64,000 nucleotides of DNA from Defluviicoccus sp. Its GTDB lineage: Bacteria > Pseudomonadota > Alphaproteobacteria > MPNO01. How positions within the stretch are numbered: position 1 is the first letter of the stretch; every line of letters starts with the position of its first letter. Positions 1-64,000 of the stretch are shown piece by piece. A model generated the notes under the pieces. It did no database searches. It worked only from the letters and a program-made list of their open reading frames with translations, and had not been told where the DNA came from. Position numbers and translations under genes: made by a program. The stretch covers positions 1,553 through 65,552 of the forward strand of contig JAJDVM010000264.1 of NCBI GenBank assembly GCA_022826125.1, given 5' to 3'.

Positions 1-1842
1 GCGCAGCCACATGCCAGCCTCCACGAAGACGGCGCCGCGGCGTTGCGCCCAGCCATGGCTCGGCGTCAGGCGGGTGGGCCGGAATTCCCGGCCGCGCGAC
101 CGCCCGGCGAAGGCGGCGATCGGCACCGGGGTGTAGGGCGGGCGGAACATCGTCGTGCCGGTCCCGGCGATGCTGCTTCCGGTCTGCTCGGCCAGGACGG
201 CGAGCGCGCCGACATTCGCGGTCTTGCCCTGGTCGGTCGCCATGCCGAGCGTTGTGTAGCGCTTCACTAGCTCGACCGACCGGAAGCCTTCGCGGTGCGC
301 CTGCTCGATGTCCTTCACCGTCACGTCGTTTTGCAGGTCGAGCCATGCCCGGCCGCGGCTCTCGCGAACGTGCCAGAAGGGCACGATGTCGACCGCCTCG
401 TCGCTGGCGCCCGGCGGATCGCCCGCGGCGGCCCGAAACCCGAGCTCCCCGAGCGCTCCCACCGCCGCCCGGTGCCCCTCGGCGAGAGCGGCCGAGGCGG
501 TGAACGCGCCGCCGGCCGCCCCGGCGACGCTCATCCCGTGGGGGAGCCGGTTGCTGGGCACGAACGCGGCGATCTCCTCGCGCCAGATCGGCCTGCCGCC
601 GTGATGACAGGTCAGATGGACGTTGGGGTTCCAGCCGCCGGAGACCGCGAGGCAGTCCAGCGCCAGCCTTTCCCCGGTCGCCAGCGCGATCCCCGTCAGC
701 CCGTGGCGCCCCCGGGTCGCCGTCACGTGCGCGCCCGTCAGGATACGGGCACCCGGCACCGGGGCGACCGGATCGCGGTCCCGCACGTCGATCACCGCGG
801 CAACCGATACGCCCTTCCGGACGAGATCGGCGGCGGTTCGCCAGCCGTCGTCGTTGTTGGTGAACAGGCCGATGCGCCGGCCGGTGCCCACGGCGAAGCG
901 GTTGGCATAGGCGCGCACCGCCCCGGCCAGCATGATTCCCGGCCGGTCGTTGCCGCCGAAGGCGATCGGCCGTTCCGTGGCGCCGGCGCATAGCACCGTC
1001 CGCTTGCTGTATATCCGCCACAGGATCTGGCGCGGCTTGCCGCCGGCGTCGGCGAGGTGGTCGGTGCGGCGCTCCAGCGCGCCGTAGATGCCGTGGTCGT
1101 AAACCCCGAACACCGTGGTCCGTGTCATCCGCCGGACCCGGTCCATGGACGCGAGCTCGCCCGCCGCGCGGGCCGCCCAGTCGGCGCCGGGAAGGCCGTC
1201 GACCTCATGGGTCTCGGCGTTCAACCGGCCGCCCATGACGAAATCCTCGTCGGCGATAATGACCCGCGCGCCGCCGCGCCCGGCCGCCAGCGCGGCGGCG
1301 AGTCCCGCCGGACCCGCGCCCACGATCAGCAGGTCGCAATGGAGGAAACCCTTGTCGTAGCTGTCCGGATCCGCTTGGCCCGACAGGCGGCCGAGCCCGG
1401 CGGAAGCCCGGATGGCCGGTTCGTAGACCCGCTCCCAGAACGATTTTGGCCACATGAAGGTCTTGTAGTAGAAGCCGGGCGACAGGAACGGGGCGAGCAA
1501 ATCGTTGATCGCGAGCAGGTCGCGGCGCAGCGAGCCACGATGGTTCTGGCTCCGGGCCTCCAGCCCGTCGAACAGCTCGGCGACGGTCGCGCGCGTGTTG
1601 GGCTCCCGGGAGGCGCCGCTCCGCAGCTCGACCAGCGCGTTGGGCTCCTCCGAGCCGGCGGCGAAGATGCCGCGGGGCCGGTGGTACTTGAAGCTCCGGC
1701 CGACCAGCCGGATCCCGTTGGCGAGCAGCGCCGAGGCCAGGGTGTCGCCGGGATGGCCGGCGAGGGGGCGGCCGTCGAAGCGGAAGGCGAGGCTGCGGCC
1801 GCGGTCGACCGCGCCGCCGTCGAGCCGGAACCCGCCGCTCAC
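1..1842 (-). CDS. soxA: sarcosine oxidase alpha subunit (N-terminal ~614 codons; runs off the window start)
   Basis: My own reverse translation from GTG at 1842 reads VSGGFRLDGGAVDRGRSLAFRFDGRPLAGHPGDTLASALLANGIRLVGRSFKYH..., followed later by the dinucleotide-binding motif LIVGAGPAGLAAALAA. The frame stays open to position 1. The start overlaps the soxD stop (GTGA). It is absent from the ORF track because there is no stop codon inside the window. Confidence 0.85.
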   Translation of the reverse strand, partial: MSGGFRLDGGAVDRGRSLAFRFDGRPLAGHPGDTLASALLANGIRLVGRSFKYHRPRGIFAAGSEEPNALVELRSGASREPNTRATVAELFDGLEARSQNHRGSLRRDLLAINDLLAPFLSPGFYYKTFMWPKSFWERVYEPAIRASAGLGRLSGQADPDSYDKGFLHCDLLIVGAGPAGLAAALAAGRGGARVIIADEDFVMGGRLNAETHEVDGLPGADWAARAAGELASMDRVRRMTRTTVFGVYDHGIYGALERRTDHLADAGGKPRQILWRIYSKRTVLCAGATERPIAFGGNDRPGIMLAGAVRAYANRFAVGTGRRIGLFTNNDDGWRTAADLVRKGVSVAAVIDVRDRDPVAPVPGARILTGAHVTATRGRHGLTGIALATGERLALDCLAVSGGWNPNVHLTCHHGGRPIWREEIAAFVPSNRLPHGMSVAGAAGGAFTASAALAEGHRAAVGALGELGFRAAAGDPPGASDEAVDIVPFWHVRESRGRAWLDLQNDVTVKDIEQAHREGFRSVELVKRYTTLGMATDQGKTANVGALAVLAEQTGSSIAGTGTTMFRPPYTPVPIAAFAGRSRGREFRPTRLTPSHGWAQRRGAVFVEAGMWLR

Positions 1843-2126
1843 CGGCCGCGCCCCCGCGCCAGCGCGACGTCGCGCGCCAGTTCGACCCGGAGGATCTCGT
1901 GGGTCCGGGTGTCACGGGTCACCACCAGCCAGGACCGGTCGCCCTGTTCGTGGAACCACAGCTCCCGGTGCTCGCCGGCCGGGTTGTCGCGCAGATGCAG
2001 GTATTCGTGGAAGCGCGCCGCCGCATCCTCCGCCTGCCAGTCGGGCCGGTCGATCAGCCCGGCATCGCCGAGATAGACGAACTCCGCGGCGTCGCGCGGG
2101 CCAAGCAGCGGATGGTCGATGATCAC
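1839..2126 (-). CDS. soxD: sarcosine oxidase delta subunit
   Basis: A 95-codon frame forms the tail of track ORF 1839..2873, with GTG at 2126. The sequence ...IIDHPLLGPRDAAEFVYLGDAGLIDRPDW...LHLRDNPAGEHRELWFHEQGDRSWLVVTRDTRTHEI matches the small delta subunit of heterotetrameric sarcosine oxidase. The gene lies between soxB and soxA. Confidence 0.8.
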   Translation of the reverse strand: MIIDHPLLGPRDAAEFVYLGDAGLIDRPDWQAEDAAARFHEYLHLRDNPAGEHRELWFHEQGDRSWLVVTRDTRTHEILRVELARDVALARGRGR

Positions 2127-2137
2127 GCCGGTCTCGC

Positions 2138-3388
2138 CTAATGCAGGTTCGGCTGGGCGCCGGCGCCGTTCTCGTCGATCGTGGCGCCGGTCGCGAAACG
2201 GTCCAGCCGCATCGCCGCCGCGACCGGGTGCGGCGCGCCGGTCGCGATCAGATGGGCGAGGCAGTAGCCGCCCGCCGGGACCGCCTTGAAGCCGCCATAG
2301 TTCCAGCCGCCGTTGAAATAGAGCCCCTCGACCGGCGTTCTGTCGATGAAGGGCGAGCCGTCCATCGACATGTCGACCACCCCGCCCCACATCCGCAGCA
2401 CCCGCGCCCTGCCGATCGTCGGCATGAGCGCCATGCCGCCCTCGCAGACATCCTCGATCGTCGGCAAGTTCCCCCGCTGGGCGTATGAGTTGTAGCCGTC
2501 GATATCGCCGCCGAAAACCAGCCCGCCCTTGTCCGACTGGGAGATGTAGAAGTGACCGCCGCCGAAGGTGATCACCCCCGGAATGACGGGTTTGAGCCCT
2601 TCGGTCACGCAGGCCTGCATGACGTGGCTTTCGATCGGCAGGCGCAGCCCGGCGAGGTTCATCAGGCGGCTGGACGAGCCGGCGACGCAGACCGCCACCT
2701 TGCCGGCGCCGATGGTCCCGCGCGCGGTCTCGACGCCGCGACACGCCCCGTCGCGGATATCGAAGCCGGTGACTTCGCAGTTCTGGATCAGGTCGACGCC
2801 GCGCCGGTCGGCGCCGCGGGCATAGCCCCAGGCGACCGCATCGTGGCGCACCGTGCCGCCGCGCGGCTGCCACAGCCCGCCCTTGATGGGGAAGCGCTCG
2901 TTATCGAAGTCGAGGAAAGGGCATTTCCGTCGCAGCGCCTCGCGGTCGAGCAGGACCGCATCGGCCCCGGCCAGGATCATGGCGTTGCCGCGCCGGACGG
3001 CGGCGTCGCGCTGGGGATCGCTGTGGAACAGGTTGACGATCCCCCGCTGCGAGACCATGACGTTGTAGTTGAGTTCCTGCTCCAGCCCCTCCCACAGCTT
3101 CATCGACAGCTCGTAAAACGGCTCGTTGCCCGGCAGCAGGTAGTTGGAGCGGACGATCGTCGTGTTGCGGCCGATATTGCCGGAGCCGAGCCAGCCTTTT
3201 TCCAGCACCGCGACATCGGTCAGCCCGTGCATTTTCGCCAGGTAGTAGGCGGTGGCGATCCCGTGCCCGCCGCCGCCCACGATGACGATGTCGTAACGCG
3301 GTTTCGGATCGGGCTCGCGCCAGACCGGCTTCCAGCCGCGATTGCCGGTCAGGCCCTGCTTGATGATTTGCGATACCGAATAGCGCAT
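2138..3388 (-). CDS. soxB: sarcosine oxidase beta subunit
   Basis: 416 aa. The N-terminus MRYSVSQIIKQGLTGNRGWKPVW and the FAD-binding motif VIVGGGGHGIATAYYLA are typical of SoxB. ATG at 3388. Confidence 0.95.
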   Translation of the reverse strand: MRYSVSQIIKQGLTGNRGWKPVWREPDPKPRYDIVIVGGGGHGIATAYYLAKMHGLTDVAVLEKGWLGSGNIGRNTTIVRSNYLLPGNEPFYELSMKLWEGLEQELNYNVMVSQRGIVNLFHSDPQRDAAVRRGNAMILAGADAVLLDREALRRKCPFLDFDNERFPIKGGLWQPRGGTVRHDAVAWGYARGADRRGVDLIQNCEVTGFDIRDGACRGVETARGTIGAGKVAVCVAGSSSRLMNLAGLRLPIESHVMQACVTEGLKPVIPGVITFGGGHFYISQSDKGGLVFGGDIDGYNSYAQRGNLPTIEDVCEGGMALMPTIGRARVLRMWGGVVDMSMDGSPFIDRTPVEGLYFNGGWNYGGFKAVPAGGYCLAHLIATGAPHPVAAAMRLDRFATGATIDENGAGAQPNLH

Positions 3389-3474
3389 GACGTCCTCGAT
3401 CCAACGCCCGATCGGTACGCCGGTTGCCGCCCGGATGCTTTCCTGTGAAGGACATGTTCTTCTATATTCAAGCC

Positions 3475-4458
3475 ATGACCGAGCCGGCGTTCGCCAGCCG
3501 CCGCATCGCCTTCGTTCTGGTGGAGGGCTTCGCCCTGATGTCCTTCGCGGCGGTGACCGAACCTCTGCGCGCGGCCAATCTGCTGGCCGGCAGACGGATA
3601 TACGAAGTCCTCAACTTCGCCGCCGGGCCGAAGTCGCCGGAGATGCTGACCAGCTCGTCCGCGGCTTCGGTCGCTGTCGCCGGGCTCGGGGAATCGACCG
3701 GCGCGTACGACCTCGCGTTCGTCGTCGCCGGCGGCGACCCGGTCGGCTTTCGCGACGGCCGGCTGTTTCAATGGCTGCGACGCCAGGCCCGGCACGGCTG
3801 CATTCTGGGAGGGGTCTCGGGCGGGCCCGCGGTTCTCGCCAATGCCGGCGTCATGGAAAACCGGCGGATGACGCTCCACTGGGAACACGCCGCGGCCGTG
3901 GCCGAGCGCCACCCCGGCCTCCTCCTGGAGCGCACATTGTATGTCGTGGACCGGGACCGCATCACCTGCGCCGGCGGGACGGCGCCGCTGGACATGATGC
4001 ATGCCCTGATCGCCGAGCATCACGGCGCGGACTTCGCCCGGAAGGTCAGCGACTGGTTCATGCACACCGATGTGCGGCCCGCCGGCGGTCCGCAGCGGGC
4101 CGGGCTCGCGGAGCGCTACGGCACCAACCGCCGCGCCGTGCTGGCCGCGATCGAGGCGATGGAAAATCACATTGCCGATCCGCTGACGCTGGCCGATCTC
4201 GGCCGGATCGTCGGCGTGAGCGCGCGTCACCTGAACCGGCAGTTCGGCGCCGGGCTGGGCCGCAGCGCGGCGGCGTTCTATCGCGACCTGCGCCTGGAAA
4301 AATCCCGCGAGCTCCTGCGCCAGACCGACCTGCCGGTCCTCGAGATCGCGATCGCCACGGGCTTCTCCGGCGCCGCCCATTTCGCCACCGCCTACCGGAG
4401 GCGCTTCGGCGAAGCACCGTCGCGCCATCGCCTCGAAGCGCCGCTCAGGCGCCGATAG
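3475..4458 (+). CDS. GlxA-family transcriptional regulator (DJ-1/PfpI-like domain + AraC HTH)
   Basis: The C-terminal AraC-type HTH reads HLNRQFGAGLGRSAAAFYRDLRLEKSRELLRQTDLPVLEIAIATGFSGAAHFATAYRRRFGEAPS, and the N-terminal half looks amidotransferase-like. I chose ATG 3475 (MTEPAFASRRIAFVLVEGF) over the track's upstream alternative start. The gene is divergent from soxB. Confidence 0.85.
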   Translation: MTEPAFASRRIAFVLVEGFALMSFAAVTEPLRAANLLAGRRIYEVLNFAAGPKSPEMLTSSSAASVAVAGLGESTGAYDLAFVVAGGDPVGFRDGRLFQWLRRQARHGCILGGVSGGPAVLANAGVMENRRMTLHWEHAAAVAERHPGLLLERTLYVVDRDRITCAGGTAPLDMMHALIAEHHGADFARKVSDWFMHTDVRPAGGPQRAGLAERYGTNRRAVLAAIEAMENHIADPLTLADLGRIVGVSARHLNRQFGAGLGRSAAAFYRDLRLEKSRELLRQTDLPVLEIAIATGFSGAAHFATAYRRRFGEAPSRHRLEAPLRRR

Positions 4459-4475
4459 CCCTCGGCGGAGGCGCT

Positions 4476-5402
4476 TCAGCCCAGCGCCTGCCGCGCGAGG
4501 AACGACTCGAGCGCCGCGTGGCAGGCGTCCGGGCGTTCGATCTGGAGCAGGTGGCTGGTGTTTTCGATCGGCGTCCACTCGACGCCATGGTCTTCCTTCA
4601 TCGCCCGGCCGACCTTGCCCGGCGCCAGCGCGTGGGGTGCGTCGGGATCCGACGAGATGAAGACGAGCGGTCCCCTGAGCTCGCCCAGGCGCGGGCAGAG
4701 GTCGAGCCCGGCATTGGTGCGGTAGACCCGGGATTCCCCCTCGCGCGGGCAGCACAGAACGTACTCGCCGGTCTCCGGGTCCTCGCGGGTGATCGATCGC
4801 GCCATCAGCGCATGCCCGCCCTCGACCCAGCGCGCGAGACTCTTCGACCGGGCGAAACCGGCGGCGAGCGCCATCGCATCCGGGAAGCGGTCGGGCCGGG
4901 ACGCCGCCCAGTCGGCGAGGCCGAGCTCGAAGGTCCGCGCGACCTCGTGCGCCCGGTGGCCGGGCGAGGGGATCAGCGGCGGGTCGAACAGCGCCAACGC
5001 GTCCCATTTCCAGCCATGCTCCAGCGCATGCCATATGGCCGTCACCGCCGAGATCGAGTGGAACACGCCGACCGTCGGCTTCGGGCCGAAACGGTCCGGG
5101 ATGAGGCCGACCAGCCGGTCCATGTCGGCGACGAAGGCGGGAACGTCGTGGCGGTCCGCGTCGTGGCGCGGGTTGCGGCCGTGATTGCGCTGGTCGTAGA
5201 TCGCGAGATCGTAGCGCTCGGTCAGCAGGCGCCAGAACGGGTAATAGGCGTCGATGGCGAACCCGTTGCCGTGCGCCATCACCAGCCTGGGCCCGTCCGG
5301 GTTGCCGTGGCGGCGCACCCGGATGACGGCGCCGTCGTCCATTTCGGCGTCGAAGCTCTCCGAGGGCTCCGGGACACGGAAGATGTCGGGCGGCGGGTTC
5401 AT
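4476..5402 (-). CDS. alpha/beta hydrolase
   Basis: 308 aa from ATG 5402, forming the tail of track ORF 4476..6110. Motifs: VMAHGNGFAIDAYYPFW, nucleophile elbow GVFHSISA, and C-terminal ENTSHLLQIERP. Confidence 0.8.
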   Translation of the reverse strand: MNPPPDIFRVPEPSESFDAEMDDGAVIRVRRHGNPDGPRLVMAHGNGFAIDAYYPFWRLLTERYDLAIYDQRNHGRNPRHDADRHDVPAFVADMDRLVGLIPDRFGPKPTVGVFHSISAVTAIWHALEHGWKWDALALFDPPLIPSPGHRAHEVARTFELGLADWAASRPDRFPDAMALAAGFARSKSLARWVEGGHALMARSITREDPETGEYVLCCPREGESRVYRTNAGLDLCPRLGELRGPLVFISSDPDAPHALAPGKVGRAMKEDHGVEWTPIENTSHLLQIERPDACHAALESFLARQALG

Positions 5403-6334
5403 GCCACGACTCCGTTCCTCGAGAGGAAATCTTCCACCAAGGCGAAGCACCGCTCCGGCTCTTCGAGCTGCAGCAGGTGGCTGGTGTCGGGCACGCAGGC
5501 GTACTCGATCCCGAAGGTCTCGCTGTACAGCCTGCAACAGGACGCGGTCTTCGACGTGCCGTCGGCCTCCGGGTCGGCGCCCACGATCATCAGCGGACGC
5601 TCCGGCGGGTGGGGTTTCCGCCAGATCGGCAGCTCGCCCACCTCGACATAGAGGCCGGCCTCGACCGGGCCCGGACAGGAGAGCAGCCATTCCCCCGAGG
5701 CCGGATCGAAGCGCAGCGTCGAGCGCGCGTTGAGCTCCGGCACCCCTTTCCGCAGGCGGCGGAACCGGTGCAGGTACCGGAACACGTCGGCAAGCTCGTC
5801 CGGGTCGGGGAACCGGTTCTTGCGGATCAGGGCGGCGTCGCGCAGCACCCCGCCGTCGGTCAGCAGCTCGTCGTGCAGCGGATTGCCTTGCGGCGGGACC
5901 ACCGGCGGGTCGAACAGCACCAGCGCGTCCCAGTGCCAGACGCCGTCCGTGACCGCGAGGAGCGCCGCGATCGCCGACATCGAATGGAAGATGCCGATGG
6001 TGGTCTTCTTGCCCCACTCTTCCGCGATGGCGCCGTGCACCGCCACGTTGTCGCGCGCGAAGCGGCGATAGCCGTGCGGCTCGGCCGCGTGGAACGGGTT
6101 GCGCCCGCAATTACGGAAATCGAACAGGCAGAGGTCGAACCGGTCCAGCATCGGGCGCCAGAACGGAAAGTAGCTGTCGCTCGCGAAGCCGTTGCCGTGG
6201 CTCAGCACGACGCGCGGCCCGGTCGGGTTGCCGTGGCGCACCACCCGGATCGGCGCACCGTCGTCCATCGCGAGGTCGAGGGTCGCGGACGGCTCGGGCA
6301 GGACGAACACGTCCGTTTCCCGCCGAGCCTCCAC
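5399..6334 (-). CDS. alpha/beta hydrolase (paralogue of 4476..5402)
   Basis: Tail of track ORF 5399..7048. It shares motifs with the downstream copy (VLSHGNGFASDSYFPFW, GIFHSMSA, PDTSHLLQLEEP). The start is uncertain, either GTG 6334 or GTG 6310. Its stop overlaps the ATG of the downstream paralogue (ATGA). Confidence 0.75.
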   Translation of the reverse strand: MEARRETDVFVLPEPSATLDLAMDDGAPIRVVRHGNPTGPRVVLSHGNGFASDSYFPFWRPMLDRFDLCLFDFRNCGRNPFHAAEPHGYRRFARDNVAVHGAIAEEWGKKTTIGIFHSMSAIAALLAVTDGVWHWDALVLFDPPVVPPQGNPLHDELLTDGGVLRDAALIRKNRFPDPDELADVFRYLHRFRRLRKGVPELNARSTLRFDPASGEWLLSCPGPVEAGLYVEVGELPIWRKPHPPERPLMIVGADPEADGTSKTASCCRLYSETFGIEYACVPDTSHLLQLEEPERCFALVEDFLSRNGVVA

Positions 6335-6354
6335 GCCGGAACAGGGCGGGGTCG

Positions 6355-8694
6355 TCACCCGCCGCCGTTCCCGGCCGCGGCGATGGCGGCGAGCAGCCGG
6401 CGCGGGGTGACCGGGCATTCGGAGATCTCGACCCCGAGCGGCGCGAGCGCGTCGTTGATCGCGTTGGCGATCGCCGCCGGCGGGCCGATCGCGCCGCCCT
6501 CGCCGATCCCCTTCTGCCCGAAGGTGGTGTAGGGCGACGGGGTTTCCATGTGATCGACCCGGATCGACGGGATCTCGGTCGGCCCCGGCAGCAGGTAGTC
6601 GGCGAGCGTCGGCGCGAGCGGCTGGCCGTCGTCGGCGTAGGGCATCTCCTCGTAGAGCGCGGTGCCGATCCCCTGGCCGGTGCCGCCATGGACCTGGCCG
6701 TCGACGATCATCGGGTTGACCAGCACCCCGCCGTCCTCGCAGACGACGTAATCGACGATCTCCACCTCGCCCGTCGCGGTGTCGACGGCGACGATCGCGG
6801 CGTGGCAGGCATAGCTGAACGTGCCGGAGTCGCGCTCGGGCTTGTAGCCGCCGATCACCTCCAGCCCCTGGCGGTCGACGTCGTCGGTGAGATCCTGCGG
6901 GCGCAGGTACCAGGTGCGGCCGACCTCCTCCAGCGTGACGCTGCCCGACGGGCCGGCCACCTTTCCGTCCTCCAGCCGCACCGATTCGGGATCGACCTGC
7001 AGCAGCCCCGCGCCGATCCGGCGGATGCGCTCGGCGAGCATCCTGCACGCTTCCGCCGACGCGCCGCCCGCCATGATCATGCAGCGCGAGCCCCAGGTGC
7101 CGGTCGAATAGGGGGTGTAGGCGGTATCGCCCAGCACCACCCGCACGTCGTCGGTGTCGATGCCGAGGATCTCGTGCGCCACCTGGGCGAGCGTTGTCTC
7201 GAGCCCCTGGCCGTGGCTGTGGACGCCGACGCGGAGCTCCAGCGCGCCATCCGGCGTGAGCCGCGCCGCCGCCTGCTCGAAGCCCGGGATCATCGGGATG
7301 CCCCAGCCCGAATAGACCGCCGTGCCGTGCCCGGCCTGCTCGCAGAAGATCGAGAAGCCGACGCCCACGCGCCGCCCGTCAGGCTCGCCCTGCGCCTGCC
7401 GCGCGCGCACGCCCGCGACGTCGATCGCCTCGGCGGTGCGGCGGATGCTCTCCGGATAGTCGCCGCTGTCGTAGTGCTTGGCGGTGATGTTGTCGAACGG
7501 CATCCGCTCGGGTCCGATCAGGCTGTCGAGCCGGACCTCGTGCGGCTCGCGCCCGACCTCGCGCGCGATGGCGTCGATCACCAGTTCGAGCGCGAAGCAG
7601 ACGCCCGGCCGCGCGACGCCCCGGAAGGGGAGGATCGGCGGCTTGTTGGAGGCGATCGACCAGGTCCTGCACTGGAACGCGTCCATCAGGTAGGGCCCGG
7701 GCAGGATGGATGCGACCTGGGCCGCCTCCAGGCAGGCCGAGAACGGGTAGGCCGAATAGGCGCCGGCATCGACCGTCGCCTCGGCGTCGATCGCGAGCAG
7801 CCTGCCGTCCGCGTCGGCGTAACCAGTGACGATATAGTGGTGCTCGCGGCAGTTGGCGTTGGCGGTCAGATGCTCCCGCCGGTCCTCCAGCCAGCGCACC
7901 GGGCGTTCGAGGCGTTTCGCGAGCCAGGCGATGCAGACCTCCTCCGGCGCCAGGATCCCCTTGTAGCCGAACCCGCCGCCGACGTCGGGCGCGATCACCC
8001 GGATGCTGGCGAGGTCCATGTCGAGGCATTCGGCGAGCCCGTTGCGGACGATGTGCGGGAGCTGGGCCGCCGAGGTCACGGTGAGCTGGCGCAGCCTCGG
8101 GTCCCATTCGGCGAGCACGCCCTTGCCCTCGATCGGCGCCATGCACTGGCGCGCGGTGCGCACCTCGCGCGTCACCTTGACCGCGGCGCGGGCGGCGACC
8201 GCCTCGATGTCGTCCTCGACGACGGTCTCCAGGAAGACGTTGTCGCCCCAGTGCTCGTGGATCAGCGGCGCGTCGGCGTCGCGGGCGGTCAGCATGTCGG
8301 AGACCGCCGGCAGGATCTCGAAATCGACCGCCACGCTGTCGGCCATGTCCTCCGCCTCGGCCCGGCTGTCCGCGACGCAGATCGCGATCGTCTCGCCCAC
8401 CTGGCGCACCTTTTCCGACGCCAGCACCGGCTGGGACGAGGGCTTGAACCCCGGCAGCGCCGAGACCGCGCGGATCGGCTTGACGCCCGCCATGTCGGCA
8501 TGGGTGAAGACACGCGACCGGATGTCGTCCGGGATGTCGATGCCCCTGATGAGGGCGTGCGCGACGGGGCTCCGGACGAAGGCGGCTTCGAGCTGGCCGG
8601 CGAGGCCGAAATCGCCGACGAAGCGGCCGCGGCCGCGCATCAGCCGGTCGTCCTCCTTGCGGGCGATCGACGCGCCAACCCCCTGATTTGCCAT
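6355..8694 (-). CDS. xanthine dehydrogenase/aldehyde oxidase/CoxL-family molybdopterin-binding subunit
   Basis: 779 aa. The N-terminus MANQGVGASIARKEDDRLMRGRGRFVGDF is typical of this family, and the ORF is long and uninterrupted. Confidence 0.9.
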   Translation of the reverse strand: MANQGVGASIARKEDDRLMRGRGRFVGDFGLAGQLEAAFVRSPVAHALIRGIDIPDDIRSRVFTHADMAGVKPIRAVSALPGFKPSSQPVLASEKVRQVGETIAICVADSRAEAEDMADSVAVDFEILPAVSDMLTARDADAPLIHEHWGDNVFLETVVEDDIEAVAARAAVKVTREVRTARQCMAPIEGKGVLAEWDPRLRQLTVTSAAQLPHIVRNGLAECLDMDLASIRVIAPDVGGGFGYKGILAPEEVCIAWLAKRLERPVRWLEDRREHLTANANCREHHYIVTGYADADGRLLAIDAEATVDAGAYSAYPFSACLEAAQVASILPGPYLMDAFQCRTWSIASNKPPILPFRGVARPGVCFALELVIDAIAREVGREPHEVRLDSLIGPERMPFDNITAKHYDSGDYPESIRRTAEAIDVAGVRARQAQGEPDGRRVGVGFSIFCEQAGHGTAVYSGWGIPMIPGFEQAAARLTPDGALELRVGVHSHGQGLETTLAQVAHEILGIDTDDVRVVLGDTAYTPYSTGTWGSRCMIMAGGASAEACRMLAERIRRIGAGLLQVDPESVRLEDGKVAGPSGSVTLEEVGRTWYLRPQDLTDDVDRQGLEVIGGYKPERDSGTFSYACHAAIVAVDTATGEVEIVDYVVCEDGGVLVNPMIVDGQVHGGTGQGIGTALYEEMPYADDGQPLAPTLADYLLPGPTEIPSIRVDHMETPSPYTTFGQKGIGEGGAIGPPAAIANAINDALAPLGVEISECPVTPRRLLAAIAAAGNGGG

Positions 8695-8771
8695 GCCCCG
8701 CCTTCCCCGAGCCGCTATGGTGCGCGGCGGGTCTTATAGCACAGGGCGCCTCGCGGCGCGGGAGAGGGGCG

Positions 8772-9659
8772 ATGGCGAAGACGGTCGGAATCGTGGGTCT
8801 GGGCCGGATGGGCTCGGCGATGGCGGGGAACCTGATCGAGGCCGGTTTCGAGGTGGTCGGGCGCGATACCGACGAGGCGCGCGCCGACGCGCTGGCGGCG
8901 ATGGGCGGCAAGGTCGCGGAGAGCCCGTGCGCGGTGGCCGAGGCCGCGGACTGCGTGATGACGTCGCTTCCCAGCGTCGCCGCCTTCGAGGCGGTGACCG
9001 CGGGCGCGGACGGGCTCGCGGCGGCGAACAAGCCCGGCCTCGTCGCCTTCGATACTTCGACGCTCCCCATCGCGGTCAAGGAGGCGGGGCGGAAGGCGCT
9101 TGCGGAGGCCGGCGGAGTCCTGCTCGATACGCCGCTCAGCGGCACCGGCGCGCAAGCCATGACGAGGGACCTCGTGGTCTATGCCAGCGGCGACACGGCG
9201 GCCATCGCGAGCCTGACCGACGTGTTCGAGGGGTTCTCCCGCGCCCATTACGACCTCGGCGCGTTCGGCAACGGCAGCCGGATGAAGTTCGTCGCCAACC
9301 TGCTGGTCGCGATCCACAACGTCGCAACCGGCGAGGCCTTCGCGCTCGGCATCAAGGCCGGGCTCGACCCTGAGACGATCTACGAGGTGATCTCCAACAG
9401 CGCCGCCACCTCCCGCATCTTCGAGGTGCGCGGGCCCCAGATGGTCGCCGGCGACTACTCCAAGGCGTCCGCGTCGATCGACATGCAGCTCAAGGACATG
9501 AAGGTCATCGGCGACTTCCTGGCGGAGACGGGCTGCGCCGCCCCCTGCTTCGCGGCCTCGGGGCAGATCTACAACGCGGCGCTCGCGCAGGGGCGGGTGG
9601 CGGAGGACACGGCGTCGGTGTGCGCGGTGCTGGAGGGGATGGCGGGGGTGGAGAGGTAG
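8772..9659 (+). CDS. NAD(P)-dependent oxidoreductase, 3-hydroxyisobutyrate dehydrogenase family
   Basis: Rossmann motif MAKTVGIVGLGRMGSAMAGNL. GGAGAGG lies just upstream of ATG 8772. I preferred the internal ATG to the track start at 8688. Confidence 0.85.
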   Translation: MAKTVGIVGLGRMGSAMAGNLIEAGFEVVGRDTDEARADALAAMGGKVAESPCAVAEAADCVMTSLPSVAAFEAVTAGADGLAAANKPGLVAFDTSTLPIAVKEAGRKALAEAGGVLLDTPLSGTGAQAMTRDLVVYASGDTAAIASLTDVFEGFSRAHYDLGAFGNGSRMKFVANLLVAIHNVATGEAFALGIKAGLDPETIYEVISNSAATSRIFEVRGPQMVAGDYSKASASIDMQLKDMKVIGDFLAETGCAAPCFAASGQIYNAALAQGRVAEDTASVCAVLEGMAGVER

Positions 9660-9699
9660 GGGGTAAATACAATCCACCCCCCGCCATCAGCAGTCTCTC

Positions 9700-10896
9700 T
9701 TACTCTGCAGCTCCAGCGATTGTTTGTTGCCGACTCATCAGATCGTGTTTGATGACGCGCGAGTGAAGATTTGACCAGTGATTGCGACTCTTTCCGACAG
9801 ACTGCGGATTACGGCCTAATTCATTGCTGGTTTGAACCGTTGCGCGCATCAATTCGCCCCCGAGCTCATTCCAAGCAGTTAAAACGGTCGCGAAACCACC
9901 ACGCCATTTCATTTTACCGGACATAGAGTCGTCTTCTACGTACCAACGAAATGCGGCCATCATTGGGTAAAGCGCACCCGGGGCGAGACGAAATTCATCT
10001 TCTTCGTCCGTAAAGAGGAACCGATACTTCCCACGCTTGCGCTGGTCTACGAAAGCTAGTGAGCCGCCCTTGGTATTCGGTAACTTATTGTAAAGCTGTC
10101 GACCTTGCTTCCCCACAATATCGTGAAAACGCAAAATGTCCTTCAGAATTGGAGCCATCCGTCTAAAGCTTCCTTCTTTCTCCTCAAAAATCTTGAGCGC
10201 CGCCGATTTTTTTTCGTATGCCGCAATCGGGTGTTCTTCACGGTCGTTTGGAAATTCAGCGACATTGAAGCATAGCAACATACTGATGATATCACGAGCA
10301 TCGTATTCCCCTTTGTCATTCTCTGACCAAGCAATTTTTTCGAAATACGATTCCTCCTGGAGTAGGTCCTTCACCCACTCGAAGCGCCTAGCGAGGTTGT
10401 CCAAGCTCATATCTTGAACCTGAACGGAGGTATTGAGACCACCCGCTATTTCGGGAATCCAACTTTCCGGAATTCCTACCCTTATCTCAACATTTACGTA
10501 TTGTTTGTCGGTCAACTCTTCATTATTCTGATTCTTTACGATCAGTTCGTATGTGTGCCCTCCATCGACAATTCCATGAATTCCGGACTCCATCGTAACC
10601 TCGTACTTACGGCTGCCTAACTGCTTGACCGACGCGGCAACAATTGTGATCCCTTTGTTCTTGAGGTGAAAGGTTCCTATTTCACTTCCATCTTGCTGTA
10701 GAAGACTTTTTTCTACATCGCGGTAAACGCGCTTCGAGATATTGGGTCGGCGTGCATTTGGATCGAGGCCTATCCCTGTCGGAATCGACTTCACCGGCAT
10801 CACAAACAGATGCCGTTCAGCATTATACTGAGATTTGAAGTTGGGGTCCGGTATGCGCCGCGCGTATTCCGGAGCGAACGTGAACGTGCTTGACAT
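9700..10896 (-). CDS. AIPR-like (abortive infection phage resistance family) protein; family assignment tentative
   Basis: A 398-aa ORF with A/T-rich codons. A strong SD (GAAAGGAGAATATC) precedes ATG 10896. Motifs FHLKNKGITIVA, GIVDGGHTYELI and GGLNTSVQVQD resemble the remembered AIPR core (NNGITI / IVNGxQT). The CDS itself is near certain; the family call is not verified. Confidence 0.7.
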   Translation of the reverse strand: MSSTFTFAPEYARRIPDPNFKSQYNAERHLFVMPVKSIPTGIGLDPNARRPNISKRVYRDVEKSLLQQDGSEIGTFHLKNKGITIVAASVKQLGSRKYEVTMESGIHGIVDGGHTYELIVKNQNNEELTDKQYVNVEIRVGIPESWIPEIAGGLNTSVQVQDMSLDNLARRFEWVKDLLQEESYFEKIAWSENDKGEYDARDIISMLLCFNVAEFPNDREEHPIAAYEKKSAALKIFEEKEGSFRRMAPILKDILRFHDIVGKQGRQLYNKLPNTKGGSLAFVDQRKRGKYRFLFTDEEDEFRLAPGALYPMMAAFRWYVEDDSMSGKMKWRGGFATVLTAWNELGGELMRATVQTSNELGRNPQSVGKSRNHWSNLHSRVIKHDLMSRQQTIAGAAE

Positions 10897-10971
10897 GATA
10901 TTCTCCTTTCAATGCTGCCATCCAGCAGCTCGGTTCATGAATATCTGTCCTCGAATCCACGAGGCAGACAT

Positions 10972-10989
10972 GTTGCTTTATAAAGCAAC
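10972..10989. promoter_or_regulatory. perfect 18-bp palindrome GTTGCTTTATAAAGCAAC centred on the -10 element (candidate operator)
   Basis: An exact inverted repeat read directly from the sequence. Additional GTTGCT half-sites occur at 11023-11028 and 11076-11081. Confidence 0.45.
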
Positions 10990-11005
10990 GAGCGACAGAT
11001 GTCAA
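10977..11005 (-). promoter_or_regulatory. near-consensus sigma70 promoter of the AIPR-like gene
   Basis: The minus strand reads TTGACA (11005-11000), a 17-nt spacer, then TATAAA (10982-10977), about 80 nt upstream of ATG 10896. Confidence 0.6.
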
Positions 11006-11166
11006 GTAAAAAAAGAGGATGCGTTGCTAATACCAAACATTATTTGCACTCGTTTCTGGAGTCATCTGAGTAGGAGTTGCTCTGCGAGCCAAGGAAATTG
11101 ATGTGCTAACGATCAGCAGGGCGCGGGTGAGCGACGGAAGAAGTTCTGCACGTCGCGGCATCCCGG

Positions 11167-11604
11167 TCAGTCGGGCAGGGATTCCAAGGGATTTATGGCC
11201 TCGACACCCAGCGGTCCAAAATGACGCAGGTTGCGGGTGAGGACTGTGAAGTTCCGGCTTCCCGCCGTCGCCGCGATGGCAAGATCGGCGAAGCCGGGCG
11301 ATTGGCCCGTCGCGCGCGCCTTGTCCATGAGCGGTCCGGCGAGGTTGGCGGCTTCCATGTCGAACGGGATGACCCGGTCGCCGTAGAGATGGAGCACGAG
11401 GTCGAGCCAGTCGCCGAGGCGAGTTGCCCTGGCGGCGGCGCCGGTGCGTTCCAGCCTGGCGATGCCGTGCCGGATCTCGGCCACGGTGATCGTGGAGAGG
11501 AACAGCACGTCCGAGCGCGCGTCCATCCACTCGACCAGCGCGGCCGGGCGTTCCCGGCGGCCGGGCGCTCCGGTCGAGAGAATGTCGGTGTCGACCAGGT
11601 ACAC
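11167..11604 (-). CDS. vapC: type II toxin VapC (PIN domain ribonuclease)
   Basis: 145 aa. The N-terminal acidic PIN motif is (V/M)YLVDTDIL. The sequence continues ...TITVAEIRHGI...FADLAIAATA...TVLTRNLRHF. It follows a small antitoxin gene. GTG start at 11604. Confidence 0.85.
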   Translation of the reverse strand: MYLVDTDILSTGAPGRRERPAALVEWMDARSDVLFLSTITVAEIRHGIARLERTGAAARATRLGDWLDLVLHLYGDRVIPFDMEAANLAGPLMDKARATGQSPGFADLAIAATAGSRNFTVLTRNLRHFGPLGVEAINPLESLPD

Positions 11605-11650
11605 GACGGGCAGAAACAGCGGATACGATTCCGCCTGAAACGGAGGCGTT

Positions 11651-11893
11651 CTATAGCCCCGCCTCGCGCGGCGGGGCGGTGTCGCGCGGGGGCAGGTCGC
11701 CGTCCTCCAGCTCCGAGGCGAGCAGCAGGCGGCCGAAGGACGGGACGTTGCTGAGGCGGTTCCATTCGTCGATTCCGACGATCACGGCCCGCGGCTTGCC
11801 GTGGCGGGTGACGATCGTCGCCTCTCCCTCGGCGGCTCCGTCGACTAGGGCGGACAGTCTGGCCTTGGCCTCGCGCAGCTGGACCTGTCGCAT
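11651..11893 (-). CDS. type II antitoxin (Phd/YefM-type) paired with VapC
   Basis: 80 aa from ATG 11893: MRQVQLREAKARLSALVDGAAEGEATIVTRHGKPRAVIVGIDEWNRL... This is the real tail of the artefactual 427-aa track ORF 11651..12934. Confidence 0.75.
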   Translation of the reverse strand: MRQVQLREAKARLSALVDGAAEGEATIVTRHGKPRAVIVGIDEWNRLSNVPSFGRLLLASELEDGDLPPRDTAPPREAGL

Positions 11894-12004
11894 CGGCAAT
11901 CCCCGTTTGTAACCAATGTAGTCACAATATAGGGCCATGCTCCGGCCGCGCAACCGGCGTCTGTCGCCGGTACAATGCGGCCCGGGAAAGGCGGAGAAAA
12001 GACC

Positions 12005-12946
12005 ATGAAAGTCGCGGCGGCGCACGATTTCCATGACGAGGTGGCGGCGAAAGCCGAGACGATCTGCCCCGGCATCGAATGGGCGCTGACCGACCGGGCC
12101 GGGAACTGGACCGCTTCGCCCGAGGGCGCGGACATCGCGATCTACGCGGGCGATGCCTATACCGAGGCCTTCGTCGACACCGCGATCGCCATGGCGCCGC
12201 CGCCGAAATGGGCGCATACCGAGGACGCCGGGATCGACGGGCTGTTCTACGACGACATGCGGGCCAAGGGGGTGGCGGTCACCCACAGCCCCGGCGCCAA
12301 CGCGCCCGAGGTGGCCGAGTTCGCCTTCGCGGGCGTGATGTGGGGCGCGAAGCGGCTGGCCGAGTTCCGCGACCAGCAGCGTGCGCACGAATGGAACCAG
12401 CTCAAGCAGGCGGCGCTCGGCGCATCCACCATCCTGGTCGTCGGGCTCGGCGCCATCGGCGGCCGCGTCGCGGCTTACGCGCGCGCCTTCGGGATGACGG
12501 TGCACGGTATCCGCCGCTCCGCCGAGCCGGTCGCCGGGCTCGACCGGCAGGGGACGCTCGACGATCTCGCCGACTTCCTTCCGCAAGCCGATTTCGTGGT
12601 CCTCGCCGTTCCCAACACCGGCGAGACCGCCGGCATGATCGGGGCCGAGGCGCTCGCCCGCATGAAGCCCAGCGCCACGCTGGTCAATGTCGGGCGCGGC
12701 GCGCTGGTCGACATCGAGGCGCTCAGGGACGCGCTCGGCTCCGGCGGCATCGCCCAGGCCTTCGTCGACGTGCTGCCCACCGAGCCCTGGCCCGCCGACA
12801 GCGACCTCTGGGACATCCCCAACCTGTTCATCTCCCCCCACGCCGCCTGCATGACGCCGCTCTACACCGTTCGCGTCGGCGAGATCTGGCTGGAGAACCT
12901 CAAACGCTTCCTCGCCGGCGAGGCGCTGATCCACCGGGCGTTTTGA
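12005..12946 (+). CDS. D-2-hydroxyacid dehydrogenase family NAD-binding protein
   Basis: NAD motif ILVVGLGAIGGRVAAYARAFGMTVHGI. The catalytic region reads LVNVGRGALVD...FISPHAA. ATG at 12005 (MKVAAAHDF). Confidence 0.85.
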   Translation: MKVAAAHDFHDEVAAKAETICPGIEWALTDRAGNWTASPEGADIAIYAGDAYTEAFVDTAIAMAPPPKWAHTEDAGIDGLFYDDMRAKGVAVTHSPGANAPEVAEFAFAGVMWGAKRLAEFRDQQRAHEWNQLKQAALGASTILVVGLGAIGGRVAAYARAFGMTVHGIRRSAEPVAGLDRQGTLDDLADFLPQADFVVLAVPNTGETAGMIGAEALARMKPSATLVNVGRGALVDIEALRDALGSGGIAQAFVDVLPTEPWPADSDLWDIPNLFISPHAACMTPLYTVRVGEIWLENLKRFLAGEALIHRAF

Positions 12947-13029
12947 GGGGCGGGCTCGTCAAGGCGCTGTCCTTTAAACCTTGTCTGACAGTACGTATCA
13001 TTCACAAAAGACAGCTTGGGAGGATTCTC

Positions 13030-13305
13030 ATGCAACGAGTCACGTCGCGTGAGTTCCAGCGGAATTTCGGACGCTTCCAGGACGAAGCCTTGAAGTCACC
13101 CCTCTCGATTACCCGTAACGGAAGGGACCGGCTCGTGGTCCTTTCCGTCGAGGAATACGAGCGTCTGAAGCGCCGGGATCGCCAAGCCCTCGCCGTCGAG
13201 GAACTGACCGACGCCGAGATCGACGCGATACGCCGGGCCGAACCCCCGCCCGAAGCCGAGCTCTACGACCACGAATTCTCCCCCGGGCATGGCGCGGATA
13301 CCTGA
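13030..13305 (+). CDS. type II antitoxin, Phd/YefM family
   Basis: 91 aa: MQRVTSREFQRNFGRFQDEALKSPLSITRNGRDRLVVLSVEEYERL. GGGAGGA lies upstream of ATG 13030. This is the tail of track ORF 12079..13305. Confidence 0.8.
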   Translation: MQRVTSREFQRNFGRFQDEALKSPLSITRNGRDRLVVLSVEEYERLKRRDRQALAVEELTDAEIDAIRRAEPPPEAELYDHEFSPGHGADT

Positions 13306-13723
13306 CCCGGAACCGGGCCTCGTCATCAACTACGGTTATCTCTGGCTCCGCGAGGCAGCGCGGGGTCGGGACGAGGGAACCAAGGACCGGCCCGCCGTCA
13401 TCGTCGTGGCGGTGGAGGGGGTCGACGACGAGACCAAGACAGTCTGGGCCGCGCCAATCACGCGCAGTTTTCCCAACAGCCGTGAGACGGCGATCGAGAT
13501 CCCCGTGGCGACCAAGCGCCGCCTCGGGCTCGATCCGGACCGGTCGTGGATCGTCCTTTCGGAAATAAACCGATTCGAGTGGCCCGGTCCGGATATTCGA
13601 CCCGTCGCGCCGGGGAAGTGGGCCTACGGGCTGCTCCCTGCGAATCTGTTCCGTGCCGTCCGGGATCGACTCGCAACGCTGGCCGGCGAGCGCAGAACCA
13701 GACTGGTCGACCGAAATCCCTGA
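13289..13723 (+). CDS. PemK/MazF-like toxin (tentative)
   Basis: 144 aa, overlapping the antitoxin gene by 17 bp. The pattern PGLVINYGYLW...EGTKDRPAVIVVAV...VWAAPITRS...DRSWIVLSEINRF fits the MazF/PemK SH3-like fold signature as I remember it. Confidence 0.55.
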   Translation: MARIPDPEPGLVINYGYLWLREAARGRDEGTKDRPAVIVVAVEGVDDETKTVWAAPITRSFPNSRETAIEIPVATKRRLGLDPDRSWIVLSEINRFEWPGPDIRPVAPGKWAYGLLPANLFRAVRDRLATLAGERRTRLVDRNP

Positions 13724-13813
13724 ACTCGCTCTTACGAACCCTAATCGCCCCGTAGCCAACCCGCCTTGCGCGCCCTAAATTCCTCCATACGCCCCACCCG
13801 CCGCGAGCGCCGC

Positions 13814-14404
13814 ATGTCCGATCGCAAAGTCACGATCATTCTCGCCACCGTGTTCATGGCGATCGCCGTGGCGGCGATCGTCGCGGTCTATGTGTGGCGC
13901 GACGAGGGCGGCGGGATCGCGAAGATCGGCGGGCCGTTCACGCTCGTCGACCACACCGGGCAGGAGCGCACCGAGGCCGATCTCAAGGGGCGGCACGCGC
14001 TGATCTATTTCGGCTACAGCTTCTGCCCCGACGTGTGCCCGACGGCGCTCGCCGACATGCTGATCGCGCTCGACGAGCTCGGCCCCGCCGCCGCCCGGGT
14101 GCAGCCGGTGTTCATCACCATCGACCCCGACCGCGACACGCCGGCGGTGCTGAAGGACTACATCCCCAACTTCCACCCGAGGCTGATCGGGCTTTCGGGC
14201 AGCGCCGCCCAGGTTAGCAAGGCGGCGCGCGCCTACCGGGTCTACTACGCCAAGGTCGACGACCCCGAGGCGGGCGAAAACTACCTGATGGACCACTCCT
14301 CGGTGATCTACCTGATGGACCCCGACGGGCGCTATCTCACCCATTTCAGCCACGGCAGCGGGCCGGACACGATGGCGAAGCGCCTGCGCGAGCTGGTGTC
14401 CTGA
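13814..14404 (+). CDS. SCO1/SenC family copper chaperone / thiol-disulfide protein
   Basis: An N-terminal TM helix is followed by the motif [11 protein letters not shown] and then [18 protein letters not shown] at 13814. Confidence 0.9.
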
Positions 14405-14412
14405 GGCCCGCG

Positions 14413-14847
14413 ATGGCCGAGCCCTACTGGCGGACCAAGACGCTCGAGGAGATGACGCGCGCCGAATGGGAAGCGCTCTGCGACGGCTGCGCGCGCTGCT
14501 GCCTCCTGAAGCTGGAGGACGAGGACACCGGCGAGATCGCCTATACCGACATCGCCTGCCGCCTGCTCGATACGGGGACCTGCCGCTGCACGCGCTACCG
14601 CCAGCGGCTGCGGCTGGTGCCGGAATGCGTCGACCTCACGCCGGAACAGGTGCGGAGGCTCGGCTGGCTGCCGTCCACCTGCGCCTACCGGCTCCTCGCC
14701 GAGGGCCGGGACCTCGCCTGGTGGCACCCGCTGGTCTCGGGCGATCCGGAGACGGTCCACAAGGCGGGCATCTCGGTGCGCGGTCGCGTGGTGCCGGAAC
14801 GGCGCGGCGACGATCCCGAGGAGCGCATCGTCACCTGGCCGGAATGA
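14413..14847 (+). CDS. YcgN-family cysteine cluster protein (UPF0260)
   Basis: 144 aa with the characteristic CDGCARCC...CRLLD..TCRCTRY pattern. Confidence 0.85.
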
Positions 14848-17800
14848 GCTCTTCCGCCGGTCGCGGCGCCTCCTCGCGCGCCGGCGGCACCGGCCAGGAC
14901 CGGCGCAGCCTCTCCTCCTCGCGGCGCGCTTCCTCGGCGCTCCGCGCCTTGACCGGCCCGTAGCCCCGGATCTTCTCCGGCAGGCCCGCCAGTGCCACCG
15001 CGGTTTCGTAGTTCGCCTCGGTCAGCCCGCCGGCGAGCTCCTCGACGAGGGCGGCGTACCAGTCGATCAGGTCCCGTTCGAGGCGCCGGTCGGGGCTGCG
15101 CGCGAACGGATCCAGCGGCCCGCCGCGCAAGCGCTTCATCCGCGCCAGCACGCGGAACGCCGCCATCGTCCACGGTCCGAAGCTGCGCTTCCTCGGCTCG
15201 CCCGTGGTCGGGTCGGGTCGGCGGAGCAGCGGGACCGCTAGGTGGAAGGAGAGCCGGAAATCGCCCTCGAACTGCGCCTTCAGCTTCGCCGCGAAGGCGG
15301 GGTCGGTGTAGTGCCGGGCGACCTCGTACTCGTCCTTGTAGGCCATCAGCTTCGCCGCTCCGCGCGCGACCGCGCCGGCGAAATCGAGCGGGGAATCGCC
15401 GAGCGCCCGGTCCGCCGCCCCGGCGCGCGCGACGAGGGCACGGTAGCGTTCCGCGTAAGCCGCGTCCTGCCAGGCGGTGAGCAGCGCCGTCCGGTCCTCC
15501 ACGATCTCCTCGAAGGTCTCGGCGACGGATTCCGGTTCCTGCGCCGCGCCCGCCCGGTCGAGGACGGCGCGCACCTCGTCCGGCCGGGCGGCCTGGGCCC
15601 GGCCCCAGCCGAGGGCCTGCTTGTTGGCCTCGACCGCGACCCCGTTGAGCTCGATCGCGCGTTCGAGCGCGCCGATCGAGACCGGGAGCAGGCCGCGCTG
15701 GGCGGCGTAGCCCACCATGAACATGTTGGTCGCGATGGCATCGCCCAGCAGCGCCGTCGCGGTCCGGGTCGCATCCACCAGCTCGGTCAAATTGTGCCCC
15801 GCCGCTTCGCGGATCGCGTCGAACAGCCCGGCGCGGTCGAACACCGTGTCGCCGTCGAGGGTGAAGGCCGCGGTCGGCGCGACGTCCCGGTTGACCACCG
15901 CGCGGGTCCGCCCGCGCCCGAGCTTGGCGAGCGAGTCGAAGCTTCCCGCGGTCACCGCGTCGCAGGCCAGCAGCAGCCGCGCCTTCCCCGCCGCGATGCG
16001 CACCGCGTGCAGGTCTTCCGGGGCGGCGGCGATCCGGACATGGCTCACCACCGCCCCGTTCTTCTGCGCGAGCCCCGACTGGTCGAGCACGGTGACGCCC
16101 TTGTTCTCCAGATGCGCCGCCATGCCGAGGATCGCGCCGATGGTCACCACCCCGGTGCCGCCGATCCCGGTCACCAGCACGTCCCACGGCTCGTCGAGGT
16201 CGGGCCGGTCCGGTTCCGGCAGCCCGGTGAGCAGTCCGGGGAGCGCGTCGCCGCCGGCTTTCGCGCGGCGGATTTGCGCACCGGTCAGCGTCACGAAGCT
16301 CGGGCAGAAGCCGTTGACGCAGGACAGATCCTTGTTGCAGGAGGACTGGTTGATCCGGCGCTTGCGGCCGTATTTCGTCTCCAGCGGCTCGATCGAGACG
16401 CAGTTCGACTTGACCGAGCAGTCGCCGCAGCCTTCGCACACCGCGTCGTTGATGAAGATCCGCACGTCCGGGTCGGGCGCCGTGCCGCGCTTGCGCCGCC
16501 GCCGCAGCTCGGCCGCGCAGGTCTGGTCGTAGATCAGGACGCTGACCCCTTCGGTCTCGCGCAGCGAACGCTGGAGGGTATCGAGCTCGTCGCGGTGGTG
16601 GATCCTCAGTTTGCCGGGGAAGGCGGGGCGGCCGGTGTACTTGCCGGGGTGGTCGGCGACGACGACGACCCTCGCGACGCCCTCGGCCAGCACCTGGGCG
16701 GCGATCTGCTGCGGGGTGACGGTCTGGGGCTGGCCGCCGGTCATGGCGACGGCGTCGTTGTAGAGCACCTTGTAGGTGACGTTGACGCCGGCCAGCACCG
16801 CGGCGCGGATCGCGAGGATGCCGGAATGGTGATAGGTGCCGTCGCCCAGATTGACGAAGACGTGGTTCTGCTCGGTGAACGGCGCCTGGCCGATCCAGTT
16901 CGCCCCCTCGCCTCCCATGTGAGAGTAGGTGGCGGCCTGGCGGTTCATCAGCAGCGCCATCCAGTGGCAGCCGATCCCCGCCTCGGCGCGGCTCCCGTCC
17001 GGCACCTTCGTCGACGTGTTGTGCGGACAGCCGGAGCAGAAATAGGGCGTGCGCTGGAGCTGCGGCACATAGCCGGACAGCGCGCGTTCCTTGGCCTCGA
17101 TCTCGTCCAGCCGGTCGGCGATCCGGGCGCTCGCATGGTAGCGCCCGATGCGCCCGGCGATGACCCGGGCGATCGTGGCGGGGGTGAGCTCGCCGGCGGC
17201 CGGCAGCAGCCAGTTCCGGTCCTCGTCGAACTTGCCGACGATCCTGGGACGCGCGCTTTCCTTCCAGTTGTAGAGCTCGGCGCGGAGCTGGTTCTCCATC
17301 ACCGCGCGCTTCTCCTCGACGACCAGGATCTCCTCCAGCCCGTCGGCGAAGGCGCGCGTCCCCCGGCGCTCCAGCGGCCAGACCATCCCCGCCTTGTAGA
17401 TCCGGATCCCGAGTTCGGCCGCGCCGTCCTCGTCGATACCGAGATCGTCGAGCGCCTGGCGCACGTCGAGATAGGATTTCCCCGCGGTCAGGATGCCGAA
17501 GCGCGGCCTGGGGCTGTCCCATACCGTGCGGTCGATCCGGTTCTCGCGCGCGAAGCGGAGCGCGGCGTAGATCTTGTCCTCCTGCAGCCGCGCCTCGATC
17601 TGGAGCCGGTCCTCGCCGAGCCGGATCGCTGCGTCGGTCGGAACCTCGTCCTCCGGGACGACGATTTCGAGGCGGTGCGGGTCGACGGTCACGCTGGCCG
17701 AGCTCTCCACCGTCTCGGTCAGGCACTTGAGCCCGATCCAGGTGCCGCAATAGCGCGACATCGCCCAGCCGAGCAGCCCGAAATCGAGATATTCCTGCAC

Positions 17801-18325
17801 CGAGGCCGGGTGCAGGACCGGCATCATCAGGGCCGCGAAATTGTGCTCCGACTGGGTCGGCAGGGTGGACGAGACCGCGCCGTGGTCGTCGCCCACCAGC
17901 GCGAGGACCCCGCCGTGCAGCGAGGTGCCGGCGGCGCTCGCGTGGCGCATCGCGTCCATCGACCGGTCGAGCCCCGGCCCCTTGCCGTACCAGATCGCGA
18001 ATACGCCGTCATAGCGCCCGCCCTGGAACAGGTTGACCTGCTGCGAGCCCCAGACCGAGGTCGCCGCCAGGTCCTCGTTGAGGCCGGGCTCGAAATGGAT
18101 GCGGTTCTCCTCGAGGAAGGAGCTGGCGCGCCAGAGCGCGGTGTCGTAGCCGGCGAGCGGCGAGCCCCGGTAGCCCGAGATGAACCCGGCCGTGTTCAGC
18201 CCCGCCGCGGCGTCGCGCTTCCGCTGCATCAGCGGGAGCCGCACCAGCGCCTGGGTTCCGGTCAGGTACACCCGGCCGGATTCGAGCGTGTACTTGTCGT
18301 CGAGCGTGACCTGCGCCAGTTCCAT
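14831..18325 (-). CDS. indolepyruvate ferredoxin oxidoreductase family protein (fused alpha/beta)
   Basis: 1164 aa. The N-terminus [34 protein letters not shown] is typical. Ferredoxin-type cysteine clusters are present (CSGCPHN, CEGCGDC). Confidence 0.9.
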
Positions 18326-18436
18326 GAAGCCCTTCCCGGACGGCGATTTTGCCCGGCCCTTCGATCTTGCCGATAAAATGGGGATTCCGCGCGGCTATGG
18401 GAAGCGCCGCCGGCCCCGTGCCCACAAACCGGGCGC

Positions 18437-20281
18437 TCAGCGAGCCGCGTCCCGCATGAAGGCCCGCCAGATGCGCGCCGGGAGGCCGCCGCCGGTGACT
18501 TTCTTCATCGGCCGGTCGTCGTCGTTGCCGACCCAGACTCCGGCCACCAGATCGCCCGCGAACCCGACGAACCAGGCGTCGCGGAAGCCCTGGCTGGTGC
18601 CCGTCTTGCCGGCCTCCGACCCGCCCAGCCGCGCCGCGCGGCCGGTGCCGCCGCGGACGACCTCCCTCAGCATGCGCCGGAGCGCCTGCGCGCGGCCCTT
18701 CTCGATCACCCGGGCCTGCGGTCCGCCCGTCCGCCGGTAGAGCCGCTTTCCGCCCACCGCTTCCACCGACGCGATGCCGTAGGGCCACACCGCGACCCCT
18801 CCGTTGGCGACGGCGGCATAGGCCGCGGTGAGCTCGATCAGCGTGACTTCGCTGGCGCCGAGCGCGAGCGAGGGGTGGGGCGCGATCGGCGTGGTGATGC
18901 CGAGCCGGCGCGCCGCGTCGATCACCCGGCGGCGCCCCGCGCGCTCGCTCACCTGAACCGCGACGCTGTTGATCGACCTGGCGAAGGCGCGCCGGAGCGG
19001 CATCGCGCCGTGGAAGCGGCCGTCATAGTTGCGCGGCCGCCAGCCGGCGACGCGGACCGGCTTGTCGACGAAGACGCTGTCCGGCACGAGCCCGGCTTCG
19101 AGCCCGGCGAGATAGACGAACAGCTTGAAAGCCGAGCCCGGCTGGCGCCGCGCCTGGGTGGCGCGGTTGAATTGGCTCGCCGAATAGACGCGCCCGCCGA
19201 CCATCGCGCGAACCGCGCCGTCGAGCGACATCGCCACCAGGGCCACCTGCGAAACCCGGCGGGTCTTTTCCTCCTTCTCAAGCAGGGTACGGGCGTGGCG
19301 CTCGGCGATGCGTTGCAGCCGCGCGTCCATGGTGGTGCGGATCTCGACATCCCGCGACGTCCGTCCGATATACCCGACCGCCCGCTCCAGCGCCCAGTCG
19401 GCGAAATAGCGCGCGCCGGTCCCGGTCTCCGCGCGGAGGCGGAGCGGCGTCCGCCGCGCCGCCCGTGCCTCGGCTTCGGTGAGTTTCCCGGCATCGACCA
19501 TCGACCGCAGCACGCGGAGCCCGCGCTCTTTCGCCGCGTCCGCGTCCCGCACCGGCGAATAGCGCGACGGCGCCTTCAGAAGTCCCGCCAGCACCGCCGC
19601 CTCGAACAGCGAGAGATCGCCGACCGTTCCGCCGAAATAGCGCCTCGCGGCGGCCGCGACGCCATAGGCGCCAGAACCGAAATAGACCCGGTTGATGTAG
19701 ATCTCGAAGATCTGGCGCTTGGAGAACCGGGCTTCGAGCCAGAGCGCGACGATCGCCTCCTGGATCTTCCGCCTGACCGTCCGGTCCGGCGTGAGGAACA
19801 GGTTCTTGGCGAGCTGCTGGGTCAGCGTGCTGCCGCCCTGGCGGATCTTCCCGGCGCGGATATTGGCGACCGCCGCGCGGAGGATGCCCCAGACGTCGAT
19901 CCCCGGATGCTCGAAGAAGCGCCGGTCCTCGATCGAGCTGACCGCCTCGACGAAAAAGCCCGGGAGTTCGTCGAACCGGACCGCGCCGCCATAGAGCTGG
20001 CCGTAGCGCGCGAGCGTCGCCCCGTCGGCGGTTCTGAGCAGCACCGCCGGCCGGCGGGTCGGCGTCTCCAGCCGGGACAAATCGGGCAGGTCCCAGGCGT
20101 ACCAGGCGACCGCGCCGCCGGCGGCGACGCCGATCCAGATGCCGAGCACCAGGGTCCATCGGGCGAGCCTCGCGACCCAGCCGCGCCGCGCGGGACGACG
20201 TGCGCCGGGCTTCGCCGCCCCGCCGGGTTTGCGGTCCGCCCCTCCCTTTCCGTCCTGTTTCCCGGTTTGCCGCCGTGCCAT
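18437..20281 (-). CDS. class A penicillin-binding protein (PBP1A family transglycosylase/transpeptidase)
   Basis: Glycosyltransferase motifs EDRRFFEHPG and GGSTLTQQ. Transpeptidase motifs SAFK, SIN and KTGT. An N-terminal TM anchor is present. Confidence 0.9.
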   Translation of the reverse strand: MARRQTGKQDGKGGADRKPGGAAKPGARRPARRGWVARLARWTLVLGIWIGVAAGGAVAWYAWDLPDLSRLETPTRRPAVLLRTADGATLARYGQLYGGAVRFDELPGFFVEAVSSIEDRRFFEHPGIDVWGILRAAVANIRAGKIRQGGSTLTQQLAKNLFLTPDRTVRRKIQEAIVALWLEARFSKRQIFEIYINRVYFGSGAYGVAAAARRYFGGTVGDLSLFEAAVLAGLLKAPSRYSPVRDADAAKERGLRVLRSMVDAGKLTEAEARAARRTPLRLRAETGTGARYFADWALERAVGYIGRTSRDVEIRTTMDARLQRIAERHARTLLEKEEKTRRVSQVALVAMSLDGAVRAMVGGRVYSASQFNRATQARRQPGSAFKLFVYLAGLEAGLVPDSVFVDKPVRVAGWRPRNYDGRFHGAMPLRRAFARSINSVAVQVSERAGRRRVIDAARRLGITTPIAPHPSLALGASEVTLIELTAAYAAVANGGVAVWPYGIASVEAVGGKRLYRRTGGPQARVIEKGRAQALRRMLREVVRGGTGRAARLGGSEAGKTGTSQGFRDAWFVGFAGDLVAGVWVGNDDDRPMKKVTGGGLPARIWRAFMRDAAR

Positions 20282-20442
20282 GCCCAGCGTGTTCCATAAT
20301 GTCGTCCGGCGCGGGAAACATAGGTCATCCAGGGGCCGGCGTGCCGGCCGAAGTCGAATCCTCGGTACGCCCGGTACCTTGTCCGGCGAATTCGCAGCGA
20401 CTATGACGGAGCCCCGCTTCTCCGTCGGTTACCGGGCCGCCC

Positions 20443-22314
20443 ATGCTGACCCTTGAGAACATCGCCTGCCGCGTCGAGGGGCGCCCTCTTTTCGGTGGCG
20501 TGAACGCGCAGATCGGCGCGCGCCGCAGGCTCGGCCTGGTCGGGCGCAACGGGTGCGGCAAGACGACCCTGCTTCGTCTCATCGCCGGCCGGCTCGAGCC
20601 CGACGAGGGCAGGATCGTCGGCGCCCGCGGCCTTTCGGTCAGGCTGGTCGATCAGGAGGTGCCGGGCGGTCCGGAAACGCCGCGCGCCGCGGTGCTCGCC
20701 GCCGACGAGGAGCGCGCCGCCCTTGTCGCCGAAGCGGAAGGCGCCAGGGATGCGCGCCGCGCCGAGATCGAGGTCCGCCTCGGGGAGATCGGCGCGCATG
20801 CGGCGCCCGCGCGCGCCGCGCGGCTGCTCGCCGGGCTGGGCGTCGACGAGGCGATGCAGCGAACGCCGCTCGCCGATCTCTCCGGCGGATGGCGCATGCG
20901 GGTCGCGCTCGCCGCCGCGCTGTTCGCCGAGCCCGACCTGTTGCTGCTCGACGAGCCGACGAACCATCTCGATCTCGAAGCCGCCATGTGGCTGGAATCG
21001 CACCTCAAGCGCTATCCCCGGGCGCTCGTCGTGGTGAGCCACGACCGGGACCTGCTCGACGCGGTGCCCCAGGGCATTCTCCACATGGCGGGCGGCGGGC
21101 TGACCCTCTACCCCGGCAACTACACCCGCTTCGCGAAGACCCATGCCGAGCGACTCGCGGCCAGCGAGGCCCAGCAGGCCCGCATCGACGCGAAGCGGCG
21201 CCGGCTCCAGGGGTTCGTCGACCGTTTCCGCTACAACGCGCGCAAGGCCCGTCAGGCGCAGAGCCGCGTGAAGGCGCTCGAGAAGCTGGCGGACCTGCCC
21301 GTCGTCGCGGACGGGCACACCGCCGATCTCGCGTTTCCCGAGCCCGACGGGCTCAAGCCGCCGCTGGTGACCTTCGAGGACGCCGCCGTCGGCTACGAGC
21401 CGGGCCGCCCCGTGCTGCGCAACCTGAATCTCCGGATCGACCCGGACGAACGGATCGCGCTGCTCGGCGCCAACGGCAACGGCAAGTCCACCTTCGCGAG
21501 GCTCCTCGCCGATCTGCTGTCGCCCGAGCGGGGGACGGTGAGGCGGGCGCGCAACCTCGCGGTCGGCTATTTCGCGCAGCACCAGATCGATACGCTGCGC
21601 CCCGACGGCACCGCGTTCGGCCACCTCGCGCCCCTCATGCCCGACGCCCTGCCCGAGCGCGTGCGCGCCAGGCTGGGCGCCTTCGGCTTCAGCGGCGAAA
21701 AGGCGGATGTGCCGGTCGCCGCGCTTTCCGGCGGGGAGAAGGCGCGGCTCAACCTCGCGCTGATCACCAGCCGGTCGCCGCAGCTTCTGGTGCTCGACGA
21801 GCCGACCAACCATCTCGACATGGAAAGCCGGGAGGCGCTGGTCGATGCGCTGCAGGATTATGCCGGTGCGGTCGTGCTGATCGCGCACGACATGCACTTG
21901 GTCCAGCTCGTGGCCGAGCGGCTGTGGCTCGTGAAGGGGGGTACGGTCCGGCCCTATGACGGCGACCTCGCGGATTACCGGTCCGAAATCCTCGATCGCG
22001 CCGGGGAGCGGCAGGCGGACGGCCCCGCCCGCGCCGTTTCCGGCCGCAAGGCGGCCCGGCGGGCGGCGGCGGCCTCCCGCGACAGGCGGAAGCCCCTGAA
22101 GGACGCGGTGGCGGCGGCGGAAAGCCGGATCGCGCGCGCCCAGACGGCCCAGCGGTCGCTCCACGCGGCGCTCGCCTCCGCGGCCCGGGAGGACGATGCC
22201 GAGAAGATCGCCGCCCTGGGCAAGGAGCTGGCCGACGCCAGGCGCGCGGAGGAGGCGGCCGAAGGCGACTGGTTCGCTGCCTCCGAGGCGCTCGAACGCG
22301 CCGGACCGGGCTGA
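20443..22314 (+). CDS. ABC-F family ATPase (two ABC domains, no TM domain)
   Basis: Two Walker A motifs (GRNGCGKTT and GANGNGKST), two LSGG signatures, and a C-terminal charged coiled-coil tail. Confidence 0.9.
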   Translation: MLTLENIACRVEGRPLFGGVNAQIGARRRLGLVGRNGCGKTTLLRLIAGRLEPDEGRIVGARGLSVRLVDQEVPGGPETPRAAVLAADEERAALVAEAEGARDARRAEIEVRLGEIGAHAAPARAARLLAGLGVDEAMQRTPLADLSGGWRMRVALAAALFAEPDLLLLDEPTNHLDLEAAMWLESHLKRYPRALVVVSHDRDLLDAVPQGILHMAGGGLTLYPGNYTRFAKTHAERLAASEAQQARIDAKRRRLQGFVDRFRYNARKARQAQSRVKALEKLADLPVVADGHTADLAFPEPDGLKPPLVTFEDAAVGYEPGRPVLRNLNLRIDPDERIALLGANGNGKSTFARLLADLLSPERGTVRRARNLAVGYFAQHQIDTLRPDGTAFGHLAPLMPDALPERVRARLGAFGFSGEKADVPVAALSGGEKARLNLALITSRSPQLLVLDEPTNHLDMESREALVDALQDYAGAVVLIAHDMHLVQLVAERLWLVKGGTVRPYDGDLADYRSEILDRAGERQADGPARAVSGRKAARRAAAASRDRRKPLKDAVAAAESRIARAQTAQRSLHAALASAAREDDAEKIAALGKELADARRAEEAAEGDWFAASEALERAGPG

Positions 22315-22318
22315 GCCG

Positions 22319-26445
<4,127 letters not shown>

Positions 26446-26495
26446 GGTTGCCGCCCCCGCGTATGCGTTCTCCCGCGTTTCCTGCGCGCGAAGGG

Positions 26496-27614
26496 TCAAA
26501 CGCGCATCGGCATAAGGACGTAGAGCGCGCCGGGATCCGCGTTGTCGTGGACCAGCGTCGGCGAGGCCCCGTCCGAGAGCATGAACCTGGCGCCGTCCTC
26601 TCCGATGAGCTGGGCGATGTCGAGCAGGTAGCGCGAGTTGAAGCCGATCTCCAGCGGTCCGTCAGCGTATTCCACCTCGAGCTGCTCCTCGGCGCTGCCC
26701 GCCTCCGGGCTCGAGGCCGACAGCACGAGCGACCCGTTGTCGAGGCTGAGCTTGATCGCCCGGGTCTTCTCGGTCGCGATGGTCGAGACCAGGTCGACCG
26801 CCTTGGCGAAGTTCCTCGGATCGACCTGCAGCGTCTTGTCGTTGGCGAACGGGATGACGCGGTCGTAATCCGGGAACGTGCCGTCGATCAGCTTGGAGGT
26901 GAGGACGGTGGATTCGACCGCGACGCGGATCTTGGTGTCCGACAGCGTTATCGCGACCTCCTCCTCGCCGTCGTCGATCAGCTTGCGGACCTCGCCCACG
27001 GTCTTGCGCGGGACGATCACGCCGGGCATCTCCGCCGCTCCCTCGGGCAGCGCCATCTCCACCCGCGCGAGGCGGTGGCCGTCGGTGGCGACGATGCGGA
27101 GCTTGGCCCCGTCCTCGCCGTCCGCGGGGTGCATGTAGACGCCGTTGAGGTAGTAGCGGGTCTCCTCCGACGACATCGCGAAGCGCGTCCGGTCGATGAT
27201 CTCGCGCAGCGCCTTCGCGTCGATGACGAAGGCATGGGGCAGGTCGCCCTCGCTCATCACCGGGAAATCCTCGCTCGGCAGGGTGGCGAGCGATATCCGC
27301 GACCGGCCGCAGCGCACCATCAGCTGGTTCTGCTCGCCGCCGCTCGCGATCTCCAGCTCGGCGCCGTCCGGCAGCTTGCGCACCACGTCGAACAGGGTTT
27401 GCGCGGGCACCGTCGTCGCGCCCGGCTGGGCCACCGTGCAGGGCACCCGCTCGACGATGGCGATATCCATGTCGGTGGCCGTCAGCGACAGCGTCGCCCC
27501 GTCCGCGTTGAGCAGCACGTTCGACAGGATCGGTATCGTCGTGCGCCGCTCGATTACACCCTGGGCGTGCTGCAGCGACCGCAACAGCGCTCCGCGTTCG
27601 ATCGTGAGCTTCAT
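26496..27614 (-). CDS. dnaN: DNA polymerase III beta sliding clamp
   Basis: 372 aa from ATG 27614: MKLTIERGALLRSLQHAQGVIERRTTIPILSNVLL... Confidence 0.97.
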   Translation of the reverse strand: MKLTIERGALLRSLQHAQGVIERRTTIPILSNVLLNADGATLSLTATDMDIAIVERVPCTVAQPGATTVPAQTLFDVVRKLPDGAELEIASGGEQNQLMVRCGRSRISLATLPSEDFPVMSEGDLPHAFVIDAKALREIIDRTRFAMSSEETRYYLNGVYMHPADGEDGAKLRIVATDGHRLARVEMALPEGAAEMPGVIVPRKTVGEVRKLIDDGEEEVAITLSDTKIRVAVESTVLTSKLIDGTFPDYDRVIPFANDKTLQVDPRNFAKAVDLVSTIATEKTRAIKLSLDNGSLVLSASSPEAGSAEEQLEVEYADGPLEIGFNSRYLLDIAQLIGEDGARFMLSDGASPTLVHDNADPGALYVLMPMRV

Positions 27615-27815
27615 CGTCCCGGGATCCCCGTTTGAGGAATATCTCCTTCCGGATAAGGCGTGTTCCACCGAACCGGCGGGTGACGACCGGCGCCTCGGTT
27701 GCGCCCCGAGCGAGCCGCCGCGCGCACCGTCGCCACTATAGCACAACCTGTTGCTGCAATGGGAAGAATCAAGCGTTCGACGCGGCGGAACGGGATGCCG
27801 GAAACCGCCGCCGTT

Positions 27816-29228
27816 CTAGGCTTCCAGCATCCGGCGGAGCAGTTCCACGTCCTCGTCGAAACCGGGGTCGGACTGCCTGAGCTCCTCGACCTTCTGCACG
27901 GCGTACATGACGGTGGTGTGGTCGCGCCCGCCGAACTTCCGGCCGATCTCCGGCAGCGACCGCGAGGTGAGATGCTTGGCGAGGTACATCGCCACCTGGC
28001 GGGGCCGCGCGACCGCGCGCGACCGCCGGGCCGAGTGCATGTCGGTGAAGCGGATGTTGAAATGTTCCGCCACCCGCTTCTGGATCTCCTCGATCGTCAC
28101 GCGCCGCTCGTGCGCGCGCAGAAGGTCCTGCAGCACCTCCTGGCAGGTCTCGAGCGTGATGTCGCGCCCCACCAGGGTCGAATGGGCGACGATGCGGTTG
28201 AGCGCGCCTTCCAGCTCGCGCACCGAGGTGGTGATCTTGTGGGCGAGGAATTCGAGCACCTTGGGCGGAACCGCGACGCCGAGATGTTCCGCCTTGGATT
28301 GCAGGATGCCGACCCTGAGTTCGGTGGTGGTCCCGTGGATGTCGGCCACCAGGCCCCAGCCGAGCCGCGAGCGGAGCCGTTCCTCCATGCCTTCCAGGTC
28401 GGACGGCGACTTGTCCGCCGACACCACGACCTGCCGGTTGTTTCCGACCAGATCGTTGAAAGTATGGAAGAATTCTTCCTGGGTGTTTTCCTTGCCGTTG
28501 ATGAACTGGACGTCGTCGATCATCAGCACGTCGACCGACCGGAACTGCTCCTTGAACGCCATCGTGTCCTGGAAACGCAGCGCCCGGATGAACTGGTACA
28601 TGAATTTCTCGGCCGACAGGTACACCACGCGGCGGTTGGAGTGCCGCCCGCGGATGTGCCAGCCGATCGCGTGCATCAGGTGCGTCTTGCCGAGACCGAC
28701 CCCGCCATAGAGGAAGAGGGGGTTGTAGGTGGCGGTCGGCGACTCCGCCACCCGGCGCGCGGCCGCGTAGGCGAGCTCGTTGGGCTTGCCCACGACGAAG
28801 TTGTCGAAAACGAAACGCGGATCGAGCGGACCGCCGATGTCTCCCCCGTTGCGTTCGGGCCCGGGGGGGGCGGAGTTCGCCGCGGCCGCGGCGGGCGCCT
28901 CATCGGCGGGTTTGGCCGTTCGCGGCGACGGTCGGTCCGGCGCCGCGGCCATCCGCTTGCGCTCGCGCTTCGCCGGCTCGGCCTGGATCTCGATGTCGAG
29001 CTTCTCGATCGTGCCGTTCTCTTCGGTCCAGAGCTCGAGGATGCGCCCGGCGAAGTTCTCGTTCACGTAGTCGCGCATGAAGCGGGTCGGCGTGGCGATG
29101 CGCACCGCGTTCCCGTCGACGCCGAGCAGCGTCAGCGGCTTGAGCCAGCTGCGATAGGAAGAGTCGCCGACTTCCGCGCGGAGCAACCCCCTGACCCGTG
29201 CCCATTGCGCAGAAATCCGCGAGTCCAT
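27816..29228 (-). CDS. dnaA: chromosomal replication initiator DnaA
   Basis: 470 aa. The AAA+ motif is LFLYGGVGLGKTHL, and the C-terminal DNA-binding domain reads ...RPRQVAMYLAKHLTSRSLPEIGRKFGGRDHTTVMYA. Confidence 0.97.
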   Translation of the reverse strand: MDSRISAQWARVRGLLRAEVGDSSYRSWLKPLTLLGVDGNAVRIATPTRFMRDYVNENFAGRILELWTEENGTIEKLDIEIQAEPAKRERKRMAAAPDRPSPRTAKPADEAPAAAAANSAPPGPERNGGDIGGPLDPRFVFDNFVVGKPNELAYAAARRVAESPTATYNPLFLYGGVGLGKTHLMHAIGWHIRGRHSNRRVVYLSAEKFMYQFIRALRFQDTMAFKEQFRSVDVLMIDDVQFINGKENTQEEFFHTFNDLVGNNRQVVVSADKSPSDLEGMEERLRSRLGWGLVADIHGTTTELRVGILQSKAEHLGVAVPPKVLEFLAHKITTSVRELEGALNRIVAHSTLVGRDITLETCQEVLQDLLRAHERRVTIEEIQKRVAEHFNIRFTDMHSARRSRAVARPRQVAMYLAKHLTSRSLPEIGRKFGGRDHTTVMYAVQKVEELRQSDPGFDEDVELLRRMLEA

Positions 29229-29715
29229 CTTCGTTCCCGCCGGAATCAGTGTTCGTTCGGGGCAATTACGACGAACGCGAGCGCTTTCGCCGGACGATCC
29301 GCGCCGTCGAGCGGCGGGCCCTCATGTCCGATCGGGAGCCGCCGCCCAGGCGTCGATCCGAGGTCCGCCGGGCTCGTTCGAGGCCCGTATCGTATCAGCG
29401 TTCCCAACCCGCTCACCATGGCCCCGAAGCCAGCCCGCCCTCATTCAAGGAAATAAAACGACATCCGCCGCCGAGTATTGGTCCCGTATCGCGATAGTAT
29501 TGCGTAGAATTCGCAAGTATAGGGAACGCCCCGCCTGGTTTTTATTTGTTAGCGGACACCCCCACGCTGCCCTGCCTCAAAACAGTAGCTTCCCCGGACG
29601 GATCGCGCAATGGCGTGTTGGCGGGCAAAACGAATTATTGCAGAAAAAAGTCGCCGCCCGGAGCGTTCCGACGGCGGAAATCGGCCGGTCGGCGCCGGCC
29701 TCTCCCGGTGCGGGC

Positions 29716-29724
29716 TGTGGATAT
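29716..29724 (+). promoter_or_regulatory. DnaA-box-like site TGTGGATAT (8/9 match to TGTGGATAA)
   Basis: Read directly from the rpsT-dnaA intergenic region. It is the only near-consensus box I found there. Confidence 0.35.
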
Positions 29725-29761
29725 CGGGGATAGTTCGAAAAGCGCCGGCCCTCCCCCGACT

Positions 29762-29851
29762 CCTCCCGCGAGCGGGAGGGGGGGAAGATAAGGAGGAAGG
29801 GGAGGCGAGCGGATCCCCTCTCCCCGGCGGGGAGAGGGTCAGGGTGAGGGG
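29762..29851. repeat. REP-like GC-rich hairpin elements
   Basis: Hairpin CCTCCCGC-GA-GCGGGAGG (29762-29779). A second hairpin CCCTCTCCCC-GGC-GGGGAGAGGG (29816-29838) is followed by TCAGGGTGAGGGG. Both lie directly downstream of the rpsT stop. A related pair occurs at 39309-39390. Confidence 0.5.
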
Positions 29852-29862
29852 CCTTCCGGGCT

Positions 29863-30126
29863 CTAGCCGAGCGCCTTGACCCGTGCATTCAGCCGCGCGA
29901 CCTTCCGGGCGGCGGTGTTGCGGTGAAGGACGCCCCTGGCGACGCCCCGCATCAGCTCGGGCTGGGCCGCCTTCAGGGCCTTTTCGGCGGCTTCCCTGTC
30001 GCCCGCTTCGAGCGCGGCTTCGACCTTCTTCACATGGGTCCGGACACGGCCGCGGCGGGCGCCGTTGATGTCGGCGCGGCGGGCGTTGCGGCGCGTCCGC
30101 TTCTTGGCCGATTTGATGTTTGCCAT
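29863..30126 (-). CDS. rpsT: 30S ribosomal protein S20
   Basis: 87 aa: [25 protein letters not shown]... Confidence 0.95.
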
Positions 30127-30241
30127 CGGTCGTACCCGTTGCCTGGTTCGGATGGGGACCGGCTTTTAGCCCGCCCGCCCCGCCCCGTCAACCGAGCGGG
30201 CGGCGGTTTACCTTGCGGCGCGACGGAACGATATTAGGCGC

Positions 30242-30790
30242 ATGACGCTGCTGAAGATCGCCCGCATGGGGCATCCGGTGCTGCTCCGGGAGGCCGAGCC
30301 GGTCGCCGACCCCACCTCGCGCGAGGTCCGCCGGCTGGTCGACGACATGGTCGAGACCATGGAGGACGCCAACGGCGTCGGCCTCGCCGCGCCGCAGGTC
30401 CATGTGAGCCGCCGGGTGATCGTCTTCAAGGCGCCCGCCGAACGGGCCGGACCCGACGGGCCGGAGGACGCCGAGACGCCGCTGACCGCCCTGGTCAACC
30501 CCGCCTTCGAGCCGGTCGGCGACGAGGTCGAGCTGGGCTGGGAGGGCTGCCTTTCGATCCCCGGCCTTACCGGCGCCGTGCCGCGCCATGCCCGCATCCG
30601 CTATCGCGGCACCGCGCCCGACGGGCGGGCGGTGGAGCGCGAGGCGCGGGGCTTCCACGCCCGCGTCGTCCAGCACGAGATCGACCATCTCGACGGCATC
30701 CTCTACACGATGCGGATGGACGATCTGCGCATGCTGGCCTTCTCGGACGAGATGCGCCATTTCGCCGAGGCGGCGCGGGCCGAGGAGTGA
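30242..30790 (+). CDS. def: peptide deformylase
   Basis: Motifs GVGLAAPQV, EGCLSIPG and QHEIDHLDG. Confidence 0.95.
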   Translation: MTLLKIARMGHPVLLREAEPVADPTSREVRRLVDDMVETMEDANGVGLAAPQVHVSRRVIVFKAPAERAGPDGPEDAETPLTALVNPAFEPVGDEVELGWEGCLSIPGLTGAVPRHARIRYRGTAPDGRAVEREARGFHARVVQHEIDHLDGILYTMRMDDLRMLAFSDEMRHFAEAARAEE

Positions 30791-31455
30791 GCGGTCCGAT
30801 GGCCGGACAGGACGGCGATCTCCACGACCGGCTGGTTCTCGCCGCGGTGCGGCATGCCGCGTCCGAAGGCTGGGTCCCGGCGGCGATCCGGGCGGGCGCG
30901 GCGGAGGTGGGGATCGACGAAATCGAGGCGCGGCGGATCCTGCGCGGCGGCCCGCGCGAGCTGTTCCGGGCCTTCAACGACTGGGCGGATGCGCAGATGG
31001 CGGAGGTGCTGGAAGCCGGCGGCGCCCGCGACCCGCGGCTCAGCGGACGGGTGGAGAGGGCGGTGCTGGCGCGGCTCGAGGCGCTCGCGCCCTATCGCGA
31101 GTCGGTCCGGCGCGGCGTCGCCTTCGCCGGGCTGCCGCAGAACGCGGCGCTCGCGATCGCCTGCTACGGCCGCACCGTCGACCGCGTCTGGCGCGCGGCC
31201 GGCGACCGGTCGCACGATTTCAGCTTCTACACCAAGCGCGCGCTGCTCGCCGGGGTGCTCGCCACCACCGCGCTGGTCTGGCTCGACGACCGCTCCGAAG
31301 GCGGCGAGGTCACCCGCGCCTTCCTGCGCCGCCGGCTCGCCGACGTGCTGCGGATCGGGAAACTGCGCGCCGGCGCGGAACGTCTGTCGCGGCGGCTCTC
31401 CGAACCCCTCCGCGCGCCGGCGGGGCTGAGACGCCGCAGGTCCCCGCTCTTCTAG
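30787..31455 (+). CDS. COQ9 family protein (rpsU-divergently-transcribed type)
   Basis: 222 aa: ...LAAVRHAASEGW...DWADAQM...RLEALAPYRE...FYTKRALLAGVLATT, a pattern I recall for bacterial COQ9-like proteins. GTG 30787 overlaps the def stop; ATG 30799 is an alternative start. Confidence 0.7.
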   Translation: MSGPMAGQDGDLHDRLVLAAVRHAASEGWVPAAIRAGAAEVGIDEIEARRILRGGPRELFRAFNDWADAQMAEVLEAGGARDPRLSGRVERAVLARLEALAPYRESVRRGVAFAGLPQNAALAIACYGRTVDRVWRAAGDRSHDFSFYTKRALLAGVLATTALVWLDDRSEGGEVTRAFLRRRLADVLRIGKLRAGAERLSRRLSEPLRAPAGLRRRRSPLF

Positions 31456-31461
31456 GGCGCG

Positions 31462-32316
31462 ATGCCGGGGACCGGTCGGATGGAGAGACGCGCCGGCGCG
31501 GGGATACTTCGGCGCGGCGCCGGCCTCGCGCTGGTCGCGGGCGCGCTGGCCGCGTCCGTTCCTGCCGCCGCGCGGCGGGCCGGTGAGCCGGTCGATCTCG
31601 AGCTGGTCATCGCGACCGATGTCTCGCGCAGCATCGATCGCGCCGAGGCGCTGCTGCAGCGCGAGGGGGTCGCCAGGGCGTTTCGCAACCCCGCGGTGAT
31701 TCGCGCCGTCCGGTCGGGCTTCATCGGCAGGATCGGCGTCGCCTATATCGACTATTCGAGCCGCGCCTACAACAGGATCGTGGTCGACTGGACGATCGTC
31801 CACGACCGCGCCAGCGCCGAGGCCTTCGCCGCCCGCCTGCTCGCGGCGCCGCTGACCTTCGGCCGGCGGACCTCGATCAGCGATGCCATCGAGATGGCGC
31901 GCGAGATGATCGAGTCCAACGCGCTCGACGGGACCCGGCGCGTGATCGACGTCTCCGGCGACGGGCCGAACAATCACGGGCGCCTCGTGGACGCGGTCCG
32001 CGACGCGACCGTCGCCCGGCGCATCACCGTCAACGGGCTTCCGATCGTGAACGAGCGCGGCGCGTTCAACAGCCGGTTCTACCTGCCGGACCTCGACAAA
32101 TACTATCTCGGCTGCGTGATCGGCGGGCCCGGCGCGTTTCTCGTCGTCGCCAACAGCTTCGAGGACTTCGCCCGCGCCATCAGGCGGAAGCTGATCCTCG
32201 AGATCGCGGGCGCGCCGCCCGCCGGCCTCATCCGGGCATCCTCGCCCACCGGCTACGTCTATCCCAGGGGTTGCGACATCGGCGAGCGCATGTGGAACTT
32301 CTGGAACGATCCGTAG
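31462..32316 (+). CDS. DUF1194 (vWA-like) domain protein, secreted
   Basis: A signal-like N-terminus is followed by DLELVIATDVSRSID...IDVSGDGPNN...TVNGLPI, typical of DUF1194. Confidence 0.75.
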   Translation: MPGTGRMERRAGAGILRRGAGLALVAGALAASVPAAARRAGEPVDLELVIATDVSRSIDRAEALLQREGVARAFRNPAVIRAVRSGFIGRIGVAYIDYSSRAYNRIVVDWTIVHDRASAEAFAARLLAAPLTFGRRTSISDAIEMAREMIESNALDGTRRVIDVSGDGPNNHGRLVDAVRDATVARRITVNGLPIVNERGAFNSRFYLPDLDKYYLGCVIGGPGAFLVVANSFEDFARAIRRKLILEIAGAPPAGLIRASSPTGYVYPRGCDIGERMWNFWNDP

Positions 32317-32381
32317 GCGCGGGCATGACGGAAAAATGTCGCTGGTATCCCGCCCGTCGCGTTGTCTGCATGAGCCCCCAA

Positions 32382-32397
32382 TGTTTCACGTGAAACA
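32382..32397. other. parS centromere-like site (perfect TGTTTCACGTGAAACA)
   Basis: An exact 16/16 match to the palindromic ParB-binding consensus. The palindrome extends to 20 bp, AATGTTTCACGTGAAACATT (32380-32399), and abuts the purK stop codon. Confidence 0.85.
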
Positions 32398-33495
32398 TTA
32401 GGCCGTCTCCGACCCCCGCGGCGTCAGCCGGGTGACGTGGCCCATCTTGCGTCCGGGGCGCGCGTCGGCCTTGCCGTAGAGGTGGAGGCAGGCGCCCGGC
32501 TCTGCCGTGATCTCGGGCCAGTCCCCGAGCTCCGCGTCCAGGATGTTGGTCATGACGGCGTCGCTGTGGCGCGCCGGGTCGGCGAGCGGGAGGGCGCAGG
32601 CCGCGCGCACCGCCTGCTCGAACTGGCTCGCCGCGCAGGCATCGAGCGTCCAGTGGCCCGAATTGTGCACCCGGGGCGCGATCTCGTTGGCGAGCAGCGC
32701 GCCGTCGCGCGTGACGAAGAGCTCGACCGCGAGCACCCCGACATAGTCGAGCGCCTCGGCGATGCGGGCCGCGACGGAGCGTGCTTCCTCGTCGACCGCC
32801 GGGGCGATGCGCGCCGGAACGCGCGAGGTGCGGAGGATGCCGTTCTCGTGCTCGTTCTCCACGGTGTCGAACGCGGCCGTCGCGCCGTCATGCGCGCGCG
32901 CGATCACCACCGAAACCTCGCATTGGAAATCGACGCGCTCTTCGAGGATCGCGCGGCCCGCGCCCAGTTGCCGCCAGGCGGCCTCCGGGTCGGCCCCGGG
33001 GCGGACTTCCCGCTGGCCCTTGCCGTCGTAACCGAGCCGCGCGGTCTTGAGGATCGCGGGCGCGCCGATATCGTCCATCGCCCGGCGGAGATCGGCGGCG
33101 GACGCGACCGCCGCGAAACGGGCCGTGGAGACGCCGACGGCGTTGAGAAAGCACTTCTCCTCCACCCGGTCCTGGGCGATGGCGAGCGCCCGCGCGTCCG
33201 GGCGGACCGGAACCGTCTCCGCGAGCCGTTCGACCGTCGCGGCCGGAACGTTCTCGAATTCGAGGGTGACGACGTCGACGGAATTCGCGAACCCGGCGAG
33301 CGCGGCCTCGTCGCGATAGTCCGCGCATGTCGCGAACGCCGCGACCTCGGCGGCGGGGGCGTCCTCCTCCGGGCAATAGACGTGGCAGCGATAGCCCAGC
33401 CTCGCCGCCGCCGCCGCGATCATCCGGCCGAGCTGGCCGCCGCCCAGGATGCCGATGACCGAACCCGGCGGCAGGGTCGCCGGCGCGCCGGCCAT
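32398..33495 (-). CDS. purK: 5-(carboxyamino)imidazole ribonucleotide synthase
   Basis: 365 aa. The N-terminus is IGILGGGQLGRMIAAAAARLGY, with an ATP-grasp body and C-terminal RKMGHVT. Confidence 0.93.
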   Translation of the reverse strand: MAGAPATLPPGSVIGILGGGQLGRMIAAAAARLGYRCHVYCPEEDAPAAEVAAFATCADYRDEAALAGFANSVDVVTLEFENVPAATVERLAETVPVRPDARALAIAQDRVEEKCFLNAVGVSTARFAAVASAADLRRAMDDIGAPAILKTARLGYDGKGQREVRPGADPEAAWRQLGAGRAILEERVDFQCEVSVVIARAHDGATAAFDTVENEHENGILRTSRVPARIAPAVDEEARSVAARIAEALDYVGVLAVELFVTRDGALLANEIAPRVHNSGHWTLDACAASQFEQAVRAACALPLADPARHSDAVMTNILDAELGDWPEITAEPGACLHLYGKADARPGRKMGHVTRLTPRGSETA

Positions 33496-33496
33496 G

Positions 33497-34012
33497 TCAG
33501 TTCCCGGGATCGACCGGATCGACCGGGACCGCGGCCGACTGCCGGCGGCGCCAGTCCTCCAGCCGTTCCGCGAGCGCGGGGTCGAGCAGGGCGAGCACCG
33601 AGGCCGCGAGCAGCCCCGCGTTGATCGCGCCCGCCTTGCCGATGGCGACGGTCCCGACCGGCACGCCGCCCGGCATCTGGACGATCGAGAGCAGGCTGTC
33701 GAGGCCGGAAAGCGCCTCGGAACGGACCGGCACCCCGAAGACGGGGAGGGTGGTCATCGAGGCGACCATGCCCGGCAGATGCGCCGCGCCGCCGGCGCCG
33801 GCGACGATCGCCCTGATCCCCCGCCCGCGCGCCTCGCGGGCGTAGGCGTAGAGGCGGTCGGGCGTCCGGTGCGCCGAGACCACGCGGGTCTCCACCGCGA
33901 CGCCGAGCTCCTCGAGCACGTCCGCCGCGTGGCGCATCGTCGGCCAGTCCGACCGGCTGCCCATGATCACGCCGACCAGCGGCGTGCCGTCCTTCCGGTT
34001 CTCTTCGGGCAA
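33497..34012 (-). CDS. purE: 5-(carboxyamino)imidazole ribonucleotide mutase
   Basis: [13 protein letters not shown]...SAHRTP...[10 protein letters not shown]. The start is TTG, with GGAGA 7 nt upstream. Confidence 0.95.
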
Positions 34013-34033
34013 AATCCGTGTCTCCGTCGGGCG

Positions 34034-34249
34034 TCAGGCGATGATGTCGGGGACCAGCAGCGCGCGGATTCGCGCGATCTCGTCCTTCAGCCTCAGCTTG
34101 CGCTTCTTGAGCCGCTGCACCTGCAACTGGTCGTAGACCGGCGTCTCCGCGATGCGGGCGATCACGTCGTCGAGATCGCGGTGCTCCGTCTCCAGCTCGG
34201 CGAGACGCCGCCGCAGGGTGTCCAGCTCTCCCATGGTACCGCTACACAT
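34034..34249 (-). CDS. DUF465 (YdcH-like) small protein
   Basis: ...LRRRLAELETEHRDLDDVIARI...LQVQRLKKRKLRLKDEIARI. The start is either ATG 34249 or ATG 34234. Confidence 0.75.
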   Translation of the reverse strand: MCSGTMGELDTLRRRLAELETEHRDLDDVIARIAETPVYDQLQVQRLKKRKLRLKDEIARIRALLVPDIIA

Positions 34250-34337
34250 TCGCGCAAACCGGCCGCAGGATAGCAGAATCCGCGCCGAACCGTTATCACT
34301 GGAGACATCGAAACCCTTCCGAATCGAGGAGGCAAGC

Positions 34338-34907
34338 GTGGCGGCCGAATTTCCCGACCACCCGTTCTGGGACTTTTCGCTCCGGGTCTATGGCAGCGAG
34401 GGCGTGCCGGAGGCCTGCCTGGTGCTGCAGGAGCGCCACGGGATCGACGTGAACGTGCTGCTCTACTGCTGCTGGCTCGGCGCCAGCGGGCGGGGGACGG
34501 TGGACGACGGCGAGATCGCCGCGGTGCGCGGTGCGGTCGAACACTGGCACCGCGACGTGGTCCGCGCGGTCCGCGCCGTCCGCCAGCGGCTGAAGGGCGG
34601 GTTCGGCGGGGCGCCGGTCGATCTCAGCGAGCCGATTCGCCGGCGTATCGCCAAGATCGAGGTCGACCTGGAGCATGTCGAGCAGCTGATGCTGGCCGGA
34701 TCGGTGGTCCGCGACGCCGACGACGGTCTCGACGACGCCGCGCGGCTGGACCATGCCCTCGACAATGCCGGCGCCTATTTCCGGGCCGAGGGAATCGCCC
34801 CCGATGCCGCCGACGCCTCGCAGACCGCGATCATCGTCGGCCCCGCGTTCGACGCCCTCGATTCCGCCGCCGTCGCCGACGCCGCCCTGGCGCGGCTCGC
34901 GTCCTGA
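34338..34907 (+). CDS. TIGR02444/DUF2390 family protein (tentative)
   Basis: 189 aa from GTG 34338, preceded by GAGGAGG: ...HPFWDFSLRVYGSEGVPEACLVLQERHGIDVNVLLYCCWLG... Confidence 0.6.
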   Translation: MAAEFPDHPFWDFSLRVYGSEGVPEACLVLQERHGIDVNVLLYCCWLGASGRGTVDDGEIAAVRGAVEHWHRDVVRAVRAVRQRLKGGFGGAPVDLSEPIRRRIAKIEVDLEHVEQLMLAGSVVRDADDGLDDAARLDHALDNAGAYFRAEGIAPDAADASQTAIIVGPAFDALDSAAVADAALARLAS

Positions 34908-34997
34908 CCGTCCCGGTCTCCCGCGAGAGTCGATTGCATCCACCGCCGGGCGGGGTATCCTGATTCCCATGCATCGAAGGGAAGAGGGGGACGGTCG

Positions 34998-35171
34998 ATG
35001 ACTGTCGAAGAGCAGGTCGCCTCCTTGAAGGCTCGCCACGCCGAGCTCGAGGAGGCGCTGACCCAGGAACACGCGCGGCCCCTGCCGGACGCCGCGACGA
35101 TCGCGGACCTCAAGAAACGCAAACTCAGGATCAAGGACGAACTCGCCAGGCTGACGGTAGCGACCGGCTAG
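34998..35171 (+). CDS. DUF465 (YdcH-like) small protein, second copy
   Basis: 57 aa, not in the ORF track: MTVEEQVASLKARHAELEEALTQEHARPLPDAATIADLKKRKLRIKDELARLTVATG. Confidence 0.65.
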   Translation: MTVEEQVASLKARHAELEEALTQEHARPLPDAATIADLKKRKLRIKDELARLTVATG

Positions 35172-35242
35172 ATCCGCGGCTCCGGGCGCTTCGGCCCCGT
35201 GCCGGGCTTCTTCGCCGCCATCCCCATCGAGGAGGAGATGTC

Positions 35243-37138
35243 GTGAGCGAGCGCTACAACGAAATCTACCGCCGTTCCCTGGACGACCCGGACGGTTTCT
35301 GGGCGGAAGCCGCCGAGGCGATCGACTGGCACCGTCGCTGGGACCGCGTGGTCGACGAGAACGCGCAGCCGGCGGCCCGCTGGTTCGCGGGCGGGATGCT
35401 GAACACCTGCCACAACGCGCTCGACCGGCATGTCGCGGCGGGGAACGGCGACCGGCCGGCGCTGATCTACGACAGCCCCGTCACCGGCACGCAGCAGCGC
35501 TTCACCTATGCCGGGCTCCGCGACCGCGTGGCGCAATTCGCCGGCGCCCTCGCGGCGCGGGGCGTCGGTCGCGGCGACCGGGTGGTGATCTACATGCCGA
35601 TGGTGCCCGAGGCGGCGGTCGCCATGCTCGCCTGCGCCAGGATCGGCGCCGTCCACTCGGTCGTCTTCGGCGGGTTCGCGGCCAACGAGCTCGCCGTCAG
35701 GATCGACGATTCGACGCCCAAGGCGATCGTCGCCGGCTCCTGCGGGATCGAGCCCGGCCGGGTGGTCCATTACAAGCCGCTGCTCGACGAGGCGATCGAG
35801 ATCGCCAGCCACAAGCCGGATTTCTGCGTCATCCTGCAGCGCGAGGCCGGACCCGCGGAGCTGATCCCCGGCCGCGACGTCGACTGGAACGAGGCCGTCG
35901 CGGCGGCGTCTCCGGTCGACTGCGTGCCCGTGGCGGCGACCGATCCGCTCTACATCCTCTACACCTCGGGGACGACGGGCCAGCCCAAGGGGATCGTCCG
36001 CGACAATGGCGGGCACGCGGTGGTCCTCAAATGGTCGATGCCCAACATCTACGATACCGGACCGGGCGAGGTGTTCTGGGCCGCCTCCGACGTGGGCTGG
36101 GTGGTGGGGCACTCCTATATCGTCTACGCGCCGCTGCTGAACGGATCGACCAGCATCCTGTTCGAAGGCAAGCCGATCGGCACGCCCGACGCGGGCGTCT
36201 ACTGGCGGGTGATCGCCGAGCATGGCGTCAAGGCGCTGTTCACCGCGCCGACCGCGTTCCGCGCGATCAAGAAGGAAGACCCCGACTGCGCGCTCCGCGC
36301 GGCCTACGACATGTCCGGTTTCGAGGCCCTGTACCTCGCCGGCGAGCGGGCCGATCCCGACACCGTCAAATGGGCCGAGGACCATCTCGGCGTGCCGGTG
36401 ATCGACCATTGGTGGCAGACCGAGACGGGCTGGCCGATCGCCGCCAACTGCGTCGGCCTGGGACGGGTGCCGATCAAGTACGGCTCGCCGACCCGCGCCG
36501 TGCCGGGCTGGGACCTGCGGGTGCTCGACGAGGCGGGCAAGGAGCGTCCCGCGGGCGAGATCGGCGCGCTGGTCGCGCGCCTGCCGATGCCGCCCGGCTG
36601 CGCGCCGACGCTGTGGAACGCCGACCGGCGGTTCCGCGAGGCCTATCTGACCGAGTTCCCCGGCAATTACGCCACCGCCGACGCCGGATACATCGACGAG
36701 GACGGCTACGTGTTCGTTATGGCGAGGACCGACGACATCATCAACGTCGCCGGACACCGGCTGTCGACCGGCGCGATGGAGGAGGTGCTCGCCGAGCATC
36801 CCGACGTCGCGGAATGCGCGGTGATCGGCGTCGCCGACGCGCTCAAGGGCCAGGTCCCCTTCGGCCTGCTGGTCCTCAAGGACGGGGTCGAGCGGGACAC
36901 CGCCGCCATCGTCGACGAGGCGGTGGGCATGGTGCGCGGGCGGATCGGGCCGGTCGCCGCCTTCAAGTCGGCCTCGGTGGTGGGCCGCCTGCCCAAGACG
37001 CGGTCGGGCAAGATCCTGCGCGGCACGATGCGCCGGATCGCCGACGGCGAGGAGTGGACCATGCCCGCGACCATCGAGGACCCGGCGGCCCTCGACGAGA
37101 TCGCGGTGTCGCTGAGCGCGGCCGGCTACCCGAACTGA
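35243..37138 (+). CDS. prpE: propionate--CoA ligase / acyl-CoA synthetase
   Basis: 631 aa. The N-terminus is MSERYNEIYRRSLDDPDGFWAEAA. The AMP-binding motif is YTSGTTGQPKG, and the C-terminal region contains PKTRSGKILR. GTG start with a GGAGGAG RBS. Confidence 0.8.
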   Translation: MSERYNEIYRRSLDDPDGFWAEAAEAIDWHRRWDRVVDENAQPAARWFAGGMLNTCHNALDRHVAAGNGDRPALIYDSPVTGTQQRFTYAGLRDRVAQFAGALAARGVGRGDRVVIYMPMVPEAAVAMLACARIGAVHSVVFGGFAANELAVRIDDSTPKAIVAGSCGIEPGRVVHYKPLLDEAIEIASHKPDFCVILQREAGPAELIPGRDVDWNEAVAAASPVDCVPVAATDPLYILYTSGTTGQPKGIVRDNGGHAVVLKWSMPNIYDTGPGEVFWAASDVGWVVGHSYIVYAPLLNGSTSILFEGKPIGTPDAGVYWRVIAEHGVKALFTAPTAFRAIKKEDPDCALRAAYDMSGFEALYLAGERADPDTVKWAEDHLGVPVIDHWWQTETGWPIAANCVGLGRVPIKYGSPTRAVPGWDLRVLDEAGKERPAGEIGALVARLPMPPGCAPTLWNADRRFREAYLTEFPGNYATADAGYIDEDGYVFVMARTDDIINVAGHRLSTGAMEEVLAEHPDVAECAVIGVADALKGQVPFGLLVLKDGVERDTAAIVDEAVGMVRGRIGPVAAFKSASVVGRLPKTRSGKILRGTMRRIADGEEWTMPATIEDPAALDEIAVSLSAAGYPN

Positions 37139-37740
37139 GGATCGGGATCCGGCGGGTCGGGCTCGGTCCGGGCGAGCTGCTCCACCGGAAACACGTCGTC
37201 CCCCTCGTCCACCGGCTCGGGGACGTAGCCGGCCTTTTTCAACGCCGCGTCGAGGTCGGCGCGGGTGCACAGCTCCAGCCCGACCGGCTCGCGCGGCTTG
37301 ATGTTCGCCATGTTCCAGTGGGTGCGCTCGCGGATCGCGACGATGGTCGGCTTGGTGGTGCCGATCAGCTTCGAGATCTGGCCGTCGGTGAGGTCCGGGC
37401 AGTGGCGCACCAGCCAGGCGATCGCGTCCGGCTTGTCCTGGCGGCGCGCGACCGGGGTGTAGCGCGGCCCCTTGGTCCTGGGCGACGGGCGCGGGATGTC
37501 CTGCTCCGCCATGGTCAGGCGCGCCGACGGATCGGCGCTGCACCGCTCGATCTCCTCGCGGGTGAGCTGGCCGTTGGAGATCGGGTCGAATCCGATCATC
37601 CCGATCGCGACCTCCTCGTCGGCGATGCTCTGCACCTCGAGCTCGTGGAGGCCGCAGAACGCGGCGATCTGGTCGAAGGTGAGCGCGGTGTTCTCGATCA
37701 GCCACACCGCGGTGGCCTTGGGCATCAGTGGGTTGGTCAT
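37126..37740 (-). CDS. DUF1013 domain protein (TrcR-like, alphaproteobacterial)
   Basis: MTNPLMPKATAVWLIENTALTFDQIAAFCGLHELEV..., the typical N-terminus of the DUF1013 family. Confidence 0.8.
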   Translation of the reverse strand: MTNPLMPKATAVWLIENTALTFDQIAAFCGLHELEVQSIADEEVAIGMIGFDPISNGQLTREEIERCSADPSARLTMAEQDIPRPSPRTKGPRYTPVARRQDKPDAIAWLVRHCPDLTDGQISKLIGTTKPTIVAIRERTHWNMANIKPREPVGLELCTRADLDAALKKAGYVPEPVDEGDDVFPVEQLARTEPDPPDPDPQFG

Positions 37741-37780
37741 GCGCTTTCTTTCGTCGCGGCCCGGTGGGTTCCGGGCGTTT

Positions 37781-38782
37781 TCAAACGGTCAGCACGATCT
37801 TACCGATATGCGCGCTCGATTCCATCAGCGCGTGCGCCCGGGCGGCCTCGTCGAGAGCGAAGGTGGTGTGGATGACCGGCCGCACGCTTCCCTCCGCCAG
37901 CAGCGGCCAGACCTTCTCCCTGAGCGCGTCGGCGATCGCGCCCTTCTGGGCGACGGTGCGGGGCCTCAGCGTCGAGCCGGTGAGCACCAGCCGCTTGACC
38001 ATCAGGAGGCCGAGCGGGATCGTCGCCTCCGCGCCCTCCCGGACCGCGATCTGGACCAGCCTCCCTTCGACGGCGAGCGCGCGGACGTTGCGCGCGAGAT
38101 AGTCGCCGCCGACCATGTCGAGGATCAGCTCGACGCCGCGCTTCTCCGTCAGCTCCCTGACGACGGCGACGAAATCCTCGTCGCTGTAGTTGATCGCCCG
38201 CTCCGCTCCCAATTCCTCGCAGAAGGCGCATTTCTCCGCCGTTCGCGCGGTCGCGAACACCCGGGCGCCGAAGGCGCGGGCGATCTGGATGGCGGTCGTG
38301 CCGATCCCGCCCGAGCCGCCGTGGATCAGCACCGTCTCGCCCGCGCGCAGCCGCCCGCCGTCGAACAGGTTGGTCCAGACGGTGAAGAAGGTCTCGGGCA
38401 GCGCCGCCGCCTGCACCATGTCGAGCCCGTCCGGGACCGGCAGGCATTGCGGCACCGGCACCGCGCAGTACTCGGCATAGCCGCCGCCGCTCACCAGCGC
38501 GCAGACGGACTCGCCCGGTGCTGGGCCGGAAACGCCGGGACCGAGCGCCACGACCTCTCCGGAGAGCTCCAGCCCCGGCAGGTCGCTCGCCCCCGGCGGC
38601 GGCGGGTAGTTGCCGCGCCGCTGGGCGACGTCGGGGAAGTTGACTCCCGCCGCCGCCACCCTGACCAGCACCTCGCCCTCGCCGGGCTCGGGCACCGGGC
38701 GGGTGCAGGGCCGCAGCATCTCCGGGCCGCCGGGTTCAACGATTTCGATCGCCTTCATCGAGGCGGGAACGCTCTGGGTCAT
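37781..38782 (-). CDS. NAD(P)H:quinone oxidoreductase (zeta-crystallin/PIG3 type MDR)
   Basis: 333 aa: ...GVNFPDVAQRRGNYPPPPGASDLPGLELSGEVV...LIHGGSGGIGTTAIQIA. Confidence 0.85.
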   Translation of the reverse strand: MTQSVPASMKAIEIVEPGGPEMLRPCTRPVPEPGEGEVLVRVAAAGVNFPDVAQRRGNYPPPPGASDLPGLELSGEVVALGPGVSGPAPGESVCALVSGGGYAEYCAVPVPQCLPVPDGLDMVQAAALPETFFTVWTNLFDGGRLRAGETVLIHGGSGGIGTTAIQIARAFGARVFATARTAEKCAFCEELGAERAINYSDEDFVAVVRELTEKRGVELILDMVGGDYLARNVRALAVEGRLVQIAVREGAEATIPLGLLMVKRLVLTGSTLRPRTVAQKGAIADALREKVWPLLAEGSVRPVIHTTFALDEAARAHALMESSAHIGKIVLTV

Positions 38783-38869
38783 CGCGGGGTTTCGGGGTGG
38801 GTCGAACGGGTTGCCTGTCTAACGGCTGGGCGACACACTGGCAAGGCGGATCGCAGGGGAGCCCGCGGC

Positions 38870-39055
38870 GTGGACGAAGAGGACCTGACGCCCCAGAAGG
38901 GGCCCAAGAAGCTCCGCGAGCTCGACTCGCTCTCCATCGGGGAGCTCGAGGAATACATCGCCGAGCTCGAAGCGGAAATCCGCCGCGTGCGCGAGGACAT
39001 CGAGAAGAAACAGCGCCACCGCGCCGGCGTCGAGGGGCTGTTCAAGCGCGGCTAA
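38870..39055 (+). CDS. DUF1192 domain small protein
   Basis: 61 aa from GTG 38870, forming the tail of track ORF 37472..39055: ...LDSLSIGELEEYIAELEAEIRRVREDIEKKQRHRAGVEGLFKRG. Confidence 0.65.
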   Translation: MDEEDLTPQKGPKKLRELDSLSIGELEEYIAELEAEIRRVREDIEKKQRHRAGVEGLFKRG

Positions 39056-39071
39056 TGTTTCACGTGAAACA
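39056..39071. other. parS centromere-like site (perfect TGTTTCACGTGAAACA)
   Basis: An exact 16/16 consensus match that starts on the base after the stop codon of the DUF1192 gene. Confidence 0.85.
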
Positions 39072-39092
39072 AAGGTCAGGGCTCTTGACCTA

Positions 39093-39108
39093 TGTTTCAC
39101 GTGAAACA
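39093..39108. other. parS centromere-like site (perfect TGTTTCACGTGAAACA)
   Basis: An exact 16/16 consensus match, 37 bp centre-to-centre from the previous site. A further half-site CGTGAAAC lies at 39113-39120. Confidence 0.85.
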
Positions 39109-39308
39109 TTAGCGTGAAACGGTATTTTTTCCGTCCCCCGGGGACGGAACGATCGTCCGCTCGCGCCCCGGAACCCGGTCCGGAGAAGCGCGTGGCAGGG
39201 AAAACCGGCGTCCCGCCAACGGTTTGCGGCCTGGCCTTCGCATGGCGGTTCCGCGCGGCACCGAGTCATCAGTGCATCAAAACCAGAGGCATCAAGATGC
39301 TCGAATGC

Positions 39309-39390
39309 CCTCTCCCGACCCTTCCCAGTGGGAAGGGAGAGGCGACGGAGAGGCCGGCCGCGAATCCCCTCACCCGCTTGCGGGGGAGGG
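39309..39390. repeat. REP-like GC-rich hairpin elements
   Basis: Hairpin CCCTTCCC-AGT-GGGAAGGG (39319-39337, extended by CCTCT/AGAGG). A second hairpin is CCCTCACCCGC-TT-GCGGGGGAGGG (39367-39390). Both lie just downstream of the polA stop and are compositionally related to 29762-29851. Confidence 0.45.
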
Positions 39391-39413
39391 CGGGTCGAGG
39401 CTGAAGGCCCGCC

Positions 39414-42185
39414 CTAATGCGCCTCCGCCCAGCTGCGGCCCCGGCCGGTCTCGACGGTGAGCGGCACGCTGAGATGGGCGGCGCCCTCCATCGTCCGGGC
39501 GACCAGGGCGGCGGTGTCATCGAGCTCGCCGTCGGGGACCTCGAACAAGAGCTCGTCGTGCACCTGGAGCAGCATCCGGGCGCCCAGACCCGCGTCTTCG
39601 AGCGCGGCCGGCAGGCGGATCATCGCGCGCTTGATGATGTCCGCCGCCGCGCCCTGGAGCGGCGCGTTGATCGCCGCGCGCTCGGAGAAGTTGCGTCGCG
39701 CCGGGTTCTTGTCGGCGATCGCCGGGGTATGGCAGCGCCGCCCGAACGCCGTCGTCACGTAGCCGTTGGCCCGCGCGAAGGCCTTGGTGGTCTCCATGTA
39801 GTCCCGAATGCCGGGATAGTGCTCGAAATAGGCGTCGATATAGGCCCGCGCCTCGCTCTGCGGGATGCCCAGCTGGCGCGCGAGCCCGAACGGGCTGATG
39901 CCGTAGATGATCCCGAAATTGATCGCCTTGGCGCGGTTGCGGACCGCCGGCTCCATGCCTTCCACCGGCAGGCCGAACACCTCGCCCGCCGTCCGCGCGT
40001 GGATGTCGGCGCCCTCGTGGAAGGCCTGCTTGAGCGCTTCGATGTCGGCGACATGGGCGAGCAGGCGGAGCTCGATCTGCGAATAGTCGGCCGAGAGCAG
40101 CGTGTGGCCGGTCTCCGCCACGAACGCCTCGCGGATCTTGCGCCCGTCCCCGGTCCGCACCGGGATGTTCTGCAGGTTGGGCTCGTTCGAGCTCAGCCGC
40201 CCGGTGGACGCGATCGCCTGGGCGAAGGAGGTATGCACGCGCCCGGTCGCGGGATTGACCGCTTCGGCGAGCGCCTCGGTATAGGTGCTCCGGAGCTTGG
40301 CGAGCTGGCGCCAGTCGAGCACCAGGCGGGGGAGCGCGTGGCCCTGCGCGGCGAGACCTTCGAGGATGTCGGCGCCGGTCCCGTAGGCGCCCTGTTTGGT
40401 CTTCTTGCCGCCTTCGAGCCCCATCTCCTCGAACAGCACGCTGCCGAGCTGCTTGGGGGACCCGATATTGAAGCCGTGCCCGGCCTCCCGGTAGATCTCC
40501 TCGGCGAGCGCCGCGCCCCTGCTCTCGAAATCGCGCGACAGCGCGGCCAGCACCGAAACGTCGACCTTGATCCCGGCCCGCTCCATGCCGGCGAGCACCG
40601 CGACCAGCGGGCGTTCCAACGTCTCGTACACCGTCGCCATGCGGTCCGCGACCAGCCTCGGCTTGAGCAGGCGGTGGAGCCGCCCGGTCATGTCGGCGTC
40701 CTCCGCCGCGTAGTCGCGCGCCGCTTCCAGGGGGACCTCGGCGAAGCCGACCGCCTTCTTTCCCGAACCGGCGACGTCGGAGAATTTGATGTTGGTGTGC
40801 TCGAAATGGAGCTTGCAGAGCTCGTCGAGCCCGTGGCCGTGCATCCCGGCTTCCAGCACGTAGGACAGCAGCATCGTGTCGTCGACCGGCGAGACCGCGA
40901 TTCCGTAGCGCGCCAGCACCTCCATGTCGTACTTGATGTTGTGGCCGATCTTGAGGACGCCGGGATCCTCCAGGAGCGGCTTGAGGGCGGCGAGCGCGTC
41001 CGCCATCGGGATCTGTTCCGGCGGTGCCGCCGCCGGTCCGTCGATCAGGTCCGCCGTCTCTCCCCCCGGCGGCACGTGGGCGAGCGGGATGTAGCATGCC
41101 CGGCCCGGCTCGACGGAAAGCGAGACGCCGACGAGCTCCGCTCGCATCGAATCGAGCGAGGTGGTCTCGGTATCGACCGCGACCGCGCCGGCATATGTCG
41201 CCTCGGCGATCCATCGCGTGAGCGCCGCCGCGTCGGTCACCAGCGAATAGTCCCGCTCCTTCGCCTCCGGCTCCGGCTCCGCGGCGGCATCGCCCGCCTC
41301 CGTCACGCCGACCATCGTCGCGATCTGGGCCAGCATCGACTTGAACCCGTGCCCGCGGAGGAACCCTCCGAGCGTGTCCGCGTCCGGCGGGATCGCGATC
41401 AGATCGTCGACCGCCTGCTCCACCGGCGCGTCGATCCTGAGCGTCACCAGGTCGCGGGAGACGCGCGCCATGTCGGCGTTCTCGATCAGGTTCTGGCGCC
41501 GCTTGGGCTGCTTGATCTCCCCGGCCCGTTGGAGAAGCGTGTCCAGGTCCCCGTAGGTCCGGATCAGCTCCGCCGCGGTCTTGACCCCGATCCCCGGCAC
41601 GCCGGGCACGTTGTCGGTCGAGTCGCCCGCGAGCGCCTGCACGTCGATCACGCTCTCGGGCCCGACGCCGAAGCGCTCGACGACTTCCTCGCGTCCGATC
41701 GTCAAATTCTTGGCCGGATCGAGCATGGAGACGCCGTCGCCCACCAGCTGCATCAGGTCCTTGTCGGACGACACGATCACCACCTCGTGGCCCTCCTCGC
41801 GCGCCATGCGGGCGAAGGTGGCGATCAAATCGTCGGCCTCGAAGCCGGGGAGCTCGATGCACGGCACGTTGAAGGCGCGCGTCGCGTCCCGGATGAGGTC
41901 GAATTGCGGCACCAGCTCTTCCGGCGGGTCGCTCCGGTTCGCCTTGTATTCGGGGTAGATGTCGTTGCGGAACGACACGCGCGAGCTGTCGAAGATCACC
42001 GCGAAACGGCTGGTGCCGGAATCGCTCAGCAGCTTCGCCAGCATCTTCGAGAAGCCGAACACCGCGTTGACCGGGACCCCGTCCGGGTTGGTCATCGGCG
42101 GCAGGCCGTAGAAGGCGCGGAAGATGTAGCCCGACCCGTCGACCAGATAGACCGGTTCCGCGCCGCCTTGTCCGGTCTCCGCCAT
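39414..42185 (-). CDS. polA: DNA polymerase I
   Basis: 923 aa. The 5'-nuclease N-terminus reads YLVDGSGYIFRAFYG. A 3'-5' exonuclease region follows, and the polymerase motifs include DYSQIELR and QVHDELLFE. Confidence 0.97.
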   Translation of the reverse strand: MAETGQGGAEPVYLVDGSGYIFRAFYGLPPMTNPDGVPVNAVFGFSKMLAKLLSDSGTSRFAVIFDSSRVSFRNDIYPEYKANRSDPPEELVPQFDLIRDATRAFNVPCIELPGFEADDLIATFARMAREEGHEVVIVSSDKDLMQLVGDGVSMLDPAKNLTIGREEVVERFGVGPESVIDVQALAGDSTDNVPGVPGIGVKTAAELIRTYGDLDTLLQRAGEIKQPKRRQNLIENADMARVSRDLVTLRIDAPVEQAVDDLIAIPPDADTLGGFLRGHGFKSMLAQIATMVGVTEAGDAAAEPEPEAKERDYSLVTDAAALTRWIAEATYAGAVAVDTETTSLDSMRAELVGVSLSVEPGRACYIPLAHVPPGGETADLIDGPAAAPPEQIPMADALAALKPLLEDPGVLKIGHNIKYDMEVLARYGIAVSPVDDTMLLSYVLEAGMHGHGLDELCKLHFEHTNIKFSDVAGSGKKAVGFAEVPLEAARDYAAEDADMTGRLHRLLKPRLVADRMATVYETLERPLVAVLAGMERAGIKVDVSVLAALSRDFESRGAALAEEIYREAGHGFNIGSPKQLGSVLFEEMGLEGGKKTKQGAYGTGADILEGLAAQGHALPRLVLDWRQLAKLRSTYTEALAEAVNPATGRVHTSFAQAIASTGRLSSNEPNLQNIPVRTGDGRKIREAFVAETGHTLLSADYSQIELRLLAHVADIEALKQAFHEGADIHARTAGEVFGLPVEGMEPAVRNRAKAINFGIIYGISPFGLARQLGIPQSEARAYIDAYFEHYPGIRDYMETTKAFARANGYVTTAFGRRCHTPAIADKNPARRNFSERAAINAPLQGAAADIIKRAMIRLPAALEDAGLGARMLLQVHDELLFEVPDGELDDTAALVARTMEGAAHLSVPLTVETGRGRSWAEAH

Positions 42186-42233
42186 CTCGCCCTCCGTCTG
42201 CCCGGCCTGTCGAGCCGGATGCCCCTTTTATAC

Positions 42234-42263
42234 CGTCATGGTCGGCCTTCGCCGACCATGACG
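42234..42263 (-). terminator. 13-bp perfect stem-loop between folC and polA (candidate folC terminator)
   Basis: CGTCATGGTCGGC-CTTC-GCCGACCATGACG lies 14 bp downstream of the folC stop. No U-tract follows on the minus strand. A TATAAA hexamer follows immediately and could be the polA -10. Confidence 0.4.
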
Positions 42264-42276
42264 TGATGGGACAGGA

Positions 42277-43569
42277 CTAAGTCCCGGCCTGCCCGCCCTC
42301 CTCCGCGAGCACGGCGCCGGCGAGGTAGAGGGAGCCGGCGACCAGCACGCGCGCCGGGCCGGGGTAGCGCCGCGCGATGGCGTCGAGGGCTTCGGCGGCG
42401 GCGGGGCAGGGGTGCGCCTCGACGCCGAGCGCGCGCGCGGCCTCGGCGAGCTGCTCGGGTGCGTGGCAGGCGTAGGTGCCCGGTACCGGGACGCCGTGGA
42501 AGCTCGCGATCCCGCCGGCCAGCGGCGCGAGGAAGTCCTCCGGCGGCCGGACCGCGAGATGTCCCATCACCAGATGCAGCGGCAGGTCCGACCAGCCTCG
42601 CGCCACAAGGGCGAGCGCTTCGCCGGCGGCGCGGTTGTGGCCGCCGTCGACCCAGAGCTCCTGGCCGGGGCCGAGCCGCTCCGACAGCGGGCCGCCTTCC
42701 AGAAGTTGCAGCCGTCCCGGCCAGCGCGCCGCCGCGATGCCGGTCCGGATGGCTCGCTCGTCGAGAGCCGGCCAACCGAGCGCCCGCGCGGCCGCGACGG
42801 CGATGCCGGCGTTCTCCACCTGGTGCGGCCCGATCAGGCCCGGCGGCGGGATCTCCAGCGCGCCCGTTGCGTCGCGGTAGTCCCGGCCGTCCACGCGCCA
42901 TTCCCGCCCGTGCCGCAGGAGCGGCGCGCCGATCTCCGCGGCCCGGGCGGCGATGACCTCGTCCGCTTCCGGGCGCTGCGGCCCGATCGCGGCCGGGACG
43001 CCGGGCTTCAGGATGCCCGCCTTCTCGAAGGCGATCTCCGGGACGGTCTCGCCCAGGAAGTGGACGTGGTCGCGCGAGACCGGCGTAATGACCGAGAGCG
43101 CCGGAGACGCGAGGACGTTGGTCGCGTCGAACCGCCCGCCGAGCCCGGTCTCGATCAGCGCGATGTCGGCTGGCACGCGGGAGAAGGCGAGGAAGGCGGC
43201 CGCGGTGGTGATCTCGAAGAAGGTGATCGGGGCGCCGGCATTGGCCTCCTCGCAGGCCGCGAGCGCCTCGTTCAGCGGTTCTTCCCCGATCGGCCGGCCG
43301 CGCACCCCGATCCGCTCGTTGAAGCGGATCAGATGCGGCGAGACGTAGACATGGGCGCTCAGCCCCGCCGCCTCGCAGATCGCCTTGAGGAACGCGATGA
43401 CCGAGCCCTTGCCGTTGGTGCCGGCGACGTGGACGACCGGCGGCAATTCCCGTTCCGGGTGGCCGAGCGCGGCCAGCAGGCGCTCGATCCGTTCGAGGCT
43501 CAGGTCGATCAGCTTGGGGTGCAGGCGGGTCAGCCGTTCGAGAACGGCGTCACTCCGCAACGGCGGCAT
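42277..43569 (-). CDS. folC: bifunctional folylpolyglutamate synthase/dihydrofolate synthase
   Basis: 430 aa with P-loop HVAGTNGKGS and a Mur-ligase-like body. Confidence 0.9.
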   Translation of the reverse strand: MPPLRSDAVLERLTRLHPKLIDLSLERIERLLAALGHPERELPPVVHVAGTNGKGSVIAFLKAICEAAGLSAHVYVSPHLIRFNERIGVRGRPIGEEPLNEALAACEEANAGAPITFFEITTAAAFLAFSRVPADIALIETGLGGRFDATNVLASPALSVITPVSRDHVHFLGETVPEIAFEKAGILKPGVPAAIGPQRPEADEVIAARAAEIGAPLLRHGREWRVDGRDYRDATGALEIPPPGLIGPHQVENAGIAVAAARALGWPALDERAIRTGIAAARWPGRLQLLEGGPLSERLGPGQELWVDGGHNRAAGEALALVARGWSDLPLHLVMGHLAVRPPEDFLAPLAGGIASFHGVPVPGTYACHAPEQLAEAARALGVEAHPCPAAAEALDAIARRYPGPARVLVAGSLYLAGAVLAEEGGQAGT

Positions 43570-44479
43570 CCGGCGCGGGCGAGGCCGGCGGCGCCGGCAA
43601 TTCCAGCTCGACCTCCGGCTCCCGCGCCTCGACCGGGACGGTCAGGAGGTCGATCAGATCGGCCAGCGTGTCCCGCATTTCGGCGCGCGGGACCACCATG
43701 TCCACCATGCCGTGCTCGAGGAGGTATTCGGCGCGCTGGAAGTTCTCGGGCAGGGTCTCGCGGATCGTCTCCTCGATCACCCGCCGGCCCGCGAAGCCGA
43801 TCGTCGCGCCCGGCTCGGCGATGGCGATGTCGCCCAGCATGGCGAACGAGGCCGAGACGCCGCCGGTCGTCGGATCGGTGAGCACCACGATGTAGGGAAG
43901 CCCGGCCGCCTTGACGCGCTCGATGCCGATGGTGGTGCGCGGCATCTGCACCAGCGACAGGATGCCCTCCTGCATCCGCGCGCCGCCCGAGGAGGGAAAG
44001 ACGATCAGCGCCGCCTGGTCGGCCACCGCGCGGTCGGCGGCGGCGATGATGCCGTCGCCCACCGCGATCCCCATCGACCCGCCCATGAAGCGGAAGTCGA
44101 ACGCGGCGACCACCGCGGGCGCGCCCTTGAGCCGTCCCGCGGCGACCAGGATCGCATCGTCGCCGCCGGTCTGGCCGCGGCTGTCGCGCAGGCGCTCGGA
44201 ATAGCGCTTGCGGTCGCGGAACCTCAGCGGATCGGCCGTGCAGGGCGGCAGCTCGACGGTCTCCCAGCTGTCGGGGTCGAGGATCGAGCTCACCCGCGTG
44301 CGGGCATCGATGCGGAGATGGTGGCCGCAATGGGAACAGACGTGGAGCGCGGCTTCGAGCTCGCGATGGAAGATCATCTGCTCGCATTGCGGGCATTTCG
44401 CCCAGAGGTTTTCCGGGACTTCCTGCTTTTTGCCGACCAGGGCCCGGATCTTGGGCGGGATGTTGGTCAGCCAGTTCAA
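43550..44479 (-). CDS. accD: acetyl-CoA carboxylase carboxyltransferase beta subunit
   Basis: 309 aa. The N-terminus is (L/M)[53 protein letters not shown], containing a zinc ribbon. TTG start at 44479 overlaps the trpA stop. This is the tail of track ORF 43550..44815. Confidence 0.9.
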
Positions 44480-45333
44480 CCGCCGGTCCCCCCGGTTTCC
44501 GGCCCGCGCCCGTTCCGCACCCCGCCGGCCAGCTCGCGGACCAGCGTCTCCACGCCCGCGACGGTCCCGCTTCCGGCCCGCCCGTCGACCAGCGTCGACT
44601 CGATCCGCTGGACGATCGCCGAGCCGACCACCACCGCATCGGCGAAGCCGGCGATCTCCGCCGCCTGGTCGGCGTTGCGCACGCCGAAGCCCACCGCGAC
44701 CGGCAGATCGGTCGCCTTGCGGATTCGCGCGAGTCCGGCGGCTACGTCCCGTGTCATCGCCGACTTCGTCCCGGTAATGCCGGTGACGGAAACGTAGTAA
44801 ACGAATCCTTCGCAATTCGCCAGAATCCGGCGCAGGCGCCCGTCGTCGGTCGTCGGCGCGACGAGGCGGATCAGGGCGAGCCCGGCGGCTTCGGCCGGCA
44901 CCCGCAGCTCCTCGTCCTCTTCCGGCGGCAGGTCGACGACGATGAGCCCGTCCACGCCTGCTTCCTTCGCGTCGGCCACGAACGCCTCGGCGCCGTAGCG
45001 GTAGATCGGATTGAAGTAGCCCATCAGGACGAGCGGGGTGTCGGCGTCGTTTTCCCGGAAGGCGGACGCCATGGCGAGCGTGTCGGCCATCGTCTGCCCG
45101 GCGCGGAGCGCCCGCTCTCCGCCGGCCTGGATCGAGGGGCCGTCGGCCATCGGGTCGCTGAACGGCATTCCGAGCTCGATCAGGTCGGCGCCGAGCTCCG
45201 GCAACCGCGCCAGGATCGCCGACGAGGTCTCGCGGTCCGGGTCGCCCGCCGTCACGAACGGGACGAAGGCCGACCGCCCCTCGTCGGCGAGCGCCGCGAA
45301 CCGCCGGGCGATGCGCTCGCGGCCCCCCGTCAC
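44476..45333 (-). CDS. trpA: tryptophan synthase alpha chain
   Basis: 285 aa from GTG 45333 (GTGA overlap with the trpB stop): ...FVTAGDPD...[18 protein letters not shown]...[10 protein letters not shown]. Confidence 0.92.
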
Positions 45334-46538
45334 AGCATGACCCCCAGCGCCTCGGCGACGGTGAACACGTCCTTGTCGCCGCGGCCGCACATGTTCATCA
45401 CCAGCAGGTGGTCCGGCGGCAGGCCGCCCGCGATCCGCGCCACGTGGGCGAGCGCATGGCTCGGCTCCAGCGCGGGCAGGATGCCTTCGAGCCGGCTGCA
45501 CAGCTGGAACGCCTCCAGCGCCTCTTCGTCGGTGACCGAGACGTAGCGCACCCGGCCCACGTCGTGGAGCCAGGCGTGCTCCGGCCCGACGCCCGGATAG
45601 TCGAGCCCGGCCGAGATCGAATGCGCCTCCTGGATCTGTCCGTCGCCGTCCTGCAGGAGATAGGTACGGTTGCCGTGCAGCACCCCTGGTGCGCCCGCGG
45701 TGAGCGAAGCGGCATGGCGCCCGGTGTCGACGCCCTCGCCGGCGGCCTCGACCGCGTGGATGTCTATTTCCGTGTCGTCGAGAAAGGGGTGGAACAGCCC
45801 CATCGCGTTCGATCCGCCGCCGATGCAGGCGACCAGCGTATCGGGCAGCCGCCCCTCGGCGGCGAGGATCTGCTCGCGGACCTCGTTGCCGATCACCGAC
45901 TGGAAGTCGCGCACCATCGCGGGGTAGGGGTGCGGGCCCGCCACCGTGCCGATGACGTAGAACGTATCGTCCACGTTGGCGACCCAGTCGCGCAGCGTCT
46001 CGTTCATCGCGTCCTTGAGGGTGCGGCTGCCGGACGTCACGGGCACCACTTCCGCGCCCAGCAGCTTCATCCGGAAGACGTTGGGCGCCTGGCGCGCGAT
46101 GTCGGTCTCGCCCATATAGACGACGCAGGGAAGGTCGAACAGCGCGCAGACCGTCGCCGTGGCGACGCCGTGCTGGCCGGCCCCGGTCTCGGCGATGATC
46201 CGGGTCTTCCCCATGCGGCGGGCGAGCAGGATCTGCCCCACCGTGTTGTTGATCTTGTGGGCGCCGGTGTGGTTGAGCTCGTCGCGCTTGAAGTAGATCT
46301 TCGCGCCGCCGAGATGGGCGGTCAGCCGCTCCGCGAAGTAGAGCGGGCTCGGCCGGCCGACATAGTGCTCCAGGTAGTAGCCGAGTTCCGCCGCGAAGGC
46401 CGGGTCCTGCTGCGCCGCGCGCCAGGCCCGCTCGACCTCCAGGATCAGCGGCATCAAGGTCTCGGCCACGTAGCGGCCGCCGAACAGGCCGAAACGGCCC
46501 TGGGCATCGGGCCCGTCGCGATAGGTGTTGCGTTCCAC
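45330..46538 (-). CDS. trpB: tryptophan synthase beta chain
   Basis: 402 aa: ...[16 protein letters not shown]...[15 protein letters not shown]... (PLP lysine motif). GTG start with a GGAGAG RBS. Confidence 0.97.
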
Positions 46539-46559
46539 CGTACTCTCTCCGCCGCGCCC

Positions 46560-47207
46560 TCAGGCCCCCTTCGCCGCCTGGATGAATTCGGAGATCAGGG
46601 ACATGTCCTTGACGCCGGGCGCGCTCTCGACGCCGGAAGATACATCAACGCCCGGCGCGCCGCTCGTCCGGATCGCCAGGGCGACGGTGTCGGGCGTGAG
46701 CCCCCCCGACAGCATCCACGGGCAGGGCCAGGACAGGCCCGCGAGCATGCGCCAGTCGAAGGTGAGCGCGTTGCCGCCCGGCATGAACCGCCCTTCGGTC
46801 GACGGCGCCTTGGCGTCGAACAGCAGCCGGTCGGCGATACCGTCATAGGTCCGGGCGGCGTCGATGTCGCCGGGATCGGCGACCTTGATCGCCTTCATCG
46901 CCGGCTTTCCCGTCCGCCGCTTGATCTCCGCCACGCGGTCGGGGCTCTCGTTGCCGTGGAGCTGCAGGAGGTCGAGCCGGGCCACCGAAAGCACCCTGTC
47001 GAGCGCTTCGTCCGGCGGGTCGACGAAGAGCCCGACGACGGTGACGCCGTCCGGCGCGGCGGCGGACAGCTCGGCGGCCTCGTCCGCCGACACGTTGCGC
47101 GGCGAGCGGGGAAAGAACACCAGCCCCACGTCGCTCGCGCCCTCCGCAACCGCGGCCCGCAGCACCTCCACGGTGCTGACGCCGCAGATCTTCACCCGGG
47201 TCGTCAT
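46560..47207 (-). CDS. trpF: phosphoribosylanthranilate isomerase
   Basis: 215 aa from ATG 47207: [11 protein letters not shown]...LLQLHGNE...MLSGGLTPD. This is the tail of track ORF 46560..47486. Confidence 0.9.
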
Positions 47208-47578
47208 CCGGTGCGCGATCTCAGCCGGAATCGCGGCAGCCTGGCGCGGCGCGGCGCGGGCGGTTCGGGAGCCTCCCCGGCCGGTTCGCCCTCGGCCTCC
47301 CTCGCCGCCTCGGCCAGGGTGAGCTGGCGTTCGAGCGCGCTCGCCTTGCGCTTGCCGGCCCGCGCGCGCCGCCGCCATTTGCCGTCCGAGATCCACTGCG
47401 CCGATCCGCCGATCGCCATGCCCACCGCCAATGCGCCGAGCACTGCGATATAGACCGGGATATCGATCTCCAGCGGCAGCGGCCACAGGTTCAACGTCAG
47501 CGCGTGCCGGTTGGCGACGGCGAAGACGACGAACACCGCCGCGACGGGAATGAAGACCAGCCTGTAGAAAATCTTCAT
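47204..47578 (-). CDS. LapA-like inner membrane protein (DUF1049)
   Basis: 124 aa with two TM helices and a charged C-terminal tail. The stop overlaps the trpF ATG by 4 bp. Confidence 0.7.
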   Translation of the reverse strand: MKIFYRLVFIPVAAVFVVFAVANRHALTLNLWPLPLEIDIPVYIAVLGALAVGMAIGGSAQWISDGKWRRRARAGKRKASALERQLTLAEAAREAEGEPAGEAPEPPAPRRARLPRFRLRSRTG

Positions 47579-47621
47579 CCGGGGTCTCGTCCCCGATCGG
47601 TCCAGGTGCCCTCGCCCCGGC

Positions 47622-47906
47622 TCAGGAGTCCGCGTTCAGCCGGTCGCGCAAATCCTTGCCCGCCTTGAAGAAGGGCACGTATTTCTTCTCGACGTTGACC
47701 GATTTCCCGGTGCGCGGATTGCGGCCGACCCGCTCTCCCCGCTCCTTGACGGAAAAGGCGCCGAAGCCGCGCAGCTCGACGCGGCCGCCACGGTAGAGGG
47801 CGTCGGAGATCTCATCGAAGATGGTGGAAACGATGCGCTCTATGTCCCGCCGGAACAAGTTGGGGTTCTGATCGGCGAGACGCTGGATCAACTCGGACTT
47901 GGTCAT
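47622..47906 (-). CDS. ihfB: integration host factor beta subunit
   Basis: 94 aa: [11 protein letters not shown]...[49 protein letters not shown]. Confidence 0.9.
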
Positions 47907-47992
47907 CCGCGGCCGTTCCCCGACTCGTTCCGTCTCCGCTGGCCTTCGATCATCCTCTCCGGCGGGCGGCCGGCGGCTGTCGTCAGGACGCG

Positions 47993-48904
47993 TCAGCGCA
48001 ATCCAGCGTGCCAGACGGATACCAGACCGTCAAGCGTAAGCCGTTCAGAAAAAATGGTTCTTTCGCCCAGAGACGCCGCCCGGTCGAGCAGTCGGGCGAA
48101 CCTGTCGGCTTCTCCCACGTCGCGAACCGGGAGGCCCGCCGCGACGCCTTTCTCGGCTTCGAGCCAGGCAACCGCGTCGGTTTCCCCGCCGATCGCATCG
48201 ATCAGATCGGCATCCATCGCCTGCCGTCCGGTGAGCACCCGCCCGTCGGCGACCCTCGCCAGCCCGGCGCCCTCCAGCCCGCGCCGTTCGGCCACCAGGT
48301 CGAGGAACATCCGGTGGCTGTCGGCGATCAACTCCTGCAAGACCTCGCGGCCGTCGTCGGTGAGCTTCTCGAAGCCCGACGGCATCGCCTTGAGCGGGCC
48401 GCTGCGGATCGTCTCGGCGCCGATCCCGAGCTTGTCGAGGAGGCCCGAGATCTCCGTGGTGTGCATCACGACGCCGATCGATCCGGTGATGGTGCTGCGG
48501 CGGGCGACCACGCGATCCGCCCCGATCGCCGCCATGTAACCGGCGGAGGTCGCGAGCCCGCCGAGGACGGCGACCACGGGTTTCCTGTCGGCGACGGCGC
48601 GAAGCGAGCGGTAGAGGGATTCGCCGCCGACCACGGTGCCGCCCGGGCTGTCGATCCGGACGATCAGCGCCCGCGCGTTGTCGTCCTCCGCGATTCCCGC
48701 GAGCGCCCGGTTTCGCCGGACGTCCTCGACGATCAGCCCCTGAACCGCGTGGCGCGCGATGTAGTCGCCGCCGCCGATATCCGAGAAACGCCCGAAGGCG
48801 GCGAGCCCCGCGAGCAGCACGGCGAGGATGCCGAGCCCCCGCCAGAACGACAGCCGCCGCTTCAGGCGCCGCCGGTCGATCAGGTAATCCGCGTCGAGTG
48901 CCAT
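47993..48904 (-). CDS. sppA: signal peptide peptidase SppA (36K type)
   Basis: 303 aa with an N-terminal TM helix: ...[14 protein letters not shown]...ATSAGYMAA...TGSIGV. Confidence 0.85.
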
Positions 48905-48944
48905 AGCTGCGCCGCCGCGGCGGGACTACGCGGGCCGGGACGCG

Positions 48945-50852
48945 TCAGGCGTCCTTGTCCTCGCCGCCATCGTCTTCGTCCGCGCCGGCTTCTTCCCCGT
49001 CCGCGCCGGTATCGTCTTCGCCCGCGTTGGCTTCTTCCTCGCCCGCGCCGGTATCGCCTTCGTCCTCGTCAGCCGGCGCGGACGCTTCGGCCGTGTCGTC
49101 CTCCTCCGTCCCGGCCGTGGCCTCGCGCTGGGCACGCTCGCGGATCGCGGCGCCGAGAATATCGCCCAGGCTGGCCCCGGAATCCGTCGAACCGTACTCG
49201 GCCATCGCCTGCTTCTCCTCGGCCACCTCCTGCGCCTTGACCGACAGGCTGAGCTTGCGGTCGCGCTTGTCGACACTGGTGACCCGGGCGTCGAACCGGT
49301 CGCCCGGCGCGAAACGGTCGGGGCGCTGGTCGGCGCGGTCGCGCGAAAGCTCCGCCCGGCGGATGAATCCGGGCAGGCCGCTGGCCACGGTGACCTCGAT
49401 CCCGGTGTCGAGCACCTTGGCGACGGTGCAGGTCAGGACATCGCCCCGCTTCACGTTCTCGATTGCGATTCCGACCTGATCTTCCTCGAGCTGCTTGATG
49501 CCGAGCGAAATGCGCTCCCTCTCCGGGTCGACGTCCAGCACCTTCGCCTTCACCGGGTCTCCCTTCTTGAAGTCGCGCAGCGCCTCTTCGCCGGGGCGCG
49601 ACCAGTCGATATCCGAGAGATGCACCATCCCGTCGATCTCGCTGTCGAGGCCGACGAACAGGCCGAACTCGGTGATGTTCTTGACCTCGCCGTCGATGAC
49701 CGAGCCCACCGGATGGCTTTCGAGGAACTGGTCCCACGGGTTCTCGCGGCACTGCTTGATGCCGAGCGAGACCCGGCGCTTGTTGGAATCGACTTCCAGC
49801 ACCATCACCTCGACCTCCTGGCTGGTCGAGACGATCTTGCCCGGGTGGACGTTCTTCTTGGTCCAGCTCATCTCCGAGACATGGACCAGCCCCTCGACGC
49901 CGGGCTCCAGCTCGACGAAGGCGCCGTAGTCGGTGATGTTGCTGACCCGGCCGGTGAACTTCACGCCCACCGGGTACTTGTGCTCCACCCCGTCCCACGG
50001 GTCGGCTTCGAGCTGCTTCATGCCGAGCGAAATGCGCTGGGTCTCGGGGTTGTACCGGATGACCTGCACCTTGACGGTCTGCCCGATGCTGAGCGCATCG
50101 CTCGGATGGTTGATCCGGCGCCACGCGATGTCGGTGACGTGCAGCAGCCCGTCGACCCCGCCGAGATCGACGAACGCGCCGTAATCGGTGATGTTCTTGA
50201 CGATCCCTTCTAGGATCTGGCGTTCCTTGAGATTGGCGAGAAGCTCGTTGCGCGCCTCGGCGCGGGATTCCTCGAGCACCGCGCGGCGCGAGACGACGAT
50301 ATTGCCGCGGCGGCGGTCCATCTTGAGGATCTGGAACGGCTGCGGCGTTCCCATCAGCGGCGAGACGTCGCGCACCGGGCGCACGTCGACCTGGCTGCCC
50401 GGGAGGAACGCCACCGCGCCGGAGAGGTCGACCGTGAAACCGCCCTTGACCCGGCCGAAGATCGTGCCGCTGACCCGTTCTCCGTCGCCGAAAGCCTTCT
50501 CGAGCAGGGTCCACGCCTCTTCGCGCCGCGCCCGCTCGCGCGACAGGACCGCCTCGCCGTTGCGGTCCTCCATGCGCTCCAGATAGACGTCGACCGAGTC
50601 GCCCACCTTCAGCTCGGGCTCGCGGCCGGGCGCCGCGAACTCCTTGAGCGCGACCCGCCCCTCCGATTTGAGCCCGACATCGACGAGCGCCGAGTCGTTC
50701 TCGATACTGATCACGATTCCCTTGACCACCGACCCCTCGGTGGGCTCGCGCACCGCAAAGCTCTCCTCGAGCATGCTTGCGAAATTCTCTCCCGCGATCG
50801 CTTCGGGGGACGCGTCCGCCGCCTGCGGTTCGGCGGCTGCTTCGTTCGACAT
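48945..50852 (-). CDS. rpsA: 30S ribosomal protein S1 with an acidic C-terminal extension
   Basis: 635 aa. There are six S1/OB repeats (for example GSVVKGIVISIENDSALVDVGLKSEG). About 70 residues at the C-terminus are rich in D, E, G and A. Confidence 0.95.
   Translation of the reverse strand: MSNEAAAEPQAADASPEAIAGENFASMLEESFAVREPTEGSVVKGIVISIENDSALVDVGLKSEGRVALKEFAAPGREPELKVGDSVDVYLERMEDRNGEAVLSRERARREEAWTLLEKAFGDGERVSGTIFGRVKGGFTVDLSGAVAFLPGSQVDVRPVRDVSPLMGTPQPFQILKMDRRRGNIVVSRRAVLEESRAEARNELLANLKERQILEGIVKNITDYGAFVDLGGVDGLLHVTDIAWRRINHPSDALSIGQTVKVQVIRYNPETQRISLGMKQLEADPWDGVEHKYPVGVKFTGRVSNITDYGAFVELEPGVEGLVHVSEMSWTKKNVHPGKIVSTSQEVEVMVLEVDSNKRRVSLGIKQCRENPWDQFLESHPVGSVIDGEVKNITEFGLFVGLDSEIDGMVHLSDIDWSRPGEEALRDFKKGDPVKAKVLDVDPERERISLGIKQLEEDQVGIAIENVKRGDVLTCTVAKVLDTGIEVTVASGLPGFIRRAELSRDRADQRPDRFAPGDRFDARVTSVDKRDRKLSLSVKAQEVAEEKQAMAEYGSTDSGASLGDILGAAIRERAQREATAGTEEDDTAEASAPADEDEGDTGAGEEEANAGEDDTGADGEEAGADEDDGGEDKDA
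48981..49064. repeat. four imperfect 21-bp tandem repeats inside the rpsA 3' end
   Basis: The units are CGCGCCGGCTTCTTCCCCGTC / CGCGCCGGTATCGTCTTCGCC / CGCGTTGGCTTCTTCCTCGCC / CGCGCCGGTATCGCCTTCGTC. They encode acidic heptads (DGEEAGA, GEDDTGA, GEEEANA, DEGDTGA). Confidence 0.7.
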
Positions 50853-50946
50853 GGGCGTTCCTGCCTCTTCGGCCTCTGTTCAAACCCTTCCTGGCCCAAA
50901 ACCGGCCCCGTCCGGAGAACTGCGCGCGGCAGTCTTCCGGGCGGCA

Positions 50947-51612
50947 CTACTTTCGGGACGTCGTCTGCGCGTCGAAGTGCGCCAGCGCCTCCCGGAACAC
51001 CTCGTCCGCATTCATGGTCGAGGTGTCGATCACGAAAGCGTCTTCGGCGGGCGCCAGCGGCGCCACCGCGCGATCCCGATCCCGAGCGTCGCGCGTTTCC
51101 ATATCACGCAAAACTGCCGCGTATATAGCGTTTGAGCCCCGCTCCCGCAACTCGCGAACGCGCCGCCGGGCGCGCACTTCCGGGCTGGCGTCGAGAAAGA
51201 GCTTCACCTCCGCGTCCGGGCAGACCGCGGTGCCGATGTCCCGCCCGTCGAGCACCGCCCCCGGGGCGGCATTCGGCGGGGCGGCGGCGAATGCGCGCTG
51301 GAAGTCGAGCAGCGCCGCGCGAACGCCCGCGTCGGCGGCGACCACGCTCGCCGCGTCCGCGACCGTCTCGTCCCGGAGCCCTTCGCCTGCGAGTTCGGCC
51401 GCCTCGAGCGCCCGCGCCGCCCGCACCGCCGAGTCGCTGTCGGCCGGATCGCCGTTCCCGTCGATCACCCGCCTTGCCACGGCGCGATAGAGGAGGCCGG
51501 TGTCGAGATACGCGAAGCCGAGATGTTCGGCGAGACGCCGGGCGATCGTGCCCTTGCCGCTCGCCGCCGGCCCGTCCACCGTGACGACGATGGGCGTGTC
51601 AGGCATCCGCAT
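50947..51612 (-). CDS. cmk: (d)CMP kinase
   Basis: 221 aa with P-loop VTVDGPAASGKGT; ...LDGRDIGT... Confidence 0.92.
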   Translation of the reverse strand: MRMPDTPIVVTVDGPAASGKGTIARRLAEHLGFAYLDTGLLYRAVARRVIDGNGDPADSDSAVRAARALEAAELAGEGLRDETVADAASVVAADAGVRAALLDFQRAFAAAPPNAAPGAVLDGRDIGTAVCPDAEVKLFLDASPEVRARRRVRELRERGSNAIYAAVLRDMETRDARDRDRAVAPLAPAEDAFVIDTSTMNADEVFREALAHFDAQTTSRK

Positions 51613-52945
51613 CCTCGACCGGCGCTATCGCCGCGCCGAGCCCGTTCATCGCCTCCGCGAAGCCGGGGAAGCTGGTGCCGATGGTCTCGGTGCCGACGAC
51701 CCTGATCGGACGTTCGCAGGCGAGACCCAGCACCAGGAACGCCATCGCGATCCGATGGTCGTGCGCGGCTTCGATCGTGCCGCCGCCCGCCGGGCGCCTC
51801 TCGCTTCCCTCGACGATCAATGTGTCGCCCTCCACCGCGGCGCCCACGCCGGCCGCGCGAAGCCCATCCGCTATCGCCGCGAGCCGGTCGCTCTCCTTGA
51901 CCCGCAGCTCGCCGAGCCCGTGCATCCGCGTCGTGCCGTGCGCGAAGGCGGCGGCGACGGCGAGGATCGGGTACTCGTCGATCATGCGCGGCGCCCTGTC
52001 GGCGGGCACGTCTATCGCCCTGAGCCCGGCCTTCCCGGGGTGCGAGACGGTGAGATCGCCCGCCGGCTCGGCCTCCGCCGTTTCGGCGCTCTCGACGGCG
52101 ACGGCGGCACCCATCTCGGCGAGGCAGTCGAACAGCCCGGTGCGCGTCGGGTTGAGACCGACACCGGGAATATGGACCCGCGAGCCCGGGACCAGCAGGG
52201 CGGCGACCCCGGGGAAGGCGGCCGAGGACGGATCGCCCGGCACGGACACGGGGCGGCCCGAGATTTCCGGCTGGCCGCGCAGCGTAATCGCGCGGCCGCC
52301 GCCCTTGTCCGCGACCGAGATGTCGACCCCGAACCGGCGCAGCATCAACTCGCTGTGATCCCGCGTCCGGCGCGGTTCGATCACCGTCGTCTCGCCCGGC
52401 GTGTTGAGCGCGGCGAGGAGGATCGCCGATTTGACCTGCGCCGACGCCACCGGCAACGCGTATTCGATCGGCACCGGATCCCTGGCCCCGGTCACCGTCA
52501 GCGGCAGCAGGTCGCCCTCGCGCGCCGAAACGACCGCGCCCATCGCGCGCAGCGGTTCCGCCACCCGGCCCATCGGCCGGGTTCGAAGCGAGGCGTCGCC
52601 GGTCATCGTCGCGGTGAGCGGGTGGGTGCCCAGGACGCCGAGCAGCAGCCGCGCCGCGGTCCCGGAATTGCCCAGGTCCAGGACCGTATCGGGCTCGGCC
52701 AGCCCGCCGATGCCGGTGCCGTGCACCGACCACTCGCCGCGGCCGGTCCGCTCGACCGATGCGCCGAGGGCGCGCAGCGCGGCCGCGGTGGCGAGGACGT
52801 CCTCGCCTTCGAGCAGGCCGTCGATGCGCGACTCGCCGACCGCGAGCGCGCTCACGATCAGCGCGCGGTGGGAGATCGACTTGTCGCCGGGGACCCGTAT
52901 TGTGCCGGAAAGGCATCCTGCGGATCCCGAGTCCAGTATCGCCAT
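51599..52945 (-). CDS. aroA: 3-phosphoshikimate 1-carboxyvinyltransferase
   Basis: 448 aa: ...IRVPGDKSISHRALI...LGNSGTAARLL... Confidence 0.95.
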   Translation of the reverse strand: MAILDSGSAGCLSGTIRVPGDKSISHRALIVSALAVGESRIDGLLEGEDVLATAAALRALGASVERTGRGEWSVHGTGIGGLAEPDTVLDLGNSGTAARLLLGVLGTHPLTATMTGDASLRTRPMGRVAEPLRAMGAVVSAREGDLLPLTVTGARDPVPIEYALPVASAQVKSAILLAALNTPGETTVIEPRRTRDHSELMLRRFGVDISVADKGGGRAITLRGQPEISGRPVSVPGDPSSAAFPGVAALLVPGSRVHIPGVGLNPTRTGLFDCLAEMGAAVAVESAETAEAEPAGDLTVSHPGKAGLRAIDVPADRAPRMIDEYPILAVAAAFAHGTTRMHGLGELRVKESDRLAAIADGLRAAGVGAAVEGDTLIVEGSERRPAGGGTIEAAHDHRIAMAFLVLGLACERPIRVVGTETIGTSFPGFAEAMNGLGAAIAPVEDADA

Positions 52946-53094
52946 GGTGACATCGGGGTTGGGATCGGCGGAGCCGATTTAGCATACCGCCGGGCCATGC
53001 GCGATTCCGTCGCGGCCGGGGGCGCAACTTCGCTTTGACAGAGCGCCGCGTTCGTGGCAATGGCTCCCGCGTTTCGAAACCTGTGGAGGACGGG

Positions 53095-53448
53095 GTGGCG
53101 AAGCCCGAGTGGGGACTGAAGCGGACCTGCCGCGAGTGCGGAAAGCGCTTTTACGATTTTCATCGCGATCCGATCGTCTGCCCGGGCTGCCAGGCGGTTT
53201 TCGATCCGCTGGCGGCGCTCAGGCCGCGGCGCGGCCGCGCGGCGCCGGCCGCCGCGGCCCCGGTCCCCAAGGCCGTCGTCGAGGAGGAACCGGACGAGAC
53301 CGGAAAAGAGGAGGATGCCGGGGAGGACGTCGTCGAGGTCGAGGACGATGCGGTTATCGACACCGAGGACGATGACGGTATGATCGAGTCCGATTCCGAT
53401 CTCGGGGACGACGAAATTTCGGACGTCATAGCGGACGAGGAGGGGTGA
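53095..53448 (+). CDS. TIGR02300 (FYDLN_acid) zinc-ribbon protein
   Basis: VAKPEWGLKRTCRECGKRFYDFHRDPIVCPGCQAVFDP followed by an acidic tail. I preferred GTG 53095, which has a GGAGGA RBS, to the track start at 53035. Confidence 0.75.
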   Translation: MAKPEWGLKRTCRECGKRFYDFHRDPIVCPGCQAVFDPLAALRPRRGRAAPAAAAPVPKAVVEEEPDETGKEEDAGEDVVEVEDDAVIDTEDDDGMIESDSDLGDDEISDVIADEEG

Positions 53449-53476
53449 AAACGCTCGTCGAACGGGAAGAGACACG

Positions 53477-53552
<76 letters not shown>

Positions 53553-53559
53553 GACACCG

Positions 53560-53585
53560 GGACCCGGCCGCAAACGGCCGGGTCC
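53560..53585 (+). terminator. 11-bp stem-loop after tRNA-Ala
   Basis: GGACCCGGCCG-CAAA-CGGCCGGGTCC. The following GGCCGTTTGCGG could pair alternatively with the loop region. Only a short T-run follows. Confidence 0.4.
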
Positions 53586-53643
53586 TGGCCGTTTGCGGTG
53601 CGGGCTTTCCGGGTAGACCCTGAATGCGCCGGCGAGATCCGGT

Positions 53644-53949
53644 TCAACCCGGTCGCGCCTCCAGCGTGGGGATCGCAGAGACATCGACCGTGCGTTCCGC
53701 GACGGCAAGATCGTGGATCCGCTGAAGATTGATCCAGAATCGCGCGCCGTTGCCGAAGAGCTTGCCCAGCCGAACCGCCATTTCCGCCGTTACCGGCTGC
53801 TTCTCGTTCAGAATATCGTAGAGAGTCTGCCGGGAAATTCCGAGAGCGGCGGCTACGGATGTCTTGCTGACGGCCAGTGCAGGCAGGATATCCTCACGGA
53901 GAATCTCGCCAGGATGCACCGGGTCGATGGAAGGATGTCGTTCGATCAT
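53644..53949 (-). CDS. higA: HigA-family antitoxin (XRE HTH)
   Basis: 101 aa from ATG 53949: MIERHPSIDPVHPGEILREDILPALAVSKTSVAAALGISRQTLYDILNEKQPVTAEMAVRLGKLFG. It has an ATGA overlap with the higB stop. Confidence 0.8.
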   Translation of the reverse strand: MIERHPSIDPVHPGEILREDILPALAVSKTSVAAALGISRQTLYDILNEKQPVTAEMAVRLGKLFGNGARFWINLQRIHDLAVAERTVDVSAIPTLEARPG

Positions 53950-54227
53950 CAGTGATAGTCCTCTATATCCACGTCTGCCGCACCGTCCTCGTCCCAGCCG
54001 AAGGTAACCCGGAGGTTCGCGGTCAGACGAACCGCATAGCGGCCCTTCCGGTCGCCCTTGAGAGGGTGGAAATACGATCCTGGATAGTTCGCTTCCGAAG
54101 GCGTATCCGCCGCTTCGAGCGCCGCCAATATCCGGCGCAGTCTCCCGATCCATTCCGCATTCAGGCCTCGCGCCCGCCCCCTCGTCCAATAGTCGCGAAG
54201 CGCCTTGTGTCGGATGCTGCCGATCAT
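53949..54227 (-). CDS. higB: HigB-like toxin (RelE/ParE superfamily)
   Basis: 92 aa: MIGSIRHKALRDYWTRG...HPLKGDRKGRYAVRLTANLRVTFGWDEDGAADVDIEDYH. The toxin-first gene order is typical of HigBA. Confidence 0.8.
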   Translation of the reverse strand: MIGSIRHKALRDYWTRGRARGLNAEWIGRLRRILAALEAADTPSEANYPGSYFHPLKGDRKGRYAVRLTANLRVTFGWDEDGAADVDIEDYH

Positions 54228-54323
54228 GCGTAGAAGAGGGGACGAAACCGGATCGCCGTCAGGCGATACCTGACATATTGTCGCAGGTTCGAGGCGCTTG
54301 CAAGAGCCCTGCCGCGCCCGGAA

Positions 54324-54911
54324 TCAACCCAGCGCGTAGGGAACCTGGTTCGGGCCCGGGATCGGCTCGCCGTCGACGCCGTTCTCGTAGCCTTTCTGCC
54401 TGAAGGTCCCGGTGCGCTGGCTGCGCACGATGAAGGCTACGGTCTTCCGGTCTCCGGCAAATTCCGAATGGATCTCGTGCGGCGGCACGATGTCGACGTC
54501 GCCCGGGCCGCACTCGATCGACATCGTCTCTTCCAGGCGCCTTGTGCCGTCCTCGTCCGTCGCCACCTCGAAGCGGACGATGCGCTCCTCGCCTTCGAGA
54601 AGGCCGTATACCGTCCAGCTCGGACCGTGATCGTGGATCATCGCCCGGCCGCCCGGGTTCTTGATCAGGCCGTTCAGCGCGAAACCGTAATCCGGGTCCT
54701 CGTAGAAGAGGAGGTTGTCCACCTTCCTGCCATCGTATCCGCCGACCGGCCAGTTCCGGGCATGCGCCTTCAGCTCGGGGTCCCCGAGGAGGCCGGCGAG
54801 CAGTTCGCCGCAGCGGCGCCAGCGGGCTTCCCCTTCGAGCCCGGCGGCGCAGGCCGCGCGCATTTCCGCCACGAATTTCTCCACCGCGGGCAGCATTTTC
54901 GTCCGTTCCAT
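54324..54911 (-). CDS. cupin, cysteine dioxygenase type I-like (tentative)
   Basis: 195 aa. The metal-site-like region reads AMIHDHGPSWTVYGLLEG...PPHEIHSE. Confidence 0.55.
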   Translation of the reverse strand: MERTKMLPAVEKFVAEMRAACAAGLEGEARWRRCGELLAGLLGDPELKAHARNWPVGGYDGRKVDNLLFYEDPDYGFALNGLIKNPGGRAMIHDHGPSWTVYGLLEGEERIVRFEVATDEDGTRRLEETMSIECGPGDVDIVPPHEIHSEFAGDRKTVAFIVRSQRTGTFRQKGYENGVDGEPIPGPNQVPYALG

Positions 54912-55102
54912 GGGGCTTCTCCCGGTTCCCGCGAACGATACCGCCGGCCGATTCCGGGGTCAAAGCGGCGCGTTGCCAACCGGGAAGCCGGTGCGTAGTG
55001 TTCGTTCGCTAGCTAAGCATCGGCGTTCCCCGCCGGATCGGCCGCGCCAAGCATGCATCGGAACGAGGAAGCGGACGAGGGTTGACTGTGTCTGAAGGCA
55101 AG

Positions 55103-55864
55103 ATGGAAACGATCACGCTGCAGGGAATCGACCTGCCCTATGTGCGGAGCGGCAGCGGCCGGACGCTTCTCATGCTTCACGGCGGCGGCGGGCCGGTGGC
55201 GCCGATGCCGTTCGCCGCGACGCTGATGGAGCATTTCGACGTCGTCGCGCCGATCCATCCCGGTTTCGCGGGCACGCGCATCCCCGACCACTTCGACAAC
55301 ATCCACGACCTCAAGTTTCTCTATCTCGACTTTATCGACGCGCTGGAGATCGAGGATGCCGTCCTGATGGGCTTCTCCATGGGCGGCTGGACGGCGGCCG
55401 AAATCGCGGTGATGACCACCGCGCGTTTCTCGAGGATCGTGCTGGTCGACTCCGTGGGCATCAAGCCCGGCGATCGCGACACGCGAGACGTTGCCGACGT
55501 GTTCGCGACGCACCCGGCGGAACTGCTCAAGCTGACCTGGCACGACACGTCCAAGGCGCCCAATGTCGCCGAGATGGACGAGGACGCGCTCGCCGCGATG
55601 GCCGGCAACCGGATCGCGCTGGCCCTCTATACCTTCGATCCCTACATGCACAACCCGAAGCTGCCGGGGCTCCTGCACCGCATCGACATTCCGACGCTCC
55701 TGATCTGGGGCGAGAGCGACGGGCTCGTCACGCCGGAATACGGCGCCGCCTTCCGCAACATGATCCCCGGTGCCCGGCTGGTGGTGATCCCCGAGGCCGG
55801 GCACGCCCCGCAGGCCGAACAGCCCGAGGCCTTCGTCTCCGAAATTCTCGCCTTCGCGTCCTAA
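55103..55864 (+). CDS. alpha/beta hydrolase (meta-cleavage-product hydrolase-like)
   Basis: LMLHGGGG..., nucleophile elbow GFSMGG, C-terminal EAGHAPQAEQP. I preferred ATG 55103 to TTG 55082. Confidence 0.8.
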   Translation: METITLQGIDLPYVRSGSGRTLLMLHGGGGPVAPMPFAATLMEHFDVVAPIHPGFAGTRIPDHFDNIHDLKFLYLDFIDALEIEDAVLMGFSMGGWTAAEIAVMTTARFSRIVLVDSVGIKPGDRDTRDVADVFATHPAELLKLTWHDTSKAPNVAEMDEDALAAMAGNRIALALYTFDPYMHNPKLPGLLHRIDIPTLLIWGESDGLVTPEYGAAFRNMIPGARLVVIPEAGHAPQAEQPEAFVSEILAFAS

Positions 55865-55879
55865 CCGAGGAGCCCGACG

Positions 55880-57112
55880 TTGAAGACCTGGTTCTTTACC
55901 GAAGACGCCTATCCCTATCTCCCCGACCCGGACAGCTACGAGTCGATCCGCGTCAACCTGCCCAACAAGCACTACGATCCCGATATCGGCGCGGACCTCT
56001 ACCACCGCTATCTCGACATGTGGAGCGCGGCCGACGAGATCGGCCTCGAGATCATGCTCAACGAGCATCACCAGACCGCCACCTGCGTGGTGCCGGCGGC
56101 GCCCCTGATGCTGGCCATCCTGGCGCGCGAGACCAAGCGCGCGCGGCTCCTCATCCTCGGCAACCCGATCGCCAACCGGAACACGCCGGTGCGCGTCGCC
56201 GAGGAGATGGCCATGGTCGACGTGCTGTCGCGCGGCCGGCTCGAATGCGGCTTCGTGCGCGGGGTGCCCTACGAATCCGCGCCGGCCAACGTGATCGCGT
56301 TTCGCGGCACCGAGCGCCTGTGGGAGGCGCACGACCTGATCATGAAGGCCTGGACCCATCACGAGGGTCCGTTCAACTTCGAGGGCCGCTTCTACCACAT
56401 GCGCCAGGTCAACATCTGGCCGCGCCCCTACCAGCAGCCCCACCCGCCGGTCTGGGTCACCATCGGCAGCGCCGGCAGCGGCGTGCAGGTGGCGAAGCAC
56501 AAGCATGTCGGAGCCGTCTTCCTCGCCGGCTACAACGGCATCCGCACGATCTTCGACGGCTACCGCAGCGGCTACCGCGAGGCCCACGGCACCGAGGCCC
56601 CGCTCGACCGGCTCGCCTATTGCGCGCTGATCCATGTCGGCGAGAACGAAAGCCGGGCGCGCGAGGGGGCCGAGAAGATCCTCTGGTACATGACCTCCAA
56701 CAAGGTCGCCGCGCAGTGGAACAACCCGCCCGGCTACCACCCGCCGCATGTCGCGGCGATGATCATGAAGGGCGCGCGCGGCGGTGCCGGCGTGCCGCTC
56801 AACCCGCAGCTCGACGACCAGATGGCGCGCGGCAACGTGTTCGCCGGCACGCCCGACAAGGTGTTCGAGCAGATCAAGGCGTTCTGGGAGTATTCCGGCG
56901 GTTTCGGCCACCTGCTGATGATGGGCCAGGCCGGGTTCCTCAGCTACGGGGACACGCTGACCTCGATGCAGCTCTTCAACGACGAGGTCTATCCGAGGCT
57001 GCGCGAGCTCACCGAGTCCTACGATCCCGACCGCATGTCCCATCTGCGGAATTCGCTTCCCGACGTCGAGGCGACCTCGCTCGGCGATCTCGGCTTCGCT
57101 TTCGTCAGGTAG
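55880..57112 (+). CDS. LLM-class (luciferase-like) flavin-dependent oxidoreductase
   Basis: 410 aa: ...LEIMLNEHHQTATCVVPAAPLMLA...RLECGFVRG... TTG start with GAGGAG 7 nt upstream. Confidence 0.85.
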   Translation: MKTWFFTEDAYPYLPDPDSYESIRVNLPNKHYDPDIGADLYHRYLDMWSAADEIGLEIMLNEHHQTATCVVPAAPLMLAILARETKRARLLILGNPIANRNTPVRVAEEMAMVDVLSRGRLECGFVRGVPYESAPANVIAFRGTERLWEAHDLIMKAWTHHEGPFNFEGRFYHMRQVNIWPRPYQQPHPPVWVTIGSAGSGVQVAKHKHVGAVFLAGYNGIRTIFDGYRSGYREAHGTEAPLDRLAYCALIHVGENESRAREGAEKILWYMTSNKVAAQWNNPPGYHPPHVAAMIMKGARGGAGVPLNPQLDDQMARGNVFAGTPDKVFEQIKAFWEYSGGFGHLLMMGQAGFLSYGDTLTSMQLFNDEVYPRLRELTESYDPDRMSHLRNSLPDVEATSLGDLGFAFVR

Positions 57113-57117
57113 GTCCG

Positions 57118-57963
57118 ATGACGGAGATCGCCAGCAAGTACATCGACGTCGACGGCATCCGAACCCATTACCTGGAGGCGGGGGAGGGGCCGACGGTGAT
57201 CCTCCTGCATTCCGGCGAATACGGCGGCGCGGCGGAGATCAGCTGGCAGTTCACCATCCCGGCGCTCGCGCCCGAGTTCCGCGTCGTCGCGCCCGACTGG
57301 CTCGGCTTCGGCCGCACCGACAAAGTGTTCGACTTCGGCGACGCGCGGAGCCGCGTCTACCGCCACATGCAGCGTTTCGTCGAGCTCATGGGGATCGACG
57401 AGGCCGACTTCATGGGCAACTCGATGGGCGGCAGCAACCTCGCGCGGATCGCGGCGACCGAGCCCGACATCCTGCCGCTGCGCTCGATCGTGCTGTGCAG
57501 CGGCGGCGGATTCACGCCCGAGACCGAGGAGCGCAGGGTGCTGCTCGCCTATGACGGCAGCGAGGACGCGATGCGGGCGCTGGTCAAGGCGATGCTGCAC
57601 GACCCCAGATGGGGCGACGACGACGACCACATCGCGCGGAGGCAGGAGTTCGCGCTGATGAAGGGTGCCTGGGAATGTCAGTCGGCGCCCCGGCTCAGAC
57701 CGCCCGCGCGGGACGGCAAGGGCGGCTCCGGCTTCGGCACCCCGGACAGCACGCCCTACGAGAACATAAGCGTGCCGACGCTGATCGTGGCCGGCGCCAA
57801 CGACCCGCTGCGCGAGCCCGGCTACGCGCCCGGGCTCGCCGCGCGCATCGAGGGCTCGGAGATCCACGTATACGAGAATTGCGGGCACTGCCCCAATATC
57901 GAGCACGCCGAACGGTTCAACGCCCACGTGCTCGACTTTCTGCGCCGCGTAAACGCCGGCTGA
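57118..57963 (+). CDS. alpha/beta hydrolase
   Basis: 281 aa from ATG 57118: ...ILLHSGEYGG..., elbow GNSMGG, C-terminal NCGHCPNIEHAE. This is the tail of track ORF 56020..57963. Confidence 0.8.
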   Translation: MTEIASKYIDVDGIRTHYLEAGEGPTVILLHSGEYGGAAEISWQFTIPALAPEFRVVAPDWLGFGRTDKVFDFGDARSRVYRHMQRFVELMGIDEADFMGNSMGGSNLARIAATEPDILPLRSIVLCSGGGFTPETEERRVLLAYDGSEDAMRALVKAMLHDPRWGDDDDHIARRQEFALMKGAWECQSAPRLRPPARDGKGGSGFGTPDSTPYENISVPTLIVAGANDPLREPGYAPGLAARIEGSEIHVYENCGHCPNIEHAERFNAHVLDFLRRVNAG

Positions 57964-57972
57964 ACCGTCCGG

Positions 57973-59562
57973 TCACCAGGCGGCGACCGCCCCGTTGCCG
58001 CGCGGATCGCTGGCGCCGGACAGGCGGCCGTCCGGATGGCGGATCGCGACGCCCGCATGGCCCATCGCGTCGCTGTGGGCGGGGACCGTCTCGACCTCGT
58101 GCCCGGCCGCCGCGAGCGCGACCACCGCGTCCCGGGCGAAACCCTCCTCGATCCTCAGCGACGTCGTCTCCTCGCCCCAGGCGCGCCCGAGCAGCCAGCG
58201 CGGCGCGCTGACCGCCTTCTGCGGGTCCATGCCGAAGGCGACGATGCGGCTGTAGAGCGCCGCCTGGGTCTGCGGCTGCCCTTCCCCGCCCATCGTGCCG
58301 AACGCCATCGTCCGCCCGTCGGCGAGCCGCGCCAGCGGCGGGTTGAGGGTGTGGAACGGCTTGCGTCCGGGGGCCAGCCGGTTCGGCCCGCTGTCTCCGA
58401 GGCTCATGCCCGAACCCCGGTTCTGCCAGACCAGGCCGGTGTCCGGCAGCACGAGGCCGGAGCCGAACTCCCAGTAAAGGCTCTGGATGAAGCTGACCGT
58501 CCGCCCGGCGCCGTCGATCGCGCCCATCCAGACGGTGTCGCCGTCGGGTCCGGCCTGGGGCCAGGGAGCGGCCGTTTCGCGGTCGATGCCGCGCGCCGCC
58601 TCGTCGAGCGTTTCCGGCGTCAGCCAATCGGCCGCATCGACCTTCATCGTCGCCGGATCGCCCAGATGCGCGTTGCGCAACAGGAAGGCGCGCTTGGTGG
58701 CCTCGACGATGAGGTGGACATGGGCGAACCCGTCCGGGTCCTCGTCTTCGATGCCCAGCCGGTCGATCAGCCCGAGGATCATCAGCGCGGTCGCGCCCTG
58801 GGTCGGCGGCGGCATGTTGTAGACGGTGCCGGAGGAGAGACCGACCGAGAGCGGAGCGCATCGCACCGCCCGGTGCCGAGCGAAATCGTCGACGTCCACC
58901 GGCGCGCCGAGGCGGCCGAGGTCGGCGGCGATCCGCCGCGCGAGCCCGCCCCGGTAGAAATCGTCCAGCCCGTCGCGCGCCAGGCAGCGAAGCGTCTCCG
59001 CGAGCGCCCCGTTGCGGAACGTGGCGCCGGGCGCCGGCGCGGCGCCGTCGGCCAGAAACGTCTCCGCGAAACCCGGGACCGGGGCCAGCTCGTCCGTCTT
59101 GAGGGAGGTTGTCGCGGCCTGGTTGTCGCTTGTCGGAAAGCCGGCCTCGGCGAGCCAGACGGCATCCTCCAGGAGCCGTTCCAGCGGCATCGTCCCGCCC
59201 CATTCGGCGGCCACGGCAAGCGCTTCCCGCCATCCCGACACGGTGCCAGCGACCGTGTTGGCGGCGAGCGGGCCGCGCGCCGGGATTTCGGCCAGGCCTC
59301 GGTAAAGCCCGGACGTCGCGGCCGCGCCCGTCGCGCCGCAGGCGTCTATGCCGATCGGCTCGGCGCCCGGCGCGGCGATCAGCCAGAAGCCGTCGCCGCC
59401 GAGCCCGTTCATGTGGGGGTAGACGACCGCGACGGTTGCCGCCGCCGCGATCATCGCTTCGATCGCGTTGCCGCCGTCCCGCAGCACCGCGAGCCCGGAA
59501 GACGCCGCGAGCCCGTGCGGCGCGACGACCATCCCGCGGATGCCGTCCGTCGCTCTCAGCAC
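57973..59562 (-). CDS. gamma-glutamyltransferase family protein (no signal peptide seen)
   Basis: ...GMVVAPHGLAASSGLAVLRDGGNAIEA...DGDTVWMGAIDGAGRTVSFIQSL (autoprocessing Thr motif)...TMGGEGQPQ. The start is GTG 59562 or ATG 59532. This is the lower part of track ORF 57973..60480. Confidence 0.85.
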   Translation of the reverse strand: MLRATDGIRGMVVAPHGLAASSGLAVLRDGGNAIEAMIAAAATVAVVYPHMNGLGGDGFWLIAAPGAEPIGIDACGATGAAATSGLYRGLAEIPARGPLAANTVAGTVSGWREALAVAAEWGGTMPLERLLEDAVWLAEAGFPTSDNQAATTSLKTDELAPVPGFAETFLADGAAPAPGATFRNGALAETLRCLARDGLDDFYRGGLARRIAADLGRLGAPVDVDDFARHRAVRCAPLSVGLSSGTVYNMPPPTQGATALMILGLIDRLGIEDEDPDGFAHVHLIVEATKRAFLLRNAHLGDPATMKVDAADWLTPETLDEAARGIDRETAAPWPQAGPDGDTVWMGAIDGAGRTVSFIQSLYWEFGSGLVLPDTGLVWQNRGSGMSLGDSGPNRLAPGRKPFHTLNPPLARLADGRTMAFGTMGGEGQPQTQAALYSRIVAFGMDPQKAVSAPRWLLGRAWGEETTSLRIEEGFARDAVVALAAAGHEVETVPAHSDAMGHAGVAIRHPDGRLSGASDPRGNGAVAAW

Positions 59563-60428
59563 CGCCCGTCGCTCGCGCGGGAATAATCGCCTTCCGCGAC
59601 ATGGATCTCGGCGGTGGGGTTGATCCCGTCGGTCCAGCTCCGGTGGCGTTCGAACAGCAGCGGGTCGTGGCCCGGGACGATGCGCTCGAACGCGTCGTCC
59701 ACCACTCCCCTGATCCGGCGATAGCAGTCGATCAGGTTCCACGCGTCGCCCTGGATATAGGCGGGCGGCCACATGCGCTCGATGTTGGAATACCAGTAGA
59801 CGCAATCGCCGGCGACGACGTAGGGGCCCGAGCGTGTCGAGACTTCCAGCCATTGCGAGCCGAAGGTGTGGGAGTCGCGGGCGAGGTGGGCGGTCACGCC
59901 GGGAAGAACCTCGCTGTCGCCGTCGAGGAACTCCACCCTTCCGTCCGCGATCAGCCCTTCGAGCGCCTCGAAATCGGTCGGGTTGATCGACGAGAGGGGC
60001 CACTTCCGGGTGTCCGATCCCAACCCATCGGGGAGGGCGAATACGCCCTGCCAGCCCTCGTACTCCGCGCGCTGGACGTGGAACCGGGCGTTCGGGAACC
60101 GGTCCAGATTGCCGGCGTGATCGAAATGGAGGTGGGTCAGGATGACGTCTTCCACGTCTCCCGGCGCGAAGCCGATCTTGGCGAGCGTGGTCTCGGGGTG
60201 CTCGACCCCCTCGTATTTCTTGCCGCTCGGCGACCAGCCGCCCTTCATCCCGGTATCGACCAGCGCCAGCCGCTTTCTCCCGCCCGCCGGCCCGCCGTGG
60301 AGGGCGGTGTAGATCATCGGATTGCGGACCGTGCCCTGATTGCTTTCGAGCAGCGTGCCGCCGAAGAAATCCCGCGGCATGTTCGAGCGCGTATAGGCGA
60401 AGGCCCAGATCGAGTAGTCGGTCGGCAT
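59556..60428 (-). CDS. MBL-fold metallo-hydrolase (lactonase-like)
   Basis: 290 aa from ATG 60428 with metal motif ILTHLHFDHAGN and later DSHTFG. This is the tail of track ORF 59556..62105. Confidence 0.8.
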   Translation of the reverse strand: MPTDYSIWAFAYTRSNMPRDFFGGTLLESNQGTVRNPMIYTALHGGPAGGRKRLALVDTGMKGGWSPSGKKYEGVEHPETTLAKIGFAPGDVEDVILTHLHFDHAGNLDRFPNARFHVQRAEYEGWQGVFALPDGLGSDTRKWPLSSINPTDFEALEGLIADGRVEFLDGDSEVLPGVTAHLARDSHTFGSQWLEVSTRSGPYVVAGDCVYWYSNIERMWPPAYIQGDAWNLIDCYRRIRGVVDDAFERIVPGHDPLLFERHRSWTDGINPTAEIHVAEGDYSRASDGRC

Positions 60429-60442
60429 CGGCGTCGGCTGGG

Positions 60443-60751
60443 TCAGGCCTCTTCCGTGCCCGGCACCATGTTGCGGGCATAGGTCCGGGCGGCTTCGCTG
60501 TCGTTGTGATTGTAGGCGCCGCCGTGGAAGAACCGGCTCACCTGGGGCAGGAAATAGGGGTGGACGCCGAGCTCGGCGAGCTTGCGGATATCCACGTTCC
60601 GGAACGCGTCCTTCTCGGTCTCGCTCAATCCGTACTCGTCGAACACGGTTTCCATGTCCTGGCGGAAGCGCTGGAACAGCCGCATGTCGCGGCGAACCTC
60701 GAAGATCAGGCGGTTCGACGGCAGGGTTCGGTCGACATCGGCGATCGGCAT
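60443..60751 (-). CDS. LigA-like small protein (extradiol dioxygenase alpha-subunit-like fold, tentative)
   Basis: 102 aa. The pattern ...RLFQRFRQDMETVFDEYGLSETEKDAFRNVDIRKLAELGVHPYFLPQV resembles my recollection of protocatechuate 4,5-dioxygenase LigA (F..D...Y.DE..LT..E..AV..RD......G.N.YFL.K). Confidence 0.5.
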   Translation of the reverse strand: MPIADVDRTLPSNRLIFEVRRDMRLFQRFRQDMETVFDEYGLSETEKDAFRNVDIRKLAELGVHPYFLPQVSRFFHGGAYNHNDSEAARTYARNMVPGTEEA

Positions 60752-60814
60752 GTCTGCCTCGCTTCAGGGGGCGAAGGCCCAAGCAAACCACGCCCCGGAC
60801 GGGACCGCAACGCC

Positions 60815-61774
60815 TCAGCCCCGGCTGCAGGCCCCTCCGCCGAGGACGCAGAACCGGGCGCAGTGGGGATGGTTGAGCTTCACCTCGCCGGACGCTTCGG
60901 CGAGGCTGCGGCCGAGGTCGAACTCTTTCTCGTAGGGCAGGAGCGTGCAGGAGACCACGCTCGCCGGCTCGCCCTTGCGCTTGACCACCATGCGCTGGCT
61001 CGCGCACATCATGGCACCCGGCGAGACGCCGAGTATGTCCCAGCACCGTTCGCTGATCTCCGGCACGTCGGCGGCCTCGTCCATCTCGGGCAGCAGGGTG
61101 AGCTTGACCGGATCGTAGGCGTCGAACTCGATTCCGCGGTCGGCGAACAGCCGCGCGAATCCGGCGCGGAGCGATTCCTCCGGTTCGTTCCAGCAGGTGC
61201 GGCCGCAGACATGGACGTTGAAACCGTTCTCCGCCAGCCAGGCGAAGCCTTCGATGGATGGCTTCCAGGACCTCTCGCCCCGCTCCATCTCGTGGAGCGC
61301 CTGCCCGTAATGGTCGAGCGAGACGCGGATGGCCAGCCGGTCGCCGTGGGCCTCCTTGAGCCGGATCAGATCCCCGGCGCGCTTCATCATCGGGCGCATC
61401 GCGTTGGTCAACACCAGGACGGAGAACCCGCGTTCGAGGCAGGTCTCGACGATCGGCGCGATATCCGGGTTCATGAAGGGCTCGCCGCCGGTCAACCCGA
61501 TTTCCCGCGTCGGCAGTCCGGTCTCGGCGATCTCGTCGAGGAAGCGCGCCACGTCGGCAAGCGGCAGGTATGCGAGGCGGTCGTTGGTCGGGCTCGACTC
61601 GATATAGCAGTTGCGGCAAGTCAGATTGCACAGCGTGCCGGTGTTGAACCACAGGGTCCGGAGCGCGTCGAGCGCGACCGAGGCGCGCCTGTCGCCGTCC
61701 GCCGTAACGTCCGGGTGGCGAAACTTGGTGCCGCGCGGCGCGGCGGCCTCGACCGAGGCGGGTTCTACCCTCAT
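60815..61774 (-). CDS. radical SAM protein with a Cys-rich C-terminus
   Basis: CNLTCRNC (CxxxCxxC) followed by GLTGGEPF. The C-terminus is HPHCARFCVLGGGACS. I preferred ATG 61774 to the track's TTG at 61912, because the upstream 46 codons have lower GC and look non-coding. Confidence 0.85.
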   Translation of the reverse strand: MRVEPASVEAAAPRGTKFRHPDVTADGDRRASVALDALRTLWFNTGTLCNLTCRNCYIESSPTNDRLAYLPLADVARFLDEIAETGLPTREIGLTGGEPFMNPDIAPIVETCLERGFSVLVLTNAMRPMMKRAGDLIRLKEAHGDRLAIRVSLDHYGQALHEMERGERSWKPSIEGFAWLAENGFNVHVCGRTCWNEPEESLRAGFARLFADRGIEFDAYDPVKLTLLPEMDEAADVPEISERCWDILGVSPGAMMCASQRMVVKRKGEPASVVSCTLLPYEKEFDLGRSLAEASGEVKLNHPHCARFCVLGGGACSRG

Positions 61775-61968
61775 GTGGCTTGGGCTCTTCCCGAAAGGAA
61801 CAGGATCGTATAACGGACGCTGCCCGGCCGCGATAGCCAATATTTCGTGATCGCATGTGAGGATATGGCCCCCGGCGTCCCGGCGTACTAAGTAGTGCAC
61901 GAGCGTTTGCAATGCGGGACGGGCGGCAAGGAAGCCGCGCCGCGCCGGCCGGATCGAAGGAGGAACAG

Positions 61969-62628
61969 ATGACGCTGCGAATCAACGCCGAAGCCCCCAA
62001 TTTCACCGCCGAGACCACCGAAGGGACGATCGATTTCCACGACTGGATCGGCGACGGCTGGGCGATCCTGTTCTCGCACCCCAAGGATTTCACCCCTGTT
62101 TGCACGACGGAGCTCGGCTACATGGCCGGTCTGGCGTCCGAGTTCGCGAAGCGCAACACCAAGATCCTCGGCGTGAGCGTCGATCCGGTCGGCAGCCACA
62201 AGGAATGGTTCAAGGACATCGAGGAGACCCAGGGCCACGCCGTAACCTACCCGCTGGTCGGCGATCCCGAGCTCAACGTCGCCAAGCTCTACGACATGCT
62301 CCCCGAGGGCGCGGGCGATACGTCGGAAGGCCGCACCGCCGCCGACAACGCGACCGTCCGCTCGGTCTTCGTGATCGGGCCGGACAAGAAGATCAAGGCC
62401 ATGCTTACCTATCCGATGAGCACCGGCCGCAATTTCGACGAGGTGATGCGCCTGCTCGACTCGATCCAGCTGACCGCGCAGCACTCGGTCGCCACCCCGG
62501 TCAACTGGAAGGACGGAGACGACTGCATCATCCTGCCGGCGGTATCCGACGCCGCCGCGAAGGAGATGTTCCCCGACGGCTGGGACGCGCCGAGGCCCTA
62601 TCTCCGGATCGTGCCGCAGCCGCGCTAG
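61969..62628 (+). CDS. 1-Cys/Prx6-type peroxiredoxin
   Basis: 219 aa: MTLRINAEAPNFTAETTEGTIDFHDWIGDGWAILFSHPKDFTPVCTTELG. GAAGGAGGA RBS before ATG 61969. Confidence 0.93.
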   Translation: MTLRINAEAPNFTAETTEGTIDFHDWIGDGWAILFSHPKDFTPVCTTELGYMAGLASEFAKRNTKILGVSVDPVGSHKEWFKDIEETQGHAVTYPLVGDPELNVAKLYDMLPEGAGDTSEGRTAADNATVRSVFVIGPDKKIKAMLTYPMSTGRNFDEVMRLLDSIQLTAQHSVATPVNWKDGDDCIILPAVSDAAAKEMFPDGWDAPRPYLRIVPQPR

Positions 62629-62659
62629 GGCGCGCCCGGCGCCGGTGCCGGGCGGGGCG

Positions 62660-63130
62660 ATGGCCGAGGAACGGCATATGCGGCGGGCGATCGGGCTCTC
62701 CGTCGACACGATGCGCGCCGATCGCGGCGGCCCGTTCGGCGCCGTGATCGTTCGCGACGGAGCGGTGATCGCCGAGGGCTTCAACAGGGTCACGTCGGAC
62801 AACGATCCGACCGCCCATGCGGAGGTCGTCGCGATCCGCGCCGCCTGCGCCGCGCTGGGCACGTTCTCGCTCGAAGGCTGCGATATCTACACCTCCTGCG
62901 AGCCCTGCCCGATGTGCTTGGCGGCGATCTACTGGGCCCGGCTCGACCGGATCTTCTATGCCAACACCCGCGAGGACGCGGCGCGTATCGGGTTCGACGA
63001 CGACCACATCTATCGCGAGATCCCGCTCCCTCCCGAACGCCGGGCGGTTCCGATGAGCCGGGTGCTGGCGGACGAGGCCGCCGACGCGTTTCGCGAATGG
63101 GAAGAAAAGCCGGACAAGGTGCCGTATTGA
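62660..63130 (+). CDS. guaD: guanine deaminase, CDA-fold (GuaD-like nucleoside/nucleotide deaminase)
   Basis: [38 protein letters not shown]...[18 protein letters not shown]...GFDDDHIY closely parallels my memory of Bacillus GuaD. I chose ATG 62660. Confidence 0.8.
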
Positions 63131-63143
63131 CCGCGGTCCGCAC

Positions 63144-64000
63144 ATGGCGCTGACGAGGGAATCGCTCGCGGCGCGCATCGACAAGGCGCTCGGCCGCCGG
63201 CCGGCCGACCTCGTCATCAAGCATGCCCGTATCCTCAACCTTGCCACCGGCGCGCTGGAGGAGGGCGATGTCGCGGTCGCGGGCGAGATCGTCGTCGGCA
63301 CGCACGAGAGCTACGACGGGAGGGTGACCGTCGATGGGCGCGGCGTGGTGGTCGTGCCAGGCTTCATCGACACCCACGTCCACGTCGAGAGCAGCGTCGT
63401 GACCCCGGCGGAATTCGACCGCTGCGTCCTCCCCAGGGGAACGACCACCGCGGTCTGCGACCCGCACGAGATCGTCAACGTGCTGGGCGCCGAGGGGCTG
63501 GAGTATTTCCTCGATTCCGCGGGCGATCTGGCAATGGACCTCAGGGTCCAGCTTTCGAGCTGCGTGCCCTCGACCTCGCTGGAGACCGCCGGCGCCCGGC
63601 TGGAGGCGGAGGATCTCCTGCGCTATCGCGACCGCGAACCGGTGATCGGCCTCGCCGAGTTCATGAGCTTCGGCGACGTCTTCGCCCATGACGGCCCCAC
63701 CCTCGACAAGCTCATCGCTTTCGAAGGCGCGCATATCGACGGCCACGCGCCGCTGCTCTCGGGCTATCAGCTGAACGCCTACGCCGCGTGCGGCATTCAC
63801 AACTGCCACGAAAGCACCAACGTCGCCGAGGCGGCGGAAAAACTGAAGAAGGGCTTCCAGGTGCTGATCCGCGACGGCAGCGCGTGCAAGGACGTGGCGA
63901 CCCTGGCGCCGTTGCTCACCGACGCGAGCGCGCCCTTCATCGCGTTCTGCACCGACGACCGCAACCCTCTCGACATCGCCGAGGAAGGCCATCTCGACCA
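63144..64000 (+). CDS. ade: adenine deaminase (N-terminal part; runs off the window end)
   Basis: [32 protein letters not shown]...[15 protein letters not shown] (amidohydrolase metal motif). The frame is open to position 64000. Confidence 0.85.

Follow-up and report, generated by a model that had tools for sequence, protein, structure and literature searches.

How a short tract of low-G+C DNA holding a single gene came to lie between a dehydrogenase gene and a toxin-antitoxin pair of Defluviicoccus sp., and what that gene does there, are the questions raised by this locus. In the window (the whole stretch of 64,000 nucleotides analysed here), G+C is 0.477 across positions 9686-11119 and 0.700 in the remaining sequence, and the three lowest-G+C 1-kb windows of the entire 64 kb all fall within this tract. 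The same holds at the codon level, with a GC3 of 0.52 in the ORF at 9700-10896 against 0.95 in the adjoining dehydrogenase gene. A preliminary description of this DNA had noticed the sharp drop in base composition and the A/T-rich codons, both borne out by these values, and had proposed a clean insertion with an 8-bp target-site duplication, carrying a solitary and uncharacterised AIPR-like gene. Our analysis retains the gene and abandons the insertion. We propose, with a probability of about 60%, that the tract is a tightly riboregulated single-gene defence module at a hotspot.

The AIPR gene and its protein family

The sole ORF of the tract contains the motifs quoted in the preliminary description and is as follows:

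9700-10896, minus strand: gene for an AIPR-only protein of 398 aa (ORF; PF10592, 80 bits)

The resemblance to AIPR proteins noted earlier proved to be correct, as Pfam PF10592 (AIPR) matches residues 44-323 (E 3.3e-22), scoring 80 bits where the cutoff is 25 and covering profile positions 1-273 of 308. Homologs with a length of about 400 aa numbered 1421 in one search and 1083 in another, PF10592 being carried by 120 of 120 homologs among the matches listed; at E < 1e-30 there are 192 clusters at 50% identity, nearly all with 380-420 aa. The protein consists of an N-terminal domain (residues 1-160), which bears the DGGHT motif, and of a C-terminal alpha/beta-helical domain of unassigned fold. 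The AIPR core motifs, a KGITI-type strand and (D/N)GxxT at a strand-helix junction, are present, and nine residues are invariant in 53 sequences (F76, H77, K79, G82, G108, D111, G112, H114 and T115); a set of 57 diverse sequences keeps G108 and G112 without exception, and H114 and T115 in at least 90%. A C-terminal HEPN RNase (SRNHWSNLH fits Rx6H) was considered and rejected: R371 and H378 are each present in 28 of 56 diverse members, and there is no HEPN Pfam match.

The AIPR family is associated with defence regions (PMC2292703, PMC3506569), and from the 2008 paper onward it has been treated only as a defence-associated domain (PMC2292703), with no mechanism found in the literature; for short AIPR proteins our literature search found domain mentions and no experimental work. 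The description of the gene as uncharacterised thus stands, there being no PADLOC system, NCBIfam match, solved structure or experimental paper for it. The PADLOC check gave only a weak partial match to AbiU (E 0.0059, 13.8 bits, profile positions 256-368), searches of NCBIfam and PHROGs gave no useful matches, and none of the nuclease, NTPase and RNase profile models matches the protein. Its solitary status was also upheld: a conserved partner gene was sought across 70 loci and none was found, the largest cluster of neighbouring ORFs reaching 4 of the 70. As in AIPR/AbiU1 proteins (PF10592; Lactococcus AbiU1; COG1479 relatives) the core is conserved, DGGHT being here the NGxQT-type motif of the family. 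Unlike canonical AbiU1-type proteins, the window protein has about 400 aa, not about 590, and no HEPN or other fused domain, and its gene stands alone, outside R-M operons, with an RNA leader of its own.

AIPR was placed together with DndB in the ParB superfamily (PMC3632139), and the preliminary description had seen in DGGHT a reminder of ParB/Srx-fold, DndB-like proteins. This idea is in line with that literature, and predicted viral structures match weakly; solved structures and the Pfam ParB and DUF262 families gave no confirmation of it. AF2 models have a pLDDT of 91.5 (full protein) and 91.9 (N-terminal domain), and neither has a PDB match with E < 0.1; the best ParB-like solved structure is 6ryk, PadC (TM 0.34/0.39, E 1.9). 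In Foldseek searches against the BFVD predicted viral structures, AIPR proteins are followed by GmrSD-N, ParB/Srx and DNA-sulfur-modification/DndB-like proteins, weakly, at E 2e-3 to 1e-1. Pfam ParBc, DUF262 and DndB give no match at E up to 1; among PDB sequences there is no match either, and a profile of 53 sequences finds nothing there at E up to 10. The Asp-Gly motif at a strand-to-helix junction is shared with the ParB-superfamily NTPase domains of DndB/DUF262 proteins (GmrSD-N, SspE-N, BrxU), from which the window protein differs in that DGGHT lacks the arginine of DGQQR/DGQHR and the locus lacks an HNH/DUF1524 nuclease and dnd/ssp partners. The N-terminal domain is probably a diverged ParB-superfamily-like domain with an invariant DGGHT pocket.

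The AIPR gene is also found on phage and plasmid DNA. Phage carriage of short AIPR genes is apparently rare (3 IMG/VR loci and 3 weak GenBank phage matches, with one clear case in which the gene adjoins a terminase gene), and was for this rarity rejected as their main vehicle.

A chromosomal slot with exchangeable cargos

The surroundings of the gene were described as follows:

8772-9659, plus strand: conserved left flank, NAD-binding beta-hydroxyacid dehydrogenase-like gene
9664-11166, no strand: variable cargo segment of the defence hotspot (homology breakpoints; other cargos or nothing in relatives)
9686-9693, plus strand: left copy of ATCAGCAG, inside variable DNA, judged a chance match
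11112-11119, plus strand: right copy of ATCAGCAG, judged a chance match
11167-11893, minus strand: right flank, vapC (PIN, 11167-11604) and vapB (PhdYeFM, 11651-11893)

Homology to four relatives with other cargos (L079-L082) stops at 9663-9669 and restarts at 11167-11169, the breakpoints falling at the flanking stop codons. The cargo segment spans the interval from the dehydrogenase stop to the vapC stop, with its left junction at 9663/9664 and an uncertain right edge, about 11119 to 11166; bases 11120-11166 are weakly similar to the spacer of an empty site. The position beside toxin-antitoxin modules that had been reported earlier was confirmed, the flanks being the dehydrogenase gene, vapBC and a second toxin-antitoxin pair, and the vapBC flank is itself missing from three relatives (L079, L081 and L090). 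We compared the slot in nine relatives, ordered by the identity of their dehydrogenase:

98% identity: SIR2
96% identity: REase_II/NmeDI_C (type II REase)
95% identity: 273-aa protein without assigned function
94% identity: 423-aa protein without assigned function
93% identity: DarG and DarT (DarTG)
89% identity: HEC-05/GmrSD_N-SLFN (GmrSD-like)
87% identity: AIPR, deeply diverged allele
85% identity: empty

Eight slot states are seen across ten genomes, and PADLOC labels the cargos SIR2, REase_II, HEC-05, DarG and DarT. The flanking genes are 85-98% identical while the interval after the dehydrogenase gene swaps between strains of this alphaproteobacterial lineage. The AIPR tract is what at present occupies this chromosomal, core-flanked defence hotspot. 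Chromosomal defence hotspots flanked by core genes are known in the pan-genomes of E. coli and Pseudomonas, and they share with this slot the conserved core flanks, the alternative low-GC defence cargos, the empty state and the lack of dedicated mobility genes. Unlike them, this slot is very small, with one gene between two convergent stop codons, and is located in an uncultured alphaproteobacterial lineage, nested with variable toxin-antitoxin modules.

The comparison leaves little room for a 1.4-kb element that arrived recently by a transposition-like event and left an 8-bp duplication of a ATCAGCAG target, a reading that we consider largely refuted and highly improbable. An exact 8-mer does lie near both composition transitions, at 9686 and 11112, and one relative does have an empty dehydrogenase-vapC junction; the direct repeat is real as reported, and what fails is its meaning as a boundary. 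Measured against the homology breakpoints at 9663-9669 and 11167-11169, the two copies lie 22 nt and 47 nt inward of the edges of the variable DNA. ATCAGCAG occurs five times on the plus strand of the window, two random zones at a distance of 1430 bp, used as a control, have an exact 8-mer in common in 6.6%-32% of cases, and 5.6% of shuffles of the actual edge zones share one. No repeat of this type is present at either edge of the syntenic AIPR-bearing relative L077, and the empty site of L091, a 41-bp GC-rich spacer, carries no ATCAGCAG. The tract has neither a junction-exact direct repeat nor terminal inverted repeats, transposase or integrase, the last three absences having been correctly noted before, and at least six other cargos occupy the same slot with an identical left breakpoint. 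The low G+C is not a specific sign of a recent event, because it is family-wide (gene G+C is below that of the flanks in 68 of 68 loci) and common to all alternative cargos of the slot.

Simple vertical inheritance of an AIPR gene shared with L077 was also rejected. The AIPR alleles of L077 and of the window differ by a dN of 0.11 and a saturated pS of 0.80, against a pS of 0.15-0.34 in five flanking genes, and the gene tree is contrary, the L077 protein being closer to that of L003, encoded at another locus (86% aa identity), than to that of the window (82%). The low dN alongside a saturated pS indicates that the AIPR gene is under purifying selection. As the positions of the breakpoints suggest, incoming DNA, once taken up, may recombine homologously with the conserved flanks and so replace one cargo by another, which would explain why there is no integrase, inverted repeats or real duplication.

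A twin-hairpin leader upstream of the AIPR gene

Upstream of the start codon we identified the following elements:

10897-10968, minus strand: 5' leader with twin GGA-loop hairpin RNA motif (covariance model, fold, covariation)
10902-10908, minus strand: Shine-Dalgarno sequence AAGGAGA, which holds a third GGA (sequence reading)
10914-10929, minus strand: hairpin 2, GCUGC-UGGAUG-GCAGC, its 3' end 17 nt ahead of the start codon
10944-10968, minus strand: hairpin 1, UCUG-CCUCG-UGGAUU-CGAGG-A-CAGA (lower stem, upper stem, GGA loop, 1-nt bulge)
10977-11005, minus strand: putative sigma-70-type promoter, TTGACA-17 nt-TATAAA (sequence reading)

From the putative promoter, whose TTGACA is kept in L003, L077 and L005, transcription would begin immediately 5' of hairpin 1; the promoter is missing from the output of a promoter-consensus scan because its -10 hexamer ends in A. 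The cargo is in this way a self-contained unit of promoter, structured 5' leader and one minimal-AIPR gene.

The leader, whose predicted fold has -27.5 kcal/mol (z -2.1), matches our covariance model (R1) at 10894-10968, the ATG included, with 68.9 bits (E 1e-14). At least one GGA-loop hairpin is found in 61 of 69 leaders, against 19.5 in shuffles and 5 on the opposite strand, and at least two in 42 of 69 (2.0 in shuffles, none on the opposite strand). Paired cells amount to 89.7% (57.8% in shuffles), with compensatory changes in all 16 pairs, and to 87.6% against 52.7% on 71 sequences. All 71 matches of the covariance model are on the gene strand and upstream of an AIPR gene, with none elsewhere in 1.08 Mb; counted by source, the motif is present in 63 of 76, exclusively upstream of these AIPR genes. 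It also precedes AIPR in three viral contigs, and it is absent before the other cargos of the hotspot slot. Between the window and L077 the leader is 84% identical, while in codons for residues that both proteins share the identity of the third position is 47%. Strand-specific conservation, compensatory changes and a fixed position relative to the gene are the marks of a structured cis-regulatory RNA, and Rfam 15 has no family for this leader, searched with the window and four other loci. The twin-hairpin leader is a previously undescribed motif that accompanies the AIPR family across more than 15 phyla. Reading the hairpins as a dsDNA operator is disfavoured, as the arms covary while conservation of the asymmetric loops is confined to a single strand.

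In 14 low-GC loci the leader motif is present twice, around a mini-ORF of 1-6 codons and an intrinsic terminator, the stop codon of the mini-ORF lying 2-20 nt before the terminator stem; the upstream copy of the motif is always accompanied by a very strong Shine-Dalgarno sequence and the mini-ORF. This order, a mini-ORF and then an intrinsic terminator ahead of a protein gene, resembles that of ribosome-dependent attenuators, and may add a layer of transcription attenuation in those loci. The window locus has a single motif, without terminator or mini-ORF.

In a remote plasmid clade of AIPR genes, which lacks the leader motif, a divergent HTH regulator is present in its place, an observation that hints at a need for tight control.

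Function, regulation and alternative readings

The slot position strongly suggests a defence role for the AIPR gene, because the same slot in close relatives holds SIR2, REase_II, DarTG and HEC-05/GmrSD-like cargos. Judging from location, family association and composition, the AIPR protein would be an anti-phage effector, probably of the abortive-infection type, and its N-terminal domain may bind or hydrolyse nucleotides or nucleic acid. The leader would act as a translational operator for an RNA-binding repressor that silences a potentially toxic protein. Since the motif accompanies the AIPR gene through more than 15 phyla and was found before no other gene, the simplest candidate for this repressor is AIPR, under autogenous control; the main alternative is a host protein of the CsrA type. 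Possibly, and we put this forward tentatively, the AIPR protein binds the leader of its own gene and, in some lineages, a short decoy transcript that ends at the terminator as well; disturbance of that RNA by infection, or titration of the protein, would then free AIPR or raise its production.

To our knowledge, Actinomycetota are without CsrA. This bears on the somewhat unlikely case that the leader is a site for a host global regulator of the CsrA/Rsm type, not for AIPR, the gene being under host post-transcriptional control, since hosts from the Alphaproteobacteria and from the Actinomycetota carry the motif in equal strength. Pairs of short GGA-loop hairpins are the targets of CsrA dimers, commonly with one site at the Shine-Dalgarno sequence (PMC7366521, PMC13443453), and the leader has exactly this layout, with two such hairpins upstream of, and near, a GGA-containing Shine-Dalgarno sequence, as in CsrA/RsmA-regulated leaders; in addition, Planctomycetota, along with other phyla to which motif hosts belong, commonly have CsrA. 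Its distribution is, however, patchy, as it is reported to be rare in non-gamma Pseudomonadota and missing from some proteobacterial classes, and the bases preceding GGA are mostly C or U, unlike the A of the CsrA consensus. The motif also differs from CsrA/RsmA leaders in its fixed architecture (lower stem, bulge, upper stem and set spacing) and in being tied to one mobile gene family, across phyla often without CsrA; it stands before no other gene in 1.08 Mb, although the covariance model is specific to the whole leader architecture.

Two further alternatives concern the nature of the module. A type III toxin-antitoxin-like arrangement, in which a toxic AIPR protein is sequestered by the hairpin RNA acting as antitoxin or sponge, seems distinctly unlikely; in the 14 duplicated loci the sponge would be the short terminated transcript, which decays when a phage stops host transcription. 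Those loci run from a promoter through structured RNA and an intrinsic terminator to the protein gene, much as ToxIN-type loci do; a protein antitoxin is lacking, and the gene is located among toxin-antitoxin modules. The window copy, on the other hand, has neither the terminator, which is present only in those 14 distant loci, nor a second motif; no RNase domain was detected, and tandem antitoxin repeats and the endoribonuclease domain of ToxIN-like loci are lacking. Moreover, the upstream Shine-Dalgarno sequence and mini-ORF favour translation-coupled attenuation over a pure sponge. It is just as improbable that AIPR is not a defence effector at all and acts as a DndB-like nucleotide-modulated regulator or as a selfish addiction gene that hitch-hikes in variable regions. 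DndB, which has an AIPR/ParB-like domain, is in fact an ATP-modulated transcriptional regulator (PMC10853773), and no effector domain is recognisable in the AIPR protein, but no dnd/ssp or other partner genes are present at the 70 loci, the remaining contents of the slot are bona fide defence genes, and phages and plasmids also carry the gene.

The riboregulated defence module that we favour presents AIPR in a minimal form, a single protein encoded by 1.5 kb at a defence hotspot that can be demonstrated, and thereby brings the domain within reach of experiments. The hotspot also nominates its two cargo proteins without known domains as new defence candidates. The leader is a candidate for a new class of cis-regulatory RNA, with strong covariation and an unusually clear genetic association, and constitutes a rare case of a defence gene with its own riboregulator across phyla. 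If AIPR does bind its own leader, this would be an undescribed riboregulated design of abortive infection and would open the first way into the function of the AIPR domain.

The slot between the dehydrogenase and vapC

The window is part of a metagenome scaffold and, as the preliminary description had it, contains a low-GC tract (9686–11119, 47.7% G+C vs 70.0% in the remaining window), within which fall all three lowest-G+C 1-kb windows of the 64 kb. The AIPR gene is the sole sizeable ORF with a sensible reading in this tract and its GC3 is 0.52, compared with 0.95 for the dehydrogenase next to it; integrase, transposase and terminal inverted repeat are indeed absent from 9686–11119. The genes of this region are:

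8772–9659, dehydrogenase
9700–10896, minus strand, AIPR gene (398 amino acid residues)
11167–11893, vapC/vapB
following vapBC, 2-hydroxyacid dehydrogenase
13006–13305, PhdYeFM, and 13289–13723, PemK/MazF-like toxin (second toxin-antitoxin pair)

We collected a graded series of relatives through the dehydrogenase and compared what follows the dehydrogenase stop codon; all cargos of this slot are low-GC.

Table. Slot content in related loci (locus; dehydrogenase identity; content)
L079; 98%; SIR2-family gene
L080; 96%; NmeDI_C / type II REase
L089:5846-6667 (+); 95%; low-GC gene, 273 aa
L090:5485-6756 (+); 94%; low-GC gene, 423 aa
L081; 93%; DarG and DarT
L082; 89%; 699-aa GmrSD_N-SLFN protein (PADLOC HEC-05)
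L077; 87%; AIPR
L091; 85%; empty, the two stop codons separated by a 41-bp GC-rich spacer

The 273-aa and 423-aa genes of L089 and L090 matched nothing in Pfam or PADLOC and are candidates for new defence genes. Sequence homology of the window with its relatives stops at 9663–9669 and restarts at 11167–11169 where vapC is present, or near 11994–12002 in relatives without vapBC (11167–11893 is absent from L079, L081 and L090). Both copies of the 8-bp repeat ATCAGCAG thus fall within the variable DNA. The repeat is exact at 9686 and 11112, as described, and has three further plus-strand copies in the window; an exact shared 8-mer is expected in 6–32% of comparable zone pairs, which bears out the caveat that the match could be due to chance. 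Since ATCAGCAG is also absent from the junction in L077 and from the empty site of L091, we rejected the earlier proposal of a clean insertion with an 8-bp target-site duplication; the empty junction reconstructed from it has a real counterpart in L091, which lacks the 8-mer. Sequence comparison identifies the locus as a defence hotspot rather than as a transposon insertion; it offers the AIPR gene a setting similar to that of core-flanked defence hotspots. In the simplest mechanism, suggested by the breakpoint pattern, the whole interval would be swapped by homologous recombination in the conserved flanks. The predicted role of the gene as a single-gene defence module has much stronger contextual support than when it was put forward.

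The L077 locus is syntenic with window 4478–19418 (86–90% nucleotide identity) and has AIPR at the same place. Between the two loci the proportion of synonymous differences (pS) is 0.80, i.e. saturated, in AIPR and 0.15–0.34 in five flanking genes, the flank values being probably depressed somewhat by strong GC3 bias; AIPR dN is 0.11, which together with the saturated pS indicates purifying selection on both copies. The L077 allele is closer to that of L003, an unrelated locus flanked by hydantoinase and rhomboid genes (86% amino acid identity), than to that of the window (82%), an incongruence of gene trees independent of the bias. The window and L077 copies are, therefore, not simple vertical orthologs: the slot has been refilled, or its alleles swapped.

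A second variable slot (12954–13752, between the 2-hydroxyacid dehydrogenase and SCO1) holds the second toxin-antitoxin pair in the window, only ~130 bp in L077, and RelB with YafQ/ParE, a lone PhdYeFM or nothing in the other relatives (L079–L082, L090, L091). A perfect 11-nt inverted repeat (9638–9648 / 9678–9688, GATGGCGGGGG / CCCCCGCCATC), with one arm at the end of the dehydrogenase ORF and the other in cargo-proximal DNA, spans the stop codon and may form a hairpin that terminates transcription in both directions; the hairpin found here in L077 is a different one, of the G-run/C-run kind.

A short, solitary AIPR family

The resemblance to AIPR proteins, initially noted from motifs, was correct: PF10592 covers residues 44–323 (E 3.3e-22, 80 bits, gathering score 25). 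PADLOC gave a weak and partial AbiU match (E 0.0059), NCBIfam and PHROGs searches gave no useful matches, and we consider the protein a member of the AIPR family, not an AbiU1-type protein. One search retrieved 1421 homologs and a second 1083 cluster representatives at 50% identity, 192 of them with E < 1e-30 and almost all of these with 380–420 amino acid residues. This makes the short AIPR-only architecture a deep and well-populated family, in which the length of the window copy is usual rather than odd. Its members carry the plain NCBI annotation "AIPR family protein", and we found no experimental study of the short form in the literature.

Across 70 loci (Alphaproteobacteria, Acidobacteriota, Chloroflexota, Actinomycetota, Planctomycetota, Nitrospirota, Omnitrophota, Gemmatimonadota, Ignavibacteria and others) no neighbouring ORF family was present in more than four, so that the gene does stand alone. 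Its G+C content is lower than that of its flanks in 68/68 loci (mean difference −9 points; r = 0.82 between gene and flank), and low G+C is therefore a property of the family, not a timestamp for the window copy.

The most conserved polar residues (R13, N47, R49, H77, D111, H114, T115, Q132, N155 and Q159, listed together with G112) are all in the N-terminal domain. Canonical AIPR proteins are reported to bear a HEPN domain. The C-terminal segment SRNHWSNLH is Rx6H-like, but R371 and H378 are each kept in only 28 of 56 diverse members and HEPN models did not match the protein, so that we rejected a HEPN domain here.

The AlphaFold2 model, built from a 53-sequence alignment, is confident (pLDDT 91.5). 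Neither the full model nor an isolated N-terminal domain (pLDDT 91.9) matched any PDB entry significantly in Foldseek; among ParB-like structures PadC 6ryk came closest, below significance (TM 0.34–0.39, E 1.9). Sequence and profile searches of the PDB were empty. Among predicted viral structures, phage AIPR proteins scored best (E 8e-9 and 4e-6) and GmrSD-N/DUF262, ParB/sulfiredoxin and DNA-sulfur-modification (DndB-like) proteins came next (E 2e-3 to 1e-1), in agreement with the published placement of AbiU1/AIPR/COG1479 and the DndB N-terminus in the ParB superfamily (PMC3632139, PMC3506569). On these grounds a ParB-like fold is plausible.

An RNA leader upstream of AIPR

When the closest loci were aligned, DNA homology extended from ~110 bp upstream of the ATG to exactly the stop codon, and one upstream stretch was conserved far beyond synonymous sites: leader identity between the window and L077 is 63/75, and that of third codon positions at identical residues 47%. 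This stretch folds into two hairpins:

10977–11005, minus strand, putative promoter TTGACA-17-TATAAA, 5' of the hairpins
10944–10968, minus strand, hairpin 1, UCUG-CCUCG-UGGAUU-CGAGG-A-CAGA
10914–10929, minus strand, hairpin 2, GCUGC-UGGAUG-GCAGC
3' of the hairpins, minus strand, AAGGAGA followed by ATG

At least one GGA-loop hairpin is present in 61 and at least two in 42 of 69 leaders, compared with 19.5 and 2.0 in shuffles (maxima 33 and 7), 5 and 0 on the opposite strand, and at most 23 and 4 for eight other loop trinucleotides. The hairpin 3' ends lie at conserved distances before the start codon (~50–55 nt and 13–26 nt). With 33 leaders aligned by MAFFT, paired cells make up 89.7% vs 57.8% when shuffled (0/500), with double changes at all 16/16 pairs (slid controls, 32–47%); the lower stem past the bulge, unused in sequence selection, is likewise supported. 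A covariance model run over both strands of 1.08 Mb gave 71 matches at E <=1, all on the gene strand upstream of an AIPR ORF (63/76 sources matched) and none elsewhere, rest of the window included; these 71 sequences have 87.6% of cells paired vs 52.7% shuffled, in an alignment that was itself built to the model. Three viral contigs have the motif in front of AIPR, the other hotspot cargos are not preceded by it, and no Rfam 15 family matched the leader.

The covarying arms, the loops conserved on one strand only and the position between promoter and Shine-Dalgarno indicate an RNA element and disfavour a double-stranded DNA operator. We regard this predicted family-specific structured RNA leader, previously unreported, as the most interesting new feature of the locus.

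Dimers of CsrA/Rsm proteins are known to bind short GGA-loop hairpins in pairs, in many cases with the Shine-Dalgarno as part of the site (PMC7366521, PMC13443453), which makes such a protein an alternative candidate ligand for the leader. The leader looks like such a site, although it probably lacks features that define a CsrA system. The motif travels with the AIPR gene across phyla, including Alphaproteobacteria, where CsrA is reported to be rare, it precedes no other gene in the sampled 1.08 Mb, and the bases before GGA are mostly C or U. For these three reasons, binding by the AIPR protein itself is favoured, although not decisively.

An 18-bp palindrome (GTTGCTTTATAAAGCAAC, 10972–10989, minus strand) overlaps the −10 hexamer, with two further AGCAAC copies upstream (within about 11020–11085, minus strand); its conservation does not extend to L077 or L003, and it may be a copy-specific operator, or chance. 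In two loci the motif is distant from the gene, lying ~0.5 kb before the AIPR protein match begins (L026:3113-3191) or ~1.3 kb before the gene would be expected to start (L057:6167-6241, match to residues 148–386 only), which suggests insertions or disrupted copies.

Mobility and control of the short AIPR gene

In a contig from IMG/VR (L083:4275-7164; leader motif score, 42.5 bits) the AIPR unit immediately follows the gene for a large terminase subunit (phrog_9, E 6e-94), so at least some copies are phage-borne. In a 76%-identical alphaproteobacterial locus the unit comes right after a tRNA-Ala(GGC) gene (L005:7640-7715), and an IS3-type transposase pair lies downstream in L004/L005; the L005 surroundings are a typical island context, unlike those of the window.

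The model matches twice in 14 low-GC loci (L044, L051, L053, L055, L056, L060, L062–L067, L070 and L075) from Nitrospirota, Planctomycetota, Chloroflexota, Omnitrophota and Ignavibacteria, where the duplicated motif sits about 120–200 nt upstream of the AIPR start. Their layout, in order, is:

promoter
motif copy A with extended Shine-Dalgarno (AAGGAGGUGAU)
mini-ORF of 1–6 codons (MKLI*, MV*, M*, MKKEFL*, others)
intrinsic terminator starting 2–20 nt past the mini-ORF stop
motif copy B
AIPR ORF

A consensus scanner confirmed promoter and terminator in L060 and the terminator in L064. We infer ribosome-dependent attenuation, in which ribosomes on the mini-ORF would cover the terminator's 5' arm, a repressor on copy A would block this masking, and copy B would be a further, translational control point for AIPR. 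The leader resembles, in some lineages, an attenuator or type III toxin-antitoxin layout, but lacks their defining features.

Remote short AIPR genes (26–32% identity) occur on Firmicutes plasmids (L086, NC_019385.1; L087; L088), including 5.6-kb Enterococcus plasmids; in L088 a Z1-domain gene lies downstream. The leader motif is absent from this clade, and in 3/3 loci inspected AIPR is preceded by a divergently transcribed HTH regulator. The presence of this regulator in place of the motif suggests that tight control is a general requirement of the short AIPR gene.
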